This document shows, one piece after another, positions 1 to 64,000 of a DNA stretch of 64,000 nucleotides. Position 1 is the stretch's first letter; each line of letters begins with the position of its first letter. The stretch is from Chloroflexota bacterium. GTDB lineage: Bacteria; Chloroflexota; Anaerolineae; Anaerolineales; Anaerolineaceae. The notes below the pieces were generated by a model. It did no database searches. It was not told where the DNA came from and saw nothing but the letters and a program-made list of their open reading frames with translations. Both the position numbers and the translations under genes were made by a program. The stretch covers positions 2,207 through 66,206 of the forward strand of contig JAEKNU010000018.1 of NCBI GenBank assembly GCA_016838895.1. The letters run 5' to 3'.

Positions 1-576
1 CTCGGCGATCATGCGTCGTTTGGATTTTTCGATGTTAAAACTAGGGCCTGCCTGCAAATAGGATGGAAACACGCGCATGTCATTGTAAGTGTATTTTCCG
101 TTGCGGATTTTGTAGGTTGCTCCATCCGGAATGATGCGTTGCTTGATCCTGTGCAGCGAAATAGTGTTTAATGCTTTAATGGCGACATCACCCATCAACA
201 TAATGACTTTCAGGTTCGGGAATAGCGCCAGTTCCTTCTCCAATATAAATGAGCATTCCTTAATCGTAGCACTTTGAATGGTATAGGCTGTCTTGGCACA
301 TTTCACAGCGCTGGTGAAATAAATCCCTTTTTCAACTAACTCTTGAATGGATTTTGCTTCCACACCGGCGTCCTTAAACGCGGTCAGGGTGGTTCTTTCA
401 TAACCCGGGTTACCAGGTTGATAATAATCATCCCTCGGATTTTTCGGTACAGATTCTGAGATTAATACCATGCGGATGGATTGTGGATCCAGATCAATGG
501 ATGGGATCTGATGCACTTCCTGCTTGATATCCATACAGGGGAAATTCAGACATTGAATTTGGGAATCAATTTTCAT
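1..576 (-). CDS. uracil-DNA glycosylase superfamily protein (C-terminus cut by window edge)
   Basis: Minus-strand frame is open from ATG 576-574 (AGGAG a few nt upstream) to position 1. It is absent from the ORF track because no stop lies in the window. Translation MKIDSQIQCLNFPCMD...RMVLISESVPKNP...YFTSAVKCAK...VFPSYLQAGP has the UDG family 4/5-like layout, but the usual GEAPG and HPS motifs are degenerate. Confidence 0.5.
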   Translation of the reverse strand, partial: MKIDSQIQCLNFPCMDIKQEVHQIPSIDLDPQSIRMVLISESVPKNPRDDYYQPGNPGYERTTLTAFKDAGVEAKSIQELVEKGIYFTSAVKCAKTAYTIQSATIKECSFILEKELALFPNLKVIMLMGDVAIKALNTISLHRIKQRIIPDGATYKIRNGKYTYNDMRVFPSYLQAGPSFNIEKSKRRMIAE

Positions 577-656
577 TCGGGCTCCTGGTGAGGTGATGAT
601 TTCATTATACATCAGGGATGGATTGCTTCCTGTTTTTTTTTCCTGGAGAGATTAAC

Positions 657-1214
657 TTAACCTATCCAACCGATCAGCCAAGTCGATAGTCGTAAAACCA
701 ACCAGATCAGCAGCGGCATACTCAGTAGACCCACTCCGATCAAAATACCCAATTCCTTTTTGGAAATACCGTCAGTCTTCAGTTCATGGATCAACAATCG
801 GCTGCTGATGGGTAATATCAAAAATACTGCCGTGACCAACCCAGGCACAATGCTGCCCAGAAAAAGGCTTTGCGCGATGTGCATCAGGGCGTTGATGATC
901 ATTATTCCGGCCAGAAATGTGATTGTCAGATGTGCCCATCGTTTTTCAACATTTATGGTGAGTACAAATGCCAGAACCACTGCCAGGAAATTGAGTATCC
1001 AGATAGACAGCGAGAATGATTGCGGCTGCCAGTTACCCGCGAATTTTTGAAAGAACGCCGGATATGTGTGCATATGCTGATCCAGAAAAATCGGCATACG
1101 GATCAGCTCTTCCAGGTTATGCAGAATGAAACTGATCGTGAAAAGCCAGATCAATTGTTTCTGGCGTGTTGCATGCTGCTCGGTTACAACGTATTGTGTT
1201 GGCTCTTTTACCAT
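657..1214 (-). CDS. HXXEE domain-containing membrane protein
   Basis: 185 aa with several hydrophobic helices and an N-terminal ILHNLEEL (HxxEE) motif. Its start overlaps the stop of the upstream NAPRTase gene by 7 nt. Confidence 0.6.
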   Translation of the reverse strand: MVKEPTQYVVTEQHATRQKQLIWLFTISFILHNLEELIRMPIFLDQHMHTYPAFFQKFAGNWQPQSFSLSIWILNFLAVVLAFVLTINVEKRWAHLTITFLAGIMIINALMHIAQSLFLGSIVPGLVTAVFLILPISSRLLIHELKTDGISKKELGILIGVGLLSMPLLIWLVLRLSTWLIGWIG

Positions 1215-2551
1215 ACCCGCTCCAGTTCTGGATTTTCACAGGCTTGACGCCCCACCTTGGAGAGATCAACCCATTTGCCATGCAATTTAACCCGCACCAC
1301 ATCCGCCGTATAGTCGTTCACTGTCGGCCCGTGATTGTCAAACAGGGACGAGCCCACCGCATAAATATCCGCCGGGACATGCAGCTTTTCAAACCGGGTA
1401 ATTTTTTCAGGATTAAAGCCGCCGGAGACCACAATTTTCACGTCCTCACAAAACTGCCTGGCTTCTGCCTGCCACTCATCCGGAATATTCCATTTTTTCC
1501 AGGCCTGGTCCAATCCCTGGCGTACCAGAAAGACCAGCCGCGGGGTGACACCCAAATCCAGGGCCGGGTCACCTAATGGGGCGACGGATTCATCACGCAG
1601 GTCATTACTGGTATCCAGACGTACCCCGTAAAGTTTGTAGCGTTGGGCTTCTTCTTTTTTGCCTTCGGCAAGCAAACGCCGATAGGCGTCAAACATGGCT
1701 CGTGCCACATGAATAGATTCATTTACACAGTCATTATTGAAATCCACCAGGGCAATGCGCGGAATACTGGCAGGTAAAATGCGTGCGAAAGCCAGCATGG
1801 CTTCCGCTGTATCGCCGAGGAAGGAAGCAATCGCCGCATGGGCAACCGTGCCACCCCCAGCACCGCCCCACCAATCCCCCTGTGCATCCGTGGAGATAAA
1901 GGGTCCCAATTCTTCTGCGTAATCCATGTTATAGCGCTGGATCGCAATATTGTAAGCATAGCCATCGGCTGCCTGAACCTCATGCAGATCAAAACGGGCA
2001 GGGAAAAAGAGCAATGGTTTCCCGCTGGCAGCGATCAATGTGTTGTAGACATTGGTGGCTACCCGGCTGGCGCGGGTAAAAATACCCAGCGTGGAGGTTT
2101 CCAGCATGGCAAAATCGCGATAACGCCCACGTACACGCATGATCGGTTTGATATGCGCTGTATTGCCATCATACGTTACCTTGCTGCCATCATGGACTGC
2201 CCATACTTCCAACTTGTCGGCGGTATTAATGTATTCACCGTCCTGAAAATAGCCTGTACATTGACGCAGCATACTGAGGGCTTTATCCACACCCACCACA
2301 ATGGTATGACCGGTGCGGCGGGTGAACCACTGCATCTCTACCTCAATATCACCACAATCAATGCCCTCTGGTGTGACATCTTGCGGCAAAAGAGAACGGC
2401 TGCCTTGATAGGTGTAGCCGCTGGCAGCCAATTGCTCCAACATATAGGCAATGTTGAAGAAGTATTTATCGGTGTACCACCCCTGGCGCATGCGATCTAT
2501 GTCCAGTTTAAATGTTTCATCCTGTAATCGTTGTTTATTAAAAAGGCTCAT
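1208..2551 (-). CDS. nicotinate phosphoribosyltransferase (type II PRTase, archaeal/Thermoplasma-like form)
   Basis: 447 aa. Blocks GRYRDFAMLETSTLG, GTVAHAAIASFLGD, GVRLDTSNDL, KIVVSGGFNPEKI and IYAVGSSL align in order with the NAPRTase/QAPRTase family. Confidence 0.8.
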   Translation of the reverse strand: MSLFNKQRLQDETFKLDIDRMRQGWYTDKYFFNIAYMLEQLAASGYTYQGSRSLLPQDVTPEGIDCGDIEVEMQWFTRRTGHTIVVGVDKALSMLRQCTGYFQDGEYINTADKLEVWAVHDGSKVTYDGNTAHIKPIMRVRGRYRDFAMLETSTLGIFTRASRVATNVYNTLIAASGKPLLFFPARFDLHEVQAADGYAYNIAIQRYNMDYAEELGPFISTDAQGDWWGGAGGGTVAHAAIASFLGDTAEAMLAFARILPASIPRIALVDFNNDCVNESIHVARAMFDAYRRLLAEGKKEEAQRYKLYGVRLDTSNDLRDESVAPLGDPALDLGVTPRLVFLVRQGLDQAWKKWNIPDEWQAEARQFCEDVKIVVSGGFNPEKITRFEKLHVPADIYAVGSSLFDNHGPTVNDYTADVVRVKLHGKWVDLSKVGRQACENPELERVW

Positions 2552-2664
2552 AGCAGGCCTCCATTAGTTAGTGTACTTTCTACACTATTATACTTTGCCT
2601 GATCAGATTGTCAAGTAGCCCATATACATTGCTTACAGTAAAATAAACAAGAGGAGCAAAGCGA

Positions 2665-3134
2665 ATGAATATTTATTTTTCATTTTCAATCACAGGCGGA
2701 CGCGAATTTCAACCCATTAAACAGGCGATGGCTGAAACGATGTTAGCGTTGGGTTGCAGGTACCCACTGCAATGAACACTAAATCGGATATTAATCTTGT
2801 GGAAAAAGCGTGCACAGCACAGGAAATCTTTCAACGTGATACGCGTTGGATCAATGAATGTCATATGATCATCGCTGAAGTGAGTACACCTTCACACGGC
2901 GTCGGTTTTGAAATCGATTACGGCCTCTCCATTGGAAAACCGGTATATTGTTTTCACTGTTCGGATAAAGTGATATCAAAGATGTTTATAGGCAACCCTA
3001 CTGAATACTTAAATATCACCCACTATGACAATGGTGAGGAGCTATGCACAAAGGTGCATCACCTGATTGTATACTGTCGACAGGATAAATATCATGTCAA
3101 TCCTATGACTTTATGCATTGGCAAAATAGACTGA
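2665..3134 (+). pseudogene. 2'-deoxynucleoside 5'-phosphate N-hydrolase (DNPH1/Rcl, nucleoside 2-deoxyribosyltransferase-like), frameshifted
   Basis: ATG 2665 encodes MNIYFSFSITGGREFQPIKQAMAETMLALGC and then stops at TGA 2773-2775. The rest of the family signature (IFQRDTRWINECHMIIAEVSTPSHGVGFEIDYGLSIGKPVYCF) is in another frame, open from 2736 to 3134. One indel between 2736 and 2775 would restore a ~155-aa protein. Confidence 0.6.
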
Positions 3135-3712
3135 TTCGTCCTATTATTATTGAGGAGACAGAACAACGCAACATCATCGATACAACATCCCAGATTCATT
3201 GAACTCACATCACAGATATATCGAAGCTACATCACACCCTCATTGCAGATTCATCGCAGCCACATCGAAAACCCCTTATACCAACATCGTCGTTTCATTG
3301 AAGCATATCATACATAAAATGTCTCCTTCTTTGGCAAAAGTCTCCGTTGAGAACCCTCCTCACCGCCCTCAACGGAGACTACTATTTTAATCTCTCACTT
3401 TAAATCCACATTCATTTCTTTTCCCAAATGAAGTAACCTTAAGATAATAAATTCATATGCCATGTTTGGGGTAAATATGCACACTCCCAAAAACCCAAAT
3501 GAAGAATATGCAGAAGAACTTAATTTTCCGATGATCATAAATATCTGTGAACAGATGTTTGCGTAGAATTGAACCTATGATATTTCCTGGATCAATGGGG
3601 AAGTTATTTTTATTCATCATGCAAAATAAATTTATACAGTGCAGCGGTGACCTGCGGTCGCCTATGTATATGTATGGAAAAAATCCAATTAATTACCACA
3701 TCATTGAGATTT

Positions 3713-3753
3713 AAAACTGTAGTGGAACAGCGCGCTGTTCCACTACAGTTTTT
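3713..3753. terminator. bidirectional rho-independent terminator
   Basis: Perfect 14-bp stem ctgtagtggaacag / ctgttccactacag (3717-3730 / 3735-3748) with loop cgcg. It is flanked by AAAA on the left and TTTTT on the right, and lies 17 nt downstream of the rocD stop. Confidence 0.8.
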
Positions 3754-3769
3754 ATCAAATAGAAATTCT

Positions 3770-4972
3770 CTACGCCATCAACAGCACTTTACGGATTCTC
3801 TCCAGCGCCCAATCGATGGTGGCTTTGTCAATCACCAGGGGCGGGGCGAAGCGGATTACGTTTTCATGCGTTTCCTTGCAGAGAATACCTTCGCTTTGCA
3901 AGGCTTCACAGAAGCGCCGCGCGCCGTTGGCTTTTTCATGCAATTCCACGCCGATCAGTAATCCTTTGCCGCGTACTTCCTTGACATGCGGACTGGGGAT
4001 CTCGGCCAGTTGATCCATGAAGTATTCACCCATTTCGTAGGCATTTTCAATCAGGTTTTCATCCTGCAGCACCTGCAGTGAAACGCGCGCCACAGCGGCA
4101 GCCAATGGGTTTCCGCCAAAGGTGGAGCCGTGCTCGCCGGGTTGGAAGAGTCCCATGATGGCATGGTCAGCCAGGACGGCAGCCACGGGGTAGAACCCGC
4201 CGCCCAGGGCTTTGCCCAGGATGACCACATCCGGGCGTACGTTTTCATGTTGACAGGCAAACATCTTGCCTGTACGTCCCAGACCGACTTGAATTTCATC
4301 GGCCATGAAGAGTACATTGTATTTTTTGCACAGTGCGGCCACCGCTTTGAGATAGCCTGCCGGAGGTACGATCACACCGGCTTCCCCCTGAATGGGTTCC
4401 AGCATAATAGCGGCTGTGTTGGGGGTGATGGCGGCTTCCATGGCGGCGATATCCCCATAGGGTACATTGATAAAGCCCGGCGTGAAAGGCCCAAAATCGT
4501 CGCGGTAGAGCGGTTCGGTGGAGAAGGAAATCACAGTGATGGAACGTCCGTGGAAGTTATTGCCCACGGTAATGATCTCGGCTTCGTGCCGTTCGATCTT
4601 CTTCACCTGATAGGCCCATTTACGCACCAACTTGAGGGCGGTCTCCACGGCTTCCGTACCGGAGTTGACCGGCAAGGACATTTCGTATCCGCTGATTTCG
4701 GATAATTTTTGATAAAAAAGCGGTAACTGATCGTTGCGGAATGCGCGCGAGGTCAGGGTCAGCTTTTTGGCTTGTTCAATGAAGGTTTCCAGAATTCTGG
4801 GGTGACAATGCCCCTGATTGACGGCGGAATAGGCGCTCAGGCAATCCAGGTATTTGTTGCCTTCGACATCATAAACCCAGACCCCTTCGGCGCGCTCAAT
4901 GACCACATCCAGGGGATGATAGTTGTGCGCGCCGAATTTGTCTTCAAGATTAATATAATCTTGGGTTTTCAA
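3770..4972 (-). CDS. rocD: ornithine--oxo-acid aminotransferase
   Basis: 400 aa class-III PLP aminotransferase. The N-terminus FGAHNYHPLDVVIERAEGVWVYDVEGNKYLDCLSAYSAVNQGHCHP is typical of RocD/OAT. Confidence 0.9.
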   Translation of the reverse strand: MKTQDYINLEDKFGAHNYHPLDVVIERAEGVWVYDVEGNKYLDCLSAYSAVNQGHCHPRILETFIEQAKKLTLTSRAFRNDQLPLFYQKLSEISGYEMSLPVNSGTEAVETALKLVRKWAYQVKKIERHEAEIITVGNNFHGRSITVISFSTEPLYRDDFGPFTPGFINVPYGDIAAMEAAITPNTAAIMLEPIQGEAGVIVPPAGYLKAVAALCKKYNVLFMADEIQVGLGRTGKMFACQHENVRPDVVILGKALGGGFYPVAAVLADHAIMGLFQPGEHGSTFGGNPLAAAVARVSLQVLQDENLIENAYEMGEYFMDQLAEIPSPHVKEVRGKGLLIGVELHEKANGARRFCEALQSEGILCKETHENVIRFAPPLVIDKATIDWALERIRKVLLMA

Positions 4973-4973
4973 A

Positions 4974-5900
4974 TTAGTTCTCTCCCATCACCTCCACCAG
5001 GACGGCTTTTTGGGCGTGCATGCGGTTTTCCGCTTGATCGAAGAGCGCTGAATGCGGACCATCGGCCACTTCGTCGGTGATTTCCTGACCGCGATGGGCG
5101 GGCAGACAATGCATCACGATGGCTTTCGGGTCGGCTTTGTTGACCAGGTCGGCATTGACCTGATACTGGGCAAAGACTTTCAGACGTTCAGCTTCTTCGG
5201 CTTCCTGCCCCATGCTTGTCCAGGTGTCGGTGTAAATCACGTTGGCTTGTTTGACAGCTTCCACCGTATCTTTGACGATGCGGATTTCACTGCCGGATTG
5301 TGCGGCGAGTTTCTTGCCAACCTGCAGGGCTTGCTCACTGAGGCCGTATCCCTCGGGGCTGTTCATGGTGAAGTTTGCACCTAACATAGCCGAGATATGC
5401 ATCATTGAGGTGGCAACATTGTTGCCGTCACCAATAAAGGTGATATTGAGCCCTTTCAGGTTGCCGAATTTTTCGTAGACGGTTAAGGCATCTGCCATGG
5501 CCTGGCAGGGGTGATTGTAATCACTGAGGCCGTTGACCACGGGGATGCTGGCCCATTTAGCCAGTTGCGTGACATGATCGTGTGCGAACACACGCGCCAT
5601 AATGCCCTGCACATAACCAGATAATACCCGGGCCACGTCGGCGATCGATTCACGTTTGCCCAATCCAATTTCGCTCGGAGAAAGATACAGTGCATCTCCA
5701 CCCAGGTGTCGCATTGCCATATCAAAGCTGACGCGGGTTCGCAAACTTGGCTTCTGGAAAACCATGGCCAATACCTTCCCTTTAAAGATGGGTTTATTCC
5801 CACCTGCGAAATGCTCTGTTTTTAATGTGACGGCTAAATCCAGGAGTTCCTGGATTTTTTCGGCTGGATAATCTGCCACTGCAATAAAATCTTTTTTCAT
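4974..5900 (-). CDS. argF: ornithine carbamoyltransferase
   Basis: 308 aa with the SLRTR carbamoyl-phosphate motif, HPCQ, and HCLPAHRGQE. Its stop lies 1 nt from the rocD start. Confidence 0.9.
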   Translation of the reverse strand: MKKDFIAVADYPAEKIQELLDLAVTLKTEHFAGGNKPIFKGKVLAMVFQKPSLRTRVSFDMAMRHLGGDALYLSPSEIGLGKRESIADVARVLSGYVQGIMARVFAHDHVTQLAKWASIPVVNGLSDYNHPCQAMADALTVYEKFGNLKGLNITFIGDGNNVATSMMHISAMLGANFTMNSPEGYGLSEQALQVGKKLAAQSGSEIRIVKDTVEAVKQANVIYTDTWTSMGQEAEEAERLKVFAQYQVNADLVNKADPKAIVMHCLPAHRGQEITDEVADGPHSALFDQAENRMHAQKAVLVEVMGEN

Positions 5901-5993
5901 TTACTTCCTCCGAATTACGTTCACCATGCCCTGCATGATGAAAAACAATTTGATCCATCCGACGGAGATTAACCGCCGGACGGGGGTTCGCTT

Positions 5994-7313
5994 TTATTTG
6001 GCGAATTTCTTTTTCAAGACATCCGTCAAGGTTGGCACACCGATTTCCTGTAATTCGTAGCGTACACGCTGCATGGGTTTCTTTACCTTAACCACGCGGG
6101 TGATATCGATCGGGGTACCCGATACAATTATATCCACATCTGCGCGATCTATGGTCTTTTCGAGGTCTTTCATCATGGATTTGCCGTATCCCATGGCAGG
6201 TAAAATGGGGCCGGTATCTGGATATTTCTCGTAGGTCTCTTTGATGCTGCCCACAGCGTATGGGCGCGGGTCGACGATCTCGGCGGCACCGAAGCGACGC
6301 GCAGCCACCCAGGCGGCACCGTACTTCATACCACCATGTGTGAGGGTCGGGCCGTCTTCGATGACCAATACGCGTTTGCCGCGAATGGCTTCGGGGTCGT
6401 CCACAAACAACGGGCTGGCGGCTTCGATGACGACAGCATCAGGGTTGACCGAGTACAGGTTCTCACGCACTTTGAGTACATCCCCATAATCGGCGGTGTC
6501 TACTTTGTTGATCACAAACACATCGGCCAGTCGGGCGTTGGTTTCGCCGGGGTAATAGGTTAATTCATGGCCGGGGCGCAGGGGATCGGGCACCACGATC
6601 TGGAGGTCGGGCACGTAGAAGGGGAAGTCGTTATTCCCGCCGTCCCAGAGGATGATATCCACTTCCTGCTCGGCCTGACGGATGATGGCTTCGTAATCCA
6701 CACCGGCGTAGACGATCACGCCGTTATCCAGATGGGGCTCGTATTCCTCGCGTTCCTCGATGCTGCATTCGTGGGTATCCAGGTCGGCGTAGGTGGCAAA
6801 ACGCTGCACAGCCTGTTTGACTAAATCGCCATAGGGCATGGGGTGGCGAATGGCGGCCACCTTGTAACCCATTTCGATCAGAATCTGCGAGACGCGCCGG
6901 GTGGTCTGGCTTTTACCGCAGCCGGTGCGTACGGCACAAATGGAAACGACCGGTTTACTGGATTTGACCTGGGTGGTATGGGTACCCATCAGGCGGAAAT
7001 CCGCACCGCAGGCATTCACCAGGCTGGCTTTATGCATCACGGCTTCGTGAGGAATATCGCTGTAGGCAAAGATGACCTGCTCGATATTCTCATCCTTGAT
7101 CAGGCGCGTCAGTTCGCTTTCATCATAAATGGGGATGCCGTCCGGATACAGTTCACCGGCTAATACGGCCGGGTATTTGCGGCCGTCAATGTTGGGAATT
7201 TGTGTGGCCGTAAATGCGACCACTTTGTAGGCAGCGTTGCCTCGAAAGTAAACATTGAAGTTATGGAAATCGCGGCCCGCTGCACCCATAATGAGCGTTC
7301 GAATGGGGTTCAT
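5994..7313 (-). CDS. COG2403-type P-loop protein (annotated in databases as predicted GTPase / cyclic 2,3-diphosphoglycerate synthetase-like)
   Basis: 439 aa with Walker A CAVRTGCGKSQTT and an N-terminal MGAAGRDFHNFN Rossmann-like start. It is the first gene of the argF-rocD operon. Confidence 0.65.
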   Translation of the reverse strand: MNPIRTLIMGAAGRDFHNFNVYFRGNAAYKVVAFTATQIPNIDGRKYPAVLAGELYPDGIPIYDESELTRLIKDENIEQVIFAYSDIPHEAVMHKASLVNACGADFRLMGTHTTQVKSSKPVVSICAVRTGCGKSQTTRRVSQILIEMGYKVAAIRHPMPYGDLVKQAVQRFATYADLDTHECSIEEREEYEPHLDNGVIVYAGVDYEAIIRQAEQEVDIILWDGGNNDFPFYVPDLQIVVPDPLRPGHELTYYPGETNARLADVFVINKVDTADYGDVLKVRENLYSVNPDAVVIEAASPLFVDDPEAIRGKRVLVIEDGPTLTHGGMKYGAAWVAARRFGAAEIVDPRPYAVGSIKETYEKYPDTGPILPAMGYGKSMMKDLEKTIDRADVDIIVSGTPIDITRVVKVKKPMQRVRYELQEIGVPTLTDVLKKKFAK

Positions 7314-7542
7314 AAATAAAGCTCCTTACAATAAATTATTTTTCCTGCCCTCCGCAGACGGCAGTACCAACCGGTCACCTGCATCAGGTTTGCGGTTTTC
7401 CATTGTTCTTGGCAGAGGCCGTTGAGCGCCGGCAGCAGCCGTGTAACAAGGGATATAACAATGAGGATGAACTTCAAGCGGGCTGAAAATGACCGCTGAT
7501 CGAGATGTATTCAGGCAGATTTTTTGGATTTAAAACAAAATA

Positions 7543-7650
7543 CCGCCAGAATGTAGGATGGCGGAAAGCTTGTTGGCGGTGGGCGGACGAAGTCCGCACG
7601 ATTGGGTGTATGTTGACGTCTGGTATGGCTTCCCCCAACCCAATCCGTGC
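7543..7650 (-). ncRNA. candidate structured RNA / leader element (unclassified)
   Basis: On the minus strand there is a long helix gcacGgattgggt / acccaatcgtgc (7638-7650 with 7596-7607) and a hairpin gcggac-ttc-gtccgc (7583-7597). A hairpin ccgcca-N10-tggcgg (7543-7564) is followed by a U-rich tract. I matched no known riboswitch consensus. Confidence 0.2.
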
Positions 7651-7847
7651 ACCGATACTCCCAACTTCCTTCAACGCGATCAGTAAAACTTGTTTGATTC
7701 TTATGCATTACCAGGCAGGTCGCTCAACCCAAAAAGTAATGCTTGTACACTGTTCAGTATATATGGAAAGCGGGGGGAATGTCAATGGTGGGGAGAAGAG
7801 GGGAAATGTATTAAATATGATGATTTGGTTTCTAAACTCCATTCTGC

Positions 7848-7876
7848 TTGACCCAATTCACCTGCTTATCTATACT
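7848..7876 (+). promoter_or_regulatory. sigma70-type promoter TTGACC-N17-TATACT
   Basis: -35 at 7848-7853 and -10 at 7871-7876, about 35 nt upstream of ATG 7911. Confidence 0.55.
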
Positions 7877-7910
7877 ATACGATATCCGTTGTTTCTGGTT
7901 CAGGGGTGTT

Positions 7911-8690
7911 ATGGCAAGAAAATTAGGAAAAAAAAACCTTATTGCAATCATTGCTGGAGTTGTTTGCGGCATTACGCTTTGCATGGTTCTTATTTGGGTT
8001 GCTTTGGATATTAGTAAGTATGTCCCCAGTACTCGATTATATGATGAGCATACGGTCTACAAATTCAATCCTCGCATTTTACTTAATGCAATTAAAAATG
8101 GTGAACAAGGTCTGTTTTTTAACTATGACAGTAAATGGGGTAATTATCCATCCGAGGAAATATTGGTGTCTGATTGGAATGAGGCCAATTACCTTTCCAT
8201 TCTTCCTGTATTTTTCAATGAATATCTTGATGAGAATATAGATAATTGGAAACTTGTAAATATCCAATATGAGTTTTCAGGGTATGGTTCAGACTTGATG
8301 AGAATTTCCTCAGCGACCTATGAGCTAATGCAATTTGATGATACTGGAGATTATCCGGTCAGTATATATAAAGAGATTGAAATTATTCAAGATGAAGGCT
8401 TGCTTAAATTATATGAGTTTGCTTACGATAGAGAAATGTTTCCGGATCAGGATGATTTCAGGAATTTGAAAATCAAAATTGATGAAGCTATACAAATGGC
8501 AGAAGATAGTGGTGCAAAGAAATATCGGGAAGAGCACAATATATCATCATGGAATGTTCATGTGTTTATCGGGAGTGATAGTTACTGGCAAATTCTTTAT
8601 AGTGCGCCGAACAATTATGCATTTGTTAAGGTTGGTATTAATTCTGAAACAGGGGAAGTAAAAGTCAATTATGGTGATGAAAATGAATAA
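7911..8690 (+). CDS. membrane-anchored hypothetical protein with PepSY-like C-terminus (paralogue 1)
   Basis: I prefer ATG 7911 (MARKLGKKNLIAIIAGVVCGITLCMVLIWVAL, one TM helix) over the track start 7848, which would overlap the promoter. The C-terminus ...WQILYSAPNNYAFVKVGINSETGEVKV resembles PepSY-type endings. Confidence 0.6.
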   Translation: MARKLGKKNLIAIIAGVVCGITLCMVLIWVALDISKYVPSTRLYDEHTVYKFNPRILLNAIKNGEQGLFFNYDSKWGNYPSEEILVSDWNEANYLSILPVFFNEYLDENIDNWKLVNIQYEFSGYGSDLMRISSATYELMQFDDTGDYPVSIYKEIEIIQDEGLLKLYEFAYDREMFPDQDDFRNLKIKIDEAIQMAEDSGAKKYREEHNISSWNVHVFIGSDSYWQILYSAPNNYAFVKVGINSETGEVKVNYGDENE

Positions 8691-8714
8691 TTATACTTTT
8701 ATTAAGGCAGATCA

Positions 8715-9506
8715 TTGATTGTGGAAAAGAGGAAATCGTTTTGGTCAGCAATTTTCATATTTATTGGGACAATCGTTACTACTATGATTGTGAGTGTGAT
8801 CATATTCCTAATCATTGATTATGGCTTATTTGGTCTGTTGTTAATATCAAACATTGATCAATCTACTACTCCGGATCATTATGGGAAAATATTTTATAAA
8901 GTTGAACAAGAAACAGCCGAAGGGAAATACATCTTTACTGAAGTTGTTAGTTATGAACCGATGTTTCCTGAAATACTTTCAACAGGCGAATTTACAGACG
9001 AACAGGAGATGATAGAGCTTTCCGAAGCTTTTCTTGATTATAGACATGGGGGATTAATAAAAAAATGGAATTTGGTAGAGGTTAAATATTATCTATATGA
9101 TTGTAAAAAGGGACTGAATGGATATACACACGCAGCCTATTATTACGAACGTTCAAATTGGGATGGTAGTCAATACTATGTAGAAGGATATTTGATTGAT
9201 CTTCTTCCTGTAGAAGGAATTGTGATCAGTGAAAGATATGATTATTCTAGGGAGGAATTGGATAAGAATTCGCGCTCTATTGTTTGGGAGAATATTAATG
9301 TAAATGCAACAAAGGCCTTGGAAATTATTGGAGATAAAGAAAGCAATGATATCCAAAACGTACAGGATAATCCTTATTGTGAAATCATTATGCAATTATC
9401 GGATGGAAGAAAATTAGATTGGAATATCTGGTATGCTGGTCAAAACGGCCCATTTTACAAAGCGACTGTTGATGAACAAAAAGGGAAAGTGAAAGTTGTA
9501 AATTGA
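8715..9506 (+). CDS. membrane-anchored hypothetical protein with PepSY-like C-terminus (paralogue 2)
   Basis: 263 aa with a TTG 8715 (or GTG 8721) start and an N-terminal TM helix. It shares NWKLVNIQYEF / KWNLVEVKYYLY and the C-terminal WxIxY...G(E/K)VKV pattern with the preceding gene. Confidence 0.6.
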   Translation: MIVEKRKSFWSAIFIFIGTIVTTMIVSVIIFLIIDYGLFGLLLISNIDQSTTPDHYGKIFYKVEQETAEGKYIFTEVVSYEPMFPEILSTGEFTDEQEMIELSEAFLDYRHGGLIKKWNLVEVKYYLYDCKKGLNGYTHAAYYYERSNWDGSQYYVEGYLIDLLPVEGIVISERYDYSREELDKNSRSIVWENINVNATKALEIIGDKESNDIQNVQDNPYCEIIMQLSDGRKLDWNIWYAGQNGPFYKATVDEQKGKVKVVN

Positions 9507-9518
9507 GTTCATCTTTAT

Positions 9519-9548
9519 TTGACATCCCACCCCCAAACCCCCTATACT
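9519..9548 (+). promoter_or_regulatory. sigma70-type promoter TTGACA-N18-TATACT
   Basis: -35 at 9519-9524 and -10 at 9543-9548. ATG 9556 lies only 7 nt after the -10, so the transcript may be leaderless. Confidence 0.5.
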
Positions 9549-9555
9549 AAAATCC

Positions 9556-9939
9556 ATGAAACGAACCCTCTCCAACACCGCCACAGGCGCCCTGATCGGG
9601 CTGGCGAACACCATCCTTTATACCTTGCTCTTTCCCCTGTACTGGCCGTTTGAATCCTTCGTGACCTTCTTTTCCTTCGACGGTTCTTTTATGTGGGTGG
9701 TGATGCTGGGGTTGGGCTTTGGTGCTGCATTGTTGGCACCCAATATCGGCGTGGGGGCAGTACGCCAAATTGGTCGGGAGATCGCTTCACCCATTGAAGT
9801 GCTCATAGTTCCGCGCCATCAGGTTCGCGATGACACATGTAAAGAGTTTTGGAGCAAATCACAAGTTAGAAAATCATGCTTGAATGCAGGGAATTTCTAC
9901 ATCAAAACCTCTATCCTTCCCCTACACTTTCATATTTGA
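9556..9939 (+). CDS. small hypothetical membrane protein
   Basis: 127 aa with hydrophobic segments (GALIGLANTILYTLLFPLYW, FMWVVMLGLGFGAALLAP). A consensus promoter lies directly upstream. The 3' end overlaps the convergent gene by 29 nt. Confidence 0.45.
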   Translation: MKRTLSNTATGALIGLANTILYTLLFPLYWPFESFVTFFSFDGSFMWVVMLGLGFGAALLAPNIGVGAVRQIGREIASPIEVLIVPRHQVRDDTCKEFWSKSQVRKSCLNAGNFYIKTSILPLHFHI

Positions 9940-11959
9940 TTGGTTCTCCAGCATCGTGTAACAATTTATTTATTTCCCGTTTTAACTCCAAAATGCGGTC
10001 TTCTCGGCCCATGGTGATGGTGTGCCAGCGTTGCAGCTCTTCTATTTGTTCCTTGATTTTGGCTTCGGCCAATTTGCGCTCGTTTATATCTCGGGTGGTG
10101 CCGGCAATGCCGATGATTTCCCCATTTCCGTCATGCATGGGATTCAGAACGACTTCGTAACATCGGATTGTTCCATCTGGTACCGATCCGGTTGTTTCAG
10201 CAATTACTGTAGCATTGGTATCGTAGACTTGTTGATGAAGCGTTGCCCACTCATCACACAAGGCTTTCTGAAACCCCAATTCTTCATGCGTTTTCCCGAT
10301 GATCTGTTCAGGCTTTAAGCCCAGCGTTTTACACAAGTTTGTGTTGGCATGGGTAAAACGACTTTGCCGATCATAACTGTAAATGGAATCCTGGCTGGCT
10401 TCATCGATGAGGTGATAACGTTCCTTGCTCATACGCAGGGCTTCTATGGCTGAGCGGTGTTCGGTGGTGTCAATGATGAAACCCTCAATACCAATCACCT
10501 CTCCGTTTTTTGTAACCGGCCGGCCGGAAAAGGTATGGTAGCCAATACTGCCATCTTTACATTTGCGACTGAAATCCCCTTTTAGATAGCGGCTGTCATT
10601 TTCCATGATGCCTGAAACAAATGCTTTGGCCGCTTCAATGTCTTCAACTTTTTGAATTTCAGTAAAATGATGTCCCAGAATTTCATCCGCTGAATCATAG
10701 CGATGCAATTGTACCCAGGCCTGATTTACATCCTGGATGATGCCATCACAATCAATGAAGAAATATCCTGCATCAGAGTTATCCACAATGGAGCGAAAAT
10801 GTTCTTCGCTGTTCCGCAAGGCCTCCTCGGCCTGATTTTGTTTGGTAATGTCAATGGTATACCCTGCCAGAAGATGCTTTTCCCCTTGCTGGATTGGAAA
10901 CTTGATGGATGTGTAAGTACGGTTGTTAAGTATTTCTTCATCCTGGAATATTCCATCTTTGGAAACCACGTCCCAATCATCGGCACTGATTTTTTGAGCA
11001 AATTCAGGCGGAAACAATTCCTCCATGGTTTTTCCAGCCATCTCACTACCGGGGATACCAATCATATCAATGAAGTTTTCACTGGCATGCAATACTTTAC
11101 TAGAGGTTGGGGTTACTTCTTTTATATATATATAAATAGGGGAATGGTGGATAAATTGAGAAAACATTTCAGTATTGTCTAGTATGGCTTTTTCCACCTG
11201 TTTGCGTTCCGTGATATCACGGCAGAAGCAGATAAGCCGCCCTCCATCAATATTCAAAAAAGTTGCTGAAATTTCCACATCAAATATGCTGCCATCTTTT
11301 TTGCGATGACGTGCAGTAAATAAATCAGAACCATTCTGTATTATTTTTTGGATATGTACCGCTGCCAGTTCAGCATCTTCCACGACATCAAAGTCAGGAA
11401 TACTTAATTGCAGTAGCTCCTCTTTGGTATACCCGAGCATTCTGCAATAAGCATCATTTACATCTATAAATTTCCCCTGGGTATTCAATAACCAAAAGCC
11501 ATCTTTCGTGGTTTGCAGGATACTCTGATAGAAAAAATCTTGATTGTCGATTGGTATGCGGGATTGCTGATCAGTTTTTGTTAAAGACCGGATCAGTGTA
11601 CGAAGGTCAACCTCTATGAAAGGACATGAGAGAAATGCATCAACGCCAGCATCCGCAGCCTGTTGCAGGCTAGCTTGATCTGTTTCAGGGGAGATCAGGC
11701 AAATGACAGGAATTGATTTTGTGGTTGCTTCATTGTTTAGTTTTCTGCACAAAGTGATTGCATCAGGGTTTTTGATTTTTATATCAAGCAGCACTACATT
11801 TGGGCTTTCTGATTTGATTAGCGTGAAACTATTATTTTCATCTGTGCTGGTTAGAATGATTGTATTTGGAAAGGTACGCTCTACTATTTTTCCAACTGAA
11901 TCAAGAATATTGGGATCTTCGCTAACAAAAACAATTTTTAATGAGGTATTTTCCACCAA
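9911..11959 (-). CDS. response-regulator receiver domain protein with four PAS domains and a C-terminal coiled-coil tail (no recognisable kinase or output domain)
   Basis: 682 aa. The REC domain covers KIVFVSED...VVLLDI...VICLIS...AFLSCPF. Four PAS-like units follow, each ending in D(I/T)T(E/K)(R/Q/H)-type motifs. The tail is EELQRWHTITMGREDRILELKREINKLL. Confidence 0.85.
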   Translation of the reverse strand: MVENTSLKIVFVSEDPNILDSVGKIVERTFPNTIILTSTDENNSFTLIKSESPNVVLLDIKIKNPDAITLCRKLNNEATTKSIPVICLISPETDQASLQQAADAGVDAFLSCPFIEVDLRTLIRSLTKTDQQSRIPIDNQDFFYQSILQTTKDGFWLLNTQGKFIDVNDAYCRMLGYTKEELLQLSIPDFDVVEDAELAAVHIQKIIQNGSDLFTARHRKKDGSIFDVEISATFLNIDGGRLICFCRDITERKQVEKAILDNTEMFSQFIHHSPIYIYIKEVTPTSSKVLHASENFIDMIGIPGSEMAGKTMEELFPPEFAQKISADDWDVVSKDGIFQDEEILNNRTYTSIKFPIQQGEKHLLAGYTIDITKQNQAEEALRNSEEHFRSIVDNSDAGYFFIDCDGIIQDVNQAWVQLHRYDSADEILGHHFTEIQKVEDIEAAKAFVSGIMENDSRYLKGDFSRKCKDGSIGYHTFSGRPVTKNGEVIGIEGFIIDTTEHRSAIEALRMSKERYHLIDEASQDSIYSYDRQSRFTHANTNLCKTLGLKPEQIIGKTHEELGFQKALCDEWATLHQQVYDTNATVIAETTGSVPDGTIRCYEVVLNPMHDGNGEIIGIAGTTRDINERKLAEAKIKEQIEELQRWHTITMGREDRILELKREINKLLHDAGEPIKYESVGEG

Positions 11960-12422
11960 GTATTTCTCCAGTTAATCCCCGGAATGGGTTCAATTGATAA
12001 ATATGCAAAGTATATGCTTCAATGAATTGGCGTATATTTTTTGGGTATTTAATTCGTAGAGAGTCTATTCCCGTTTTTGTTAGGCAAAGTACAACAGGTA
12101 GTTTTGATGGTCTACGGATAACGGACATGGAACCATTTTTGAGAATATTTTACGTTGTTGTATTGTTTTTCTTTCTCTATATCATACAACATTTCGAGGA
12201 ATAAAATCTCTTTCTTGTTTCAATATCTTTGATTTTTGTTCTCTTTTTGCAATTTTGTAAGTTGAGATAGATAGATTTGGTTCCTCCATGATGGATTTGC
12301 CGCAAAATAATATATTGGGTGTTCAAGTACCATTGCTATGTAGCAATATTTTGAACATGGTATCCGCTTGACTTTAAGATATGGATAAAACAAAGCAAAC
12401 AGGATAGAATGAGCTTAATGTC

Positions 12423-13511
12423 ATGATTGGCAGCAGAGGTAAGCTGATGATTTTTTATCGAAAATTTCCTCGCATTGCCAGATTATTGGTCCTGTTGATG
12501 ATAGGGACGATTCTCTTTGGTGGTATGTTGTATTTTGTAAAGAATGGACAGCAGCCGGTGTTGTTGTATCTTTATCAGCCGGGTACGGATTATGAAACCA
12601 TTATGCGGTCCAGCCTGAATAGCTCGCCTGAGGTTTTTCTGGCAGAATTTGGCTCCTTGCAGGATATGCAACCTTCGCCGGATGGCAAATGGCTGGGTGT
12701 GATTATTACCGATGCAGATGGTGCCATGCAGGTAGAGGTTTATAACACACGCTCTGCAAAACTGGAAAGCAGCTATGATTGCAGTGATATGCAGTGTTCT
12801 GCTCTGGAATGGAAAACGGACGCCAGTGCGCTGTATTTCCACCAGTTCAGCAATGGCTCTAAAAGCAGTATCCTCTCCTTGAATATAACCACTGACCAAA
12901 TAGAAGAAGTTCCAATTGATGCCCGATACGCGCCATTGTATTTCAGCCCTTCGCCAGACGGACGCTATCAGGTTATATATGATGAAAATGCAAAAGGCTT
13001 CTTTGTGTTAGATAATTGGAAACTGGAACTGATACTGGTGAAATCCGAGGGTGCGTCACCTGTGTTGTGGTTGAATGATCCACTACGTGTGCTGCTGGTA
13101 GCTACTGAGCATGAGGATAAAATTCCGGTTACTCATATCACAGAGATTACACCAGGGACATTACAAATTCGCTACTTGAAAGACAGCGACATAACGAATA
13201 TGGATTTTAATAATTTGGCCATTCATCCTAATGGAGAAGATCTGGTTTTTGGCTGCCGGCCGGTTTTACACAGCTCTTCACGACAATTGTGTGTGAGCAA
13301 TATGACGGAATTCATCGGTGAGCAGTTGACCAATAAACAGTCGCGCAATCATGCCGGGGCAGTGTTTGATAGCAGCGGCACATGGCTGGCATATCAGACT
13401 TATAATCTTGAATCGAGTGCTTCCAAACCAACCATCTGGGTAATGGGCTGGTCCACGGGTTCTACGATACAGGTGGCCGATAATGCCGCCATGCCACGCT
13501 GGATTCCTTGA
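12423..13511 (+). CDS. membrane-anchored TolB-like beta-propeller repeat protein
   Basis: 362 aa with an N-terminal TM helix (LLVLLMIGTILFGGMLYF) and recurring SPDGKW / SPSPDGRY / HPNGEDLVF motifs typical of PD40/WD40-like propeller blades. Confidence 0.55.
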   Translation: MIGSRGKLMIFYRKFPRIARLLVLLMIGTILFGGMLYFVKNGQQPVLLYLYQPGTDYETIMRSSLNSSPEVFLAEFGSLQDMQPSPDGKWLGVIITDADGAMQVEVYNTRSAKLESSYDCSDMQCSALEWKTDASALYFHQFSNGSKSSILSLNITTDQIEEVPIDARYAPLYFSPSPDGRYQVIYDENAKGFFVLDNWKLELILVKSEGASPVLWLNDPLRVLLVATEHEDKIPVTHITEITPGTLQIRYLKDSDITNMDFNNLAIHPNGEDLVFGCRPVLHSSSRQLCVSNMTEFIGEQLTNKQSRNHAGAVFDSSGTWLAYQTYNLESSASKPTIWVMGWSTGSTIQVADNAAMPRWIP

Positions 13512-13518
13512 ATTTGTC

Positions 13519-14253
13519 ATGAAATGGATATACCTTTCTCCTCATCTGGATGATGCAGTTTATTCTTGTGGTGGCTTGATTCACCAACAAGTGCAGCAAG
13601 GCATAGATGTAGAAATATGGACTGTTTTTGCAGGTCAGTTTGATGCTGCAAACCTGACCCCGTTCGCAAAAGATATCCATCAGCGTTGGGGCACAGGTTT
13701 AGAGAGTATTACACTTCGCAAAGCAGAGGATCAGGAAGCTTGCACATTATTGGGAGTAAACACAAGTTATTTTGATTTTCAAGATGTAATCTATCGTTTC
13801 AAACCCGAAACTTCGCAAGCAGAAATTATTGAGAATGATGATTTATTCCGTGAGTATCATCCTGGCGATAATGCATTAATGGAAAGCATCACACAGGTTG
13901 TACGCCAGGCAGCACTGAGAATGCAACAGATACAGCTCTGTATCCCTTTGGGGTTGGGAAATCATATTGATCATCAAATTGTCCGCAGGTCTGCGGAAGC
14001 ACTGATAGATTCATATCCAATCCTCTATTATGCGGATTTCCCTTATGTAATCCGATCACAAGCACAGCCTGATGGTTTGCAACAGCGCCAGTTCGCGTTA
14101 TCTGAGGCAGATGTGGAAATCTGGTGTCAGGCGGTTGCGATCTATAAATCCCAAATAAGCACCTTCTGGGATGACGAAGCCCAAATTTGTGAAGAAATTT
14201 TTCCGTATTGGAAAAAGGGCGGGGGAAGCTGCTTGTGGTTTCACGAACAATGA
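13519..14253 (+). CDS. PIG-L family deacetylase (LmbE-like)
   Basis: ATG 13519 gives MKWIYLSPHLDDAVYSCGG (the PIG-L SPHxDD motif), and a later HIDH is present. The track start 13483 would overlap the previous gene. Confidence 0.75.
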   Translation: MKWIYLSPHLDDAVYSCGGLIHQQVQQGIDVEIWTVFAGQFDAANLTPFAKDIHQRWGTGLESITLRKAEDQEACTLLGVNTSYFDFQDVIYRFKPETSQAEIIENDDLFREYHPGDNALMESITQVVRQAALRMQQIQLCIPLGLGNHIDHQIVRRSAEALIDSYPILYYADFPYVIRSQAQPDGLQQRQFALSEADVEIWCQAVAIYKSQISTFWDDEAQICEEIFPYWKKGGGSCLWFHEQ

Positions 14254-14342
14254 TACAATTAAGTTGATATAGTTATACGCATAAAAACCTAATTTTACGG
14301 CCTTTTGTATGGACGTGGGATCAGGTATTCTATGCTATACTG

Positions 14343-14597
14343 GTGAAAAATATGGACAAACAATCAGTTTGGGCAAAATGGGCTCGAAACTTGCATCGTT
14401 GGGATATGGATGTTCCTGCTGAACTGTTCCTCAAATCGGTAGGACCACTGTCAATCGTCTTTGCACAAGGGTTGGTTTTGTTAAAACCGGTTATCAGCTC
14501 AAGCCCGGAATGGGATATCCTTACAGAGACCATCGAAAACGCTGACGAACGCAGGTTGTTCAGCCAACTACTGCACGAAGGAAATTGGGATGAATGA
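14343..14597 (+). CDS. small hypothetical protein (operon gene 1)
   Basis: 84 aa (GTG 14343, or ATG 14352) with one hydrophobic segment VGPLSIVFAQGLVLLKPVI. Its stop overlaps the next gene start by 8 nt. Confidence 0.5.
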   Translation: MKNMDKQSVWAKWARNLHRWDMDVPAELFLKSVGPLSIVFAQGLVLLKPVISSSPEWDILTETIENADERRLFSQLLHEGNWDE

Positions 14598-15354
14598 TGC
14601 AATGAGTACTTTTTCCGGCAATCTGATATTATTGGGCGCGATTTTATTGCTGATCATTTTTTCATTTCCGAATTTGATCAAGCATCGTCGCACGGTACGT
14701 CCCATCACGGCCATGACCAAAATGAAAAAAGCACTGGCTACTGCGGTTGAAGCTGGCAAAAGAATCCATATTTCAATGGGTAATGCCCCCCTGACAGAGA
14801 AAAATTCAGCGGCCAGTTATGTGGCCCTTAATACAATGAAGAAATCTGTACGCATGGCAACCCTGGGCGATCGTCCATTGATTGCTACCAGCGGTGATGG
14901 CCCACTTTCCTTATTAACACGTAATGGACTGGAATCAGCTTATCGGGAACGTAATGCTTCTGATCTATATGAAATTTCACAGGGTCGCCTGACTGGTTTG
15001 ACCCGTTTTTCCTATTTAGCCGGGACAATCTCGGTTATCAGTAATGAAAAAGTATATGCTAATCTGCTGCTTGGAGATTTAGGACCGGAAACTTTATTAA
15101 TGAGTCAAGCAGTACGGCGTAGTAATGGGCAGCTTTTGCCTGCCTCCAGTTCCATTCCGGCTCAGGCAGTGTTCTATGCAGAATCCGAAGACACCTTGAT
15201 TGGCGAGGATGTTTTTGCCGTAGCGGGGTATTTGCAGGAAGATCGTAATCAGCATGCTGGTTTGTGGGTGCAAGATATTCTGCGCTGGGTATTAATTGGC
15301 GTTATGCTGGTGGGTGGTATTATGAAAATTGCGCAATTGGTGATGGGAGGCTGA
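14590..15354 (+). CDS. hypothetical bitopic membrane protein (operon gene 2)
   Basis: 254 aa. TM helices at the N-terminus (LILLGAILLLIIFSFPNLI) and C-terminus (ILRWVLIGVMLVGGIMKIAQLV) flank a ~190-aa soluble domain. Confidence 0.6.
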   Translation: MNDAMSTFSGNLILLGAILLLIIFSFPNLIKHRRTVRPITAMTKMKKALATAVEAGKRIHISMGNAPLTEKNSAASYVALNTMKKSVRMATLGDRPLIATSGDGPLSLLTRNGLESAYRERNASDLYEISQGRLTGLTRFSYLAGTISVISNEKVYANLLLGDLGPETLLMSQAVRRSNGQLLPASSSIPAQAVFYAESEDTLIGEDVFAVAGYLQEDRNQHAGLWVQDILRWVLIGVMLVGGIMKIAQLVMGG

Positions 15355-15360
15355 TCGAAA

Positions 15361-15978
15361 ATGAAATCTCCTGTATCAACCGCAATTGCTATTGGGGTAG
15401 GATTCATGGTTTTGCTGGGTACGATTTTACCCATTCCAATCTTGAGCTCTATTCGTGAGGCATTGGTTAATTGGGCAGTGATTATTGCCGGTGTTGGGGC
15501 ATTGGTTGCTATTGTTCATTTTGTTCGCTTACATATTCGCAAAGTATCCCAAACGCGTGAACGAGACGGTTATAGTTTTCTACTGATTATTGCGTTTATG
15601 GGGACTTTCTTGTTTGGTGTGTTTTATACACCGGCCGATATTTATTTTCGTCCGATTGTAACCTCGATTCTGATGCCGATTGAAACCAGCCTGCTGGCTT
15701 TACTGGCTTTTTCGTTGGCACTGGCGGTGTTTCAGGTGGTTCGCAAACGAAGAGGATTTTCAACATTGTTATTCCTCATCAGTTTGATTTTTTTCCTGTT
15801 GTATTTCTCCAATGGATTACCTGTTCAATCTCAAATTCCGGCATTACGACAAGGCTTATTATTTTTGGAACGCCTGCCGATTGCCGGGGCACGCGGTTTA
15901 ATTTTAGGGATTGCATTGGGCAGTCTCGTAACCGGTATACGCATTCTTTTGGGAATGGACAGGCCGTATCAAGGATAG
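15361..15978 (+). CDS. hypothetical polytopic membrane protein (operon gene 3)
   Basis: 205 aa with about 5-6 hydrophobic helices. Gaps to the neighbouring genes are 6 nt and 3 nt. Confidence 0.6.
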   Translation: MKSPVSTAIAIGVGFMVLLGTILPIPILSSIREALVNWAVIIAGVGALVAIVHFVRLHIRKVSQTRERDGYSFLLIIAFMGTFLFGVFYTPADIYFRPIVTSILMPIETSLLALLAFSLALAVFQVVRKRRGFSTLLFLISLIFFLLYFSNGLPVQSQIPALRQGLLFLERLPIAGARGLILGIALGSLVTGIRILLGMDRPYQG

Positions 15979-15981
15979 CCG

Positions 15982-18900
15982 ATGGCAGAAAATCGCTGTA
16001 GTATGTGTGGAAAACCAAATGCGGCAGATGAATCCGTTTGTGAGCATTGCGGTGCACGTCTGACCCCGATGAAGCCCTCAAATGCAGGGAAATTCACCGG
16101 TGGTTTGAGCTGGCTGGATGCCTTTAGGGAAGAAACCGGTGGGCCAGATGAGGGTGAAACGTCAGTTGAGCAGGAAGCAAGCGCTGAACCCGCTGCAACA
16201 GAAGAAGATGATGAATCTCCGGAATGGTTGCAGAATATTCACCAACGTACCGATTCTGATGGTGCAGAAGAAGATGAGATCGAAGAGAATGATGAAATCC
16301 AACTGGAGGATCAATCTTTTGTTGATACACAGGCAGAGGGGGATGTTCCGGACTGGTTGAGGAATTTAAAAGGGGATGATGAACAGCCTGCTGTGGAAGA
16401 AGAAAAAAGTGAAGCAGTTGATGAAGATATACCACATTGGGCAGATGCATTAAGGACATGGGATGCAGAGGAAACCGCAGATGATGATTTTTCAGTTGAT
16501 GAAGAATCTGATGATGGGTTATTAGAAAGTAAACCAAGAGTGACTGAGTGGTTTAATCGAATTTTACCGGGGAATGAACAAGAATCGCATGAGGAAACTG
16601 AAGAGCAGGTACCTGCTGCCCAGGTTCCCCAGCAATCTCAACAACCATCCAATTTCATCGACGATAGTGCTTCGTCCGCATCTATGGATGAAGTTGAGAT
16701 TGAAAATTGGCAAGAAAGATCAGCAAAATTAACCTCTGTGACAGAATCATCAAGCGATGAAGAAGAAGTTCCATCCTGGTTGCAGGGAGATGAGGAAACC
16801 GCGGCTGAGGATAGTTCCCAGAGCGTATTAAACTGGTTGCAAAAACTGGATGAAGAAGAAGGCGGTAGACAAAAAGCTCGCTATTGGATGGGCGAAGTTG
16901 ATACGGGTGATTTACCAGCGGAACGAACACTTGATCCCCGTTTTGCAGAACCAGAAGAAAAAACAGAATCAGTTTATGATCCATTTTCAGAAGGGGATGC
17001 TGATAGTGCAGGTGCTACTCAGTTCTTTTCAGAAAGCGAATTAGCTGCTGATGACATGGATGAGGAATCACAAGAACCTGGTCATACCATGATCTTTGAG
17101 CAACCCGACGATGATGAAGCCATACCGGATTGGATGGCAGATCAACCTGGTGGTCCTGCAACCTTAAAAAGTGGAAGATCAGCTCACACAGTGGGACTAA
17201 GTGGTTTAGATGACGCTGATCTGGGTATGGATTTACCTGAAGAGGAGCAATCTCCCTGGGAGAAAGCAGCAAAGGAAGGAGATGTGCCCGCCACCTCAGA
17301 AAAACCAGCATCACCAAAGATGACAGCCGCATTAACCGGGCTTGATGAGGAAGAAAGTGGGGATCAAGAAGAAATTCCACCCTGGTTGCAAGATGTTGAA
17401 ACACCCACGACACCAGTTCGTAAAGAAACGCCAATCATGACCGCTGAATTAGGTGATTTTGATGATGAAGATTTAGGTGATGATACAACGGATGCTGAAA
17501 CTCCTCCATGGGTTCAGCAGACCCCCTCAGATCGTGAAGAAACAAAACCCAGAATGCCAATCATGACGGCTGAATTATCCGGTCTGGATGATGAAGATTT
17601 GGGGATGGACTTACCGGAGGATGAGATTCCTCCCTGGTTGAAAGAAGTTGAACAGCGTGAAGAAGATGAAAAGCCTGGCACACCCATCATGACGGCAGTT
17701 TTGGATGATCTGGATGAGGATGATGAGGATGAAGAAACACCTCCGTGGATTTTAGATACAGAAATTCCAGCTGATGAGAAGAAACAATCTTTAATGACTG
17801 CGGCAAAAAGCGATTTGGGTGAGACTTCATTTGAAACAGAAGAAGTGTCACCATGGATGCAGAATATCGATGAATCTACATCTGAAGCGAAGCCCGCACC
17901 AATGATGACGGCTGAGTTGTCCGACCTGGATGAAGGGAATGATGGGGATGATGAAGAGATTCCACCCTGGATGCAGGATGTCGAAGAGGTAGCAGTGCCT
18001 AAAAAAGGCACAACAATGATGACTGCGGCATTGACAGGATTAGATGATGAAGAATTAGACTCTGTGGATGATGCTGCATTGCCATGGATGCAGGAGATTG
18101 AGGAAGTTGTTCCGCCTGCAAAAAGTACACCCTTGATGACCGCGGCGCTGACAGGTTTAGATGATGAGGATCTGGGGACGGATGAAGAGCCGGCCTGGAT
18201 GAAGGATATCGAAGAAGTAACACGTCCATCAATCGAAACACCGTTAATGACTGCTGCATTAACTGATTTGGATGAGGAATTTGGTGACGCTGTCGCTGAT
18301 GATATTCCGGATTGGATGAAGAATATTGAAGAAACTCAGCAACCGCCAGAAACAACTCAATTAGAGCATGCTGAAGCCGTTGTCAAAGATGTGAAAACTT
18401 CCCCATCGCCTAAGCCTACGTTCATGGATGATTTGCAAGAGAAGAAAGAAAAATCTCCTGGCGAACCAACAATTGATGAAATGTATTCGGATCAATTGTT
18501 AACCACCGGGAAACTGAATGAAATGGTTGGCAAACCAGGTGCTGCAGGAGCAGTGGAACCAGAAGAGCAATCAATTGATGAAATGTTCTCAGATCAATTG
18601 TTGACTACCGGTAAACTTAATGAAATGGTAGGCCAACCGCCAACAGTAGATGATTCCGCAGATGATGAGAAATCCGTTGATGAGATGTACTCAGATCAAT
18701 TGCTGACGACTGGTATTTTGAATGAAATGGTAGGCCAACCGCCAACAGTGGATGATTCCGCAGATGATGAGAAATCCGTTGATGAGATGTACTCAGATCA
18801 ATTGCTGACGACTGGTATTTTGAATGAAATGGTAGGCCAACCGCCAACAGTGGATGATTCCGCAGATGATGAAAAATCTGTTGATGAGATGTACTCTGAT

Positions 18901-20793
18901 CAATTGCTGACGACTGGTATTTTGAATGAAATGGTAGGCCAACCGCCAACAGTGGATGATTCCGCAGATGATGAAAAATCTGTTGATGAGATGTACTCTG
19001 ATCAATTGCTGACGACTGGTATTTTGAATGAAATGGTAGGCCAACCGCCAACAACAGAAGATCAATCAGTTGACGAAGCATTCTCAGAGGATTTACTCAA
19101 TACCGGCCGTTTACGACAACTCTCTGGAGACTCAGAATCTGCTGACGATATGACAGTAGATGAAGAATTCTCCTCTGAATTATTGACCACAGGCCGGCTG
19201 CGCGATCTTTCTGAAGAGGATGCAGCGGCAACAAATGTAAGTGATGAGGAAGATTGGCTGGCCAGTTTTGCTGAAGAAGATTCAAAAGCATTAACAGCTG
19301 GTGATGATATGCTTGTCGGCGCAAGCGTCGCAGATGAAGATGAAGTACAAGATGAAATTGCCCCGACATCAGATATGCCGGTTTGGTTGACTGAATTAGA
19401 ACCGGAGGCAGTGGAAACAGAACCATCCGTAAAGCCAGCCTTTACGTTTGACGAAGAACCAGATATGACGGCCAAGGTGGAAGAATCTCATCCTTTTGCT
19501 GGGGATGATTTACCAAATTGGCTTTCTCCTGATGTTTGGCAGGCAAATGGTCAGAAGGATGAAACTGCCCCTGCCAAACCACAAGCAGGTGGAGTTCAGA
19601 ATATTCAATGGGAATTAGAAGGCTTGGAAAAAGGTGAATTGCCTTCCTGGCTTCAGCAGGTTAAACCAGATCAACTGGTTACCCAAAAACGATTAACGAC
19701 TGCAACTGCAGATGGCGAGACTCAGTCTGAAAAAGTAGGTCCATTAGCGGGATTGAGGGGTGTATTGCCGGCTCGTGATATGTTAACAAAGCACCGCAAA
19801 CCCCCGGTATATTCTGATCAAATCAATTTATCGGAACGGCAATCCAACCGTATGCAAGTGCTTTCCCGCATGATTGAAAGCGAAGCCAAGAATCGAATGT
19901 TAAAAGTTGGTGAGGAAAAGATTCCGTTCAATATGATGCGTATCATTTTTGCACTTATTTTAGTCATTGTAATGATTTTTCCATTGAGTGGTTTACTGCC
20001 AATTACTGGTAGTTTACCGTTTGCGGCAAGTGATCCGGTGATTGCTTTTTATAATGAAGTTGAACAATTTCCGGCAGATAGTTCTGTGCTGTTAGTGATG
20101 GATTTTGAAAGCGGCTATACTGCTGAAATGCGCAGTTCAATGGATGGCTTATTATTGCGATTGTATGAAAAGAATATTGATGTGGCCATGATTTCTACCT
20201 TACCAACCGGGCCAGTCATCGGTGAGGAAATTGCACAGGATATGTGGTTGCAATATTTCAATGTACATCCCGAAATCAATGTTGGCGATTATGAAACACG
20301 CGTATTAAATATGGGATATTTGCCAGGTGGTTCGGCTGCTATGCTGCAATTTGTGCGTTATCCGCAGCAGAGCGTTAAGTATGGTTTCCGCTATGAAAAA
20401 GAACCGACCTCTGTTTGGCAGTCTCAGGTATTATCTGATATTCAGAGCACCAATGATTTTGCAGGTGTGGTGGTCATTACAGATTCGGCGAATGTAAGCC
20501 GTAATTGGATTGAACAATCCACACTGTATTCCCTGGATAATATTCTCTTCATTACCAGTGCGCAAACCTATCCGCTGATTTTACCGTACTGGCAATCCGG
20601 TCAGGTAAAGGGCCTAATTGCCGGAATTTATCAGGGATATACTTACCGAACATTATTAAATCAATCCACTGGATTGGCTGCCCAATGGTATTCATATCAA
20701 TTTGGTATGAATCTGGTGACCATTGTTGTTATTCTACTGACTGTTGTCTTTATCATTCGTAATGCTATACCACGCAGGAACACGTCGCGTTAA
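15982..20793 (+). CDS. giant acidic Zn-ribbon / PxW[LM]-repeat protein with C-terminal membrane-flanked domain (operon gene 4)
   Basis: 1603 aa. It starts with an N-terminal CSMCGKPNAADESVCEHCGARL zinc ribbon, followed by ~1200 aa that are very rich in D/E. This part carries about 20-25 copies of [PDE]-x-W-[LM] motifs (IPPWLQDV, IPDWMKNI and similar), ~10 MTAELSGLDDEDLG units and 8 DEMYSDQLLTTGxLNEMVG units. A TM helix (MMRIIFALILVIVMIFPLSGLL), a ~330-aa domain and a terminal TM helix plus RRNTSR follow. Confidence 0.8.
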   Translation: MAENRCSMCGKPNAADESVCEHCGARLTPMKPSNAGKFTGGLSWLDAFREETGGPDEGETSVEQEASAEPAATEEDDESPEWLQNIHQRTDSDGAEEDEIEENDEIQLEDQSFVDTQAEGDVPDWLRNLKGDDEQPAVEEEKSEAVDEDIPHWADALRTWDAEETADDDFSVDEESDDGLLESKPRVTEWFNRILPGNEQESHEETEEQVPAAQVPQQSQQPSNFIDDSASSASMDEVEIENWQERSAKLTSVTESSSDEEEVPSWLQGDEETAAEDSSQSVLNWLQKLDEEEGGRQKARYWMGEVDTGDLPAERTLDPRFAEPEEKTESVYDPFSEGDADSAGATQFFSESELAADDMDEESQEPGHTMIFEQPDDDEAIPDWMADQPGGPATLKSGRSAHTVGLSGLDDADLGMDLPEEEQSPWEKAAKEGDVPATSEKPASPKMTAALTGLDEEESGDQEEIPPWLQDVETPTTPVRKETPIMTAELGDFDDEDLGDDTTDAETPPWVQQTPSDREETKPRMPIMTAELSGLDDEDLGMDLPEDEIPPWLKEVEQREEDEKPGTPIMTAVLDDLDEDDEDEETPPWILDTEIPADEKKQSLMTAAKSDLGETSFETEEVSPWMQNIDESTSEAKPAPMMTAELSDLDEGNDGDDEEIPPWMQDVEEVAVPKKGTTMMTAALTGLDDEELDSVDDAALPWMQEIEEVVPPAKSTPLMTAALTGLDDEDLGTDEEPAWMKDIEEVTRPSIETPLMTAALTDLDEEFGDAVADDIPDWMKNIEETQQPPETTQLEHAEAVVKDVKTSPSPKPTFMDDLQEKKEKSPGEPTIDEMYSDQLLTTGKLNEMVGKPGAAGAVEPEEQSIDEMFSDQLLTTGKLNEMVGQPPTVDDSADDEKSVDEMYSDQLLTTGILNEMVGQPPTVDDSADDEKSVDEMYSDQLLTTGILNEMVGQPPTVDDSADDEKSVDEMYSDQLLTTGILNEMVGQPPTVDDSADDEKSVDEMYSDQLLTTGILNEMVGQPPTTEDQSVDEAFSEDLLNTGRLRQLSGDSESADDMTVDEEFSSELLTTGRLRDLSEEDAAATNVSDEEDWLASFAEEDSKALTAGDDMLVGASVADEDEVQDEIAPTSDMPVWLTELEPEAVETEPSVKPAFTFDEEPDMTAKVEESHPFAGDDLPNWLSPDVWQANGQKDETAPAKPQAGGVQNIQWELEGLEKGELPSWLQQVKPDQLVTQKRLTTATADGETQSEKVGPLAGLRGVLPARDMLTKHRKPPVYSDQINLSERQSNRMQVLSRMIESEAKNRMLKVGEEKIPFNMMRIIFALILVIVMIFPLSGLLPITGSLPFAASDPVIAFYNEVEQFPADSSVLLVMDFESGYTAEMRSSMDGLLLRLYEKNIDVAMISTLPTGPVIGEEIAQDMWLQYFNVHPEINVGDYETRVLNMGYLPGGSAAMLQFVRYPQQSVKYGFRYEKEPTSVWQSQVLSDIQSTNDFAGVVVITDSANVSRNWIEQSTLYSLDNILFITSAQTYPLILPYWQSGQVKGLIAGIYQGYTYRTLLNQSTGLAAQWYSYQFGMNLVTIVVILLTVVFIIRNAIPRRNTSR
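17176..18350 (+). repeat. about 10 degenerate 38-42-aa coding repeats (x-MTAELSGLDDEDLG-acidic-IPPW[LM]Q-x)
   Basis: Read from the translation: SGLDDADLGMDLPEEEQSPWEKA; KMTAALTGLDEEESGDQEEIPPWLQDV; PIMTAELGDFDDEDLG...TPPWVQQ; PIMTAELSGLDDEDLGMDLPEDEIPPWLKEV; and so on to LMTAALTDLDEEFGDAVADDIPDWMKNI. Confidence 0.8.
18673..19053 (+). repeat. 102-bp in-frame tandem repeat, 3.7 near-identical copies (core of an 8-unit array 18469-19215)
   Basis: Units start at 18673, 18775, 18877 and 18979, and each encodes SVDEMYSDQLLTTGILNEMVGQPPTVDDSADDEK. Copies 1-2 share gagaaatccgtt...tactcagat and copies 3-4 share gaaaaatctgtt...tactctgat, an AABB pattern. More diverged units flank both sides. Confidence 0.9.
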
Positions 20794-20808
20794 AGGATCA
20801 CGTTGTTT

Positions 20809-21489
20809 ATGAATGCTGAATTTCTTTGGACATTACTAGGATTGCTGCTTACGCTGATTGTGCTTAGCTATCTGTTTGGTGATCACGTGTTCTTCCGCCT
20901 GGTTAGCTATATGTTTGTGGGTTGTGCAGCAGGATATGTGGCCGTGATTGTAATTTATCAGGTTATATTACCGCGCCTGGCCTGGCCGCTGCTATCCGGG
21001 ACGAGTGGTGAACGCATTCTTGCATTGGGTGGTCTGGTGTTATCAATTTTGCTATTTAGTCGATTGGTGCCCGGTCTCTCCCGTGCCGGTAATATTTCGT
21101 TGGCATATCTAGTCGGTGTTAGTTCAGCGGTGATTATCAGCGGCGCCATTTACGGTACGATCATACCGCAGGTTAATGCAGTTACCACAACCATTGATTC
21201 TGGCTTGCACGGCACAACGGTTTTGTATCGTATCCTGGAAGGCATAACATTCCTGATTGGCAGTGTTTCCTCGTTGGCTTTTTTCCATTATGGGACGAGA
21301 GCAAAAAGCCTCGATAAAAAACGATTGCCGATTATTGAATTTTTTGCCCGGATTGGTTCCGGATTTATCTCCATTACATTTGGGGCAGTATTTGCTGGTG
21401 TTTATGCTGCAGCTTTATCTGCTCTTATGGATAGATTGGTTTTCATTCTCAATTTTTTCCAAAAAATTTTACCGGGTGTGTTTAGCTGA
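20809..21489 (+). CDS. hypothetical polytopic membrane protein (operon gene 5)
   Basis: About 226 aa from ATG 20809 (the track uses TTG 20803) with ~6 hydrophobic helices. The stop TGA shares its A with the next ATG (TGATG at 21487-21491). Confidence 0.6.
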   Translation: MNAEFLWTLLGLLLTLIVLSYLFGDHVFFRLVSYMFVGCAAGYVAVIVIYQVILPRLAWPLLSGTSGERILALGGLVLSILLFSRLVPGLSRAGNISLAYLVGVSSAVIISGAIYGTIIPQVNAVTTTIDSGLHGTTVLYRILEGITFLIGSVSSLAFFHYGTRAKSLDKKRLPIIEFFARIGSGFISITFGAVFAGVYAAALSALMDRLVFILNFFQKILPGVFS

Positions 21490-23219
21490 TGACAACAAAG
21501 CCAATGAAAGAGACCTTATCCCTGCTGGCCATTGACCTCGGAACAGTGTATACGAGAGTTTTCCTGTTTGATGTTGTGGAGGGTCAATATAGTTTTATAG
21601 CCAGTGGTGCCGCGCCCAATACGATGAGTAAACCCTATTGTGATATCAATGAGGGTTTGCACAGAGCTTTTACGCAACTGGAAGAAAAAACTGGTCGCAG
21701 TATTATTGATTCTCAGGCAAAATTGATGTTTCCCTCAACAGGCGAGGGTATAGGTATTGATCGTCTGGTATTAACCTATTCCGCTGGTCCTGATGTGCGT
21801 ATGATTCTGGTTGGACTACTATCTGAAGTTTCACTGGACAGTTTAAGAGTTGTCGCCAATTCGGTTTATGGCACGGTTGTCGATGCCATTGGTGTGGGTG
21901 ATCCACGAAATATTGATGAGCAAATTGATACTGTTTTACGGCTTGATCCACAAATTGTGGTTTTTGCCGGGGGAACAGAGCAGGGCGCCAGCCGTTCCGT
22001 GTTACGCATGGCAGAAATGATTTCCATCATTTTAAAAGTGGTACCCGAAGATAAAAGACCGGAAATACTATATTGTGGGAATGCAGCTTTGGCGGAAAAA
22101 ATTAAAGAAGGTTTGGAGCATTGGACGCCGGTAGCTGTCTCGAAAAATATTCGGCCTTCTTTGGATGAAGAAGCCTACATGGATGCGCAAGCTTTGCTAT
22201 CCCAAATGGTATTATTCCAGAAAAGTAAAAAAATTGGCGGTATTGAAGAAATCTCGCAGATTTGCAGTACCGAACCGGAATCAACTGCAATGGGTTTCCA
22301 TCGCATTATCCGATATTTGGGTACCGAGAGTAAAGAGATGCGTTGTGTGCTTGGCGTAGATTTGGGCGCTTCCCATGCGACAATGGCATTTGCGGATCGA
22401 ACACAATCCATTATGGATGTATTTGATTTTGGGCTGGGCACTTCGATGTCAATGATTGCCAGGAAGGCCAGTCTGGAACACTTGTATCAATGGATTACAC
22501 ATGATATTTCACCTGGAGCAGTGCAGGACTATATCTGGCAGAAAAAGTTATTACCGGGGCAAATCCCTTCCAGTACGGCTGCATTGGATATTGAGCAGGC
22601 GGCAGCACGAGCAGCTTTGCAGATGATGATGGCGCATATGCAGAAACGTTGGCCGGAAGAGAAAGCTAATTATGACCCCATTCTTGTTTCAGGCGCAGTT
22701 TTCGGAAATGTTGCTCATCCATCAGATAGTTTACTGATGGTGTTGGATGGTATTCAACCCGTGGGTATAACGACTGTAACACTAGATACCAACGGCATCA
22801 CCGGCACATTGGGTACTGCTGCAAAGATACATCCGGCGATTCCTGTACAGGTTCTGGAGTCGGGTGCATTTTTAAATTTAGGAACTGTGATTTGTCCGCT
22901 TAGTAATGAAAAAATTGGAAAGCCGGTTGTGCGTATTCGATATGAAACCGAAGATGGGCAAAAGGATGACATTAAAGTGATGAAAGGAACCGTTCAACAT
23001 ATTCCCATCACACAGGGAAAGGCAGTGCGTATTATGGTTTCAGGTATTGGACGCACTACTGTGGATCCTTTGGTTGGGAAAGGCATAGCTGCTTTCAGAA
23101 CCATTGGTGGTGTTTGCGGTCTTGTGATAGATGCGCGAGGTAGGCCGTTCGATTTGCCTGTTGATTTACAGGAGCGCCGGGAGTTGTTACTCTCCTGGAA
23201 GAATGCTTTAAAGACATAA
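21489..23219 (+). CDS. GlmL/MutL-family actin-fold (ASKHA) ATPase-like protein (operon gene 6)
   Basis: 576 aa. LLAIDLGTVYTRVFLFD is a phosphate-1 DxGxxxT motif. YSAGPDVRMILVGLLSEVSLDSLRVVA and LDPQIVVFAGGTEQGASRSVL parallel the GlmL blocks SSAAGGLRM..GL..ELT..AA and PDIILLAGGTDGG. A second VLGVDLGASHATMAF motif is also present. Confidence 0.65.
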   Translation: MTTKPMKETLSLLAIDLGTVYTRVFLFDVVEGQYSFIASGAAPNTMSKPYCDINEGLHRAFTQLEEKTGRSIIDSQAKLMFPSTGEGIGIDRLVLTYSAGPDVRMILVGLLSEVSLDSLRVVANSVYGTVVDAIGVGDPRNIDEQIDTVLRLDPQIVVFAGGTEQGASRSVLRMAEMISIILKVVPEDKRPEILYCGNAALAEKIKEGLEHWTPVAVSKNIRPSLDEEAYMDAQALLSQMVLFQKSKKIGGIEEISQICSTEPESTAMGFHRIIRYLGTESKEMRCVLGVDLGASHATMAFADRTQSIMDVFDFGLGTSMSMIARKASLEHLYQWITHDISPGAVQDYIWQKKLLPGQIPSSTAALDIEQAAARAALQMMMAHMQKRWPEEKANYDPILVSGAVFGNVAHPSDSLLMVLDGIQPVGITTVTLDTNGITGTLGTAAKIHPAIPVQVLESGAFLNLGTVICPLSNEKIGKPVVRIRYETEDGQKDDIKVMKGTVQHIPITQGKAVRIMVSGIGRTTVDPLVGKGIAAFRTIGGVCGLVIDARGRPFDLPVDLQERRELLLSWKNALKT

Positions 23220-23262
23220 ACATTGGTAGAAATCTTGCAATAAGTATTTTGGGAAAACAAGT

Positions 23263-24318
23263 ATGTTAGCGAAACAACCCACACTCATTCGACCTTTGGT
23301 AAGAATAACCCGAAAGCGTACACTATCGCATGCGGGTGAGGTTTTGGTATCTGCCGGTCAGGAAGTAAACGGTAGTGAAGTGATTGCACAAACCAATTTG
23401 CATGATCATCATTTATTGGTGGATGTAAAACAGGCTCTGCAGCTAAAGAAAGTAGAAGAAGTTACAAAAATACTAAATTGCAAATTAGGTGAGCGGCTGG
23501 AAGAAGGCGATATTATTGCTGAAACCGGCGGCATATTTAATCGTGTGGTACGAGCACCCATGAATGGTGTTGTAGCTGTTATCTCTGGCGGAAAAGTGAT
23601 ACTAGAGGTACAGGGCAGGCGCGAGCAGCTAAAAGCAGGTTACAGCGGCATTGTTGTTGAAGTGATGCATCGCAGCGGCGCTGTTATTCAATGTCAAGGT
23701 GCGCTGGTTCAGGGTGTTTGGGGTAATCATCAGAGTGGATCCGGATTGTTAATGCAGATCGGAAATGATGCATCTTCAGAACTGGATCCGAAGTTTTTAT
23801 CCGTTGATTTGCGAGGAGCAGTTTTGTTTGCAGGAACATTGCGACATGTTGATGTTTTGCGAAATTTGGCCAGTATGAATATACGTGGGTTAATTTTGGG
23901 AACAATGTCCGCGGCGTTAATTCCGATGGCAATGGATTTAAAATTTCCTGTACTATTAACGGATGGATTTGGTAACATAGGCATGAATCTTGCAGCATAT
24001 CAGATACTGAATACGAACGTTAATCGGGAGTTAAACCTGATTGCCAACCCGCCAAATGAATTAACGGGCAGTAAACCGGAAGCATTTATACCATTACCGG
24101 CAGACGGAGAAGAACCGAATGACGTACTCAGTTTAAAACCTGGCAGAATGGTACGTATCCTGTCTTATCCAAATCAGGGACAGATTGGTGAAATTCTGCG
24201 TATTCATACGGGTAAAGTGAAATTGTCCAATGGTATTTTAGCGCGAGCCGCTACGATACAATTGACAGATAAAAAACAAATTACGGTACCTCTTGAAAAT
24301 CTGGATTTGCTGGAATAA
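23263..24318 (+). CDS. hypothetical protein with lipoyl/biotinyl-like barrel-sandwich hybrid N-terminus and SH3/KOW-like C-terminus (operon gene 7)
   Basis: 351 aa. VLVSAGQEVNGSEVIAQT ... EGDIIAETGG...VRAPMNGVV resembles hybrid-barrel motifs. The C-terminus is LKPGRMVRILSYPNQGQIGEILRI...KVKL. Confidence 0.45.
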   Translation: MLAKQPTLIRPLVRITRKRTLSHAGEVLVSAGQEVNGSEVIAQTNLHDHHLLVDVKQALQLKKVEEVTKILNCKLGERLEEGDIIAETGGIFNRVVRAPMNGVVAVISGGKVILEVQGRREQLKAGYSGIVVEVMHRSGAVIQCQGALVQGVWGNHQSGSGLLMQIGNDASSELDPKFLSVDLRGAVLFAGTLRHVDVLRNLASMNIRGLILGTMSAALIPMAMDLKFPVLLTDGFGNIGMNLAAYQILNTNVNRELNLIANPPNELTGSKPEAFIPLPADGEEPNDVLSLKPGRMVRILSYPNQGQIGEILRIHTGKVKLSNGILARAATIQLTDKKQITVPLENLDLLE

Positions 24319-24350
24319 GCAATTCCTGAACATGCAGTAGGAGAAGCGCT

Positions 24351-24986
24351 ATGTCTAATTTTGATGATAATTTATTTGAAGATTTTGATGCATTCGAGGG
24401 TTACGAGGACGATCAGCCCGCCGGTAAAGCGCCAAAACCCAAAAGCAGCAACCGAAATTTCTGGATTGCGATTGGTGTGATTGGTGTCTTTGTGCTATTA
24501 ATTGTTGCAGCCATGGCAGTTTATATGCTGGTGATTTATCCTCAACAGCGTAGTGAGCAGGTACAACAGGCTGCCCAAATCAATGCGCAAAATACAATGA
24601 CTGTTCAAGCTGCCACCGAAATGGCTCTGGCACAGGCATTATTACAGACCCCCAGTGCAACGATGGTTGTAGATACTGAAGAACCGACCAATACGCCGGT
24701 AGTCGTTTTCCCAACTGCAACTGAAGAACCGACTATGGCAGCCGAAGAAATGGAAGCTGCTGCAGGCGGTGATCTGACCTACAGGACGCAAACCGTGGCC
24801 GCCTTACTTACCCTGGCTGCTGGCGGCAGCGTGGAAACGGGAACGCCGGATGGGCAAACAACAACAGCTTTACCGACGGCTGGTTTTGCGGATGAAGTAG
24901 GTTTGCCTTCGTTGTTTGGCATGGGCGTTTTATTAATTGGTTTGGTATTTGTCGTAAGGCGTTTACGTACTGCTGCATCTTCGTAA
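24351..24986 (+). CDS. doubly anchored Ala/Thr/Glu-rich protein with LPTAG-type C-terminal signal (operon gene 8)
   Basis: 211 aa. It has an acidic N-terminus (DDNLFEDFDAFEGYEDD), a TM helix (FWIAIGVIGVFVLLIVAAMAVYMLVIY) and an A/T/E-rich region. The C-terminus is LPTAG (24870-24884), a hydrophobic stretch LFGMGVLLIGLVFVV, then RRLR. Confidence 0.55.
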   Translation: MSNFDDNLFEDFDAFEGYEDDQPAGKAPKPKSSNRNFWIAIGVIGVFVLLIVAAMAVYMLVIYPQQRSEQVQQAAQINAQNTMTVQAATEMALAQALLQTPSATMVVDTEEPTNTPVVVFPTATEEPTMAAEEMEAAAGGDLTYRTQTVAALLTLAAGGSVETGTPDGQTTTALPTAGFADEVGLPSLFGMGVLLIGLVFVVRRLRTAASS

Positions 24987-25065
24987 ACTGTTGATCGATT
25001 GATCATTCCTGTTTTAGAAATGGGCGCTTTTCCAGACAGGTAGCGTAAGTTTCAATGATAAATGC

Positions 25066-25098
25066 AACAGCGGCTCTATACGGGCCGCTGTTTTGTTT
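25066..25098 (+). terminator. rho-independent terminator of the eight-gene operon
   Basis: 9-bp stem aacagcggc / gccgctgtt with a 9-nt loop, followed by ttttgttt. Confidence 0.7.
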
Positions 25099-25101
25099 AA
25101 C

Positions 25102-25127
25102 AAAAAAGCGACTCACATGGAGCCGCT
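25102..25127 (-). terminator. rho-independent terminator of the convergent mutase gene
   Basis: Minus strand reads agcggctc-catgt-gagtcgct (8 bp including one G-U) followed by TTTTTT. Confidence 0.6.
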
Positions 25128-25154
25128 ATTTACTGGATAAATCATAATTCAATA

Positions 25155-26615
25155 CTATGCTACATTAGAAGCTACTTCCTGACCAAAACCCATTAAGGCT
25201 TCTACCATTTCCGGGGAACGGCCTTCCGCATAAACTCGTAATACCGGTTCAGTACCCGATGGTCGAATGAGCAGCCAGGAATCATCGGAGAGGATGTATT
25301 TGATGCCATCTATATCGATGATTTCAGTAACGGACTCGCCACCGATAGATGCAGGTGCATTGTTTTTTAGTTTGCGCACCATAGCATCTTTGGCAACAGG
25401 GTGCTTCAGGCGCATATCTTTGCGTTTGTAAACTGCCGGGCCAACCTCATTTAGCAATTGTTCTACTAATTCATATAGAGGTGTGCGGTAATAGGAAATG
25501 ATTTCGGTAAGCAGTAATCCGATCAGCACACCATCACCTTCAGGAATATGGCCTTTGAATGAAATACCACCAGATTCTTCGCCGCCGATGAGAATATCTT
25601 CGTTGAGCATGTAATCAGAGATATGGTTAAAACCCACGGGCGTTTCATACAGTTTCAATCCGTATTTCAATGCCAAACGATCCAGCATGCGGGAAGTAGA
25701 AATGGTGCGTACAACTGCGCCGCTTAATCCGCGCACTTCTACCAGATACTTAAGCGCCAATGCCATAATTTTGTGCGGATCGACGAAGTTTCCGCGCCCA
25801 TCCATGGCACCGATACGGTCGGCATCCCCATCGGTAGCCAGACCAAAATCACCTTTGCCCATACTGATGGTTGTGGCCAGTGCATCCAGATAATGTCCAA
25901 TCGGTTCAGGGTGGATGCCGCCAAATCCGGGGTTCAGATCACCGCGAATTTCTTCCACTTCGCAACCCGTGCCCTGTAAAATGCCACGGATTACACCACG
26001 ACCGGATCCATACATGGAATCAATCACGATGCGAGGTTTGGCGTCAGCGATTACATCCATATCAATCAAATTGCGTAAATGGTCATGATAGGCAGGTATG
26101 GGGTTAAAGGTGGTAATTTGCCCATTATTTTTTGCGATCTGAAAATCCATCAGGTTTGGACCGCGCCCTTGCAGCTCATTATCATTCAGGTATACTTCCA
26201 CGCGATCACACTGTTCTGGTGAGGCGGCGTTACCGCAGGTGGATTTTAATTTAACACCGTTATAACGCGGTGCATTATGTGAGGCAGTGATCATGACACC
26301 AGCTTTGGCGCCCATATTGCGTACCGCAAAGGAGATGGCCGGGGTAGGCGCATCGGCCTGGCTAAGCATGACTGAAAAATCATTACCGGCCAATACTCTG
26401 GCGACTTCCCGGGCATATCGGTCGGATAGAAAACGAGTATCAAAACCAACGACCATCTTATGATCATCAGCAACGACATCTTTTGCGCCCCCATTGTTCC
26501 AGCTGGGCGAAATGACAGCGTCTGCGATGGCCTGGGTGACCAGGCGGAGATTGTAGAAAGTGAACGTATCAGAGATGACGGCTCTCCAACCATCAGTACC
26601 GAAATTTATAGGCAT
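25155..26615 (-). CDS. phosphoglucomutase/phosphomannomutase family protein
   Basis: 486 aa with the active-site loop TASHNAPRYNGVKL, the metal loop ATDGDADR and GGEESGG. Confidence 0.85.
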   Translation of the reverse strand: MPINFGTDGWRAVISDTFTFYNLRLVTQAIADAVISPSWNNGGAKDVVADDHKMVVGFDTRFLSDRYAREVARVLAGNDFSVMLSQADAPTPAISFAVRNMGAKAGVMITASHNAPRYNGVKLKSTCGNAASPEQCDRVEVYLNDNELQGRGPNLMDFQIAKNNGQITTFNPIPAYHDHLRNLIDMDVIADAKPRIVIDSMYGSGRGVIRGILQGTGCEVEEIRGDLNPGFGGIHPEPIGHYLDALATTISMGKGDFGLATDGDADRIGAMDGRGNFVDPHKIMALALKYLVEVRGLSGAVVRTISTSRMLDRLALKYGLKLYETPVGFNHISDYMLNEDILIGGEESGGISFKGHIPEGDGVLIGLLLTEIISYYRTPLYELVEQLLNEVGPAVYKRKDMRLKHPVAKDAMVRKLKNNAPASIGGESVTEIIDIDGIKYILSDDSWLLIRPSGTEPVLRVYAEGRSPEMVEALMGFGQEVASNVA

Positions 26616-26669
26616 GTGTTGTTAGCTCCTATCGAAAATTTGGTGGAATTTGTTGAAAACTATTAATAA

Positions 26670-27851
26670 CTATGGCTTGGGGGTGGCAGTGATGAGCAGT
26701 GCTCTCACCATCCAACCCTCTTGGCCATCCAAAGTGCGAACATGTACCCAGGTGGTTCCTTGATTATCGACAACATCGGGTAAGATTTCAACCAACATAC
26801 CATTCAATAAGCTTGATATCAGTGTACCGCGTAAATTAGGCTCTTCTCGGACGAATGCGCCATCTGCACTACCGGCATTGACTTTTGCCCAAACTTGCGT
26901 AGGTGCCAACGTTGGGGTTAAGCTGGGTGTTTTTGAGGGCACCAATGTATTGGTAGGTGTAATTGTACTTGTCGGCGGTATGGGGGTATGGGATGGGGTG
27001 TATGTCATGGTTGGACTGGGGGTGTTGCTAGGTGTTGGTGAAGGAAGTGCGACATGTGTGGTCCAGGCAGTTCCAACAGAGATAAGTGCAATAAAGGCTG
27101 CTACACTGATTAAGGCAATGGTCGAACTTACTGTGTAGCCGAAAATATTACGCGGTCGCAATCCTAAAAAGCTGATTGTAATGGTAGCGATTAATACTGC
27201 CCAGGAAAGATGTACCAAATAGACGATAATGCCATCCGGCCAAAGACCAGGCTGGCCGCTGGATAAACCAAATCCGGCTAAACCAGCCGGGAGAATTATT
27301 TCATACGCCATACCAACACTGGCGACGCGTGGATACGCATTTTTGGCCTTTACTAAAAAAGTGGCTGCCAGTATCGTGCTGATGGAAAGGAGTAAAAAAT
27401 TTGGGAAAGAGAAATGAGTAAAGTATTGGCTGTGTATATTACTGGTAAACATATCGGTGGGCATAACCCAACCAGCCAGTAACCCTACCAAAAAGATAAG
27501 TACACTCCCGATGAAAAAGCTCCCCATAGATTGAAAGAAATAAGATACCGATCCGGCAACGGTTGCCAGACTGAGGCCCAAAATGGGAGTAAGGAAGGGA
27601 GCAAGAATTGCTGCCAGGACAAAAATTGCAGGGGAGTCCATCCAGGTGGCGCCCATCAAGGTCACCCCAGCCAAAATCATATTCATGAAGAAATCGGAAG
27701 AGGGCATTAATCGCCGGGCGATTTCTTCCATGAATTGGGCCTGGTCGCTTGAATCGCTGGGGATGATTCTGCGCTTCATGCGTCTGCGTCGAGCAGGTGG
27801 CAATTCATTTGGATCGAGAGGTTCGAGTGGTTCGCTGGTTGGTAGACTCAT
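26670..27851 (-). CDS. DUF389-like polytopic membrane protein with Pro/Thr linker and C-terminal SH3b domain
   Basis: I prefer ATG 27851 (MSLPTSEP...), which forms an ATGA overlap with the upstream stop. The membrane core is followed by PSPTPSNTPSPTMTYTPSHTPIPPTSTITPTNT and WAKVNAGSADGAFVREEPNLRGTLISSLLNGMLVEIL...WVHVRTLDGQEGWMV. Confidence 0.6.
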   Translation of the reverse strand: MSLPTSEPLEPLDPNELPPARRRRMKRRIIPSDSSDQAQFMEEIARRLMPSSDFFMNMILAGVTLMGATWMDSPAIFVLAAILAPFLTPILGLSLATVAGSVSYFFQSMGSFFIGSVLIFLVGLLAGWVMPTDMFTSNIHSQYFTHFSFPNFLLLSISTILAATFLVKAKNAYPRVASVGMAYEIILPAGLAGFGLSSGQPGLWPDGIIVYLVHLSWAVLIATITISFLGLRPRNIFGYTVSSTIALISVAAFIALISVGTAWTTHVALPSPTPSNTPSPTMTYTPSHTPIPPTSTITPTNTLVPSKTPSLTPTLAPTQVWAKVNAGSADGAFVREEPNLRGTLISSLLNGMLVEILPDVVDNQGTTWVHVRTLDGQEGWMVRALLITATPKP

Positions 27852-28318
27852 ATTCTTAAACTCGCTACTAGCCGCTGTGGATTTTCTAAACAATCAAAAG
27901 CTGCATAGATGTTTGGCAACAATAAATCGGCTGCCATTAGGGTTTCTTTGGCAATGCCTTCTTTAGATAATATGCCAATACCGATGGCAGCTATGTGCAG
28001 CATACCTGCGTCATTGGCACCTTGTCCGATAGCGACTACAGTATCCGGATTTAAATTTTCTACAAATCTGGTTTTCTGCTGCACTTCATCTCCGGGGGTT
28101 AAGAGATCAGCCGGAAATCCAAGGGCTTTATCTATTGTATCTTGTTTTCCGTGTGTATTGGCAGTGATTAAGTGTACTTTCACTTGCTTTCTCAAGGTTT
28201 GTATTCTATCCGGGATATCGTCCAGCAACCTGCCATCCAGAGCCAGGGTTCCATTTACGTCAAAGACGACATGTTCAATCTGAACCTTTCCTTTTCCGAG
28301 AATGTGCAGGGAAATCAT
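27848..28318 (-). CDS. HAD-superfamily protein resembling a free-standing P-type ATPase P-domain (COG4087-like)
   Basis: 156 aa. FDVNGTLA matches the DxxGTL motif, and AIGQGANDAGML...MAADLLL parallels the P-type ATPase GDGxND...AADxxL motif. Confidence 0.65.
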   Translation of the reverse strand: MISLHILGKGKVQIEHVVFDVNGTLALDGRLLDDIPDRIQTLRKQVKVHLITANTHGKQDTIDKALGFPADLLTPGDEVQQKTRFVENLNPDTVVAIGQGANDAGMLHIAAIGIGILSKEGIAKETLMAADLLLPNIYAAFDCLENPQRLVASLRI

Positions 28319-28373
28319 TCATTTATTATAATACACTCCCAATAATTCGTTGTAGTAGAGTAAAATTAGCTTT

Positions 28374-29405
28374 ATGATGAGAATTCAACATCGTTCCCTC
28401 TTACTCTTTATATCATTGGTTTCTCTGATGCTGTTATCAGCCTGTCAGGGTGGACAAACACAGCCAACTGCTACACCAACCACCGAAGTAACAATAGTAC
28501 CTACACAACCTCCAGAAACGCCAACAGCCACTCCGCAACCGGAGCGGGTTGTATGGGTCAGTAGTGTACAAAATGAAGAGACACAACACCTGGCGAGTAC
28601 AACGCAATTACTCGCGGAAGGCATGGGTGTTCCTTTTGAATCAATGCTTTCGCTGGATAGTAATCAGATTAGTGATGCCATGAAGGTTGTGGTCGTGCAT
28701 TCACCGAATTATGATTTTAGCGCGGCTGCTGCCAGTCATCCGAACACACAATTTGTAGTGATTACAAATCAAGCACTGCAGCCATCTGAAAATCTGACAG
28801 TGATTCGTTCAAACCCTGAACATATCTATTTTGCTGCCGGATATTTGTCAATGATTCTCTCTGATGATTGGCGTGGTGTTGGCATGATTGCCTCAGATAC
28901 TGTTTTGGGTGATGCAGCAGGAATGGCTTATTACAATGGGGGTGGATATTTTTGCGGACGTTGTTCACCTATCGTGCCGCCTTATTTGCAGTTTCCATTG
29001 GTAATCAACTTACCAGCGAATTCACCCGCCGCACTTTGGAATAGCAGTTTTGAGGGGATTGCAGAAAACCGGCTGAATATTGTTTTTATCGATGGCAGCA
29101 TCACTGATGCGGGCATTTATACCATGATGGCCGACCATGGATTGATGATGCTTGGTTCTGGCAATCCGCCAGATGCAGTACGGGATCGTTGGGCAGCAAC
29201 CATTTCAAGTGATCTGAGCGGTACTTTATCAGCGATTTGGCCGGATATTCAAGCAGGAAATAGCGTAGGGGAAATCTATGCCCAGCTTGAATTGAGTAAT
29301 GTAAATTCGAATCTGGCAGGAGATGGCGTTGTACAATTCTTTAATGCGATGGCAGAGGAATTGGAAATGGGGTTAATCGCTACTGAGTATCAATCTCCGA
29401 ATTAG
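28374..29405 (+). CDS. lipoprotein, periplasmic-binding-protein fold (BMP/Med-like)
   Basis: 343 aa with lipobox LLSAC, then a Pro/Thr linker. YFAAGYLSMILSD..GVGMIASD and NIVFIDGS..AGIYTMMADHGLMMLG resemble BMP-family blocks. Confidence 0.45.
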   Translation: MMRIQHRSLLLFISLVSLMLLSACQGGQTQPTATPTTEVTIVPTQPPETPTATPQPERVVWVSSVQNEETQHLASTTQLLAEGMGVPFESMLSLDSNQISDAMKVVVVHSPNYDFSAAAASHPNTQFVVITNQALQPSENLTVIRSNPEHIYFAAGYLSMILSDDWRGVGMIASDTVLGDAAGMAYYNGGGYFCGRCSPIVPPYLQFPLVINLPANSPAALWNSSFEGIAENRLNIVFIDGSITDAGIYTMMADHGLMMLGSGNPPDAVRDRWAATISSDLSGTLSAIWPDIQAGNSVGEIYAQLELSNVNSNLAGDGVVQFFNAMAEELEMGLIATEYQSPN

Positions 29406-30036
29406 CATCCGATGCTGAACCAGTAAAGTATTCAGTGGTGGCCTGTCCGCTTTGAGTGATGCCTTCACGGCGAATCACTTTGAAAAATGTAAGCCAGAGT
29501 ATTTTTATATCCAACCCAATTGACCAGTGATCCACATACCAGACATCCAGTTCAAACTTTTTTTCCCAACTGATGGCATTGCGGCCATTAATCTGTGCCC
29601 AACCGGTCATACCGGGTAATACATCGTGTCTGCGTGCCTGCTCCGGGGAGTAGAGGGGTAAATATTCAATCAACAATGGACGAGGGCCAACCAGACTCAT
29701 TTGACCCATCAAGACATTAAATAATTCCGGCAGCTCATCCAGGCTGCTGGCCCGTAAAAATTTTCCCAACCAGGATAAACGCTGTACATCCGGCAGTGGG
29801 TTACCATCCGCATCGATGGCGTTGCGCATACTGCGGAATTTGTAGAGGGTAAATATTTTTCCCTGAAAACCAGGCCTTTGTTGGCGAAAGAAAATCGGTC
29901 TACCCATGAAAATTGCCACAATGATGATCAAAATCAATAAAATGGGCGAGAGGATGATTAATAAGGGGATGGTTAACAGAAGATCAAACAGGCGTTTGCT
30001 CCAGGGGATATGAATTTCTAGCGATGATTGAGTCAT
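29380..30036 (-). CDS. undecaprenyl-phosphate sugar phosphotransferase (bacterial sugar transferase family)
   Basis: 218 aa with one N-terminal TM helix and the motifs DELPELFNVLMGQMSLVGPRP and PGMTGWAQINGRN. Confidence 0.85.
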   Translation of the reverse strand: MTQSSLEIHIPWSKRLFDLLLTIPLLIILSPILLILIIIVAIFMGRPIFFRQQRPGFQGKIFTLYKFRSMRNAIDADGNPLPDVQRLSWLGKFLRASSLDELPELFNVLMGQMSLVGPRPLLIEYLPLYSPEQARRHDVLPGMTGWAQINGRNAISWEKKFELDVWYVDHWSIGLDIKILWLTFFKVIRREGITQSGQATTEYFTGSASDANSEIDTQ

Positions 30037-30045
30037 AGCTGCATT

Positions 30046-30075
30046 TTACCAAAAAGTTGGGTTCACTGTTATAAT
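30046..30075 (+). promoter_or_regulatory. candidate promoter TTACCA-N18-(TGt)TATAAT for trpS
   Basis: A perfect -10 at 30070-30075 carries an upstream TG extension. The -35 is weak. Confidence 0.35.
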
Positions 30076-30128
30076 TTGGGCACTACAATAATTGTAGAAA
30101 ATCACTACATCATTACGGGAAGGCTGCA

Positions 30129-31121
30129 ATGAGTCCGAAAAAAGGTCGTGTTTTTTCTGGTGCCCGTCCAACCGGTCGCCAACATTTAGGTAATTATCTG
30201 GGAGCTATCAAGAATTACGTAGCATTACAGACAGATTACGATTGTGTATACTGCATCGTGGATATTCATGCGTTGACAACAATGGATGCAACCATTGGAT
30301 TAAAACAAAACACATTCGAAATGGCTTTTGATTGGTTGGCAGCCGGTATTGATCCCGAAAAATCAATTGTGTTTGTGCAATCACATGTGCCGCAGGTGAT
30401 GGAATTGCATACCATTCTTTCCATGGTGACGCCTTACGGCAAACTGATTGAGTTACCTACTTTTAAGGATAAAATCAAACAGCAACCCAAGAATATTAAC
30501 TACGGACTGGTAGGTTATCCTGTTTTGCAGGCTGCTGATATTACCTTGTATAAATCTGATTTGGTGCCAGTGGGTGTGGATCAGGCACCTCATATTGAAT
30601 TTACGCGTGAGGTGGTACGTTCTTTTAATTTCCGTTACAAAACAGACGTATTGGTTGAACCCGCCATGAAGGTCACCGAAATTCCCAAGGTATTGGGCAC
30701 GGATGGCGTGCAAAAAATGAGCAAAAGCCTGGATAACCATATTGAGTTGGCTTCAACCGCAGAAGAAACACAAAAACGGGTGATGACCATGGTGACAGAT
30801 CCGCAGCGTATGCGTCGCAATGATCCGGGCAACCCGGATGTGTGTAATGTTTTCTCCTTGCACAAAATATTTACTTCTGCTGAAGATGTAAAATCAATCA
30901 ATGCAGAATGCCGTAATGCCGGTATTGGCTGTGTGGATTGCAAGAAGAAACTGGCTGCTAACCTGAACATGTATTTTACGCCATTCCGTGAACGACGAGC
31001 TGAATTAGTCAAAGACCCAGATCATGTCGAAGAAATATTACGTGATGGTGCCAAACGAGCATGTGTAATCGCCGATCAGACCATCCATGAAGTACACGAA
31101 GCGATTGGTATGCTGGAATAG
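30129..31121 (+). CDS. trpS: tryptophan--tRNA ligase
   Basis: 330 aa. SGARPTGRQHLGNYLGA is the HIGH region, KMSKS is present, and the length is typical of class Ic enzymes. Confidence 0.9.
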   Translation: MSPKKGRVFSGARPTGRQHLGNYLGAIKNYVALQTDYDCVYCIVDIHALTTMDATIGLKQNTFEMAFDWLAAGIDPEKSIVFVQSHVPQVMELHTILSMVTPYGKLIELPTFKDKIKQQPKNINYGLVGYPVLQAADITLYKSDLVPVGVDQAPHIEFTREVVRSFNFRYKTDVLVEPAMKVTEIPKVLGTDGVQKMSKSLDNHIELASTAEETQKRVMTMVTDPQRMRRNDPGNPDVCNVFSLHKIFTSAEDVKSINAECRNAGIGCVDCKKKLAANLNMYFTPFRERRAELVKDPDHVEEILRDGAKRACVIADQTIHEVHEAIGMLE

Positions 31122-31136
31122 GAATTCGTCAAATAT

Positions 31137-31178
31137 AAAAAAAAGCTGGCAGTTATTTATCTGCCAGCTTTTATGTTT
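31137..31178. terminator. bidirectional terminator
   Basis: 9-bp stem agctggcag / ctgccagct with an 8-nt loop. An A-run precedes it and a T-rich run follows, and it sits between convergent genes. Confidence 0.7.
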
Positions 31179-31193
31179 AATAATTTTAAGCGA

Positions 31194-31679
31194 TCAGGGC
31201 ATTTTAAAATCCTGCCAGGAATATTGTTCTTTTTCCAGTACATCTGCCAAAAACTTCCAGGTGCCATCCATGCTGACAATATTGATAAACCAGCATTGCG
31301 CAAATGCTATGGGGTCATCTGAGAAAAGCTGAGTAATCAAATATTCGCGCATCTTACCACTCAGATTTGTGAGCAGTTCTTCTTTTTTTGCTTTGGCTGA
31401 ATAATCGATATCATTTGCGGTACTATCCAGGCGGTCCCGCCAGGCTTCAGTATAGGATTGATGCTGATCATCATTCATACTTGCAGCCAGGATCCATCCA
31501 TAGCTCATTAATGCAATCAGTTTTTCCTTTTCTTGGGTGTATGTTTTTTTTGCTTCCGGGTCATCAATGTGTAATATCATGGCTTCCGCATGCGGAAGAA
31601 CCTGTTGGGTTAGCTGCGAGAAGAAATGTTGAGCCCTGGACAAATGATTTTGAGTTTGATCTTTTTCCATTTCCATCAT
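31194..31679 (-). CDS. hypothetical protein
   Basis: 161-aa ORF with no recognisable motif. It fills the gap between the terminator and the AKR gene. Confidence 0.45.
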   Translation of the reverse strand: MMEMEKDQTQNHLSRAQHFFSQLTQQVLPHAEAMILHIDDPEAKKTYTQEKEKLIALMSYGWILAASMNDDQHQSYTEAWRDRLDSTANDIDYSAKAKKEELLTNLSGKMREYLITQLFSDDPIAFAQCWFINIVSMDGTWKFLADVLEKEQYSWQDFKMP

Positions 31680-31724
31680 TTCATGATCTCCTTAAATACA
31701 ATACCATTAAATCAGGAATATTTA

Positions 31725-32663
31725 TTAATTTTCCAGTAAACCATTTATTTCATCGATCTCTTGCGAGGTGAGCTGCCAATCCGCGGCTTTTATGTTCATT
31801 TTCAATTGGTCCCCATTGGTTACACCGGTAATTACGGAAATGACTCCTGGTTGGGATGCCAGCCAGGCAATGGCAAGCTCATTCAGTTTGAAATCTCGTT
31901 TCGTGGCCCAGGTTTCCAGTTTTTCAATGATCGAGTAATATTCATCGGTGAAGTATCCCTGTACATATGTGCTGTCCTCACCACGAGAGCCACTGGGTGA
32001 CTTCTTACCGCGTTTGTATTTCCCGGTCAGGAATCCGCCAGCCAATGGGAAGAATGGAATGAAACCGACCTCATGACTGTTGCAGTAAGGTAGAATTTCT
32101 TTTTCTACGCTGCGTTCGAGCATATGGTAATGAGATTGTAGTACACTGAAACTGCTCCAGTTATTAAACTCTGCCAGTAAATTGGCTTCGGCTAATTGCC
32201 AGGCAGCAAACTCGGATGCACCGAGATAACGGACTTTTCCCATGCGGATCAAGTCATCCAGCGCGCGCATGGTTTCAGCAATGGGTGTGTTTTCATCCCA
32301 ACGGTGAATATAGTACAGGTCAATCGTCTCGTGCTGTAACCGTTTCAGGCTGGTTTCCACGGCATTGCTGATATGATAACGTGAAGCTCCCTGATCATTG
32401 GGACCATCGCCAGTTGGGAAGAAGAATTTTGTAGCCAGAAAAAATTTATCCCAGCGGCCTTTCAGGGCGTTGCCCAGGGCTGTTTCCGAGGCGCCACCCT
32501 GATAGACATTGGCGGTATCCAGGTGATTGACACCATGATCCATGGCCATGTCAATGATGGTATTAACGGTATTCTGGGGCATCTTTTCTGAACCAAAACG
32601 GTTTGTGCCCAAACCGATCACAGATACTTTTACCCCTGTTTTACCAAGATTACGATATTCCAT
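31725..32663 (-). CDS. aldo/keto reductase
   Basis: ATG 32663 is preceded by GGAGGAAATTA. The product MEYRNLGKTGVKVSVIGLGTNRFG...DTANVYQGG...YYIHRWD matches the AKR family. Confidence 0.85.
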   Translation of the reverse strand: MEYRNLGKTGVKVSVIGLGTNRFGSEKMPQNTVNTIIDMAMDHGVNHLDTANVYQGGASETALGNALKGRWDKFFLATKFFFPTGDGPNDQGASRYHISNAVETSLKRLQHETIDLYYIHRWDENTPIAETMRALDDLIRMGKVRYLGASEFAAWQLAEANLLAEFNNWSSFSVLQSHYHMLERSVEKEILPYCNSHEVGFIPFFPLAGGFLTGKYKRGKKSPSGSRGEDSTYVQGYFTDEYYSIIEKLETWATKRDFKLNELAIAWLASQPGVISVITGVTNGDQLKMNIKAADWQLTSQEIDEINGLLEN

Positions 32664-32740
32664 TAATTTCCTCCTATATAACCAGTAAGTGATGCTTCTT
32701 TTCAATTGTTAATTATTTTCATTTTACCTGATTTTAATCA

Positions 32741-32776
32741 GAAAACCGAACCGCATACTACGGTTCGGTTCTTTTC
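32741..32776 (-). terminator. rho-independent terminator after the DUF952 gene
   Basis: 10-bp stem aaccgaaccg / cggttcggtt with a 7-nt loop and U-rich tails on both strands. Confidence 0.6.
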
Positions 32777-32810
32777 ATATATATCTCTAATTTTAATCAG
32801 ATGATAAAAA

Positions 32811-33158
32811 CTACTCTTTTTCTATCCTTGCGGGCAAAGAAAAAATACCATTCTGATCAGGTGTTAATTCATATACATTGGTGACGGAATCCAGGTTGAG
32901 CAGTCCGTACAAATGGGGAAACAATTCTTCTCCACCATGCGTATTTTCAAACTTTACTTGAGCAACAGCTTTATCTGTATCAACTTGTAGAAGTTGCATA
33001 TCCGTTCGGCCATGATAATAACGATGCGCAGTATCAATAACCTGTTCTTTTTTGGAGAAATGAATGAACCCTTCCGAAGCAAGTGATTCAGGTTGGTAGC
33101 TGCCTTGTTCGACAGCATCTCGCCAGTCATTTTGGGGAATGATGTGATAAATCAGCAT
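32811..33158 (-). CDS. DUF952 domain-containing protein
   Basis: 115 aa. MLIYHIIPQNDWRDA...SLASEGFIHFS...FPHLYG is the characteristic DUF952 pattern. Confidence 0.75.
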   Translation of the reverse strand: MLIYHIIPQNDWRDAVEQGSYQPESLASEGFIHFSKKEQVIDTAHRYYHGRTDMQLLQVDTDKAVAQVKFENTHGGEELFPHLYGLLNLDSVTNVYELTPDQNGIFSLPARIEKE

Positions 33159-33166
33159 ACAAACTC

Positions 33167-34114
33167 CTATTGATTAATGGATATGGACCGGATCATATCA
33201 TCCAATAATGTCAGCGTCGGTGCAAAGCTGTCATCGGATTGACTGTATAACAAGATATTCATGTTTTCTATATAGACATCATAGGTCTCCCCTAAATGGG
33301 TTAAATCGCCAGGCCAGGTTTCTCCACTGGCGGGCAGTTCAGGATTACTTATGGGTAATATGGCGGATATATAGTATTGACCGTCATTGGTAATACCCTG
33401 GAAAGTGTAAAAGAGATCCTCATTATTGATGGGCCAGTAGCTTTGTCCATATTGGGTTAGAAAACGGATGCCTTCGCCATTGGCGAATTGTATATATGCT
33501 TTCTGTGTACTAAACATCTGGCCAGCATTCCATTGCGGTAAGAAGGGAATATTATTCGGGGTTTCAGGTTTTTGTGAAAGCAATGTCTGAAGTTCATTGA
33601 TCCTGTCCTGCGTGAATGGATTAATGCTGGTGTAAGCCTGAATTGGGTAAATATGAATCACAGGCTCATGGAATGTGGGGGTTAATTGATAACCCTGGAA
33701 CTCAAATAAAATATGTTCCGGCGAGTTAAAATTCTCGCTCATCTCACTTATTTCTTGCGGTTCAATAATGCTGTTTACGCCGCTGGCCAATGAAGGTGCA
33801 TAACAAAATGACACATCTTCAAAATTTACAAGAATACCGCTATCACATAGTGGATTAATAGGTGTGGTTTCTGGTTCAGGAGCAACGGTAATATTGCCCG
33901 TTGCTTCCGCAGAAGGTACCGGATCACCCTGCTGCATGGCAGCCAGCGTTTGTTCAACGGATAATGCTACCTGTGTTTGTTGCAGTGCTTCCTGCGTTGC
34001 CGCAAGGTCTTGATTGTTTCCCGGGATTTGACCCTCGATAGCACAAGCCATGGTCATTAATAAAATAAGTGCTAATATGCTATATCCAATAAGGTGAGAT
34101 GTTTGTCTTTTCAT
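33167..34114 (-). CDS. hypothetical secreted protein or lipoprotein
   Basis: 315 aa with a signal-like N-terminus LILLMTMACAIEG. No further motif was recognised. Confidence 0.5.
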   Translation of the reverse strand: MKRQTSHLIGYSILALILLMTMACAIEGQIPGNNQDLAATQEALQQTQVALSVEQTLAAMQQGDPVPSAEATGNITVAPEPETTPINPLCDSGILVNFEDVSFCYAPSLASGVNSIIEPQEISEMSENFNSPEHILFEFQGYQLTPTFHEPVIHIYPIQAYTSINPFTQDRINELQTLLSQKPETPNNIPFLPQWNAGQMFSTQKAYIQFANGEGIRFLTQYGQSYWPINNEDLFYTFQGITNDGQYYISAILPISNPELPASGETWPGDLTHLGETYDVYIENMNILLYSQSDDSFAPTLTLLDDMIRSISINQ

Positions 34115-34200
34115 GTGACTTGTTCTCCCATATAGTCATGCAAAAAAGTTTATTCTGGTTTAATTATACTAGTTAGCCGAGAAAAATCAGATTAAGTAGA

Positions 34201-35421
34201 TTATTTACTTTTAGGAAGGAAGAAAACCAGCGGCAGGCTGATTAACATACTAATTGCGCCAACACCGATGGCCGCTTGTAACCCCAGATTATCTCCGATT
34301 TTTCCCACAATAAAGACACCGATGGAAGAAGTGATGAAATTCAATGCCATGAATAAACCATTGGCAAGGGAGCGATTTTCTTTGAAATTTTCCTGCACCA
34401 TGGCCATAATTGGTGGGGTAATGCAAAGCATACTGAAGCCAAGCAAAGCAAGCCACAACATACTGAAATAACCACTTGAGCGCAAAAACAAAAATGTGAA
34501 AAGCGGGGCGAACAGTATCGAAAATGTGATGATGGATTTCCTGCCCCATTTATCTGAAACTGAGCCGCCTAATAACGCACCGATAATTCCGGCCCCCTCC
34601 AACACTGATAAAGCAGCTCCGCTGAAAAAGAGCCCTTCGCCTCTTTCAATTAAAAAGGTAGGCAAAAACATTGTGGTGCCGGAAAACAGTAGGCTGCGCA
34701 GGAGAAGCAAAATCATCATTGGCAGCATGAAGGCACCCATTTTCTTTAGAACAGCTTTTACTTCAGTACTGGCACCTGATTTTGGTTTGATTTCAACCGG
34801 AATATCTTTCAGCACAAAGTACAACATTAAAGAAGTGATTAATCCCAGGATCATAACCCAGGGAGTATGCTTAAGTGTGAGGTACTCAATCGCTAAGACA
34901 ATCATCAAGGGACCCAGCACACGGCCGAATTCTCCACCAACCATCCAGAAACTCATCCCACGGCCCAAATTGGTGCCGGACAATCTCCCGGTGATGACAG
35001 GAGCAACAGCATGAATGGACGCAGAACTGACCCCGGTCAGGAATACCAAAAGTGCCACAACAATTACATTGGGGGCTACGCCAACCATGCTCATTAAGGC
35101 TGCGGTTATGGCTGGTGCTAAAATAACAATGATGCGTAAATTGTAGTGGTCGGCTAGATAACCAATCAATGGCTGAAATAAAGAGGGGATGCGCATGAAA
35201 ATGGTTAATAAACCGGCTGTGGTTTTGGTGATGGAGAGGTTCTCGATTATGATGGGTAATAGCGGCGGTAGAAACCCTGTGTAAGTATCATGTGTGGCAT
35301 GCGCGGCTGAGATTGCAAGCACATTGCGGAAGTGAAATTTTTTTTGGTTAATGGGTTCAGCGTTGGGTTGTGTGTTGTTTGCCATAAAGCTTCCTTGTTT
35401 TGCTATAGATAACCTACCCAT
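34201..35421 (-). CDS. MFS transporter
   Basis: About 400 aa with ~12 hydrophobic helices and a GxLxDRxGRK-like loop (SDKWGRKS). The start could be the internal ATG at 35385. Confidence 0.8.
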   Translation of the reverse strand: MGRLSIAKQGSFMANNTQPNAEPINQKKFHFRNVLAISAAHATHDTYTGFLPPLLPIIIENLSITKTTAGLLTIFMRIPSLFQPLIGYLADHYNLRIIVILAPAITAALMSMVGVAPNVIVVALLVFLTGVSSASIHAVAPVITGRLSGTNLGRGMSFWMVGGEFGRVLGPLMIVLAIEYLTLKHTPWVMILGLITSLMLYFVLKDIPVEIKPKSGASTEVKAVLKKMGAFMLPMMILLLLRSLLFSGTTMFLPTFLIERGEGLFFSGAALSVLEGAGIIGALLGGSVSDKWGRKSIITFSILFAPLFTFLFLRSSGYFSMLWLALLGFSMLCITPPIMAMVQENFKENRSLANGLFMALNFITSSIGVFIVGKIGDNLGLQAAIGVGAISMLISLPLVFFLPKSK

Positions 35422-35546
35422 TATAGTCGATTCTTAATATTCCCTCAAAAATTAGCGGTTTAATTAACTATCTCTCAGCGCTCTAAATCCTTTATAATGT
35501 TAAATATCATGCGTATAGGACACTAACGCAGGTTGATTGCTGTTGC

Positions 35547-35574
35547 TTGACAGTCTAAAAAAATGCGCTATACT
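35547..35574 (+). promoter_or_regulatory. sigma70-type promoter TTGACA-N16-TATACT
   Basis: -35 at 35547-35552 and -10 at 35569-35574, upstream of the AAAGGAG RBS and ATG 35620. Confidence 0.55.
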
Positions 35575-35619
35575 GACAGAAGAGGGCGCGGAGTTCCTTT
35601 AACAAAGGAGAATTATGGC

Positions 35620-36048
35620 ATGAAGATGTCATTTTGGGATGTACTATCTATACTTGGACTACTCTCAATATGTTTATTGGGTGCCGTATTTACAAGTATA
35701 TTTGTTTCCCCGAATAATTTTTTGAATCCGTTTCCCCCCCCAAGCTTGCCCGATATAGTAGCGATTCCAACTTCATCACCCACATTGTTGAAGTTACCAC
35801 CAACCTGGACATCTACGCCAGGCGGTGAAGGCGATGCTACGATTACATTAGCTCCATCCCAGACGATGCCGCCAACATCCACATCCTTTCAATTAGCCAC
35901 GTTTACACCAACGCCCACCTATACGTTTACGCCTTCCAATACATTTACACCTTCCAATACGCCAACGGTTACCAAGACACCTACCCGGAGCAGAACACCT
36001 ACTGTCACACTTACGCCGACACTTACCACGGCAGTACCAGGACCGTGA
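35620..36048 (+). CDS. membrane-anchored Pro/Thr-rich protein (family member 1)
   Basis: ATG 35620 gives MKMSFWDVLSILGLLSICLLGAVFTSIF...LLKLPPTWTSTP, followed by TPTPTYTFTPSNTFTPSNTPTVTKTPTRSRTPTVTLTPTLT. Confidence 0.65.
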   Translation: MKMSFWDVLSILGLLSICLLGAVFTSIFVSPNNFLNPFPPPSLPDIVAIPTSSPTLLKLPPTWTSTPGGEGDATITLAPSQTMPPTSTSFQLATFTPTPTYTFTPSNTFTPSNTPTVTKTPTRSRTPTVTLTPTLTTAVPGP

Positions 36049-36077
36049 ACTAGAAATTCGTGCAGAACTAGAACAAA

Positions 36078-36245
36078 ATGAACGATCGATTTTGGAATCC
36101 TTTATCCGTTTGGGGTTTGTTAATAATTTAGAGCACTACTGCCGCGATGACGATGATTTTTGTTAATTTACATCGTATCTTGAATCCATTTTTACCATAC
36201 ACACAGATTTCTTTGCTTCAACCCCCTGTTTCTACTGCAACCTGA
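36078..36245 (+). pseudogene. decayed third copy of the FWDVLS-type membrane-anchor gene (in-frame TAG, truncated)
   Basis: ATG 36078 encodes MNDRFWNPLSVWGLLII, then TAG (36129-36131). The same frame continues STTAAMTMIFVNLHRILNPFLPYTQISLLQPPVSTAT and stops at TGA 36243-36245. It is colinear with the first ~55 aa of both neighbours. Confidence 0.5.
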
Positions 36246-36312
36246 TCACTTCCCTTAATATAAGCAGTTATGGTAAAGTTAAATGAAGTATCAAGCAATT
36301 TAGTGAGTGATA

Positions 36313-36987
36313 ATGAAAAGTAGCTTCTGGGATGTTTTATCAGTATTAGGATTGTTATCAACCTGCGCTGTAGCTGCAGTGATGTTTATGATATTCACGA
36401 ATCCTACCAGCAGCCTGAATATGTTTCCACCACCCACTGAAATCCCCCAGGTTATCATTCCAAGTTCTACTGCGACCCTGTTAAAGCTGCCGCCCACCTG
36501 GACATCCACGCCAGATTTTCAAGCAACTTCAACTTTAGCAGCAACACAAACCCCTAACCCCAGCAGCACATCATTTGTATTGCCGACCTTTACCACTACA
36601 TCAACACCCAGTCGAACCCCGACCATAACCCTAGAAGCTACGATGACCTATACGCCGGGTGAAGATCAGGCTCAGGAAATCAGTCAATCACCGGTGGATG
36701 GTAGTTCAATGAACACCGGTAACGATTTTGATTTACGTTGGGAAGTAAAAAATATCGGTACCAATGATTGGAACACCGGCTACTATTATGAATATCAAAG
36801 CGGAGTGAAAGGCAGCGGTCCGGAATCATACAATCTTTCCGAGTCTGTTGATGATGGTGAAACCATCACCTTAATTGTAGATATGGTCGCACCATATGAT
36901 GCAGGTAATTACAGCTCAACCTGGGTCTTAAAAAATAACGATGGGGATGCAATCAAGACCCTGATTCTCGTGTTCAGTGTAAAATAG
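36313..36987 (+). CDS. membrane-anchored Pro/Thr-rich protein with C-terminal NBR1/Ig-like domain (family member 2)
   Basis: MKSSFWDVLSVLGLLSTCAVAAVMFMIF...LLKLPPTWTSTP is followed by DFDLRWEVKNIGTNDWNTGYYYEYQSG...ITLIVDMVAPYDAGNYSSTWVLKNNDGD. Confidence 0.7.
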   Translation: MKSSFWDVLSVLGLLSTCAVAAVMFMIFTNPTSSLNMFPPPTEIPQVIIPSSTATLLKLPPTWTSTPDFQATSTLAATQTPNPSSTSFVLPTFTTTSTPSRTPTITLEATMTYTPGEDQAQEISQSPVDGSSMNTGNDFDLRWEVKNIGTNDWNTGYYYEYQSGVKGSGPESYNLSESVDDGETITLIVDMVAPYDAGNYSSTWVLKNNDGDAIKTLILVFSVK

Positions 36988-37032
36988 AGTTTGCAGCATT
37001 GCAACCAATTATATGTTACAGGAGCAGTATTG

Positions 37033-37353
37033 ATGAGTGAGAAAATCTCCCCTGATGTATTTGCGCACCTGGTTGATTTGGCATCTCTGGATTTATCAGA
37101 GAAGGAAGCCGAGTATTTGCGCAGGGAATTAAATCAACAACTACAATCCATTGATGAACTGATTGCCATTCCGCTGGATGCCAGTATTCCGCGCACAACC
37201 CACGGTGTGCAGATGCCAGATGAAACCCGCGCAGCGTTGCGCAAAGATGAATGGAAGCGCTTTGATAATATTCAGGCCATATTGGACCAGGCGCCCGAGA
37301 TGGACGAAGGCACCATTGTCGTGCCAGATATTCCCCACACTTCACTGGAATAA
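37033..37353 (+). CDS. gatC: Asp-tRNA(Asn)/Glu-tRNA(Gln) amidotransferase subunit C
   Basis: ATG 37033 follows an AGGAG. The 106-aa product has HLVDLASLDLSEKEAEYLRRELNQQLQSIDEL. The gene lies immediately upstream of gatA. Confidence 0.85.
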   Translation: MSEKISPDVFAHLVDLASLDLSEKEAEYLRRELNQQLQSIDELIAIPLDASIPRTTHGVQMPDETRAALRKDEWKRFDNIQAILDQAPEMDEGTIVVPDIPHTSLE

Positions 37354-37356
37354 ATT

Positions 37357-38958
37357 ATGCAAATCTGTGATAAATCAGCAACTGAGTTAGCGGATTTGAT
37401 CCGCAAGAAAGAAGTATCGGCAGTTGAAGTGCTGGATTCCTGTTTGCAGCGTATTGAGGCGGTGGACGGCCGTCCGGGTGCAATTCGGGAAACAGCGGAT
37501 CAATTGCTGGATGCGGATAAAGAAAAAGTGCACGCCTTCATTACCCTGACCGCTGAGCGTGCCAGGCAACAGGCTGCCAAAATTGACAAGAAAATTCAGC
37601 AAGGCGAAGAAGTAGGAAGCCTGGCCGGAGTCCCTTTTACTGTAAAAGACATATTTTGTGTAAAAGGTACGCCTTCAACCGCAGCTTCTAAAATTCTGGC
37701 GAATTTTGTGGCACCCTACACGGCAACCGCCGTGGAACGGCTGGAAGCCGCCGGAGGCGTCATGCTGGGTAAGGTTAACCTGGATGAATTCACCTATGGC
37801 TCTTCCAATGAATCGACTGCTTTTCAACCTGCCCCGCGTAATCCATGGGATACAACCCGTGTTCCGGGTGGATCATCCGGCGGTAGTGTTTCCTCAGTGG
37901 CAGCCGGTGAAGCGCCGCTTTCTTTAGGTACTGATACGGCCGGATCCATTCGGCAGCCGGCAGGGTTCACTGGTGTGGTGGGTGTCAAACCGACTTATGG
38001 CCGTGTCTCTCGATATGGGCTGATTGCTTTCGGCTCCTCGCTGGATTGTCCCGGTCCGGTGGCACGCAATACCCGTGATGCCGCCCTGATGCTGGAAGCC
38101 ATGGCTGGAGCGGATCACCGCGACAGTACCGCCACAACCCGCCCTGTACCCAAATATACAGAGACCATTGAGGATTCGATTAAAGGTAAACGCATCGGCC
38201 TATCGCCGGACTATTTCATGGTCACTTACCCTGACCCTGAAACGGGCGAGTATCTGCAAAACCCCATCCCGGATGTGATGAAACGGGCCGTGATGCAAGC
38301 AGCAGAACTACTGGCCAAAGCTGGTGCCGAGATCGTGGAAGATGTGCCTATGCCGAATACCCGTTATGGTATTCCAGCTTACTTTGTCATCAGCCGCGTG
38401 GAAGCCGCCTCCAACCTGCACCGTTTTGATGGGGTCAAGTACGGCTATCGCACTGATCATCATGAAGATGACCTGCAGAAGCTGTACCGCCGCTCGCGCG
38501 GGGAAGGATTTGGCTTGCAGCCCAAATTACGTATTTTAATGGGTATGTATGTCAGCGCCGCCCAATACAGCGAACAGTATTACAAGCGTGCCCAGCAGGT
38601 ACGTGCCATGATCCGCAATGATTTTGACGTGGTCTTTGATATGCAAGGCAAGTATAAACTGGACAGTCTGCTGACACCCACGACGCCGACCAGTGCCTTC
38701 CCGATGGGAGACATATACGGCGACTCTGTGATGATGCAGTACTCGGATCAGTTCAATGTACCTGCCAATCATGCCGGTATTCCGGGCATTGCAATCCCGG
38801 CCGGGTTCGATGAAAAACGCCTGCCAATCAGTATTCAATTCCTGGGACAGGATTTCTCTGAAGCATCGTTATTCCAGTTTGCCCGTCAATATGAGATCGC
38901 CACAGAAAATGAAGCCTGGCGTGCAGAACGTCCGCTTGTACTGAAGGAACAGGTATAG
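37357..38958 (+). CDS. gatA: Asp-tRNA(Asn)/Glu-tRNA(Gln) amidotransferase subunit A
   Basis: 533 aa with the amidase signature GGSSGGSVSSVAAGEAPLSLGTDTAGSIRQPA. Confidence 0.9.
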   Translation: MQICDKSATELADLIRKKEVSAVEVLDSCLQRIEAVDGRPGAIRETADQLLDADKEKVHAFITLTAERARQQAAKIDKKIQQGEEVGSLAGVPFTVKDIFCVKGTPSTAASKILANFVAPYTATAVERLEAAGGVMLGKVNLDEFTYGSSNESTAFQPAPRNPWDTTRVPGGSSGGSVSSVAAGEAPLSLGTDTAGSIRQPAGFTGVVGVKPTYGRVSRYGLIAFGSSLDCPGPVARNTRDAALMLEAMAGADHRDSTATTRPVPKYTETIEDSIKGKRIGLSPDYFMVTYPDPETGEYLQNPIPDVMKRAVMQAAELLAKAGAEIVEDVPMPNTRYGIPAYFVISRVEAASNLHRFDGVKYGYRTDHHEDDLQKLYRRSRGEGFGLQPKLRILMGMYVSAAQYSEQYYKRAQQVRAMIRNDFDVVFDMQGKYKLDSLLTPTTPTSAFPMGDIYGDSVMMQYSDQFNVPANHAGIPGIAIPAGFDEKRLPISIQFLGQDFSEASLFQFARQYEIATENEAWRAERPLVLKEQV

Positions 38959-38962
38959 TCAT

Positions 38963-40033
38963 TTGAAACGGCAGATGCATCGTTCAATGCGAATTCCTTT
39001 CCGATTTATTCTGCTTGGCTTGCTGCTGGCTGTCTTGCTGTCTGCTTGTGAAGGGCAAACCATTGTGATTCCCTGGCAGGGAAAGACAATTGAGATCGTG
39101 CCCAGATGGCAGATGGCTGCAGTGGAAGAAGTGCAGTTAACCAGCACACTGACACCTTTTCAACCCATTCAGGATAGCAACGGACAGGTTGGCCTGACGT
39201 CTGCAGCAGAACAGCAACTCAGCACGGCTAGCGAAACGATGACTGCAACTGTAAACCTGATGAGCCAGACTCCTGGGGAAGGAACGCCCAGCCTGACACA
39301 GACGGTAACTGTAACCGGCACAGTGTTGACCAATACTATTACTCAAACCGTGGTAATAAGCCAGACAATAACGCCAACACCCAGTAAAACACAAAGCGGT
39401 ACGTTGGCGCTCTCAACAGCAACCACAAAACCATCGGCAACATCCAGCCGTACAGCAACACGTACCAGAACAATGCTGCCGCCCAGTATTACCCGAACCC
39501 GGACGCATACCAATATGCCGGCCACTTCAACCTACACACTGGCGCCAGTCAACACCAGTACCTTTACCGTGATGGAGAATACGCGTACCAGCACAAATAC
39601 TTCGGTACCCTCCAGTTGTGTGTATAACGGAAACAGCAGTTATGAAAGTACGTTGATTGGGCTAATCAATGATTTGCGAACCTCACTGGGATTAACGCCC
39701 TATGGCAGCAATGCACTATTGGGTAATGCCGCCCGCGGACACTCACAGGATATGGCCTGTAATAATTATTTCAGCCATACCGGTTTGGACGGCTCCACTT
39801 CGGCTTCACGTGTGGCGGCTGCCGGATATTCCTACTCCTGGGTGGGTGAGAATATTTACGCCGGATCGGGAAGTAATGGTACGCCGCAAATGGCATTTAA
39901 TTACTGGGTAAATAGTGATGCTCATTACGCCAATATGACCAACTCAAATTACACCGAGATTGGCATAGGATTTATTACCTGTGCTGATAGTTATTATAAA
40001 AACTATTTCACTGCCAATTTTGCCAGGCCGTAA
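38963..40033 (+). CDS. CAP (SCP/PR-1, YkwD-like) domain lipoprotein with Thr/Ser-rich linker
   Basis: Signal and lipobox LLLAVLLSAC, then a long T/S/R-rich region. The C-terminal part GNAARGHSQDMACNNYFSHTGLDGS...GENIYAG...YWVNSDAHYANM is a CAP domain. Possible starts are TTG 38963 and ATG 38975 or 38987. Confidence 0.75.
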   Translation: MKRQMHRSMRIPFRFILLGLLLAVLLSACEGQTIVIPWQGKTIEIVPRWQMAAVEEVQLTSTLTPFQPIQDSNGQVGLTSAAEQQLSTASETMTATVNLMSQTPGEGTPSLTQTVTVTGTVLTNTITQTVVISQTITPTPSKTQSGTLALSTATTKPSATSSRTATRTRTMLPPSITRTRTHTNMPATSTYTLAPVNTSTFTVMENTRTSTNTSVPSSCVYNGNSSYESTLIGLINDLRTSLGLTPYGSNALLGNAARGHSQDMACNNYFSHTGLDGSTSASRVAAAGYSYSWVGENIYAGSGSNGTPQMAFNYWVNSDAHYANMTNSNYTEIGIGFITCADSYYKNYFTANFARP

Positions 40034-40066
40034 GGCAGACAGAAAGTCAGATACGGAAGGTTGCAT

Positions 40067-41518
40067 ATGACAACATATGAAGCAGTAATCGGACTGGAGA
40101 CACATATCCAGTTGAACACCAATACAAAGATATTTTGCTCCTGCAAGGCAGATTCATGGGGAGCAGAAGCCAACAGCAATGTTTGCCCGGTCTGTACCGG
40201 ATTGCCCGGCGTGCTGCCTGTATTCAATGCAGCCGTGGCTGAGAAAGGCGTCATCCTGGCGCATGCCATGCACGCCGATGTACAGAATGTTTCCATATTT
40301 GACCGCAAAAATTATTTCTACCCTGATCTACCCAAGGGATATCAGATTTCGCAGTTTTTTAAACCGATTGCCCTGGGCGGATATCTGGATGTACCCATAC
40401 CGGCGGAAGGCGATAACGAAGCTTATTCCCGCAAGGTGGGTATCAACCGCTTGCATCTGGAAGAAGATGCCGGGAAATCGAAGCATGCTTATGGCAAAAT
40501 GCAGGTGGATTTCAATCGCTGCGGCGTACCATTGGTGGAAATGGTCACCGAGCCTGATATTCGCACAGCCAAAGAAGCCTCGCAATATCTGACGCGACTG
40601 CGCCAACTGCTGCGCTGGCTGGGTATCTCCGAGGCGGATATGGAAAAGGGCCATCTGCGCTGTGATGCCAATGTCTCCATTCGTGAGAAGGGCAGTAACG
40701 TGTTGAACACGAAAACCGAGATCAAGAATGTGAACTCGATTGCTGCTGTTGAAGAAGCCATCGTTAAGGAAATCGCGCGTCAGATCAAACTGGCCGAGAA
40801 GGGTGAAGAAGTACGCCCCTGGACACTGGAATGGGACGATGATGCCGGTGAACTGCGCAAGATGCGCTCCAAAGAGACCGCCGCGGATTATCGCTATTTC
40901 CAGGAACCGGATTTATTGGAAGTGAAGCTGAGCGATAAAGAGATCGCCAACATGTTGAAGGATTTCCCTGAAATGCCGTTGGAACGCTGCCAGCGCTTTG
41001 AAGCTGAGTATGAATTACCCACTTACGATGCTGAAGTTTTAACTGCTGACCGCGTGCTCTCCGAGTATTTTGAAACGGCAATCAAAGCCTATGGTGGAGA
41101 TGCCAAGAAGGTCTCCAACTGGGTGATGAACGACATATCGCGGATGATGAATGATGAAGGTATCAGCGCTGAACAGCTTAAACTAACCCCGCAGGGATTG
41201 GCTGATATGTTGAAGATGCTGGATGAAAAGAAGATCAATCAATCCACCGCCAAGAGTGTCCTGCGTAAGGTACAGGAAAGCGGTAAAACCCCCGAACAGG
41301 TTGTCAAAGAAGAAGGTCTTGGATTGGTTAGTGATGATTCTGCCATCCGTACGGTGTGCGAAAAATTGATAGCCGATAACCCCAAAGAAGTGGAAAGCTA
41401 CCGTGCTGGTAAAGATTCCCTGATCGGTTGGTTTGTAGGCCAGGTAATGCGCGAAATGCGCGGTAAAGCCGACCCGGGTGTGGCGCGTGAAGTATTGCAG
41501 GAATTGTTGCAAGGCTAG
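40067..41518 (+). CDS. gatB: Asp-tRNA(Asn)/Glu-tRNA(Gln) amidotransferase subunit B
   Basis: ATG 40067 follows GGAAGG. MTTYEAVIGLETHIQLNTNTKIFCSC...CPVCTGLPGVLPV and a C-terminal GatB/YqeY tail are present. Confidence 0.9.
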   Translation: MTTYEAVIGLETHIQLNTNTKIFCSCKADSWGAEANSNVCPVCTGLPGVLPVFNAAVAEKGVILAHAMHADVQNVSIFDRKNYFYPDLPKGYQISQFFKPIALGGYLDVPIPAEGDNEAYSRKVGINRLHLEEDAGKSKHAYGKMQVDFNRCGVPLVEMVTEPDIRTAKEASQYLTRLRQLLRWLGISEADMEKGHLRCDANVSIREKGSNVLNTKTEIKNVNSIAAVEEAIVKEIARQIKLAEKGEEVRPWTLEWDDDAGELRKMRSKETAADYRYFQEPDLLEVKLSDKEIANMLKDFPEMPLERCQRFEAEYELPTYDAEVLTADRVLSEYFETAIKAYGGDAKKVSNWVMNDISRMMNDEGISAEQLKLTPQGLADMLKMLDEKKINQSTAKSVLRKVQESGKTPEQVVKEEGLGLVSDDSAIRTVCEKLIADNPKEVESYRAGKDSLIGWFVGQVMREMRGKADPGVAREVLQELLQG

Positions 41519-41590
41519 AGGAAATTTATTTTTTTAGCCTTGAAAGGGGCTGCCCGACAATGAGCAGCCGATTGCGGAGTAACTATTGGT

Positions 41591-41992
41591 ATGAGCACAC
41601 AAACATCCCCGGGTGGATCCACCTTTCCCTACTATCATAGGAACGGAGAATTGCATTGCCTGAAATACGGTAGCTTTGCTACCAATGAAAGCGGCTTGCT
41701 TAACTTAATGAAAGAGGAAGAAGCCTTCCTCTCAAAACCGCATATCAAAATACCAGTCTGGGTGGATTTTTATGAAACCAAGCTCACGGAACCCATTCTG
41801 GAAGAATTTCTGCAAAGCATGGACCGCCTGCAGCCGCATATCATCAAGTTGGCGCTGGTTGGCATGTCCAGTAAGGATAAGCAGCGCTATCACCGCATTG
41901 AGAAGAAACTGGGGGTTAAGTTTTCTATTGCGGTCAAATTTTTCAATAATCCGGAAGTTGCGAAAGGGTGGTTGGTCAGTGAGGGATCGTAG
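41591..41992 (+). CDS. hypothetical protein
   Basis: 133-aa ORF with no motif recognised. Confidence 0.4.
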   Translation: MSTQTSPGGSTFPYYHRNGELHCLKYGSFATNESGLLNLMKEEEAFLSKPHIKIPVWVDFYETKLTEPILEEFLQSMDRLQPHIIKLALVGMSSKDKQRYHRIEKKLGVKFSIAVKFFNNPEVAKGWLVSEGS

Positions 41993-42083
41993 AAAAAATT
42001 TTGTTATGCTTTCATCATTGGTGGTTTAATGCACGAAACAGTAATTGCCATACATAATAACCATCGTTCTTATCCGAAATACT

Positions 42084-42136
42084 CACCCCCTCTAAGTCTC
42101 CCCTGAAACCCGCTTTTTGGATTTCAGGGTAGACTT
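42084..42136. repeat. 53-nt hairpin repeat, copy A
   Basis: caccccctctaaGtctcccc-tgaaacccgctttttggatttca-gggTagactt. It shares both flanks with copy C and lies 36 nt upstream of DUF559. Confidence 0.7.
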
Positions 42137-42172
42137 GGAAATTGCTATAATAGTTAAAAAAAGGGGATAACC

Positions 42173-42523
42173 ATGCACCGCCGCACCGACCCTCAAACCT
42201 ACAGCTTTGCCCGTGAGCTACGCAAAGCTCAAACCAAAGCAGAGCAAACCCTCTGGCAGGTAATTCGCTTTAAGCAAATCAACGGCATCCGATTCCGACG
42301 TCAGCACGCCATCGGCCCCTACATCGTAGACTTTTGCTCTCCATCCAAGAAACTAATCATCGAAGTGGATGGTGGTCAGCACTTGGAGCAAAAAGAGTAT
42401 GACGCACAGCGCACGGAATTTCTGCAATCCAAGGGCTATCGTGTATTACGTTTCTGGAATAATGATGTAATGAATAATCTTGAAGGGGTGATTCAGGAGA
42501 TTATTCAAACAATTGATTTTTAA
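42173..42523 (+). CDS. DUF559 (Vsr-like endonuclease fold) domain protein
   Basis: 116 aa. ARELRKAQTKAEQTLWQVIR...FRRQHAIGPYIVDFCSPSKKLIIEVDGGQH...YRVLRFWNNDV is the canonical DUF559 pattern. Confidence 0.85.
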   Translation: MHRRTDPQTYSFARELRKAQTKAEQTLWQVIRFKQINGIRFRRQHAIGPYIVDFCSPSKKLIIEVDGGQHLEQKEYDAQRTEFLQSKGYRVLRFWNNDVMNNLEGVIQEIIQTIDF

Positions 42524-42529
42524 AGCCCT

Positions 42530-42558
42530 CCCTATTTTTCGTTTTTGGATAAATGGGG
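42530..42558. repeat. ~30-nt hairpin repeat, copy B
   Basis: ccctatttttcgtttttggataaatgggg shares the core ttCG(c/t)TTTT(t)GGA, flanked by CCC...GGG, with copies A, C (reverse) and D. Confidence 0.6.
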
Positions 42559-42656
42559 AAGCGCCGTACCGAGCTTGTCGAGGTGATTTAGGTGGGGTGA
42601 AGAACGCAAATCAAGAAATCTCTTTAATTTTTCACATACTTCTAAGCCGGCGTACC

Positions 42657-42709
42657 CACCCCCTCTAAATCTCCCCCAAAATTCCAAAAGCGAATTTTAG
42701 GGGAGACTT
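42657..42709. repeat. 53-nt hairpin repeat, copy C
   Basis: caccccctctaaAtctcccc-caaaattccaaaagcgaatttta-gggGagactt. The flanks match copy A, and the central loop is the reverse complement of the A/B/D core. Confidence 0.7.
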
Positions 42710-42773
42710 TAATAAACTCATTTTAAACAGATTGTTTACCAAATTGTCATCATTAATTCTGTTTAAAATTTCT

Positions 42774-42803
42774 CCCAATTTTTCGCTTTTGGAGAAATGG
42801 AGG
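42774..42803. repeat. ~30-nt hairpin repeat, copy D
   Basis: cccaatttttcgcttttggagaaatggagg. It is preceded by tttaaaatttctccc, which mirrors the ttttaaagccctccc at the DUF559 stop. Confidence 0.6.
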
Positions 42804-42846
42804 TGTCTTTTATCCCCCCTTATCCAACTATTCCCGCACCTTCCCC

Positions 42847-42874
42847 TTGACATTTCCTCCCTTTTTGGTAGTAT
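42847..42874 (+). promoter_or_regulatory. promoter TTGACA-N16-(TGg)TAGTAT of the pheST leader
   Basis: -35 at 42847-42852 and an extended -10 at 42866-42874. An alternative TATAAA lies at 42872-42877. Confidence 0.5.
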
Positions 42875-42894
42875 AAAGGCAATACAAAATAACC

Positions 42895-43158
42895 ATGACG
42901 GAGAAAAGTAAACCGTCCGGAACTGACAGGGAAGCAGGTGCACAGATTGAAACGCCTGCCCAGGAAAAGACGTTTGAAGTTCTCTCCCGAGTTGCTCATG
43001 GGAAATTCCACTGGAACGGTAGTGTGAGCCGAATTAGTCCAACGTTAGCCGGACAACCAATCGCTTGATAAGCCGTTGGACTGAGTGGACTGCTTGCAGT
43101 CAACAAGGGTGGTACCGCGGAGTCTCCCCGTCCCTTTTATCAGGGACGGTTTTTTTTA
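42895..43158 (+). promoter_or_regulatory. T-box riboswitch leader (Phe-specific candidate) with terminator
   Basis: The conserved T-box sequence aaGGGTGGTACCGCG is at 43105-43119, followed by the terminator ccgtccct-tttatc-agggacgg (43128-43149) and T8. The Stem I base GGAGA (42900-42904) pairs with UCUCC (42983-42987), with an AAAGUA loop. UUC (42980-42982) sits in the 3' side of that internal loop. Confidence 0.8.
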
Positions 43159-43193
43159 TTAATATACTGAATGTAATCATCGTCGGAGGTTTT

Positions 43194-44234
43194 ATGGAAC
43201 AAACAGATATCCTGCAGGAAATTCAGGGTATTCAGCAACAGGCATTGGATGTGCTCCAGGCTGTTGAGGATGAAAAAGCTTTGGAAGCCTGGCGCGTCAG
43301 CCATTTAGGCCGTTCATCTGCTGTGATGCAGGTCTTCAGCCAGATATCCAAAGTACCGGCAGAACTGCGCCCGCAGGTGGGCCAGGAAGCTAATAAGGTC
43401 AAGGTTGCGCTGGAAGATGCCTTTCAGCAAAAATCGGATGGTATCAAGCAGGCCGCATTGGAACACACCCTCAAATCGGATGTGTTGGATGTAACCATGC
43501 CCGGACGCAGACCGCTGCGCAGCGGCATACATCCTGCCAATCAGACCTTGCGAAAAATTTATAAAATTTTCGGTGACATGGGTTTTCAGGTCTATCGTTC
43601 CCGCGAAGTGGAAACAGATGCTTTTACGTTTGAATACCTGAACATGCCGCCTTATCATCCTGCCCGTGACATGTGGGACACCTTCTACACCACCGAGGAA
43701 GATGTGGTATTGCGCACGCACACCTCCCCAGGACAAATTCATGTTATGCGGGAGAATGCCCCAGAACCGGTACGCGCTATCTTACCCGGTATGTGCTATC
43801 GCTATGAGCAGATCAGTGCGCGTTCCGAAATTCAGTTTAATCAGGTGGAATTGATTGCTATCGGCAAGGATATCACCTTCGGTGACCTGAAAGGCACCCT
43901 GCAGGATTTTGTCAACCGCTTGTTCGCCCGTGAAGTTCGTACGCGCTTCCGTCCCAATCATTTCCCATTCACCGAGCCCAGTGCCGAAATGGATGTAGAA
44001 TGTTTCGTCTGCGGCGGGCAAGGCTGCCCGGTTTGTAAACACGCCGGCTGGCTGGAGATTTTGGGCTGCGGTATGGTGCATCCTGTGGTGATGCAGAATG
44101 GCGGTTACGACCCCAATGTATATACCGGCTTTGCCGCAGGCATGGGTCCCGAACGCATCACCATGTTGTTGAACAAAATTGAAGATATTCGCTATTTCTG
44201 GTCGAATGATATTCGATTCCTGGAGCAGTTTTAA
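43194..44234 (+). CDS. pheS: phenylalanine--tRNA ligase alpha subunit
   Basis: ATG 43194 follows GGAGG. The 346-aa product has class II motifs (HPARDMWDTFY, FRPNHFPFTEPSAEMDV, GFAAGMGPERI). The track start 43065 would run through the T-box terminator. Confidence 0.9.
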   Translation: MEQTDILQEIQGIQQQALDVLQAVEDEKALEAWRVSHLGRSSAVMQVFSQISKVPAELRPQVGQEANKVKVALEDAFQQKSDGIKQAALEHTLKSDVLDVTMPGRRPLRSGIHPANQTLRKIYKIFGDMGFQVYRSREVETDAFTFEYLNMPPYHPARDMWDTFYTTEEDVVLRTHTSPGQIHVMRENAPEPVRAILPGMCYRYEQISARSEIQFNQVELIAIGKDITFGDLKGTLQDFVNRLFAREVRTRFRPNHFPFTEPSAEMDVECFVCGGQGCPVCKHAGWLEILGCGMVHPVVMQNGGYDPNVYTGFAAGMGPERITMLLNKIEDIRYFWSNDIRFLEQF

Positions 44235-44239
44235 GTCCT

Positions 44240-46771
44240 ATGAAAGTACTTTATTCCTGGTTAAAAGATTATGTAGATATTGATCTGTCGATCATTGATT
44301 TGGCGCGCCTGCTCACCCGAACCGGTATGGAAGTTGAAAACATCAGCGTGGTGGGTATGGAAATGCCGCAAATGGAACGCCGTGAATTCAAAATGTCCGG
44401 GTTGGAATGGGCACGCGATAAATTCGTGGTTGCCAGAATTGACGAAGTCATGCCGCACCCGGATGCCGATCGCCTGGTACTGTGTAAATTGTTCGACGGC
44501 GAAGTGGAACATGTTGTGCTCACCGGTGCCCCGGACTTGTATCCTTATAAAGGAAAAGGTCCCCTGGATCCACCTATCATGGTGGCGTATGCCAAAGAAG
44601 GTGCGGTGCTGTATGATGGTCACAAGCCTGGCCGTGAAACAACCAAACTGAAACGTGCCAAAATCCGCGGCGTGGAATCCTACTCCATGGTTTGTTCCGA
44701 GAAGGAACTGGGCATTTCCGACGAACACGAAGGTATTATCCATCTGGACGCGGATGCCCCCGTGGGTATGCCGCTAATGGATTACATGGGCGACGCCGTT
44801 TTTGAATTTGAGATTCTGCCCAATATGATCCGTAACGCCAGCGTTGTCGGGGTTGCTCGTGAAGTGGCGGCAGTATTGGGTTTACCCATGCGTAAACCGC
44901 AGATCAAAAGTAAAGCCAGTGGACCTGCTGTGCAGGGCAAGGCTGTCATACAAATTGACGATAGCAATCTCAATCCGCGCTTTGTGGCGGGTCTCATTGA
45001 AAACGTAAAACAAATTCCCAGTCCTTATCTCATTCAGCGTCGATTGCGCCTGAGCGGGATGCGTCCGATTAACGCCGTGGTAGATGCCACCAACTATGCT
45101 ATGTTAGAAGTTGGTCAGCCTTTGCACGCCTATGACTATGATGTATTAGTCAAGCGAGCTGGCGGTAAGGTACCCACCGTCATTACTCGCCCCGCCGCAG
45201 ATGGTGAAAAAATTACCACCCTGGATGATGTCACCCATACCCTCTCACCTGAGATGATTGTAGTCGCTGATAGCGCCGGATCGTTGGGTCTGGCTGGTGT
45301 GATGGGTGGTTTGGAAAGTGAAATTACTGATAAAACCACAACTGTGCTGTTGGAGGGTGCTTCCTGGAACTTCATCAATGTGCGCCGCGCAATTGCCAAA
45401 ACGCGCATCAGCTCAGAGGCAGGCTATCGCTTCTCACGCGGTATTCACCCGGCATTGTGCTCCGAGGGTGTCGCGCAATGTCTGGATTACATGGCTTTGT
45501 GGAGCGGTGGTTCAGTTTCAGAGGGGCTGATTGACGAATATCCCAATCCTGCCGAAGATTCCGTGGTTACCCTGACCATTGAAAAAATCAACCGTTTCCT
45601 GGGTATTGAAAGCACTGCCGAGGAAATCGCTGAATTATTACGCTGTCTGGAATTTGAATGTGATGTAGCCAATGGCACATTGACCGTCAAAACACCCCCA
45701 CATCGTCTGGATATTGGCGAAGGCGTGATCGGTGAAGCGGATGTATTGGAAGAAATCGCGCGTATGTATGGCTACGATAATATCGCAGCCACGCGCCTTT
45801 CGGATAGTCTGCCCAAACAACGCGGTAATTATGCCCTGGAAGCTGAAGAGCATGTCCGTGATTTACTGGTTTCAATGGGTTTGCAGGAAGTGATGACCTA
45901 TCGCCTGACTTCCAAAGAAAGTGAAGCAAAATTGATTCCGGCGGATGCAGCGCAGGAAGAACAGCCCTATGTAACCTTGATCAATCCCATCACCGTGGAT
46001 CGTGTGGTCATGCGCCGGCGAATATTGCCCGGCATCATGGAAGTACTGGAGCGCAATGCCCGTCTGGCTGAACGTCAGGCCATCTTTGAAATTGGTCCCG
46101 TATATCTGCCAGTGGAAGGTGAAAAATTACCAGAGGAACCGTTGAAACTCTCAGTAGCCATGATGGGGAAACGGCTGCCCTCGGCCTGGGATCAGAAACT
46201 GGATGAAATGATCGATTTCTATGACATGAAGGGCATTCTGGAAAGTCTTCTGGATGCGCTGCATGCCGAGAAGGTTCAGTTTATCCCGGCCAAAGAGGCA
46301 ACGTATCATCCTGGCAAATGCGCCGAGATTCTGGTGGATGGGCAATCCATTGGGGTATTTGGTGAAATGCATCCACAGTTGGTGCAGACCTTTGATGTAG
46401 CCGACAGCGCGGTGATTTTAGCCGAGCTGGATCTACAAATGATGCTGAATGTGCTGCCCGATCGTTTTGAAATCACTGCCGTGCCGCAGTACCCGCCGGT
46501 CTATGAAGACCTGGCGATTATCGTGGATGAAGGCGTAGCTGCAGCTGATATCGAAGCTGTCATTCGTAAAGCGGGTGGTAAACTGCTTTATGATGTGCAG
46601 TTGTTTGACATTTATCGCGGTAAACAAATCGGGGAAGGCAAGAAAAGCCTGGCTTACAGCCTGGTTTATCTGGCCCCTGATCGTACATTGACGGTAACTG
46701 AAGTGGAAAAAATTCGCCGCAAGGTTATCACTTTGCTGGAACGTGAATTAGAGGCAGTATTGCGAAGTTAA
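44240..46771 (+). CDS. pheT: phenylalanine--tRNA ligase beta subunit
   Basis: 843 aa. The N-terminus is MKVLYSWLKDYVDIDLS, and tRNA-binding, B3/4, B5 and FDX-ACB regions occur in order. It starts 5 nt after pheS. Confidence 0.9.
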   Translation: MKVLYSWLKDYVDIDLSIIDLARLLTRTGMEVENISVVGMEMPQMERREFKMSGLEWARDKFVVARIDEVMPHPDADRLVLCKLFDGEVEHVVLTGAPDLYPYKGKGPLDPPIMVAYAKEGAVLYDGHKPGRETTKLKRAKIRGVESYSMVCSEKELGISDEHEGIIHLDADAPVGMPLMDYMGDAVFEFEILPNMIRNASVVGVAREVAAVLGLPMRKPQIKSKASGPAVQGKAVIQIDDSNLNPRFVAGLIENVKQIPSPYLIQRRLRLSGMRPINAVVDATNYAMLEVGQPLHAYDYDVLVKRAGGKVPTVITRPAADGEKITTLDDVTHTLSPEMIVVADSAGSLGLAGVMGGLESEITDKTTTVLLEGASWNFINVRRAIAKTRISSEAGYRFSRGIHPALCSEGVAQCLDYMALWSGGSVSEGLIDEYPNPAEDSVVTLTIEKINRFLGIESTAEEIAELLRCLEFECDVANGTLTVKTPPHRLDIGEGVIGEADVLEEIARMYGYDNIAATRLSDSLPKQRGNYALEAEEHVRDLLVSMGLQEVMTYRLTSKESEAKLIPADAAQEEQPYVTLINPITVDRVVMRRRILPGIMEVLERNARLAERQAIFEIGPVYLPVEGEKLPEEPLKLSVAMMGKRLPSAWDQKLDEMIDFYDMKGILESLLDALHAEKVQFIPAKEATYHPGKCAEILVDGQSIGVFGEMHPQLVQTFDVADSAVILAELDLQMMLNVLPDRFEITAVPQYPPVYEDLAIIVDEGVAAADIEAVIRKAGGKLLYDVQLFDIYRGKQIGEGKKSLAYSLVYLAPDRTLTVTEVEKIRRKVITLLERELEAVLRS

Positions 46772-46905
46772 TTAAATATAGGTTGGGTTGAACCGGAAAC
46801 TACCGGTTTACCCCAACACTTTCCAAGTACCAGATATTTTAAAATTTCATATATCTTTTACAAATTGATAATTTTCGTCAAAATGGCGAGAGGCAAACCC
46901 CGCCA

Positions 46906-46947
46906 CATAACCGTAGGGATAATTCATGAATTATCCCTACGGTTATG
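46906..46947. terminator. perfect 42-nt palindrome (19-bp stem hairpin) between convergent genes
   Basis: cataaccgtagggataattca / tgaattatccctacggttatg is exactly self-complementary. It is followed by a partial echo, aattatccttactgg. Confidence 0.55.
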
Positions 46948-46973
46948 AATTATCCTTACTGGTTCCAGAACAT

Positions 46974-47525
46974 CTATTGTGTCACCAACAATCCCATCAC
47001 TGGTAATATCAATCCAATAGCAAACACAATGCCATAAACCCAACCCTGCCATTTCTTTTCTGGATGATTCACCCACTGATATGTGAGGACGGATAACAAG
47101 AAAGCCTGACCAAACACTTCAATCATGCCTAAGCCAAATTGCGAGATGCCTAATTTAGTATAAACAAAACCTTCAATAGATCCTGGGGCGGCACCAAACG
47201 TCGAGAGAATCCCGACAAACACCAGCATAATCCAGGCGATCAGCCAGCCGTTTTTACGCGAAAATAAAATATCTCGCAGTAAAAAGAAAACCACACCAAA
47301 AAGAATACCGCGCAGGGGTTGGAAAAGGACACCCGCCATCACCATCGGATGGTCGGTCGGACGCATATAGCCTGACAATGCACCACTGGCGAATTCCTCG
47401 GTATAGTTGAATAAGGTAAAAGCAATGATGCCCATTAGAAAATAGGTAATGGTATGAATCACAGTTGTTTTTGATAAGATAGACCAGATACTATATTTAT
47501 TTTCATTCATGGTTGATTTCTCCAT
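46974..47525 (-). CDS. hypothetical polytopic membrane protein
   Basis: 183 aa with ~5 hydrophobic helices and no motif recognised. Confidence 0.55.
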   Translation of the reverse strand: MEKSTMNENKYSIWSILSKTTVIHTITYFLMGIIAFTLFNYTEEFASGALSGYMRPTDHPMVMAGVLFQPLRGILFGVVFFLLRDILFSRKNGWLIAWIMLVFVGILSTFGAAPGSIEGFVYTKLGISQFGLGMIEVFGQAFLLSVLTYQWVNHPEKKWQGWVYGIVFAIGLILPVMGLLVTQ

Positions 47526-47630
47526 TTGTACTTGATTATTAATAGCTTTTTGAATAAAACTTGATTGAACTTATATCATGATATACAGTTTTCTATCCAC
47601 GCACATCGTACCAACCAATCCCACCAATAG

Positions 47631-47658
47631 CCAAATGGACATTGTCCATTTGGACAAT
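47631..47658. promoter_or_regulatory. operator-like triple half-site TGGACA / TGTCCA / TGGACA
   Basis: ccaaatggaca-t-tgtccatttgg is a perfect 23-nt palindrome (47631-47653). It overlaps a second palindrome, attgtcca-tt-tggacaat (47641-47658). The site lies 105-135 nt upstream of the 46974-47525 gene. Confidence 0.35.
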
Positions 47659-47686
47659 ATAAATGTAGGTTGGGTTGAACCCAACG

Positions 47687-47732
47687 AAAAAATAAAAAAG
47701 GCTGACCCTGATATGGGTCAACCTCATTTTTT
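47687..47732. terminator. bidirectional terminator downstream of the AKR gene
   Basis: Stem ggctgaccc / gggtcaacc (one mismatch) with a 6-nt loop, an A-rich run before it and TTTTTT after it. Confidence 0.6.
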
Positions 47733-47786
47733 CCTACTTGGTACGGCGTCTTATAGCAGAGATTTTACTTCATTAGCTGAAAATAC

Positions 47787-48752
47787 TTATGCGGGCTTTT
47801 TAAATTCTTCAATAATGGTTTCAATGTTTTCCAGAATATCGTCTGTCAGTTTTTCAACCATCTCGGCGGCCATCAGGTTTTCATCCAATTGCTCCAACCG
47901 GGTGGCACCTGTAATAACACTGCTGATTTCCTTGCGGCGCAGAATCCAGGCCAGGGCCAATTGTGCGGTGGTCATTTCCATTTCTTGCGCCAGGGCAGTC
48001 AATTTGCGAATCACTGTAATCCGTTCAGGCGTGATGTCGTCATTAATCCATGCCACATCGTCCAAAGTGGCGCGGCTGCCAGCCGGAATACCTTCATTAT
48101 ATTTACCGGAAAGCAAACCAAAATATAATGGGCTCCAGGTGGTTAATCCCAGTCCGTATTCTTTTACCAGTGGATCCAGTTCAATCTCCACACGGTTGCG
48201 ATGAATCATATTGTATTGAGGTTGTTCGACAACCGGTGCAATCAGATTATACTGTTTGGCCGTACCAATCGCCATGGCAACTTGTGAAGCTTCCCACATG
48301 GAAGTGCCCCAATAGAGAATCTTTCCCTGTCGAACCAAGATATCCATGGTTCGGCATACTTCTTCAATCGATGTATCAGGGTCATAGCGGTGACAAAAAT
48401 ATAGATCAATATAATCTGTATTCAAACGCTTTAGCGTAGCATGAATGGATTCCATGATGTGTTTGCGTGAAAGTCCGCGGCCATTGGGTCCCGGCATGGT
48501 TGGCCAGAAGACCTTGCTGCTCAGCACCAATGCCTCACGCGGTAGATCTTTTATGGCATTTCCCATCATGATTTCAGCCTGACCATTGGCATAAATATCG
48601 GCGTTGTCAAAGAAGTTGATTCCCTGATCAAAACCGGTGTTAATCAAATCTGATGCTAGTTTGCTATCCAGTTGGTTTCCAAAAGTTATCCAGGCGCCCA
48701 GTGAAAGTTCGCTGACCTTTAAACCACTGCGCCCAAGTCGCCGGTAATGCAT
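47787..48752 (-). CDS. aldo/keto reductase (Kv-beta-like subfamily)
   Basis: ATG 48752 follows GGAGGGTATT. The product is MHYRRLGRSGLKVSELSLGAWITFG...FDNADIYANGQAE...YFCHRYD. Confidence 0.85.
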   Translation of the reverse strand: MHYRRLGRSGLKVSELSLGAWITFGNQLDSKLASDLINTGFDQGINFFDNADIYANGQAEIMMGNAIKDLPREALVLSSKVFWPTMPGPNGRGLSRKHIMESIHATLKRLNTDYIDLYFCHRYDPDTSIEEVCRTMDILVRQGKILYWGTSMWEASQVAMAIGTAKQYNLIAPVVEQPQYNMIHRNRVEIELDPLVKEYGLGLTTWSPLYFGLLSGKYNEGIPAGSRATLDDVAWINDDITPERITVIRKLTALAQEMEMTTAQLALAWILRRKEISSVITGATRLEQLDENLMAAEMVEKLTDDILENIETIIEEFKKPA

Positions 48753-48812
48753 AATACCCTCCAAATTTTGTACTCAAATTCTATATTACCGCAAATCGTG
48801 ATAATATGCCTG

Positions 48813-50144
48813 TTATTCTTCTGATCCAATACCCAGCGGTTTCCATTTACTGGCATCTCCTCGCAAGCGGTGTTGTTCTTCACTGCGGCTGTGTGTTTCA
48901 AGGAAATGTTGTGGAATAATACCAAAAGATTCACCTTCCAGTAAACCATGTATACCGCTTTGACCTAACTCCTGACGTTTGCTCTGGCAGTATTGACAAT
49001 TTTTAACGTCGTGTTTCTGGTAAGTATCTGGTTCCTCGTATGCTGTGATATATCCTTCATAATTACGTAATACGATTTTATGATCTGATTGTGAGATTAA
49101 GTAGGTTGGTCCTACGGGAATCTTTCCACCGCCACCGGGTGCATCCACCACAAACGTGGGTATTGCATATCCTGAGGTGTGCCCGCGCAATCCTTCAATG
49201 ATTTCAATGCCCTTGGAAACCGGGGTGCGGAAATGTCCGGCACCTGGTACCAGATCACATTGATAGAGATAGTATGGACGCACACGGATTTTGACCAGAT
49301 CATGCACCAGTTTGCGTTGAATATGCACACAATCGTTTACGCCGGCTAATAGTACCGACTGATTTCCCAGTGGAATACCAGCACGGGATAATTTATCGCA
49401 GGCTTCAGCCAATTCTGTTGTAATTTCGTTGGGGTGATTGACGTGAATATTCATCCACAATGGATGGAATTGAGAGAGCATGTCGCATAATTCATCGGTC
49501 ACACGCATGGGCATAAATACTGGTGTGCGGGTGCCTAGTCGGATAATTTCAATATGCGGAATCTCCCTCAGACGGGTAAGCAATTCCTCCAGGATGGATG
49601 GTTTTAGGGTCAATGGATCCCCGCCGGAGAGCAGCACATCGCGGATTTGCGGTGTGCGCTTCAGATATTCAATTTGTGCATTAAATTCGGCTTTGGAGAA
49701 TGTTTCCATCGGATCGCCAACAATGCGTGAGCGCGTGCAATAGCGGCAGTATGAAGCACATTGCGTGGTTACCAGCATCAAGGCACGGTCCGGATAGCGA
49801 TGAACTAAACCGGGAACTGGTGAATCACGATCTTCTGCTAATGAGTCATCCATCATGCCGGTAAATGGAACAATCTCACCTTCCAGCGGAATTACCTGTT
49901 TGCGGATGGGGTCATCGGGGTCATTCGGGTCAATCAATGAAACAAAATAAGGAGTAATATCAACCCGGAACAGATCGGATTTTGAAAGCCCCTTTTTTTC
50001 ACTTTCGCTTAGTTGCAGAATTTGCTCAAAATCTTCAACAGAGTTCAAACGATGGCTGAGCTGCCAGCGCCAATCGCTCCATTTTTCCTTGGGAACATCA
50101 TTGTATTGTGCTGCGATTTTTGAAGCGAATCCTAAATCCTTCAT
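48813..50144 (-). CDS. kamA: KamA-family radical SAM enzyme (lysine 2,3-aminomutase-like)
   Basis: 443 aa with the CASYCRYCTRS (CxxxCxxC) cluster, SGGDPL, and a PLP-lysine region typical of KamA/AblA. A ~40-aa C-terminal extension is present. Confidence 0.8.
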   Translation of the reverse strand: MKDLGFASKIAAQYNDVPKEKWSDWRWQLSHRLNSVEDFEQILQLSESEKKGLSKSDLFRVDITPYFVSLIDPNDPDDPIRKQVIPLEGEIVPFTGMMDDSLAEDRDSPVPGLVHRYPDRALMLVTTQCASYCRYCTRSRIVGDPMETFSKAEFNAQIEYLKRTPQIRDVLLSGGDPLTLKPSILEELLTRLREIPHIEIIRLGTRTPVFMPMRVTDELCDMLSQFHPLWMNIHVNHPNEITTELAEACDKLSRAGIPLGNQSVLLAGVNDCVHIQRKLVHDLVKIRVRPYYLYQCDLVPGAGHFRTPVSKGIEIIEGLRGHTSGYAIPTFVVDAPGGGGKIPVGPTYLISQSDHKIVLRNYEGYITAYEEPDTYQKHDVKNCQYCQSKRQELGQSGIHGLLEGESFGIIPQHFLETHSRSEEQHRLRGDASKWKPLGIGSEE

Positions 50145-50234
50145 GCAATTACTCCTCTGTCGGTAAAAGATATCGGTTGCTGGAAAAACAATTGACAGTA
50201 CATCCCGTCATCAACAATCATTATAAAGTGCTAT

Positions 50235-50263
50235 ATTGTAATGAACTTTCAATCAGTGTTCAA
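50235..50263 (-). promoter_or_regulatory. promoter TTGAAC-N17-TACAAT for kamA
   Basis: On the minus strand, the -35 is at 50263-50258 and the -10 at 50240-50235, about 90 nt upstream of ATG 50144. Confidence 0.5.
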
Positions 50264-50349
50264 TCTGTACTGATTCCCCCCATAATATGCCGCTTCTTAA
50301 TTATATAAGTTCTTGTCATCTTGCGCTACTGACAAAAAACACTTATATG

Positions 50350-50405
50350 TGTAACACTTATTGCATTTAACGAAAAATAATAGTAAAATGTAATAAGTGT
50401 TACAT
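50350..50405 (+). promoter_or_regulatory. promoter TTGCAT-N17-TAAAAT embraced by a 17-bp inverted repeat (operator candidate)
   Basis: The arms tgtaacacttattgcat (50350-50366) and atgtaataagtgttaca (50388-50404) carry one mismatch. The left arm covers the -35 (50361-50366) and the right arm starts in the last 2 nt of the -10 (50384-50389) and runs downstream of it. Confidence 0.5.
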
Positions 50406-50416
50406 TTGGAGATGTT

Positions 50417-51013
50417 ATGGATTATCAATGGTTACTATTTTGTCCACAGTTACCAGCCACACCGTCCAGCCCGCGGGTGACAATTTGGCGCAGGATGCGC
50501 TCTGCTGGTGCGATTGGGTTGGATAATGGGCTTTGGCTGCTGCCGCATAATGACTCTTCTGTACAAATGATGCAGGAAATGAGCGACTATGTCACTCAAT
50601 CTGGCGGAAGCAGTAAAACCTTTTTATCTAATGCATTTGATGAAGCCACGGAACAAAGCATTCTGGAACGTTTTCATCAGGACCGCGCAGAAGAATATGC
50701 AGAATTCAAGGAACAGTGCGCAGATTTTTTGGCTGAGATTGAAAAGGAAACCAAGCGCAAGAACTTTAGTTTCGCCGAATTTGAAGAGAACGAGCAAGAT
50801 CTCAACAAGCTGGTAAATTGGCTGGTGAAGGTGAAAAACCGTGATTTTCTGGGTAGTCCACATGCAGCAGAAGCTGATCAGTGGCTGGAAAAATGTCAGG
50901 AAATCTTCCAACAATTCGCTGATGAAGTTTACAACAACGAAGATTCAGATCACAACAGCAAAATGCGCTTTGATCCGGGTCCAGTAATTGATTCAGAGAC
51001 CAGGGATGAATAA
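50417..51013 (+). CDS. ChrB N-terminal-domain-like protein
   Basis: 198 aa. CPQLPATPSSPRVTIWRRMRSAGAIGLDNGLWLLPHN matches the ChrB pattern (Psspss-Rv-vWRrl...Ga..l.dgvw.LP). Confidence 0.6.
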   Translation: MDYQWLLFCPQLPATPSSPRVTIWRRMRSAGAIGLDNGLWLLPHNDSSVQMMQEMSDYVTQSGGSSKTFLSNAFDEATEQSILERFHQDRAEEYAEFKEQCADFLAEIEKETKRKNFSFAEFEENEQDLNKLVNWLVKVKNRDFLGSPHAAEADQWLEKCQEIFQQFADEVYNNEDSDHNSKMRFDPGPVIDSETRDE

Positions 51014-51048
51014 GCTCACCCAAAGAATACAAAATATTGAGAGGTAGC

Positions 51049-52296
51049 ATGGCAGAAGAAAAAGACAATACGATTGCAAAAATAAAAAAATTGCCCCGCA
51101 ATGTGTGGGCGGTAGGCTTTACCAGCTTTTTTATGGATGTTTCCAGTGAGATGGTGATTAACATCATCCCTCTCTTTTTGGCCAATGTGTTAGGTGTACA
51201 AACTGCGATTATTGGTTTGATTGAAGGGTTAGCTGAAGCCACAGCCAGTATCCTGAAGTTATTTTCAGGCTGGCTCTCGGATAAAGTGGGTGGTCGAAAA
51301 TGGCTGGCTGTATTGGGTTATGCTTTCTCGGCCTTCACCAAACCTTTTTTCTATTATGCCAACACCTGGGGGACAATCGCCGGCGTGCGCTGGACAGACC
51401 GTGTGGGAAAAGGAATCCGAACTGCACCACGAGATGCGCTGGTGGCGGATTCGGTTACAAAAGAAACGCGCGGGTTGGCTTTTGGTTTTCACCGCGCCAT
51501 GGATACTGCCGGGGCCATGTTTGGATTGATTATTGCTGCCATCATTGTTTGGTTGGCACAAGCAAATAATCTGGATTTAACCCGCCCAACTTTTCAGATG
51601 ATTGTGCTGTTCAGTTTAATCCCGGCGTTTCTGGCAGTATTCTCACTGATTATTGGTGCGAAGGACGTGCCGGTAAACAAAGAAGCCAACTTGCCAAAAT
51701 TTTCTTTTCGCAATATGGGGAAACCCTTTATGATTTATCTGGCCATTGTGGGTGTTTTTACATTGGGCAATTCTTCGGATGCTTTTCTGGTGCTGCGTGC
51801 ACAAAATTTGGGCGTATCTGTGTTGGGTATATTATTGATGCTGGTGGTGTTTAATTTACTATATTCAGTGATTTCTGTACCCGCAGGTTCCCTGTCCGAT
51901 CGGGTGGGCCGTCGGCGTTTGATCATCGGCGGTTGGCTGGTTTATGCGCTGATCTATTTCGGGTTTGCCATCTCAAACCAGGCCTGGCAGGTATGGGTAC
52001 TGTATGTGGTATATGGTTTGTATTATGGGCTGGCATATGGCACAGCCAATGCACTGGTCGCTGATCTGGTTCCTGAAAATATGCGCGGCACTGCTTATGG
52101 CACTTATAATGCGATTATTGGACTGTTGGCTTTTCCTTCTTCAGTCATAGCCGGATTGTTGTGGCAGGGTGCTGGCAGTTGGCCGGGTTTTGGGGCATCT
52201 GCGCCATTTTATTTCGGTGCTGCACTGGCATTACTTTCAGCTTTGCTTATGGTTTTCTGGATGCCGAAAGAAAGTATAGGGAAAACAACGACGTAG
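51049..52296 (+). CDS. MFS transporter
   Basis: About 415 aa from ATG 51049 (GAGG upstream) with 12 predicted helices and an SDRVGRRRL loop. Confidence 0.8.
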   Translation: MAEEKDNTIAKIKKLPRNVWAVGFTSFFMDVSSEMVINIIPLFLANVLGVQTAIIGLIEGLAEATASILKLFSGWLSDKVGGRKWLAVLGYAFSAFTKPFFYYANTWGTIAGVRWTDRVGKGIRTAPRDALVADSVTKETRGLAFGFHRAMDTAGAMFGLIIAAIIVWLAQANNLDLTRPTFQMIVLFSLIPAFLAVFSLIIGAKDVPVNKEANLPKFSFRNMGKPFMIYLAIVGVFTLGNSSDAFLVLRAQNLGVSVLGILLMLVVFNLLYSVISVPAGSLSDRVGRRRLIIGGWLVYALIYFGFAISNQAWQVWVLYVVYGLYYGLAYGTANALVADLVPENMRGTAYGTYNAIIGLLAFPSSVIAGLLWQGAGSWPGFGASAPFYFGAALALLSALLMVFWMPKESIGKTTT

Positions 52297-52323
52297 AAGC
52301 TATTAGATTCAGAAAAATGAGTA

Positions 52324-52356
52324 AAAATCCGGTGGAAATCTAGCCGGATTTTTATC
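52324..52356 (+). terminator. rho-independent terminator
   Basis: 9-bp stem aaaatccgg / ccggatttt with an 11-nt loop and a T-run. Confidence 0.6.
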
Positions 52357-52414
52357 TTGAAACCCATCAAAATTTGTAGAATATTAAATTTTTATCAGAA
52401 TGGAATAGGGTAGC

Positions 52415-52443
52415 TTGACGGCAGGATACCCACATGGTATCAT
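52415..52443 (+). promoter_or_regulatory. promoter TTGACG-N17-TATCAT of the heat-shock operon
   Basis: -35 at 52415-52420 and -10 at 52438-52443, with TG at 52435-52436. CIRCE lies 15 nt downstream. Confidence 0.6.
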
Positions 52444-52457
52444 AATTCTATTGAGTT

Positions 52458-52484
52458 TTAGCACTCTAGTGTTGAGAGTGCTAA
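52458..52484. promoter_or_regulatory. CIRCE operator (HrcA binding site)
   Basis: TTAGCACTC-tagtgttga-GAGTGCTAA is a perfect match to the consensus TTAGCACTC-N9-GAGTGCTAA. Confidence 0.95.
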
Positions 52485-52498
52485 AATAAGGAAAGCGA

Positions 52499-53539
52499 GT
52501 GATGGAAAAACTCTCAGAGCGCCAGAAAATGGTATTAAGCATGGTAATTCATGAATATATCCATTCTGCGAGTCCCGTGGGTTCCAAAAACCTGGTGGAG
52601 CGTTACAAAATGGATGTTAGTTCAGCCACCGTGCGTAATGAACTGGCAGCACTGACAGATATGGGCTATTTACAGCAGCCGCATACCTCTGCCGGGCGTG
52701 TGCCCACTGAAGATGGTTACCGTCACTTTGTGGAACGTTTACAACAGGTGACCGATTTACCGGAAAGTGTGCGGCGAATGATAAGTCACCAATTTTACCA
52801 AACGCGTCATGATGTGGAACAATGGGCAAGACTGGCTGCCTCGGTCCTGGCGACCCAATCGCAAGCGGCATCCGTGGTGACTGCCCCCCATCCAATCAGT
52901 GCCAAGTTCAAGCATCTGGAATTGATCGCCACCCATGGTTTACAGGTCTTATTGGTACTGGTATTGTACGGTGGAGAGGTTCATCAACATGTAATCTCGA
53001 TGGATGAACCGGCTACACAGGAACAACTATCTGAAGTTTCCAGAACTTTGACTGACCGATTCCGCGGAATGGTCAGTATTGAAGTGGAACGTAACTTGCA
53101 AGAGTTAGATGGCTTGTCCTCACTATTTGCGGATTATATTTTGGTCAATATGCGTCAGACTGATTCACTCAGTGCTGGCGAGGTATTTATGGATGGTTTA
53201 ACCAATGTGATGGCAGAACCCGAATTTACTGGTTCTAATGAGGTTCGCCGGGCATTGCATTTATTGGAAGAAAGATCATTGCTTAACGAATTACTGGAAC
53301 GCACCATCTTACCGGGAACCATTGGGGGGGTACAGGTGCTGATTGGCGGAGAAGGTATTTTTGACGAATTACGACAATTTTCCGTTATTCTTTCCAGTTA
53401 TGGGGCATCCGGTCTCTCTACCGGTACCATAGGTGTATTAGGACCCATGCGTATGTCGTATGGCCGTTCCATATCCATGGTTCGTTTCCTTTCAAGACTG
53501 ATGAGTGACCTGGTGGTTGAGACACTTGGAGATTATTAA
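52499..53539 (+). CDS. hrcA: heat-inducible transcription repressor HrcA
   Basis: 346 aa starting at GTG 52499 or ATG 52502. LSERQKMVLSMVIHEYIHSASPVGSKNLV is the winged-helix N-terminus of HrcA. The gene follows CIRCE. Confidence 0.9.
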   Translation: MMEKLSERQKMVLSMVIHEYIHSASPVGSKNLVERYKMDVSSATVRNELAALTDMGYLQQPHTSAGRVPTEDGYRHFVERLQQVTDLPESVRRMISHQFYQTRHDVEQWARLAASVLATQSQAASVVTAPHPISAKFKHLELIATHGLQVLLVLVLYGGEVHQHVISMDEPATQEQLSEVSRTLTDRFRGMVSIEVERNLQELDGLSSLFADYILVNMRQTDSLSAGEVFMDGLTNVMAEPEFTGSNEVRRALHLLEERSLLNELLERTILPGTIGGVQVLIGGEGIFDELRQFSVILSSYGASGLSTGTIGVLGPMRMSYGRSISMVRFLSRLMSDLVVETLGDY

Positions 53540-53558
53540 AAAGATAGAGGATTGTTTT

Positions 53559-54161
53559 ATGGCAAAACAAAAAAAATCATCCCCAAAGAAAGAAGAACAC
53601 CTGCAGGACGAATCCATGGCCGCAGAAGTAGTCGTTGAATCAACTGAGTTGGGTTCCGAGAAAGAAAATGTTCAGGCGCAGGAACAAGCTGTCGATGATC
53701 ATGATGAGTTGCGAAAAGCATATGATGATGTGAAAAAGCAGTTGGATGAGAGTACAGACGGCTGGCAGCGCGAGAGAGCAGATTTCTCAAATTATAAAAA
53801 ACGGGTCGATCGGGATCGTGATGTGCAGCGCAGTATTATCACAGCAGATCTACTAAAGAAATTCCTGGTTGTGCTCGATGACCTTGAACGAGCGATGAAG
53901 AATCGCCCGCAACAAGGTGAAGGTGCTGCATGGGCAGAGGGTATTGATCTGGTCATGCGCAAAATGCTGGGTCTTCTGGAAATGGAAGACATTAAAAGAA
54001 TCCCGGCAGAAGTTGAATTGTTTGATCCAAACCGGCATGAAGCTGTTTCCAGTGAGCCAAGTGAGGATCATGAAAGTGGCGCAATAATTGAAATTCTTCA
54101 ACAAGGATATATGATTGGTGATCGGGTACTTCGCCCGGCAGTCGTGCGGGTAGCACAATAG
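53559..54161 (+). CDS. grpE: nucleotide exchange factor GrpE
   Basis: ATG 53559 follows AGAGGA. The 200-aa product has [14 protein letters not shown]...[14 protein letters not shown]...[16 protein letters not shown]. Confidence 0.9.
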
Positions 54162-54171
54162 GAGGATTAGA

Positions 54172-56082
54172 ATGGGAAAAATCATTGGTATTGATCTTGG
54201 CACAACAAATTCCGTTGTAGCGGTCATGGTAGGTGGTGAACCTACCGTTATTCCGACCCGTGAGGGCGAACGTTTATGTCCGTCAGTGGTAGCAGTAAAT
54301 AAAAATCATGAGCGATTGGTAGGTCGCGTTGCTCGCAACCAATCTATCGTAAATCCGGAAAATACAATTTTCTCGATTAAACGCTTCATGGGACGAAAAT
54401 TTGAGGACGCCGAAGTGCAACGCACCCTCGGCCGTGTTCCTTATAAGGTGGCGAAAGCCCCGAATGGTGATGTCCGCGTAGTCATGGACGAACGCGAGTA
54501 CTCCCCGCCGGAAGTCTCTGCGATGATATTATCGAAATTAAAGGCAGATGCAGAAGCTTACCTGGGTGAGTCTGTAAGCCAGGCAGTTATTACGGTGCCA
54601 GCTTATTTTAATGATGCACAACGTAATGCAACAAAAGACGCCGGTAAAATTGCCGGTTTGGAAGTTTTACGTATTATCAATGAACCAACCGCTTCATCTT
54701 TGGCATATGGTTTAGATAACAAGCGTAATGAAGTTATTGCCGTATATGACTTGGGTGGCGGTACATTCGATATTTCCATTCTGGATGTTGGTGATGGTGT
54801 ATTCCAGGTACGATCTACCTCAGGAGACACTTTCCTGGGTGGTGATGATTTTGATATTCGGATTATTGATTATTTGCTTGATGAATTCAAATCACAAAAT
54901 AGCATGGATTTAAGTAATGATCGGCAGGCCATGCAGCGTTTGAAAGAAGCAGCTGAGAAAGCCAAAATTGAGCTTTCCACGACCATGCAGACTGAAATCA
55001 ACTTGCCATATTTGACAGCCGATGCCACTGGACCGAAACATCTTGTTTTGACCATGACACGCGCCAAACTGGAACAACTTACCGGTGATTTGATTGAACA
55101 ATCCATGAAGCCGGTTCGTGATGCGATGACCGATGCAGGTGTAAAACCCGCTGAAGTTAATCAGGTTGTGCTGGTGGGTGGTATGACCCGTATGCCAGCC
55201 GTGCAGGAAGCCGTCAAGAAGGAATTTGGCCGTGACCCGCATAAGGGTGTTAATCCCGATGAAGTCGTTGCCTTGGGCGCTGCCATCCAGGCCGGTGTAC
55301 TGGGCGGTGATGTAAAAGATATCCTTTTATTGGATGTTACCCCATTGACCCTTTCATTAGAGACGCTGGGCGGTGTAGCCACACCGATTATTGAACGAAA
55401 CACAACCATTCCTACTCGCAAGAGCCAGATTTTTTCCACTGCGGCAGATAACCAGACCCAGGTAGAAATCCATATTTTGCAGGGTGAACGACCGATGGCT
55501 ACCGATAACAAAACGCTTGGCAAATTCAAACTGGATGGCATTCCGCCAGCACCGCGTGGCGTACCTCAGGTTGAGGTTACCTTTGATATTGATGCCAATG
55601 GTATTCTCAATGTTACGGCAGTGGATAAAGCAACCAATCGCAGTCAGCATATTACGATTACGGCCTCTTCCGGATTATCAGAAGATGAAGTAACAAAGAT
55701 GAAAGAAGATGCTGAACGCCATGCAGATGAAGACAAACATCGCAAGGACTTAATCGAAGTGCGCAACCATGCAGATAACATGGTGTACACAACCGAGAAA
55801 TCCCTGCGTGATCTGGGTGACAAGGTTGATGCTGATATCAAGAGCAAACTGGAAGAAAAAGTAAATGCCGTACGCGAAGCCATGAACGGCGAAGACGTAG
55901 AAAAGATCAAACAACTAACTGATGATTTAGGTCAGGCATTGCAGGAAATTGGTCAGCAAATGTATGAGCAGCCTGGTGCCGAAGGCGCAGAAGGTGCTGC
56001 TGGTGCCGCTGACGCTGGTGAAGCCGGAAGCTCCCCAACTGACGATGAGGATGTCGTGGAAGGCGAATTCAGTAAAGAGTAG
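54172..56082 (+). CDS. dnaK: molecular chaperone DnaK
   Basis: 636 aa with the Hsp70 signatures [17 protein letters not shown] and [10 protein letters not shown]. Confidence 0.97.
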
Positions 56083-56088
56083 TATACA

Positions 56089-56128
56089 AGGCTCCATCAT
56101 GCAGGTATAATCCTGTATGATGGAGCCT
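56089..56128 (+). other. 17-bp intercistronic stem-loop between dnaK and dnaJ
   Basis: aggctccatcatgcagg-tataat-cctgtatgatggagcct (one G-U pair). No T-run follows. Confidence 0.6.
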
Positions 56129-56186
56129 GATCCTTTCGTTGCTCCGGGGTTGGTCCCGGAAATTTTATTTAAGAGTAAAAAAGTCT

Positions 56187-57305
56187 ATGTCCCAACGTGA
56201 TTACTATGAAGTCCTGGGCGTTTCTCGTGATGCAAACGCTGATGAAATGAAGAATGCATTTCGTCAATTGGCCCGAAAATATCATCCTGATATTAATAAA
56301 GAAGCGGATGCGGAAGAACGCTTTAAGGAATTAAATGAAGCTTACGCAGTACTTTCCGATCCGGAAAAACGCGCTGCATTTGATCGCTACGGTCATGCCG
56401 GATTAAATGGCATGGGTGGCATGCCCGATTTCTCCGGAATGGATTTCTCGGATATATTTGAGGATTTCTTCGGATTTAATATGGGTGGCGGACGGCGAAA
56501 AGCACGCAATGCACCTCGGCGAGGTGCGGATCTTGGCCAGACTGTGCAGTTATCTTTTGAAGAATCTGTCTTTGGTATTGATAAAGACATTGAATATACG
56601 CGAGATGAAATCTGTACTACCTGTCAGGGTAGCGGCGCTGAAGCCGGTACGACACCTGAAAAGTGTACAGCCTGTGATGGACGCGGCGAAGTACGCCATA
56701 TGCGCCAGACTTTTTTGGGATCCATGGTGCAGGTGGTTACCTGCCCAACCTGCAACGGCAAAGGTGAGGTGATCAAATCGCCCTGTAAAGTTTGTCATGG
56801 CAATGGATTGGAACGCAAAACCGTCACCAAGACGGTGAAGATTCCTGGTGGTGTGGACAGTGGTACGCAGGTTCGCCTCTCAGGTGAAGGTCAACCGGGT
56901 GTCAATGGCGGCCCCAATGGCAATTTGTATGTAGAAATCCGGGTGAAGAATCATAAATTCTATCGCCGGCAGGGTGATAATATCCTGCTTGATTTAAACA
57001 TCAATGTGGCTCAGGCCACGCTGGGCGCTGAAATTGATGTGCCAACGGTACACGGGGATGAAAAACTGGTAATCCCTTCCGGTACACAGCCGGGCAAGGT
57101 ATTTACCCTGCGCAATAAGGGCATTCCCCATTTACGGGGCGGCGGACGTGGCGATGAAAAAGTCATTGTTAACATTGAAATCCCCTCCAAACTGGATGAC
57201 ACTCAACGCAAATTATTCGAAGAATTAGCTGATACGTTAGGCAGTGAAGTGCTGCCGCAGGAAAAAAGTATTTTCGATATTTTGAAGGATGTCCTGGGTG
57301 GCTGA
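56187..57305 (+). CDS. dnaJ: molecular chaperone DnaJ
   Basis: ATG 56187 gives [12 protein letters not shown]...HPD (J domain). A G/F-rich region and four CxxCxGxG zinc-finger repeats follow. Confidence 0.95.
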
Positions 57306-58218
57306 CCAACAATGGCTGGAAGTCTCCATGACAGTGGAAAATGGCGAAATCGCCGAAGCTGTCGCTGAGATTCTTTCCCGCTTTGTGCAAAATGGCGTAG
57401 TTACCGAACGAGACGCGATTCATTCTGAAGGATATGATATTGGGGTACCGGTAGGTGCCTATCATGTGTTTGGTTATCTGCCTGTGGATGAAACTCTTGA
57501 GCAAGTACGTCAAAAACTCAGTGAAGCAATATGGCACTTAAATCTTATTCAACCGGTACCTGACCCTGAATTTCGCATGATAGCCAATCAAAACTGGATG
57601 GAAGCCTGGAAAGAACATTTCCATCCCATCCCGATTGGTGAGCGATTAATGATTATTCCCTCCTGGGTAGAGAACCCTGAACCTGATCGTATCCCGATTG
57701 CCATTGATCCAAACATGGCCTTTGGCACCGGCACCCATCCCACCACACAATTGTGTATGCAATTACTGGAAAAATATGCGCAACCAGGCCAGCCTTTGAT
57801 CGATCTGGGCTGTGGTTCGGGTATTTTATCCATTACCGGGGTGAAGTTGGGTATGAAGCCGGTTGTAGCAGTGGATATTGAACAGGATTCGGTCAATGCC
57901 ACACTGGATAATGCAGCTCGCAATGGCGTTGCAGAGGCGATTACGGTGGGCAAAGGCTCTGTAAAGCAAATCCTGGCAGGAGAATATCCGCTGAAACAAG
58001 CACCGCTGATGGTGGTGAATATCCTGGCACCCATCATTTTACGTCTGTTTGATGACGGCTTGACGGACCTGGTAGTGCCCGGCGGCATGATCTTATTCTC
58101 GGGAGTGATGATTGAACTGGAAACGGAATTCATTGCCAAAGCAAAAGCCCAAAATCTTGAGATACTGGAACAAGTAATGCAAGGTGACTGGATAGCCTTC
58201 GCCATGCGACGCGGATAG
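57289..58218 (+). CDS. prmA: ribosomal protein L11 methyltransferase
   Basis: 309 aa with [13 protein letters not shown] and the SAM motif [10 protein letters not shown]. It overlaps the dnaJ stop by 17 nt. Confidence 0.85.
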
Positions 58219-58225
58219 AAACACG

Positions 58226-58257
58226 AATCGGACGGAATCCCCGCCCGATTTTTTTTG
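58226..58257 (+). terminator. rho-independent terminator of the hrcA-prmA operon
   Basis: Stem aatcggacgg / ccgcccgatt (one mismatch), loop aatcc, then T8. Confidence 0.7.
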
Positions 58258-58447
58258 ATGCGTATCAAATAATTCACATTCACAGCGTAGAGATACAGCA
58301 CCCTTCGGCAAGCTCGGATAAATGCTGTGTCCCTACGCTATTACCTGAAGCATCTGATTTGTCATAATAATCTTCAAATTACTGCCTCTAGATCGAAATC
58401 TGCATGTACAATTACATGGTAAACAAAATCCGGAAAAGGAATCTGAG

Positions 58448-58888
58448 ATGGATGAAGATTTAAATCACTTTTTATCCCATTGGTTTCAGGGGTATATGGA
58501 TGGCCTGGGCCAACTGGATCAGGCTGACCAGGAAAAAATGCTGGCTGCCTGTGGGTTGGCCTGTGCAAAATCTTATACTGCGCAATGCTATCAAGAAGCC
58601 TGGCAAGCCGCCAATGGGGATCTATCTGAATTTCTCACTCAGTTATCAAAACACTTTCCGGAAGCGAAATATGATCAGGTCGATGAACATACCATTGAAG
58701 TACGCTATCAATATTGTGACTGTGATCTGGTAACGCAGGGCTGGGTAAAGTCAGCGCTTTTATGTCGCTGTTCACTGCATAATCTCGGGCAAAATTTTAT
58801 GGCTGCAATGGGGCAGACTGTGCAGGTAAAGCTACAATCTTCCATATTAGCCGGGGACAATGAATGCAGATTTGAGGTTTGTATATAA
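58448..58888 (+). CDS. hypothetical cysteine-rich protein
   Basis: 146 aa with Cys clusters (ACGLACA, YQYCDCD, LLCRCS, NECRFEVC). No family was recognised with confidence. Confidence 0.45.
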   Translation: MDEDLNHFLSHWFQGYMDGLGQLDQADQEKMLAACGLACAKSYTAQCYQEAWQAANGDLSEFLTQLSKHFPEAKYDQVDEHTIEVRYQYCDCDLVTQGWVKSALLCRCSLHNLGQNFMAAMGQTVQVKLQSSILAGDNECRFEVCI

Positions 58889-58904
58889 GCGACAGTATCA
58901 GACT

Positions 58905-59507
58905 TCAGGCTTCATCTGGATTTACGAACAACTCCCATTTACACTCCCCAAAATTGAATTCCGTAAAGGTAACCGGCATGCTGGATTCCAGTGGACTGCA
59001 GGCATATACACCGATGCGTACGGTGTCCAATGGCGTGTGCATATGGAAGATGCGCATCTGTTTGAAATCCTTGCCGTCCAGAGATTGTTCAATGCAAAAA
59101 TCCTGGGCGCGGCGGGAGAGGCGGTAATAACGCTGATTGAGTTTTGAATCAATGTCGGTGGTAGCCCAATCGGAGTAACCAAGATTGGTGACCACACTGC
59201 CCATACGCGAGTATTGCTCGTTCTCAAATTCCACCGAGGCTTTGAACCAGTTATCTGCGTCCTGGTACATGACGATACCACACTGGTCAAATAACTTTTG
59301 CGGCTGCCAGCTTGATTTAACCGTAAAGGAGAATTCCTTTTCGCTGAAGCTTGCCACAAAAGCATGCGCATTATCATGCTGAAATCCATAATAGGTGCGC
59401 TGCCAGAAATCAGTTTCCGGGTCAGTGATGAGAGTGAGTTTTTCTTTGCCTAATTCATATTGTTTAGGTGGGTTAATCCATGCAAAGCGGGATAGATCGA
59501 TGGTCAT
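58905..59507 (-). CDS. DUF1349 domain protein (concanavalin-like fold)
   Basis: 200 aa. WINPPKQYEL...LTLITDPETDFWQRTYYGF...CGIVMYQDADNWFK matches the DUF1349 pattern. Confidence 0.7.
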   Translation of the reverse strand: MTIDLSRFAWINPPKQYELGKEKLTLITDPETDFWQRTYYGFQHDNAHAFVASFSEKEFSFTVKSSWQPQKLFDQCGIVMYQDADNWFKASVEFENEQYSRMGSVVTNLGYSDWATTDIDSKLNQRYYRLSRRAQDFCIEQSLDGKDFKQMRIFHMHTPLDTVRIGVYACSPLESSMPVTFTEFNFGECKWELFVNPDEA

Positions 59508-59759
59508 GGGGTTTCTCCTTTATTAACGAGATCCTAAGGGTTTTTGTAAATATATTCTATGGTGAATCAATAAAAATTATAGCAAGAATTTCATTGTTGC
59601 TGTCTCAAAATATTCAAGACTAGGTAATTCTGATTTTTTGAGGTAAGCTATAGGTGTTATTTTTTAGCGGTTTGAACCCTATAGTATATGTTCGGTATAT
59701 TTTTAACCTGTTCGAACATCATAACAATCTGTATTATCAGGACCACAAAGTAAACGCCA

Positions 59760-61364
59760 ATGAAACCACTGTATAAAATTTTCCTTGTTGAAGATGAAAT
59801 TGTTACCCGCGAGAGTATTCGCGAATGTATCCAGTGGGAAAAGATTGGGTTTGAATTTTGCGGCGAAGCACCGGATGGGGAAATTGCGCTGCACGAAATT
59901 CAAAAACTGCAACCCGATGTGCTCATCACGGATATCAAAATGCCGTTCATGAACGGCCTGGAATTATGCCGCATTGTGCATGAGACCATGCCGCATATTA
60001 AAACAATCATTCTTAGCGGGCATGATGAATTTGAATATGCCCGCGATGCGATCAAGATAGGCGTGACCGAATACCTGCTCAAGCCGATCAGTCCGCAGGA
60101 GCTGGAAACCGTGTTGGTTAAACTGGCGAAACAAATCGAGCAGGATACCGCGGATCAGGAACGTTTCCGCGAATTGCAGAATCAGATTACCGATAATCTG
60201 AGTTTATTGCGCGAGAAATTCCTGTTGCGCCTGATCACCGGTGAAATTGCTTCGGTGGAAGCGATCAAACAAAGTATTCCGCTCAATCTGGCGATTATTG
60301 CGCGCTGGTATATGCTGGTTTTCATCAGCGTGGAGATGCAATCCCTGGTATCGAGTGAGATGAATCAGGTGCTGAAGACCTCGGCCAGGGTGATTGAAGA
60401 GGTCACCCAGCGTAATGCGGATGCCTTGATTCTGAATAAGGGTGTCAATGAATTTGTGCTGATTCTCAAAGGAGATCGTCACGAGCATTTGGAACAGGAC
60501 AGCTATTTACTGATTGAAGCCATCAAAGAGGAAATAAACAATAAAACCGGCTGTATAACCAGATTTGGAATCAGCAATCCATGCGAGCACATCGGGGATA
60601 TCTCTGCGGCATTTTATGAAGCGCTGAACGATGCGCGCGAGACGATCAGAGAAAGTGTACCATCCCGCTCCGCCGATCCGGTGCGGCCTCTGGAATTGAC
60701 AAAGCTGGACGTTCAGGCAACCGATAACTATTTACGTTATGGGGCAGCTGCAAGTTTTGAAGCCTATTTTATGCAGTTTACCAAGGCCGTTGAACCGACT
60801 GTTCTGGAATCCCGTTTGTTTTTGGAATACATCATGATGGATGCATTGATTTCGGCAGCTAATTTTATTAATGAGTTGGGTGGTAATCCGGCGCGCATAG
60901 TACCCGAGTTGGACGAATCCGGGTTGATGATACCAGCATCGGTAACGCTTACGCAAACCAGGCAATGGATTGAGCAGGTGCTGACGCGAGTGATTATTTT
61001 TCGTGATCAGGTTTCGGATACGCCCAATGGGCGCATTATTAAGCATGCTCAAAAGTTTATCGACAACCATTTTGATGATCCTGAAATCTCCCTGAAAATC
61101 GTGGCGGATCAGGTCAATTTGTCCATGAGCCATTTCTGCGTGGTCTTCAGTCGCGAGACGCAAAGTACGTTTATTGAATATTTAACACAGAAAAGGATTG
61201 AGAAAGCCAAAAATTTATTAATAGCCAGTGAAATGCGTGCATCCGAAATAGCAGAAACGGTCGGCTATGAAAACCCGCATTATTTCAGTACTGTGTTTAA
61301 GAAGTTTACCGGCTTATCTCCAATGAAGTACCGTACAAAGATGCAGGAGGAAATGCAGCCATAG
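59760..61364 (+). CDS. AraC-family response regulator (YesN-like)
   Basis: 534 aa. The REC domain covers KIFLVEDE...DVLITDIKMP...LSGH...YLLKP. The C-terminal HTH_AraC domain ends in ETVGYENPHYFSTVFKKFTGLSP. Confidence 0.85.
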   Translation: MKPLYKIFLVEDEIVTRESIRECIQWEKIGFEFCGEAPDGEIALHEIQKLQPDVLITDIKMPFMNGLELCRIVHETMPHIKTIILSGHDEFEYARDAIKIGVTEYLLKPISPQELETVLVKLAKQIEQDTADQERFRELQNQITDNLSLLREKFLLRLITGEIASVEAIKQSIPLNLAIIARWYMLVFISVEMQSLVSSEMNQVLKTSARVIEEVTQRNADALILNKGVNEFVLILKGDRHEHLEQDSYLLIEAIKEEINNKTGCITRFGISNPCEHIGDISAAFYEALNDARETIRESVPSRSADPVRPLELTKLDVQATDNYLRYGAAASFEAYFMQFTKAVEPTVLESRLFLEYIMMDALISAANFINELGGNPARIVPELDESGLMIPASVTLTQTRQWIEQVLTRVIIFRDQVSDTPNGRIIKHAQKFIDNHFDDPEISLKIVADQVNLSMSHFCVVFSRETQSTFIEYLTQKRIEKAKNLLIASEMRASEIAETVGYENPHYFSTVFKKFTGLSPMKYRTKMQEEMQP

Positions 61365-61370
61365 CATTGG

Positions 61371-62915
61371 ATGCATGTGTATACTATGGCAACTGAAATT
61401 AATACTCAACCAAACCGACAGAATATTTTTAAGCGCTTTAAATCTAAAAGCTCCAGTTATTTGTCATCTATTCCTCTATCTATCCGTTCTAAACTGCTGC
61501 TGTCCTTTTTTGCAATTCTTATCATGATGGCCAGTATCAATATTGTGCTGGTGGTACGGGCCATGACTTACAAATCGCAGTATGATATTTTGATAAACAA
61601 TATCACTACAGCGAACGAGATTACCGGAAATTTCAGGTCCGATCTGGATACAGCATTATGGGACATTGTAAAGGGGGAAGTCAATTTTGAGGATGGTAAT
61701 CAATATCAAATCATCGATGAAGTGAATCATAAAATCGAAGAGATGGGTGCCAATGCCGATTCCGACGAGGAAGAGAAAAAACTGGAAGTGATTCGTCGAA
61801 CGATGACCACTCTGATTCACTATGTGGATGAATTGGGATTGCATATGTCGCAAGGCAGCAATTACGATTCCAATGTTGTGGAACTGGACAATATTCGTAT
61901 TATCACCAGTTTACTTGAGGATATGTTCCAGGAATATGTGCTCTACGAGGTGGACCTGACCGGAGTGAAGGTCAATGAAACCCAGGAAACCTTTATGCAG
62001 TGGGTGATCACCAGCGTGGCTGTTTTGTTTATTGTGATATTATTTTCCATTTTTACGGCCTGGATGATCTCGGAAAGTATTTATGTGCCGATTAAAAAAT
62101 TACATGATGTCACCCATAAAATTACCCATGAGGACCTGGCGGTACTGGTCAGCAGCAGCAATGTGGATGAGATCACCGAATTGGGCATGAGCTTTAATAT
62201 CATGATCAGCAAAATTCGAGAGTTGGTGGACGAAACTGTTCACAAGCAGGATGAGCTAAAAAAGGCAGAGATGCGTGCCTTACAGGCACAGATCAATCCG
62301 CATTTTTTGTACAACACATTGGATACCATCATCTGGCTATCAGAAGCCAATAAAAAAGATACCGCCGTAGACGTTGTCCGTTCACTTTCCTCTTTTTTCA
62401 GGGTCAGTCTCAGTAAGGGTTGTGACTGGGTTTTAATCAACAAGGAATTGGAACATGTCAGTAGCTATTTAGCCATTCAAAAAGTGCGCTACCGGGATAT
62501 TCTGGAATACCGTACCGAGATAGATGATTCCATTCTGGATGGTATCATTCTCAAATTGACCTTGCAACCATTGGTGGAAAATGCGCTTTATCACGGCATC
62601 AAGAATAAACGGACTGGCGGTACGATCATCGTACGGGGGATACGCGAGGATGAGGAGACCATTCGTTTTGAGGTTGAAGATAATGGGATTGGTATTCCCA
62701 AAGAAAGACTGCTGCAAATTGCCACAGCCATGCAAAGTGGTAATTATACGGATGAAATTGGTGAAAATGGCTACGGCATTTTTAATGTTGACAAACGCGT
62801 AAAATTATTTTACGGTGAACAATACGGTGTGACCATCGATAGCGAATTTAATCAGGGTACATTGGTAAAAGTGCACTTGCCATATCGTTTGGCGGATACA
62901 ATCGAAAAATACTGA
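61371..62915 (+). CDS. sensor histidine kinase (YesM/LytS-type His_kinase + HATPase_c)
   Basis: 514 aa with 2 TM helices, a HAMP domain, the QINPHFLYNTLDTI H-box and N/G boxes (ENALYHG, DNGIGI). It starts 6 nt after the regulator gene. Confidence 0.85.
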   Translation: MHVYTMATEINTQPNRQNIFKRFKSKSSSYLSSIPLSIRSKLLLSFFAILIMMASINIVLVVRAMTYKSQYDILINNITTANEITGNFRSDLDTALWDIVKGEVNFEDGNQYQIIDEVNHKIEEMGANADSDEEEKKLEVIRRTMTTLIHYVDELGLHMSQGSNYDSNVVELDNIRIITSLLEDMFQEYVLYEVDLTGVKVNETQETFMQWVITSVAVLFIVILFSIFTAWMISESIYVPIKKLHDVTHKITHEDLAVLVSSSNVDEITELGMSFNIMISKIRELVDETVHKQDELKKAEMRALQAQINPHFLYNTLDTIIWLSEANKKDTAVDVVRSLSSFFRVSLSKGCDWVLINKELEHVSSYLAIQKVRYRDILEYRTEIDDSILDGIILKLTLQPLVENALYHGIKNKRTGGTIIVRGIREDEETIRFEVEDNGIGIPKERLLQIATAMQSGNYTDEIGENGYGIFNVDKRVKLFYGEQYGVTIDSEFNQGTLVKVHLPYRLADTIEKY

Positions 62916-63008
62916 ACCTCGATCAAAATATATTTAACTTTTTTTGTGAAATATGAAGAAAGTTTTTAGAATCATAAAAATCTCAAGTTGAGTGCCAATA
63001 AAATTGAA

Positions 63009-63036
63009 TTGAACCCATAAAGGGTTTCCCTATAAT
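63009..63036 (+). promoter_or_regulatory. promoter TTGAAC-N16-TATAAT
   Basis: -35 at 63009-63014 and -10 at 63031-63036, about 70 nt upstream of ATG 63107. Confidence 0.5.
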
Positions 63037-63106
63037 GATGAATACGAAGGTGAGGGATAAGGAATTATCCCTTAAACCATAGACTCATTTGGACAGGAGA
63101 AGAGTA

Positions 63107-64000
63107 ATGAAAGGTGTGACTAAGTCGTTTTATTTATTGCTTGTTTTTGTTATGGTTTTATCTCTGGCTGCATGCAGCACCCCAGCACCAGCCGCTGCTG
63201 AGGAACCCGCTGCCCCCGCCGCAGAAGAAGCTGCCCCCGCCGAAAAAACCTATCAAGATCTGGTTGTTGGTTTTGCTCAGATCGGTGCCGAAAGTGGTTG
63301 GCGTACCGCTGAAACCGATTCAATCAAAGCAGAAGCTGAAACATTAGGTGTGAAACTTCAATTCTCTGATGCACAGCAGAAACAGGAAAATCAGATCAAA
63401 GCCATTCGCTCATTCATTGCCCAACAAGTGGACGTGATCGGTGTGGCACCCGTTGTTGAAACCGGTTGGGAAACTGTTTTCGCTGAAGCAAAAGACGCCG
63501 GTATTCCCATCATTTTGGTTGACCGCCGTGCTGATGTTAGCGATGACCTCTTTGCATCCTTCATCGGTTCCGACTTCGTACTCGAAGGCGAGAATGCCTG
63601 TATGGAAATGGGCGAACTGTTAGGCGGCGCTGGAAACATCGTTGAATTGGAAGGTACCGTAGGTGCCGGCCCAGCCATTGACCGCAAGAAAGGTTTCGAT
63701 GATTGTATGGCAGCCAACTACCCTGATATCACCATCCTTGAATCCCAGACCGGTGACTTCACCCGTGCCAAAGGGAAAGAGGTTATGGAAGCTTTCCTAA
63801 AAACTTATACCGGTGAAATCAATGGTGTATACGCTCATAATGATGACATGGCTTTAGGTGCCATCCAGGCTATCGAAGAAGCTGGTTTGAAACCTGCCGA
63901 AGATATTATCATCGTCTCCATTGACGGCGTGAAAGGTATCTTTGAAGCCATGGCCGCTGGCAAAGCCAACGTGACCGTAGAATGTAACCCACTGCTTGGC
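63107..64000 (+). CDS. sugar ABC transporter substrate-binding lipoprotein (3' end cut by window)
   Basis: ATG 63107 follows GGAGAAG. The lipobox is LSLAAC. VVGFAQIGAESGWR...IKAIRSFIAQQVDVIGVAPV...IPIILVDR...GTVGAGPAIDRKKGF is a Peripla_BP-type ribose/galactofuranose-binding pattern. The frame is open to the window end, so it is not in the ORF track. Confidence 0.8.
   Translation, partial: MKGVTKSFYLLLVFVMVLSLAACSTPAPAAAEEPAAPAAEEAAPAEKTYQDLVVGFAQIGAESGWRTAETDSIKAEAETLGVKLQFSDAQQKQENQIKAIRSFIAQQVDVIGVAPVVETGWETVFAEAKDAGIPIILVDRRADVSDDLFASFIGSDFVLEGENACMEMGELLGGAGNIVELEGTVGAGPAIDRKKGFDDCMAANYPDITILESQTGDFTRAKGKEVMEAFLKTYTGEINGVYAHNDDMALGAIQAIEEAGLKPAEDIIIVSIDGVKGIFEAMAAGKANVTVECNPLLG

Follow-up and report, generated by a model that had tools for sequence, protein, structure and literature searches.

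A conserved eight-gene operon in Anaerolineae encodes an uncharacterised membrane protein cassette and an ASKHA-family ATPase

An eight-gene operon in a member of the Anaerolineae (Chloroflexota) encodes membrane proteins and an ATPase that recur from Chloroflexota to Firmicutes, Zixibacteria and archaea but match no described system, and it therefore probably specifies an undescribed cell-envelope machine whose function can for now only be inferred. The operon was found in a 64,000-nucleotide stretch of contig JAEKNU010000018.1 (assembly GCA_016838895.1), hereafter the window, where eight tightly packed genes (g1 to g8) lie on the forward strand between 14343 or 14352 and 24986 (Table 1). Comparative data show that the ancient unit is a four-gene membrane cassette (g2, g3, the C-terminal module of g4, and g5), which is joined by g1, g6 and g7 in Anaerolineae and some Bacillota, whereas two parts, the zinc ribbon plus ~1,300-aa acidic arm of g4 and the whole of g8, were found only in Anaerolineae.

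Table 1. Features of the operon in window coordinates (aa, residues of the encoded protein; TM, transmembrane).
Position	Strand	Feature	Description
14333..14341	+	Extended -10-like element	TGCTATACT, immediately upstream of g1; implies a leaderless or very short-leader mRNA if ATG 14352 is the start
14352..14597	+	g1	Small helical protein (81 aa; 84 aa from GTG 14343) with one moderately hydrophobic stretch
14590..15354	+	g2	DUF6754 protein: N-terminus outside, TM helix, cytoplasmic Rossmann-like alpha/beta domain, C-terminal TM helix; first cassette gene
15361..15978	+	g3	Polytopic membrane protein (about 6 TM) with conserved C-terminal block AG-x-RG...LR...G-x-DR-x-Y; second cassette gene
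15982..20793	+	g4	1603-aa fusion of a cytoplasmic Zn ribbon and acidic motif-bearing arm to the third cassette subunit
15997..16050	+	g4 Zn ribbon	CSMC...CEHC, aa 6-23
16099..19671	+	g4 acidic arm	Disordered-looking; net charge about -266 (over aa 41-1200); about two dozen W-centred motifs, [DE][DE][DE]-[LIVT]-P-D-W-L-x-x-[LIF], plus two further repeat classes (P-[IL]-M-T-A-x-L-x-x-L-D-D-E and DEMYSDQLLTTGxLNEMVG)
18575..19053	+	g4 tandem repeat	Recent expansion: 102-nt unit, 4.7 copies, 96% identical (Tandem Repeats Finder)
19639..19851	+	g4 juxtamembrane block	Conserved, cytoplasmic (LPxWL..., GPLAGLxGVLP, RKPPxYS, SERQ)
19942..20757	+	g4 C-terminal module	Third cassette subunit: TM (aa 1321-1339), extracytoplasmic alpha/beta-type domain of about 235 aa, TM (aa 1574-1592), basic tail
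20803..21489	+	g5	Polytopic membrane protein (about 6 TM) with conserved N-terminal motif [FY]S[YF]L[FY]-x-[DE]NP-x-[FY]R; fourth cassette gene
21489..23219	+	g6	GlmL/MutL-branch ASKHA ATPase (aa 13-457) with conserved C-terminal domain of about 115 aa (GGxCGxxxDARGRP)
23263..24318	+	g7	Soluble four-domain protein: lysine-less barrel-sandwich hybrid, second beta domain, small alpha/beta domain, C-terminal KOW/SH3-like barrel
24351..24986	+	g8	Acidic cytoplasmic tail, TM (aa 39-57), Ala/Thr/Pro-rich extracytoplasmic stretch, C-terminal sorting signal with TM segment (aa 183-201)
24870..24983	+	g8 LPXTG-type signal	LPTAG here; family consensus T-A-L-P-x-T-G-F-A-D-E-V-G-L-P, then hydrophobic helix and RRLR
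25066..25098	+	Intrinsic terminator	Closes the block

The initial annotation of the window, which described eight coupled same-strand genes closed by a clean terminator, was correct as an observation. The junctions between successive genes are -8, 6, 3, 9 (15 if g5 starts at ATG 20809), -1, 43 and 32 nt. The terminator was the best hit of a terminator scan (25066-25092, an 11-bp stem with 7 G-C pairs followed by a T run), and a second, convergent terminator at 25127-25107 serves the opposite-strand gene. A -35/-10 scan showed no excess of promoters inside the block (12 found against 24.9 expected), and the putative promoter element upstream of g1 is conserved base for base in the two closest relatives (loci L001 and L002). 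The protein descriptions of the initial annotation also held, with three corrections. First, the real start of g1 is probably ATG 14352, as the GTG at 14343 is lost through a 1-nt indel in L001 and L002, whose orthologues are 81 aa. Second, g2 crosses the membrane twice and its central domain is cytoplasmic. Third, what had been taken for a second membrane anchor at the C-terminus of g8 is, in the family, an LPXTG-type sorting signal.

The arrangement is more than chance. All eight genes are present in 59 of 80 Anaerolineae loci, 58 of them in the window order, and in every incomplete locus but three, which lack only the small divergent g1, the missing genes lie beyond a contig end; median intergenic gaps run from -4 to 32 nt. 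Beyond the Anaerolineae, the order g1-g2-g3-g4C-g5-g6-g7 (g4C being the C-terminal module of g4) is present in Alkalicella caledoniensis, Anaerobranca gottschalkii and Bacillota MAGs at 21-28% identity with E values of 2e-13 to 3e-68. The four-gene cassette occurs alone in Bacillota and in a Methanomethylicia archaeon with archaellum genes nearby, and it keeps its order in Zixibacteria and Cloacimonadota. Across 89 further loci the cassette order never varies, two or three tandem copies occur in Zixibacteria-type contigs, and g1-g6-g7 is adjacent in 6 of the 24 loci with at least 4 kb of flank on both sides. No other neighbour recurs, so the unit is self-contained. Lack of synteny in other genomes had been named beforehand as an outcome that would refute the proposal, and these data decisively exclude that outcome.

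Within the cassette, g2 matches DUF6754 (Pfam PF20539, 80.3 bits, E 1.7e-22), and its AF2 model (pLDDT 88.9, pTM 0.81) predicts a five-stranded Rossmann-like domain between two TM helices, with no significant PDB neighbour; a literature search found no paper that names DUF6754. Relatives of g2 with an N-terminal signal peptide plus FN3 or PQQ-propeller domains ahead of the first TM helix fix its topology. The polytopic g3 is 28% identical to its Alkalicella orthologue and gave no consistent Pfam or PDB hit, while g5 gave none and is not detectably related to g3 (hhalign probability 0.3%). The C-terminal module of g4 is homologous to a stand-alone 274-aa protein of Alkalicella (E 2e-13) and to a 258-aa protein of locus L082 (E 3e-16), without a Pfam or PDB sequence match, and its orientation is supported by the cytoplasmic Zn ribbon and arm before its first TM helix and by its basic C-terminal tail.

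The accessory genes are g1, g6 and g7. In other phyla g1 travels with g6-g7 or g2: g1-like ORFs of 90-98 aa precede DUF6754 in Alkalicella, Anaerobranca and Bacillota MAGs, and g1-like ORFs lie next to g6-g7 in metagenome loci. g6 matches Pfam PF13941 MutL (172.5 bits, E 1.8e-50), its DxG and GG phosphate-loop residues are invariant in 17 orthologues, and it is 27% identical over its full length to the Alkalicella orthologue. However, the Anaerolineae g6 has drifted from the motif forms seen in Bacillota (DLGTVYTR against DCGSTTTK; GGTEQG against GGIDGG), hence its activity is not certain. g7 always lies directly downstream of g6, the two overlap or abut in every lineage, and the g6 stop overlaps the g7 start in two Bacillota loci (L081 and L085). 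Pfam hits of g7 to DUF2118, RnfC_N and KOW are weak, but its AF2 model (pLDDT 88.6) bears out the barrel-sandwich-hybrid and KOW assignments, although Foldseek gave only local KOW matches (TM-score normalised to the query at most 0.26). Overall, searches of Pfam, NCBIfam, PADLOC and PDB sequences, together with Foldseek on the two confident models, place no member in a characterised pathway, transporter, secretion or defence system.

The Anaerolineae-specific parts are a long extension of g4 and the whole of g8. The Zn ribbon scores below the curated Pfam cut-offs (Zn_Ribbon_1 and zinc_ribbon_3, E 2e-4 to 6e-4), but a CxxC...CxxC pair is present in 55 of 61 orthologues. The length of the acidic arm varies with overall protein length (638-1473 aa among orthologues), and its W-centred motif occurs 233 times in the arms of the 61 orthologues against 1.2 expected from shuffles. 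The motif resembles the FtsZ conserved C-terminal peptide (CCTP) consensus D/E-I/V-P-X-F/Y-L-R/K (bioRxiv 10.1101/2023.08.29.555414), but only partially: W replaces F/Y, K/R follows in only about 24% of copies, and the motifs are internal rather than C-terminal. The juxtamembrane block of g4 was found only in the Anaerolineae orthologues examined and is absent from the 258-280-aa forms in Bacillota and the archaeon. g8 is absent from all loci outside Anaerolineae; 34 of 43 orthologues hit the NCBIfam model TIGR01167 LPXTG_anchor (best E 1.1e-4), though the window copy reads LPTAG rather than LPXTG and a crude motif scan found no sortase gene in the window.

The interpretation offered by the initial annotation, in which the acidic repeat region is a cytoplasmic scaffold presenting short linear motifs to the ATPase or the hybrid-barrel protein, is only partly supported. 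The block is indeed conserved and tightly coupled, lies outside characterised systems and carries a genuine, strongly enriched short linear motif. However, Bacillota keep g1-g7 with a 272-278-aa g4 that has no Zn ribbon and no repeats, so the scaffold is a lineage-specific addition and motif presentation to g6 or g7 cannot be the core mechanism. Furthermore, the core cassette often occurs without any adjacent ATPase and in tandem copies, and the term "actin-fold" is right only at superfamily level, as g6 belongs to the GlmL/hydantoinase branch, with no FtsA or MreB hit for the window g6 and only sub-threshold ones for its Alkalicella orthologue.

Our preferred reading, to which we give a probability of roughly 0.4, is that the operon encodes an energy-coupled transport or assembly device for an envelope-side substrate. 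In this view the four-subunit core has a folded domain on each face of the membrane joined by about 16 TM helices, and g1, g6 and g7 form a cytoplasmic module in which g7 is the constant partner of the ATPase. ATP binding and hydrolysis by g6-g7 would be transmitted to the core, most plausibly by docking on the cytoplasmic domain of g2, and would drive or gate a trans-membrane step that serves the outer domain of g4; one ATPase module could serve several paralogous cassettes where these are arrayed in tandem. In Anaerolineae the arm, with 10-25 copies of the FtsZ-tail-like [DE]-Φ-P-D-W-L motif, would concentrate a motif-binding partner at the complex, and g8 would tie the complex covalently to the wall. 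We regard the operon structure, the synteny across phyla, the modular make-up, the topologies, the modelled folds of g2 and g7, the motif enrichment and the sorting signal as established by the analysis, whereas every physical contact, the ATPase activity, the substrate and the partner of the motifs are inferred, without support from experiment, complex prediction or co-purification. Most cassettes (18 of the 24 well-flanked loci) have no adjacent g6-g7, such that either the core works without the ATPase or the ATPase is encoded elsewhere, and either way the case for an ATP-driven core is weakened. GlmL-type proteins are thought to be chaperones or reactivases for B12 enzymes, not motors, and the hydantoinase branch contains small-molecule kinases and carboxylases, so g6 could be an enzyme rather than an energiser. 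Nothing in the data identifies a substrate, and no residue pattern typical of a channel or carrier was recognised.

An alternative that we consider possible but unlikely is a solute uptake system, in which g3 and g5 (about 12 TM together) form the pathway, the outer domain of g4 is a membrane-tethered substrate-binding or gating domain, the Rossmann-like domain of g2 is a cytoplasmic regulator, and g6, as an ASKHA protein of the hydantoinase/kinase branch, traps or activates the imported compound metabolically together with g7, tandem cassettes being paralogues for different substrates. Two polytopic subunits plus a tethered extracytoplasmic alpha/beta domain resemble TRAP or TTT-type systems, tandem paralogous cassettes share one g6-g7, and the Alkalicella g6 hits Hydantoinase_A at E 2e-5. 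The carriers named here are mostly from anaerobic lineages, several of them described as proteolytic or fermentative, and peptidase and beta-eliminating-lyase genes lie beside some cassettes. However, no transporter family is hit by any subunit or profile, neighbouring genes do not recur, and large FN3 and propeller ectodomains on g2, together with the giant cytoplasmic scaffold and wall-anchored g8 in Anaerolineae, are unusual for a nutrient transporter.

Less likely still is the scaffold model of the initial annotation taken as a cytoskeletal or divisome-linked system, in which g6 acts like FtsA, PilM or MreB on the membrane complex and the repeats of g4 recruit or sequester proteins that bind the FtsZ tail (or g6 itself), coupling septation or wall growth to g8. 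In its favor, g6 is in the ASKHA superfamily, the motif resembles the FtsZ CCTP, which binds FtsA, SepF and ZipA, g8 is predicted to be wall-anchored, and most cultured Anaerolineae are described as multicellular filaments. In four Zixibacteria-type contigs the cassette array also lies close to, and convergent with, the ftsZ end of the cluster (one of them, L110, shows ftsZ-ftsA-ftsQ-murC), but this neighborhood is seen in one lineage only. Moreover, the repeats and g8 were found only in Anaerolineae while g6-g7 and the cassette are far older, the branch assignment of g6 speaks against it, and an archaeon with no adjacent ATPase genes keeps the cassette.

It is very unlikely that the database annotation is right, i.e., that g6, which matches PF13941 and whose homologues are named "glutamate mutase L" or "methylaspartate mutase", is a reactivating chaperone for a B12-dependent mutase with incidental neighbours. 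g6 scores far below the cut-offs of the NCBIfam GlmL equivalog (67.5 bits against 475), the Or-4 model (51.5 against 600) and the TIGR01319 subfamily (39.7 against 204), and no GlmS, GlmE or other mutase gene lies next to g6 in any of the more than 90 g6-bearing loci, where its constant neighbours are g5 and g7. Finally, a mobile or defence island or a chance juxtaposition of unrelated genes, which the uncharacterised proteins and the repeat-rich giant protein of variable repeat number might suggest, is effectively refuted by the synteny across phyla, there being no PADLOC hit, a GC content like that of the surroundings, and the same housekeeping flanks across Anaerolineae (a phosphoglucomutase-family gene at about 70% identity and a DUF389/SH3 protein).

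Eight same-strand ORFs (g1 to g8, in operon order) lie in the window exactly where the initial annotation placed them, with junctions of -8, 6, 3, 9 (15 with the alternative start), -1, 43 and 32 nt, and the observation of a tightly packed eight-gene block holds. The block is closed by the best terminator in the region, which is followed by a T run, and a second terminator faces it and serves the convergent phosphoglucomutase-family gene. A -35/-10 scan gives fewer promoter-like sites inside the block than shuffles do (12 against 24.9). An exact copy of g6 is on record from an Anaerolineaceae MAG. The gene model requires one correction: in the two closest relatives (about 80% protein identity) the -10-like element TGCTATACT and the ATG downstream of it are conserved, whereas a 1-nt indel removes the upstream GTG and their g1 is 81 aa. 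Hence g1 most likely starts at the ATG, 10 nt after the -10-like element, which implies a leaderless or nearly leaderless message. A second conserved extended -10-like element, TGATACAAT, overlaps the stop codon of the upstream PIG-L-family gene, and the whole intergenic region is 87% identical among three relatives, which is high for non-coding DNA when the proteins are about 80% identical.

Coordinates of features in the window and in two loci from the metagenome survey (L110, a Zixibacteria-type contig; L093, a Clostridiales-type contig)
Sequence	Position	Strand	Feature
Window	12423-13511	+	TM-anchored protein with no Pfam hit; overlaps the next gene by 29 nt
Window	13483-14253	+	PIG-L-family (GlcNAc deacetylase-type) protein
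Window	14250-14262	+	Second extended -10-like element, TGATACAAT
Window	14333-14341		-10-like element, TGCTATACT
Window	14343		GTG, lost in the two closest relatives
Window	14352		ATG, most likely start of g1
Window	18575-19053	+	102-nt tandem repeat inside g4
Window	25066-25092		Terminator closing the block
Window	25127-25107		Facing terminator of the convergent gene
Window	25155-26615		PGM/PMM gene
Window	26670-27893	-	DUF389/SH3 membrane protein
Window	29380-30036		Bac_transf gene
Window	42886-43138	+	T-box leader, Rfam RF00230
L110	12353-18221	-	Triple DUF6754 cassette array close to, and convergent with, ftsZ
L093	10747-16991	+	Cassette with a duplicated ATPase module

The g2 protein is a divergent member of Pfam PF20539 (DUF6754), scoring 80.3 bits against a gathering threshold of 27, whereas relatives in other phyla score 378-405 bits; the family has no known function, and no paper in the literature searched mentions it. 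The AF2 model (pLDDT 88.9, pTM 0.81) shows a TM helix, a five-stranded Rossmann-like alpha/beta domain and a C-terminal TM helix, and a Foldseek search of the PDB returned only generic Rossmann-like matches and no significant neighbour. g3 and g5 are membrane proteins of about six helices each that are not detectably related to each other (probability 0.3% in a profile-profile comparison), and g2 against the C-terminal module of g4 (g4C) gave only a weak hint (probability 10.7%, E 0.003 over beta1-alpha1-beta2), in a test of whether the cassette arose by internal duplication. g4 has four parts: an N-terminal Zn ribbon, a roughly 1,160-aa acidic region with a net charge of about -266, a conserved juxtamembrane block, and a module consisting of a TM, a 235-aa domain and a second TM. 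Neither the window copy of this module nor 54 orthologues hit any Pfam family or PDB sequence. Of the eight proteins, scanned against Pfam, NCBIfam and PADLOC, only g2 (DUF6754) and g6 (MutL) gave significant matches; Pfam scans of 30-55 orthologues each of g3, g4C and g5 revealed no recurring family, the Bacillota and archaeal versions added nothing apart from a much stronger MutL hit, and PDB sequence-profile searches with g2, g3, g4C, g5, g6 and g7 returned nothing apart from weak KOW hits for g7.

The g6 protein matches Pfam PF13941 (MutL, ASKHA superfamily) over aa 13-457 with 172.5 bits against a threshold of 27 (E 1.8e-50), and the Bacillota orthologue matches the model end to end at 427 bits. 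The ASKHA phosphate-binding loops are kept, with D16, G18, D291, G293, G161 and G162 invariant or nearly so in 17 orthologues. GlmL/MutL is the accessory protein of coenzyme-B12-dependent glutamate mutase, but g6 falls far below the cut-offs of the NCBIfam GlmL equivalog NF040745 (67.5 bits against 475) and of the TIGR01319 subfamily (39.7 bits against 204), fails that of the Or-4 model, and has an extra conserved C-terminal domain of about 115 aa. No GlmS or GlmE gene lies next to g6 in the window, in the 80 Anaerolineae loci, or in the Bacillota and metagenome loci with g6; it is instead always followed by g7, usually with a membrane cassette alongside.

The g7 protein (AF2 pLDDT 88.6) is predicted to have four domains: a lysine-less barrel-sandwich hybrid, a second beta domain, a small alpha/beta domain and a KOW/SH3-like barrel. 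Foldseek finds only local matches to the KOW part (NusG, Spt5), and the TM-score normalised to the query never exceeds 0.26 against any PDB chain. The first domain gives weak hits to RnfC_N (the N-terminal barrel-sandwich hybrid domain of RnfC/NqrA) and to archaeal DUF2118, and about a third of its homologues carry a precomputed PF13375 hit, but there is no Fe-S or flavin motif and the rest of the protein differs. We considered g7 as a biotin or lipoyl carrier and as a B12-binding protein; the lipoyl/biotinyl lysine position reads E-T-G-G, with no lysine, and the DxHxxG motif is absent.

The g8 protein has an acidic cytoplasmic tail, a TM and an Ala/Thr/Pro-rich outer stretch, and its family shares a conserved T-A-L-P-x-T-G-F-A-D-E-V-G-L-P block followed by a hydrophobic helix and an Arg-rich RRLR tail, as in sortase-anchored LPXTG surface proteins. 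Of 43 orthologues, 34 hit the LPXTG_anchor model TIGR01167, although the window copy reads LPTAG and a 9-residue spacer (FADEVGLPx) precedes the helix. The N-terminus looks like an uncleaved signal anchor behind the cytoplasmic tail rather than a cleaved signal, so that the product would be tethered to both membrane and wall; no TLxTC-containing ORF, and hence no sortase candidate, was found within the 64-kb window, which leaves out the rest of the genome, and the literature on sortases in Chloroflexi yielded only an old general remark. Weak GltJ and FliL hits cover only the TM and low-complexity region and were disregarded.

Within the Anaerolineae the operon is strongly conserved. A profile of g6 recovered 263 relatives in the species-representative genome collection, and the best 80 are all Anaerolineae-type, among them isolates of Ornatilinea apprima, Anaerolinea thermolimosa and Levilinea saccharolytica and an Anaerolinea thermophila MAG. 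All eight genes are present in 59 of these 80 loci, 58 in the window order, with median gaps from -4 to 32 nt, and every incomplete locus is cut by a contig end except three that lack only the small, divergent g1. One contig binned as Chthonomonas calidirosea (Armatimonadota; DYKI01000078.1) carries the Anaerolineae-type cluster, including g8 and a g4 with Zn ribbon and PDWL motifs, with only g1 undetected and a g6 41% identical to the window copy; it is probably a mis-binned Chloroflexota contig. The convergent phosphoglucomutase-family gene (about 70% identity) and the downstream DUF389/SH3 membrane protein are conserved as well, and the PIG-L-family gene lies just upstream of g1 in about half of the Anaerolineae loci, so that the block sits in stable core genome. 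The DUF389/SH3 protein comprises a DUF389 membrane domain, a Pro/Thr/Ser-rich linker and a C-terminal bacterial SH3 domain and, like g8, looks envelope-exposed. Together with the upstream TM-anchored and PIG-L-family genes, the glycan-related PGM/PMM and Bac_transf genes downstream give a weak cell-envelope theme.

The key result came from beyond the Anaerolineae. A phmmer search with g2 against 1.84 billion representatives found 1,131 clusters (at 50% identity) at E <= 1e-3, and a distant hit taken as the next query showed DUF6754 proteins in Bacillota (Alkalicella caledoniensis, Anaerobranca gottschalkii and a Negativicutes MAG) and in a Methanomethylicia archaeon. In Alkalicella, Anaerobranca and a Bacillota MAG the neighbourhood reads: a g1-like ORF of 90-98 aa, DUF6754, a 205-aa protein, a 272-275-aa protein, a 209-aa protein, a MutL protein of 594-608 aa and a 371-372-aa protein. 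BLASTP identifies the last six as g2, g3, g4C alone, g5, g6 over its full length and g7 over its full length (identities of 21-28%, E values of 2e-13 to 3e-68), and these loci have no Zn ribbon, no acidic repeats and no g8. In the archaeon, whose contig carries archaellum genes, and in several Bacillota contigs only the four membrane genes (g2, g3, g4C and g5) are present.

A metagenome scan with a DUF6754 profile matched more than 598 stretches, and in the 80 loci kept, plus those found earlier, the order g2-g3-g4C-g5 never varies. Arrays of two or three tandem cassettes occur; judging from the names attached to near-identical proteins, the three-cassette type belongs to Zixibacteria and other loci to Cloacimonadota, 'Ca. 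Xenobium' and Clostridiales. Duplication is not only tandem, as two further loci (L091 and L127) carry two cassettes in inverted orientation on one contig, convergent and divergent, respectively. The g1-g6-g7 genes lie beside the cassettes, before or after them, in 6 of the 24 loci with at least 4 kb of flank on both sides, and in some cases one such set lies next to two or three paralogous cassettes. The ATPase module can be duplicated too: in the Clostridiales-type contig L093 the cassette is followed by g6, g7, two g1-like ORFs and a second g6 paralogue, and databases name both g6 copies 'methylaspartate mutase'. Across 89 diverse loci no other neighbour recurs, apart from what are probably common ABC-type genes in 9 loci. 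In these lineages g2 often carries a signal peptide plus FN3 or PQQ-propeller domains ahead of its first TM, which fixes the topology with the N-terminus outside and the DUF6754 domain in the cytoplasm; the g4 module has the opposite arrangement, with its folded domain outside.

The acidic arm of g4 was found only in the Anaerolineae form. Across 62 g4 proteins, 782 Trp sites in the arm give the logo [ED][ED][ED]-[LIVT]-P-D-W-L-x-x-[LIF], and the pattern [DE][ILVT]P.[WFY][LMIV] occurs 233 times in 61 orthologues against 1.2 expected from composition-preserving shuffles (9 in the window arm against 0.03 expected). No other ORF in the window has two or more P-x-W-Φ motifs. Arm length (protein length 638-1473 aa) correlates with motif number (r = 0.63), and a 102-nt unit repeated 4.7 times at 96% identity, encoding near-identical 34-aa SVDEMYSDQLLTTGILNEMVGQPPTVDDSADDEK units, points to a very recent, ongoing expansion; this repeat class and the P-[IL]-M-T-A-x-L-x-x-L-D-D-E class were not seen in the six more distant orthologues compared. 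The array is a clean natural example of a multivalent short-linear-motif scaffold in bacteria with repeat number still evolving. The motif shares the acidic-aliphatic-Pro-x-aromatic-Leu pattern of the FtsZ conserved C-terminal peptide (CCTP), D/E-I/V-P-X-F/Y-L-R/K, which binds FtsA, SepF and ZipA (bioRxiv 10.1101/2023.08.29.555414). The resemblance is a lead rather than a result, as five of seven positions match, Trp replaces Phe or Tyr, a basic residue follows in only about a quarter of copies (about 24%), and the motifs are internal and multicopy on a membrane protein rather than a single C-terminal tail. No ftsZ gene was found in the window. In four Zixibacteria-type contigs (L110, L111, L134 and L153) the triple cassette array lies close to, and convergent with, ftsZ; in L110 the neighbours read ftsZ-ftsA-ftsQ-murC and the gap is about 390 nt, in L134 and L153 one ORF intervenes, and the FtsZ tail there is DDWEVPTFLRKQ. 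This is seen in one lineage only and may be coincidence.

Comparison with described systems placed the operon in none of them. As in PilM-PilN-PilO, GspL-GspM, FtsA and MreB-RodZ-MreCD, a predicted cytoplasmic actin-superfamily ATPase is encoded with small membrane proteins, and g4 in Anaerolineae has a cytoplasmic domain, a long linker, a TM and an outer domain, as RodZ does. However, the window proteins gave no sequence or profile hit to those families, the window g6 gave no family-level match to FtsA, MreB, ParM or PilM (the Alkalicella orthologue gives only sub-threshold FtsA, E 0.027, and MreB-like_C, E 0.0076, hits), g6 is on a different ASKHA branch, and the membrane part is a four-subunit cassette that also exists without the ATPase. 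The position of one g1-g6-g7 set next to two or three paralogous cassettes recalls the shared energising module of group II ECF transporters, and the extracytoplasmic alpha/beta domain recalls TRAP or TTT systems with a binding protein, but there is no ABC ATPase, no EcfT or S component and no DctQ/M or TctA/B signature, and the predicted ATPase is ASKHA, not P-loop. No subunit, as a single protein or in the orthologue-by-orthologue scans of g3, g4C and g5, consistently matched a Pfam or NCBIfam model of ABC, ECF, TRAP, TTT, T2SS, T4P, T7SS, Rnf/Nqr or sporulation systems; Rnf-Nqr (PF02508) reached E 0.11 in only 1 of 31 g3 orthologues. The literature searched held nothing relevant on DUF6754, PF13941, PDWL, TIGR01319 or DUF2118.

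The eight-gene operon is the Anaerolineae elaboration of a widespread, uncharacterised, modular membrane system, and the finding is broader than the initial annotation could see. The operon structure, its synteny across phyla and its modular make-up are shown by the sequence data, whereas the function is inferred, as are nucleotide hydrolysis by g6, every contact among the subunits, and any binding partner of the motifs. The cassette places a folded domain on each side of the membrane, joined by about 16 helices, which is the layout of a device that moves something, or passes a conformational signal, across the membrane. g6 and g7 always occur as a pair, with overlapping or abutting genes, and where present they usually lie next to cassettes, sometimes one pair next to several. 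We therefore favor an ATP-coupled transport or assembly machine (probability about 0.4) in which g6-g7, perhaps with g1, would engage the cytoplasmic domain of g2, and to which the Anaerolineae would have added a multivalent recruiting arm and a wall tether. The main weakness of any ATP-driven model is that most cassettes have no adjacent ATPase. In a bolder form, which we consider unlikely but not excluded, the cassette would be an ancient, previously unrecognised four-subunit membrane machine shared by bacteria and archaea and optionally driven by the GlmL-branch ASKHA ATPase with its partner g7, a new class of energy-coupled trans-envelope device, wired in filamentous Anaerolineae to the division machinery through a multivalent mimic of the FtsZ tail and to the cell wall through a sortase-anchored tether.

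Among the alternatives, a plain solute-uptake system with metabolic trapping is less likely than the favored machine. The interpretation in the initial annotation, a divisome- or cytoskeleton-linked scaffold, is only partly supported and, as a whole, less likely still. A glutamate-mutase accessory system and a defence island can be set aside, the former because the family cut-offs are failed and no mutase lies nearby in any locus, the latter because PADLOC returned zero hits and the flanks are conserved housekeeping genes.

If the favored view is right, a membrane complex found in at least five bacterial phyla and in archaea has gone unnoticed, and its only enzyme-like part is mis-annotated in databases as 'glutamate mutase L' or 'methylaspartate mutase'. 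Working out its function would add a new type of ATPase-membrane coupling, since ASKHA ATPases are not known to energise polytopic membrane complexes, would correct a widespread annotation error, and would give a handle on envelope biology in Chloroflexota, whose envelope and filament organisation are poorly understood. Cultured carriers—Alkalicella caledoniensis, Anaerobranca gottschalkii, Ornatilinea apprima, Levilinea saccharolytica and Anaerolinea thermolimosa—make the question testable. Elsewhere in the window, a T-box leader scoring 97.3 bits against a gathering score of 93 is the only Rfam match in the 64 kb.

Follow-up and report, generated by a model that had tools for sequence, protein, structure and literature searches.

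A membrane-anchored zinc-ribbon protein with an acidic, tryptophan-motif-bearing tail and its conserved seven-gene operon in Anaerolineae

The window analysed in our study is a 64 000 nt stretch of DNA from a Chloroflexota MAG, and its g4 gene is the sole long ORF at its site (Table 1). The ORF is real and translates without internal stops into 1603 aa, and the description in the initial annotation needs only small corrections. The database entry for this protein reads 'zinc ribbon domain-containing protein' and nothing more. The ORF belongs to an operon of seven genes, g2 to g8, the order of which is identical in all 82 Anaerolineae loci, as far as the contigs extend; the cultivated Bellilinea caldifistulae (locus L018) is among the carriers. 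A mobile or defence island was considered and rejected, as the neighbourhood consists of housekeeping genes (arg genes, tRNA synthetases, gatB and hrcA-grpE-dnaK-dnaJ).

Table 1. Coordinates of the operon and of the features of the focal protein, counted from the first letter of the window
Feature	Position	Strand	Basis or remark
Operon g2-g8	14590..24986	+	Gaps ≤43 nt; g5/g6 overlap
g2, DUF6754 protein, TM - ~200-aa domain - TM	14590..15354	+	PF20539
g3, 205-aa polytopic membrane protein, no family match	15361..15978	+	
g4, focal ORF	15982..20793	+	1603 aa, MBI9049445.1, Anaerolineaceae MAG
Zinc ribbon CxxC-N10-CxxC, aa 6-27	15997..16062	+	Zn_Ribbon_1 21.5 bits; Cys pattern
Acidic tail section 1, aa 36-443	16087..17310	+	Sparse W islands among fast-evolving linkers
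First W island GGLSWLDAFRE, adjoins zinc ribbon	16096..16146	+	Positional conservation
Tail section 2, aa 444-790, nine composite repeats	17311..18351	+	
Tail section 3, aa 830-1091, eight repeats	18469..19254	+	
Tail section 4, aa 1092-1230, four further W motifs	19255..19671	+	
Membrane-proximal motif ELPSWLQQVKP	19636..19668	+	Family consensus ELPSWVxAMRP
Cytoplasmic juxtamembrane motifs GPLAGLRGV ... KPPVYS	19738..19815	+	Invariant in family
TM helix 1, aa 1321-1339	19942..19998	+	TM prediction; helix in AF2 model
Rossmann-like alpha/beta domain, aa 1340-1573	19999..20700	+	AF2 model; predicted extracytoplasmic
TM helix 2, aa 1574-1592, and basic cytoplasmic end RNAIPRRNTSR	20701..20793	+	
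g5, 228-aa polytopic membrane protein, no family match	20803..21489	+	
g6, GlmL/MutL-family ASKHA (actin-fold) predicted ATPase, extra ~120-aa C-terminal domain	21489..23219	+	
g7, 351-aa soluble protein, lipoyl-like barrel-sandwich hybrid and KOW-like domains	23263..24318	+	
g8, short acidic cytoplasmic N-terminus, TM, Pro/Thr-rich stalk, LPXTG-type sorting signal	24351..24986	+	
Terminator-like hairpin, 11-bp stem and T-run, operon end	25066..25102	+	

The first four genes of the operon, g2 to g5, encode membrane proteins. The g2 product scored 80 bits against PF20539 (cut-off 27 bits), and its TM helices (aa 12-30 and 230-252) frame a domain (aa 31-229); after the first helix comes a KHRRTVR stretch. 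The g3 gene was kept in 76 loci and also in a clade without the acidic tail described below, and g5 in 81 loci. The g6 product matched PF13941 over the whole model (172.5 bits, cut-off 27 bits), and it is this full-length match that it shares with GlmL/MutL; 50 of 50 orthologues match the family too. However, it reached only 67.5 bits against the NCBIfam GlmL equivalog, far under the 475-bit cut-off, it carries an additional C-terminal domain, and no mutase genes (glmS/glmE) were found near it or in the fixed operon content. The lack of mutase genes alongside g6 indicates that it is not a glutamate-mutase accessory and, together with the low score and the added domain, that 'glutamate mutase L' is a family label rather than a function. 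The ASKHA nucleotide-binding motifs DxGxxxT, GGT.GG and DxGA are invariant, and because they are retained the predicted ATPase is likely to be active. An FtsA model matched one of 50 members of the g6 family, and weakly.

A match of g7 to Cpl-7 'lysozyme' (E = 1.6e-6) was traced to one 29-aa stretch aligned with three identical CW_7 repeats at about 10 bits each; as Pfam CW_7 matched a single one of 45 g7 orthologues (E = 0.04), this identity was rejected. In g8, the acidic N-terminal 35 aa and the TM helix behind them resemble a signal anchor, and the sorting signal consists of LPTAG, FADEVGLPSLFGMGVLLIGLVFVV and RRLR; in 48 of 67 g8 homologues an LPxTG-type motif precedes a hydrophobic stretch and then RRLR. 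Sequence and profile searches of the PDB with the C-terminal module of g4, g2, g6 and g7 gave no significant match, and a literature search on DUF6754, PF13941, DUF2118, the PDWL/PxWL motif and FtsZ in Anaerolineae returned nothing about the operon system.

The focal protein opens with a zinc ribbon of the pattern C6-x2-C9-x10-C20-x2-C23; the cysteines had been recognized in the initial annotation, with a spacer of 11 residues where we read ten. Membership of PF13240/PF13248 was judged by two CxxC knuckles 10-15 residues apart and a score over the Pfam gathering cut-off; the focal protein has the knuckles and scored slightly below the 25-bit cut-off of Zn_Ribbon_1. The cysteine pattern was kept in 70 of 82 homologues, and precomputed PF13240 matches exist for three homologues (P0022, P0024 and P0027). 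The roughly 1200 aa dominated by D/E that had been noted after the ribbon correspond to aa 36-1230, with 28 % D+E, 5.6 % K+R and a net charge of -268, and the mean hydropathy of 0.403 lies on the disordered side of the Uversky order/disorder boundary (0.494). The C-terminal domain and the neighbouring proteins are of ordinary composition, and halophile-type proteome acidity was rejected.

The tail falls into four sections. In the first, the island GGLSWLDAFRE is 100 % conserved in the close relatives P0060 and P0061, and most homologues have their first W 20-55 aa past the zinc ribbon. The second is built from nine units of 35-42 aa, P-[IL]-M-T-A-x-L-x-x-L-D-[DE]-E ... [EI]-P-P-W-[LM]-Q-[DE]-[VI]-E, the DNA copies of which share 44-82 % mutual identity and are thus old duplications that are safe to assemble. 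The third comprises eight units of 29-34 aa, S-V-D-E-M-Y-S-D-Q-L-L-T-T-G-x-L-N-E-M-V-G, a type shared by no homologues but the close relatives P0001 and P0060; both MTAxL..LDDE and DEMYSDQLLTTG repeats are confined to the focal lineage. Neither of these middle-tail repeat families featured in the initial annotation. A sub-threshold 4HB_MCP match within a type-B repeat contained no significant stretch and was discarded. All four W motifs of the last section (DWLASF, PVWLTEL, PNWLSP and PSWLQQV) are kept in P0001, P0060 and P0061, and the membrane-proximal motif has a near-invariant P and W across the family and a fixed position 26-31 aa ahead of GPLxGLxG.

Beyond the tail, the alignment of the juxtamembrane segment showed G42, L44 and G46 to be invariant and P43, L47, G49, V50, K62, P63, P64, Y66 and S67 to be at least 90 % conserved. 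GPLAGLRGV and KPPVYS, which the initial annotation did not mention, have low pLDDT values and so look like linear motifs. The proposed C-terminal arrangement of two TM helices around an alpha/beta domain, ending in RRNTSR, agrees with our predictions, as does the fold of the domain, but its size of about 330 aa does not, since 234 aa separate the helices. The remainder of the 330 aa is the conserved cytoplasmic juxtamembrane segment. The core of the domain was modelled by AF2 with pLDDT above 87-97. The matches that Foldseek gave in the PDB were all to generic Rossmann folds (SRP GTPase, G6PD N-domain and LOG), none of them better than E = 3e-3 or above a TM of 0.3, and the module is therefore left without a family assignment. 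Conserved FDYE..GE, STxPxGP, NLGYxPGG, ARxWIEQ and SAQ lie at the C-terminal ends of its strands. Across sequence and profile searches and Foldseek, no Pfam, NCBIfam or PDB family fitted the C-terminal domain, and the earlier statement that no function has been characterized still stands. Based upon the positive-inside rule and the absence of a signal peptide, we infer that the ribbon and the entire acidic tail are cytoplasmic, that TM helix 1 exits, that the Rossmann-like domain lies outside, and that TM helix 2 returns to a basic C-terminus inside.

It had also been suggested that gene 2 is a distant paralogue of this C-terminal module, which our comparisons do not support. The best BLASTP alignment between the two had E = 0.03 over 53 aa, profile-profile alignment with hhalign (77 vs 65 sequences) gave a probability of 3.7 %, and hmmscan of the module matched no family, DUF6754 included. 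Furthermore, the positive-inside rule predicts the two domains on opposite sides of the membrane, that of DUF6754 in the cytoplasm and that of the focal protein outside. The AF2 model of g2, built from a single sequence, had a pLDDT of 42.

The tail carries a family-wide motif, [DE]-Φ-P-D-W-L-x-x-Φ. In a logo of 906 W windows, P occupies position -2 in 73 %, D position -1 in 59 %, L position +1 in 73 % and [ED] position -4 in 61 %. In 5000 shuffles of the tail the observed counts were never reached: P.W[LM] occurred 12 times (0.22 expected), P.W[LMIV] 14 times (0.38 expected) and [DE]ΦP.WΦ 11 times (0.03 expected), which amounts to a 30- to 300-fold enrichment. A W motif with P at -1 or -2 was counted 16 times. 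Of the 27 tail Trp residues, 21 have L/M/I/V/F as the next residue, and the 20-25 PxW[LM] motifs first reported thus hold as W-Φ islands (21) but not as strict PxW[LM], of which there are 12. In the other ORFs of 1.6 Mb of neighbouring DNA the background was 0.3 motifs per 1000 aa and none had three or more; judged against this DNA, the motif is family-specific. Among the three close relatives, three-way identity was 50 % in motif windows vs 17 % outside (p = 3e-11), so that the motif is about three times as conserved as the surrounding linkers. The W motif is real and under selection. A 51-aa profile of concatenated motifs run against an index of 5.8 billion proteins gave 416 candidates and one meaningless match.

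The family occurs in at least 127 Anaerolineae species. Its members start with the zinc ribbon at the N-terminus, continue with the disordered acidic tail and end in two TM helices that enclose the 234-aa Rossmann-like outside domain. Ordinary members have about 830 aa, 18-30 % D+E and 1-18 motifs. Among homologues the tail ranges from about 190 to 1300 aa, roughly seven-fold, and the number of motifs goes from one to at least 18. Expanded tails (proteins of 1398-1779 aa) are confined to the small clade of the focal protein, where the two lineage-specific repeat types occur and repeat number differs between three expanded relatives. An exhaustive phmmer search with the whole tail retrieved three close relatives as the sole true matches; matches to giant non-relatives (for example P0063, an RCC1-like repeat protein) reflected acidic low complexity of composition and were set aside. 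One clade (P0051, loci L083-L086) is tail-less and keeps g2-g3-g4C-g5 with no g6, g7 or g8 nearby, while in the tailed loci (n=82) g6-g8 accompany the tail, as far as the contigs extend; this co-occurrence compares two clades only and counts as one evolutionary event. As the clade without the tail is also the one without the genes for the ATPase, the barrel-sandwich/KOW protein and the LPXTG protein, we regard the tail as their putative multivalent recruiter.

The initial annotation saw in the protein a membrane-tethered platform, disordered and multivalent, for the docking of partners, and this view is supported, at the level of sequence only, by the disordered composition, the seven-fold range of tail length and the sharp family-wide motif. 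Our own reading, to which we give about even chances, is that the focal protein is the membrane scaffold of a conserved Anaerolineae envelope complex, the W-motif tail of which recruits operon-encoded cytosolic partners. The protein would be a bitopic-plus scaffold and the tail an intrinsically disordered polyanion displaying many copies of the motif, each probably a proline-capped amphipathic turn that turns W, L and Φ to the same side. The position of two copies is fixed, one after the ribbon and one before GPLxGLxGV/KPPxYS, with a variable array between them that may catch cytosolic partners by avidity and concentrate them at the DUF6754/g3/g5 membrane complex. The likeliest partners would be the actin-fold ATPase g6 and/or its companion g7. 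Precedents for such recruitment are the FtsZ tail and GltJ, both described below. The pI values of g6 (about 6, mildly acidic) and g7 (about 8.2, mildly basic) are such that charge complementarity with the polyanion singles out no partner. Through g8 the assembly may also be linked to the wall, and the outside domain would present a conserved ligand-type crevice to the cell wall. In the focal clade, unit duplication may have multiplied the motif and added the two lineage-specific repeat types, with a gain in valency and reach. Of all this, our data establish the anatomy, the conservation, the operon and the phyletic pattern, while topology, binding, the choice of partner and the cellular process are inferences. 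A hub protein whose gene lies outside the operon, FtsA or SepF for instance, could also be the receptor of the motif.

This last option leads to the alternative that the W motifs mimic the FtsZ tail and bind its general receptors (FtsA, SepF or ZipA-like proteins) rather than operon proteins, which we consider unlikely. The FtsZ tail DYLDIPAFLRKQAD is bound by FtsA, an actin-fold protein, by ZipA and by others through I374 and L378 (PMC4117426). Its core, acidic-Φ-P-x-aromatic-L, is shared with the focal motif: [DE]-Φ-P-x-W-L corresponds to D-I-P-A-F-L at five consecutive positions, among them the two residues on which binding to FtsA, ZipA and MinC depends (PMC4117426), and I374 and L378 equate to the conserved Φ(-3) and L(+1). 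In both proteins a disordered linker precedes the motif, and among the FtsZ-tail receptors (FtsA, ZipA, MinC, ZapD, ClpX and SlmA) FtsA has an actin fold like g6. However, a match of 5-6 residues may arise by convergence or chance, W stands in place of F, and the motif usually lacks the basic residues found after it in FtsZ. FtsZ, a tubulin-like GTPase, ends in a single copy, whereas the focal family has 1-20 internal copies in the N-terminal tail of a membrane protein and no GTPase domain. Moreover, an FtsZ signature was not found in the 82 loci, and the co-appearance of the tail with g6-g8 would be left unexplained. Some Anaerolineae may lack FtsZ, a point given no weight in our analysis. 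If this mimicry were true, the membrane complex would be tied to, or compete with, the divisome in filamentous bacteria.

A rather improbable alternative is that the tail acts as a non-specific polyanion, either an entropic spacer or brush or a calsequestrin-like buffer of divalent cations, with Trp making weak interfacial contacts with the membrane. The net charge, a length that is free to vary and fast-diverging linkers are all consistent with such a role. Bulk charge, however, needs no sharp, positionally fixed ten-residue logo kept across a bacterial class, acidic flanks disfavour binding to anionic membranes, and ordinary members reach only 18-30 % D+E.

Quite improbable in our view is a transmembrane sensor or regulator, in which the outside domain senses a ligand of the wall or medium, with the ribbon and tail as output, which could sequester a regulator much as zinc-binding anti-sigma factors do. 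The succession of cytoplasmic zinc module, TM helix and outside domain would suit this, as would the conserved polar residues at the strand ends, which resemble those of ligand-binding Rossmann folds, and a PAS response regulator lies upstream. That regulator, however, is not co-conserved with the operon, which contains no sigma factor or DNA-binding gene; zf-HC2/ZAS (HxxxCxxC) was not matched in Pfam or NCBIfam, and sequestration at 1:1 would not predict an array of 1-20 motifs.

Finally, that mis-assembled repeats created the long ORF is very improbable: although the sequence comes from a MAG contig and contains, at 18575-19053, four to five near-identical 102-bp units (98-100 % identity, exact repeats of 150-200 nt), each unit is 34 codons, so that an error in copy number leaves the reading frame intact, the remaining repeats are less alike in DNA (44-82 % identity), family members are homologous to both flanks of the ORF, and relatives of 1779 and 1398 aa from independent assemblies (49-51 % identity) share its architecture and repeat types at other copy numbers, which argues against mis-assembly. 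The copy number of the 102-bp units is the only doubtful part of the ORF.

Several known systems bear comparison with a membrane scaffold that recruits partners through its tail. In the Agl-Glt gliding machinery of Myxococcus, the membrane protein GltJ uses a zinc-finger domain and cytosolic motifs to recruit MglA, AglZ and MreB (PMC11135422). The focal protein shares with it an N-terminal cytosolic zinc-finger or ribbon domain beside a linker; it differs in that its motif is arrayed and its outside domain is Rossmann-like, and there is no sequence relationship. The NCBIfam GltJ model (NF033761) did not match the focal protein at E of 0.1 or better, and a GYF domain, MglA, AglZ and other Glt genes were not found in the operon. 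The NCBIfam GltJ model does match the low-complexity region of g8, weakly.

In PilN/PilM and RodZ/MreB, a bitopic membrane protein keeps its actin-fold partner at the membrane, in the case of PilN through a short conserved cytoplasmic peptide of the INLLPW type (Pro, then aromatic) and in that of RodZ through a small cytoplasmic domain. These are single sites with no acidic array and with other outside domains and operons, and g6 belongs to the GlmL/MutL branch rather than to the PilM/FtsA or MreB branches. Eukaryotic scaffolds of endocytosis such as Eps15 and epsin gain avidity from long disordered regions with many DPF/DPW/NPF motifs, 3-6 residues of Pro, Asp and aromatic; this is an analogy only, as the domain of life, the receptors and the order of the motif (DPW vs PDW) differ.

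Anaerolineae are abundant filamentous bacteria of sludge, sediments and the subsurface, and to our knowledge their cell biology is almost unexplored. Our study turns an odd ORF into a testable system, with a short linear motif of clear logo, a fixed seven-gene operon and a natural tail-less clade for comparison. Should the motif recruit either the division machinery or the ATPase, this would count among the few bacterial cases of avidity-based scaffolding by such motifs, and both DUF6754 and one branch of the GlmL family would gain a function; otherwise, it offers a clean natural case of fast, repeat-driven growth of a disordered region around conserved motifs. A broader proposal, which we hold to be unlikely, is that the operon encodes an unrecognized envelope-spanning machine of Anaerolineae, in which FtsZ-tail-like arrays would recruit a GlmL-branch ATPase to a four-protein membrane core and an LPXTG stalk would couple it to peptidoglycan. 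If true, this would be a new cytoskeleton-to-wall system for growth, septation or cell-cell cohesion of multicellular filaments, one that evolution could tune through the number of recruiting peptides. Peptides that represent the motifs are EEIPPWLQDVEE, GELPSWLQQVKP, TGGLSWLDAFRE, GPLAGLRGVLPA and RKPPVYSDQI.

The focal ORF encodes 1603 aa without interruption; its deposited counterpart, MBI9049445.1 ('zinc ribbon domain-containing protein'), comes from a 70-kb contig of an Anaerolineaceae MAG. Its N-terminus forms a zinc ribbon, CxxC-N10-CxxC, with a spacer of N10 and not the N11 that had been proposed; the ribbon scored 21.5 bits against the Pfam model Zn_Ribbon_1, slightly below the 25-bit cut-off. 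The tail (aa 36-1230) contains 28 % D+E and 5.6 % K+R, has a net charge of -268 and lies well into the disordered side of a charge-hydropathy plot (0.403 vs a boundary of 0.494). The initial annotation of a long ORF in which a zinc ribbon precedes some 1200 acidic, disordered aa was thus borne out.

Searching with the C-terminal 392 aa revealed homologues of about 540-690 aa that combine 1-6 PDWL motifs with a zinc ribbon and share the TM-domain-TM end (C-module). Scanning one genome per species placed the family in at least 127 species; wherever a title named a lineage, it was Anaerolineae or Chloroflexota (for example Bellilinea caldifistulae, Anaerolinea thermophila MAGs, Ca. Villigracilis and Ca. 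Desulfolinea). The order of the seven operon genes, g2 to g8, was identical in 82/82 loci examined, as far as the contigs reach; in the window, gaps between genes are ≤43 nt, g5 and g6 overlap, and the wider surroundings are housekeeping genes. The focal protein is the extreme member of a class-wide, so far unstudied family rather than an isolated oddity.

Features of the operon, the focal protein (g4) and the flanking genes in the window. Loci, occurrence among 82 Anaerolineae loci with a tailed focal homologue.
Feature	Window position	Strand	Focal aa	Loci	Remarks
Response-regulator receiver + four PAS domains	9911-11959	-			682 aa; divergent, upstream of operon
TM-anchored protein	12423-13511	+			weak PD40/beta-propeller signal; just upstream of operon
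PIG-L-family deacetylase	13483-14253	+			just upstream of operon
Operon g2-g8	14590-24986	+			seven genes
g2				76/82	DUF6754 protein
g3				76/82	~205-aa polytopic membrane protein
g4	15982-20793	+		82/82	focal protein
Non-PxWL islands	about 16885-17061		302-316, 338-342, 355-360		ARYWMGEVDTG(D/E)LP, VYDPF, ATQFF(S/T)E
Composite units			444-790		nine, 35-42 aa each
Type-B units			830-1091		eight, 29-34 aa each; S-V-D-E-M-Y-S-D-Q-L-L-T-T-G-x-L-N-E-M-V-G
Tandem repeat (TRF)	18575-19053				102-bp period, 4.7 copies, 96-100 % identical; exact repeats up to 150-200 nt
Hydrophobic helices			1321-1339, 1574-1592
g5				81/82	~228-aa polytopic membrane protein
g6	21489-23219	+		79/82	PF13941 'MutL/GlmL' ASKHA ATPase; MBI9049447.1
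g7				76/82	~351-aa barrel-sandwich/KOW protein
g8	24351-24986	+		67/82	~200-aa protein
Strong hairpin + T-run	25066-25092				3' of g8
PGM/PMM-family phosphohexomutase	25155-26615	-			convergent, directly after operon
DUF389 membrane protein	26670-27893	-			Pro/Thr/Ser-rich linker; C-terminal bacterial SH3_3 domain

The tail contains 12 P.W[LM], 14 P.W[LMIV] and 11 [DE]ΦP.WΦ matches (Φ, hydrophobic), where shuffling predicts 0.22, 0.38 and 0.03, respectively, and none of 5000 shuffles matched the observed value for any pattern. The 20-25 PxW[LM] motifs counted in the initial annotation suit W-Φ islands, since 21 of the 27 tail Trp are followed by L/M/I/V/F, whereas the strict motif numbers only 12-16. 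A logo of 906 Trp-centred windows from homologue tails showed [ED] at -4 (61 %), L/V/I/M at -3 (about 58 %), P at -2 (73 %), D at -1 (59 %), W at 0, L at +1 (73 %), L/M/I/F at +4 (about 60 %) and R as the most frequent residue at +5 (19 %), i.e. [DE]-Φ-P-D-W-L-x-x-Φ. In all other ORFs of 1.6 Mb of loci this W motif has a background of 0.3 per 1000 aa, and the only non-focal ORFs there with three or more are upstream pieces of split focal genes. In a three-way alignment of the first 445 aa, which are non-repetitive, identity was 50 % within W windows (-4 to +5) vs 17 % outside (Fisher p = 3e-11). The first W motif lies 20-55 aa after the zinc ribbon in most homologues and the last a constant 26-31 aa ahead of GPLxGLxG. 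The W motif is therefore a conserved short linear motif. The three non-PxWL islands are identical across three expanded relatives and may be extra linear motifs for other partners.

At the C-terminus, two hydrophobic helices enclose 234 aa, not the approximately 330 first supposed, and are followed by RNAIPRRNTSR; the alpha/beta character proposed for the domain was upheld. An AF2 model built on 52 sequences (mean pLDDT 80, domain core 87-97) has a doubly wound alpha/beta, Rossmann-like fold with a six-strand sheet between the two TM helices. For the C-module, neither Pfam nor NCBIfam nor the PDB yielded a match by profile or sequence, and Foldseek against the PDB returned generic Rossmann folds only (best E = 3e-3, TM 0.3 or less). 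The domain is predicted to face outward, given the basic residues ahead of TM1, RRNTSR after TM2 and an N-terminus that lacks a signal peptide. In g2, KHRRTVR follows the first TM, and its domain is for that reason predicted to lie in the cytoplasm, across the membrane from the focal domain. BLASTP found no meaningful similarity between the C-module and g2, and the probability was 3.7 % when 77 C-modules were aligned with 65 DUF6754 proteins by hhalign; the suggestion that g2 is a distant paralogue was not sustained.

A 273-aa homologue, P0051, consists of TM-domain-TM alone, without the tail. Genes of this type stand in the order DUF6754-g3-g4C-g5 in four related metagenomic loci (in L083, 8600-11445, where the DUF6754 protein reaches 277 bits with the Pfam model), which form a separate lineage of 47-56 % GC. 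Three of these loci reach 6-10 kb downstream and contain no g6-, g7- or g8-like genes in their flanks; the contig of the fourth stops inside g5 and carries no information on g6-g8. The four membrane genes are thus a portable core, since these loci keep them without g6-g8. In Anaerolineae, the zinc ribbon and acidic tail occur jointly with the ATPase g6, g7 and g8, and this joint occurrence, a single evolutionary contrast, is the main support for the tail working with g6-g8. The L083 genes also lie among peptidoglycan-turnover genes (NlpC/P60, LD-carboxypeptidase S66, MR_MLE epimerase, Amidase_3, S11 DD-carboxypeptidase and a beta-lactamase-fold protein), which may hint at a wall-related role of the core.

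The g6 product matches PF13941 end to end, and its GenBank name, 'glutamate mutase L', is probably misleading: it scores 67 bits on the GlmL equivalog (cut-off 475 bits), and there are no glutamate mutase genes nearby. Both g6 and 50/50 orthologues retain the ASKHA phosphate-binding motifs DxGxxxT, GGT.GG and DxGA and have in common an additional C-terminal domain of about 120 aa. The g7 product combines a lipoyl-like barrel-sandwich hybrid domain with a KOW-like domain. Charge points to neither g6 (pI about 6) nor g7 (pI about 8.2) as the partner of the tail. In the g8 product, an acidic cytoplasmic N-terminus leads into a TM and a Pro/Thr-rich stalk, and the C-terminus carries a sortase-type signal (LPxTG, about 10 polar and about 18 hydrophobic residues, RRLR); the signal is canonical LPXTG-hydrophobic-RRLR in 48/67 orthologues and reads LPTAG in the window. 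As an acidic segment and TM replace a classical signal peptide, g8 may link the membrane to wall peptidoglycan.

Taken together, the disordered composition and the selected W motif make a disordered, multivalent, membrane-tethered docking platform, as first suggested, the best-supported reading, drawn solely from comparative sequence evidence. The focal protein would be a SLiM-array membrane scaffold, in which W motifs acting as proline-capped amphipathic turns would gather cytosolic partners, through avidity, at a complex formed with DUF6754, g3 and g5; g6 and/or g7 would be the best candidate partners, and the outside Rossmann-like domain and g8 would face the wall. Two precedents support this logic by analogy. 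In the FtsZ tail, DYLDIPAFLRKQAD, which binds the actin-fold FtsA among others, the critical residues I374 and L378 line up with the Φ(-3) and L(+1) positions of the W motif (PMC4117426). The membrane protein GltJ recruits MglA, AglZ and MreB through a zinc-finger domain and cytosolic motifs (PMC11135422). Family relationship is absent in both cases: the GltJ model had no match on the focal protein, and the FtsZ tail is single, C-terminal and on a GTPase, a context that the W motifs lack. A rival reading is that the W motifs mimic the FtsZ tail and bind divisome receptors. The protein could instead be a transmembrane sensor; conserved C-module residues (FDYE..GE, STxPxGP, NLGYxPGG, DF..V.V.T, ARxWIEQ, SAQ and PYY) are located at C-terminal strand ends of the AF2 model, which would be the usual ligand site of Rossmann-like folds. 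A third rival takes the tail for a non-specific polyanion, and a fourth takes the long ORF for an assembly artefact. There is a modest chance that the scaffold protein marks a new cytoskeleton-to-wall machine.

Two repeat families in mid-tail, together with family-invariant motifs between tail and TM1 (ELPSW(L/V)xAMRP, GPLAGLRGV and KPPVYS), are anatomy that the initial annotation missed. Composite units consist of P-[IL]-M-T-A-x-L-x-x-L-D-[DE]-E, an acidic spacer and (E/I)-P-P-W-[LM]-Q-[DE]-[VI]-E, and their DNA copies are 44-82 % identical to each other; four to five type-B copies, the ones that TRF reports as the 102-bp tandem repeat, are 98-100 % identical. With such near-identical units and long exact repeats in a short-read MAG, the copy number of the 102-bp units may be off by one or two 34-aa units, but the reading frame is safe because the unit is 34 codons. 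An exhaustive phmmer search of 1.84 billion representatives with the tail found as true relatives only P0060 (1779 aa, 51 % identical), P0061 (1398 aa, 49 %) and a partial protein, P0001 (78 %), which share the repeat types in differing numbers; P0061 has more composite units and no type-B units. The frame-preserving unit and the repeat types shared with relatives of 1779 and 1398 aa from independent assemblies argue against an assembly artefact. The focal protein and its two relatives are a hyper-expanded clade within an otherwise ordinary family, as other homologues have about 540-1070 aa (median near 830) and 1 to 18 W motifs between the first and last. The C-terminus of P0001 is scrambled, which suggests a frameshift. 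Two species have the focal gene broken into two ORFs (L050, 4589-5944; L042, 8527-9447), with the zinc ribbon and PDWL array on the upstream piece; these are frameshifts or assembly errors, possibly pseudogenes.

Among the flanking genes, the PAS response regulator has no recognisable output domain and its position beside the operon is not conserved in other species. The deacetylase and the PD40-like gene fall outside the conserved unit, since they accompany the operon in only 9/82 and 0/82 loci. The phosphohexomutase occupies the same position in two other loci (L001 and L002), and synteny therefore reaches past the operon. With its low-complexity stalk, the DUF389/SH3_3 protein is another wall-facing protein of this kind near the operon.
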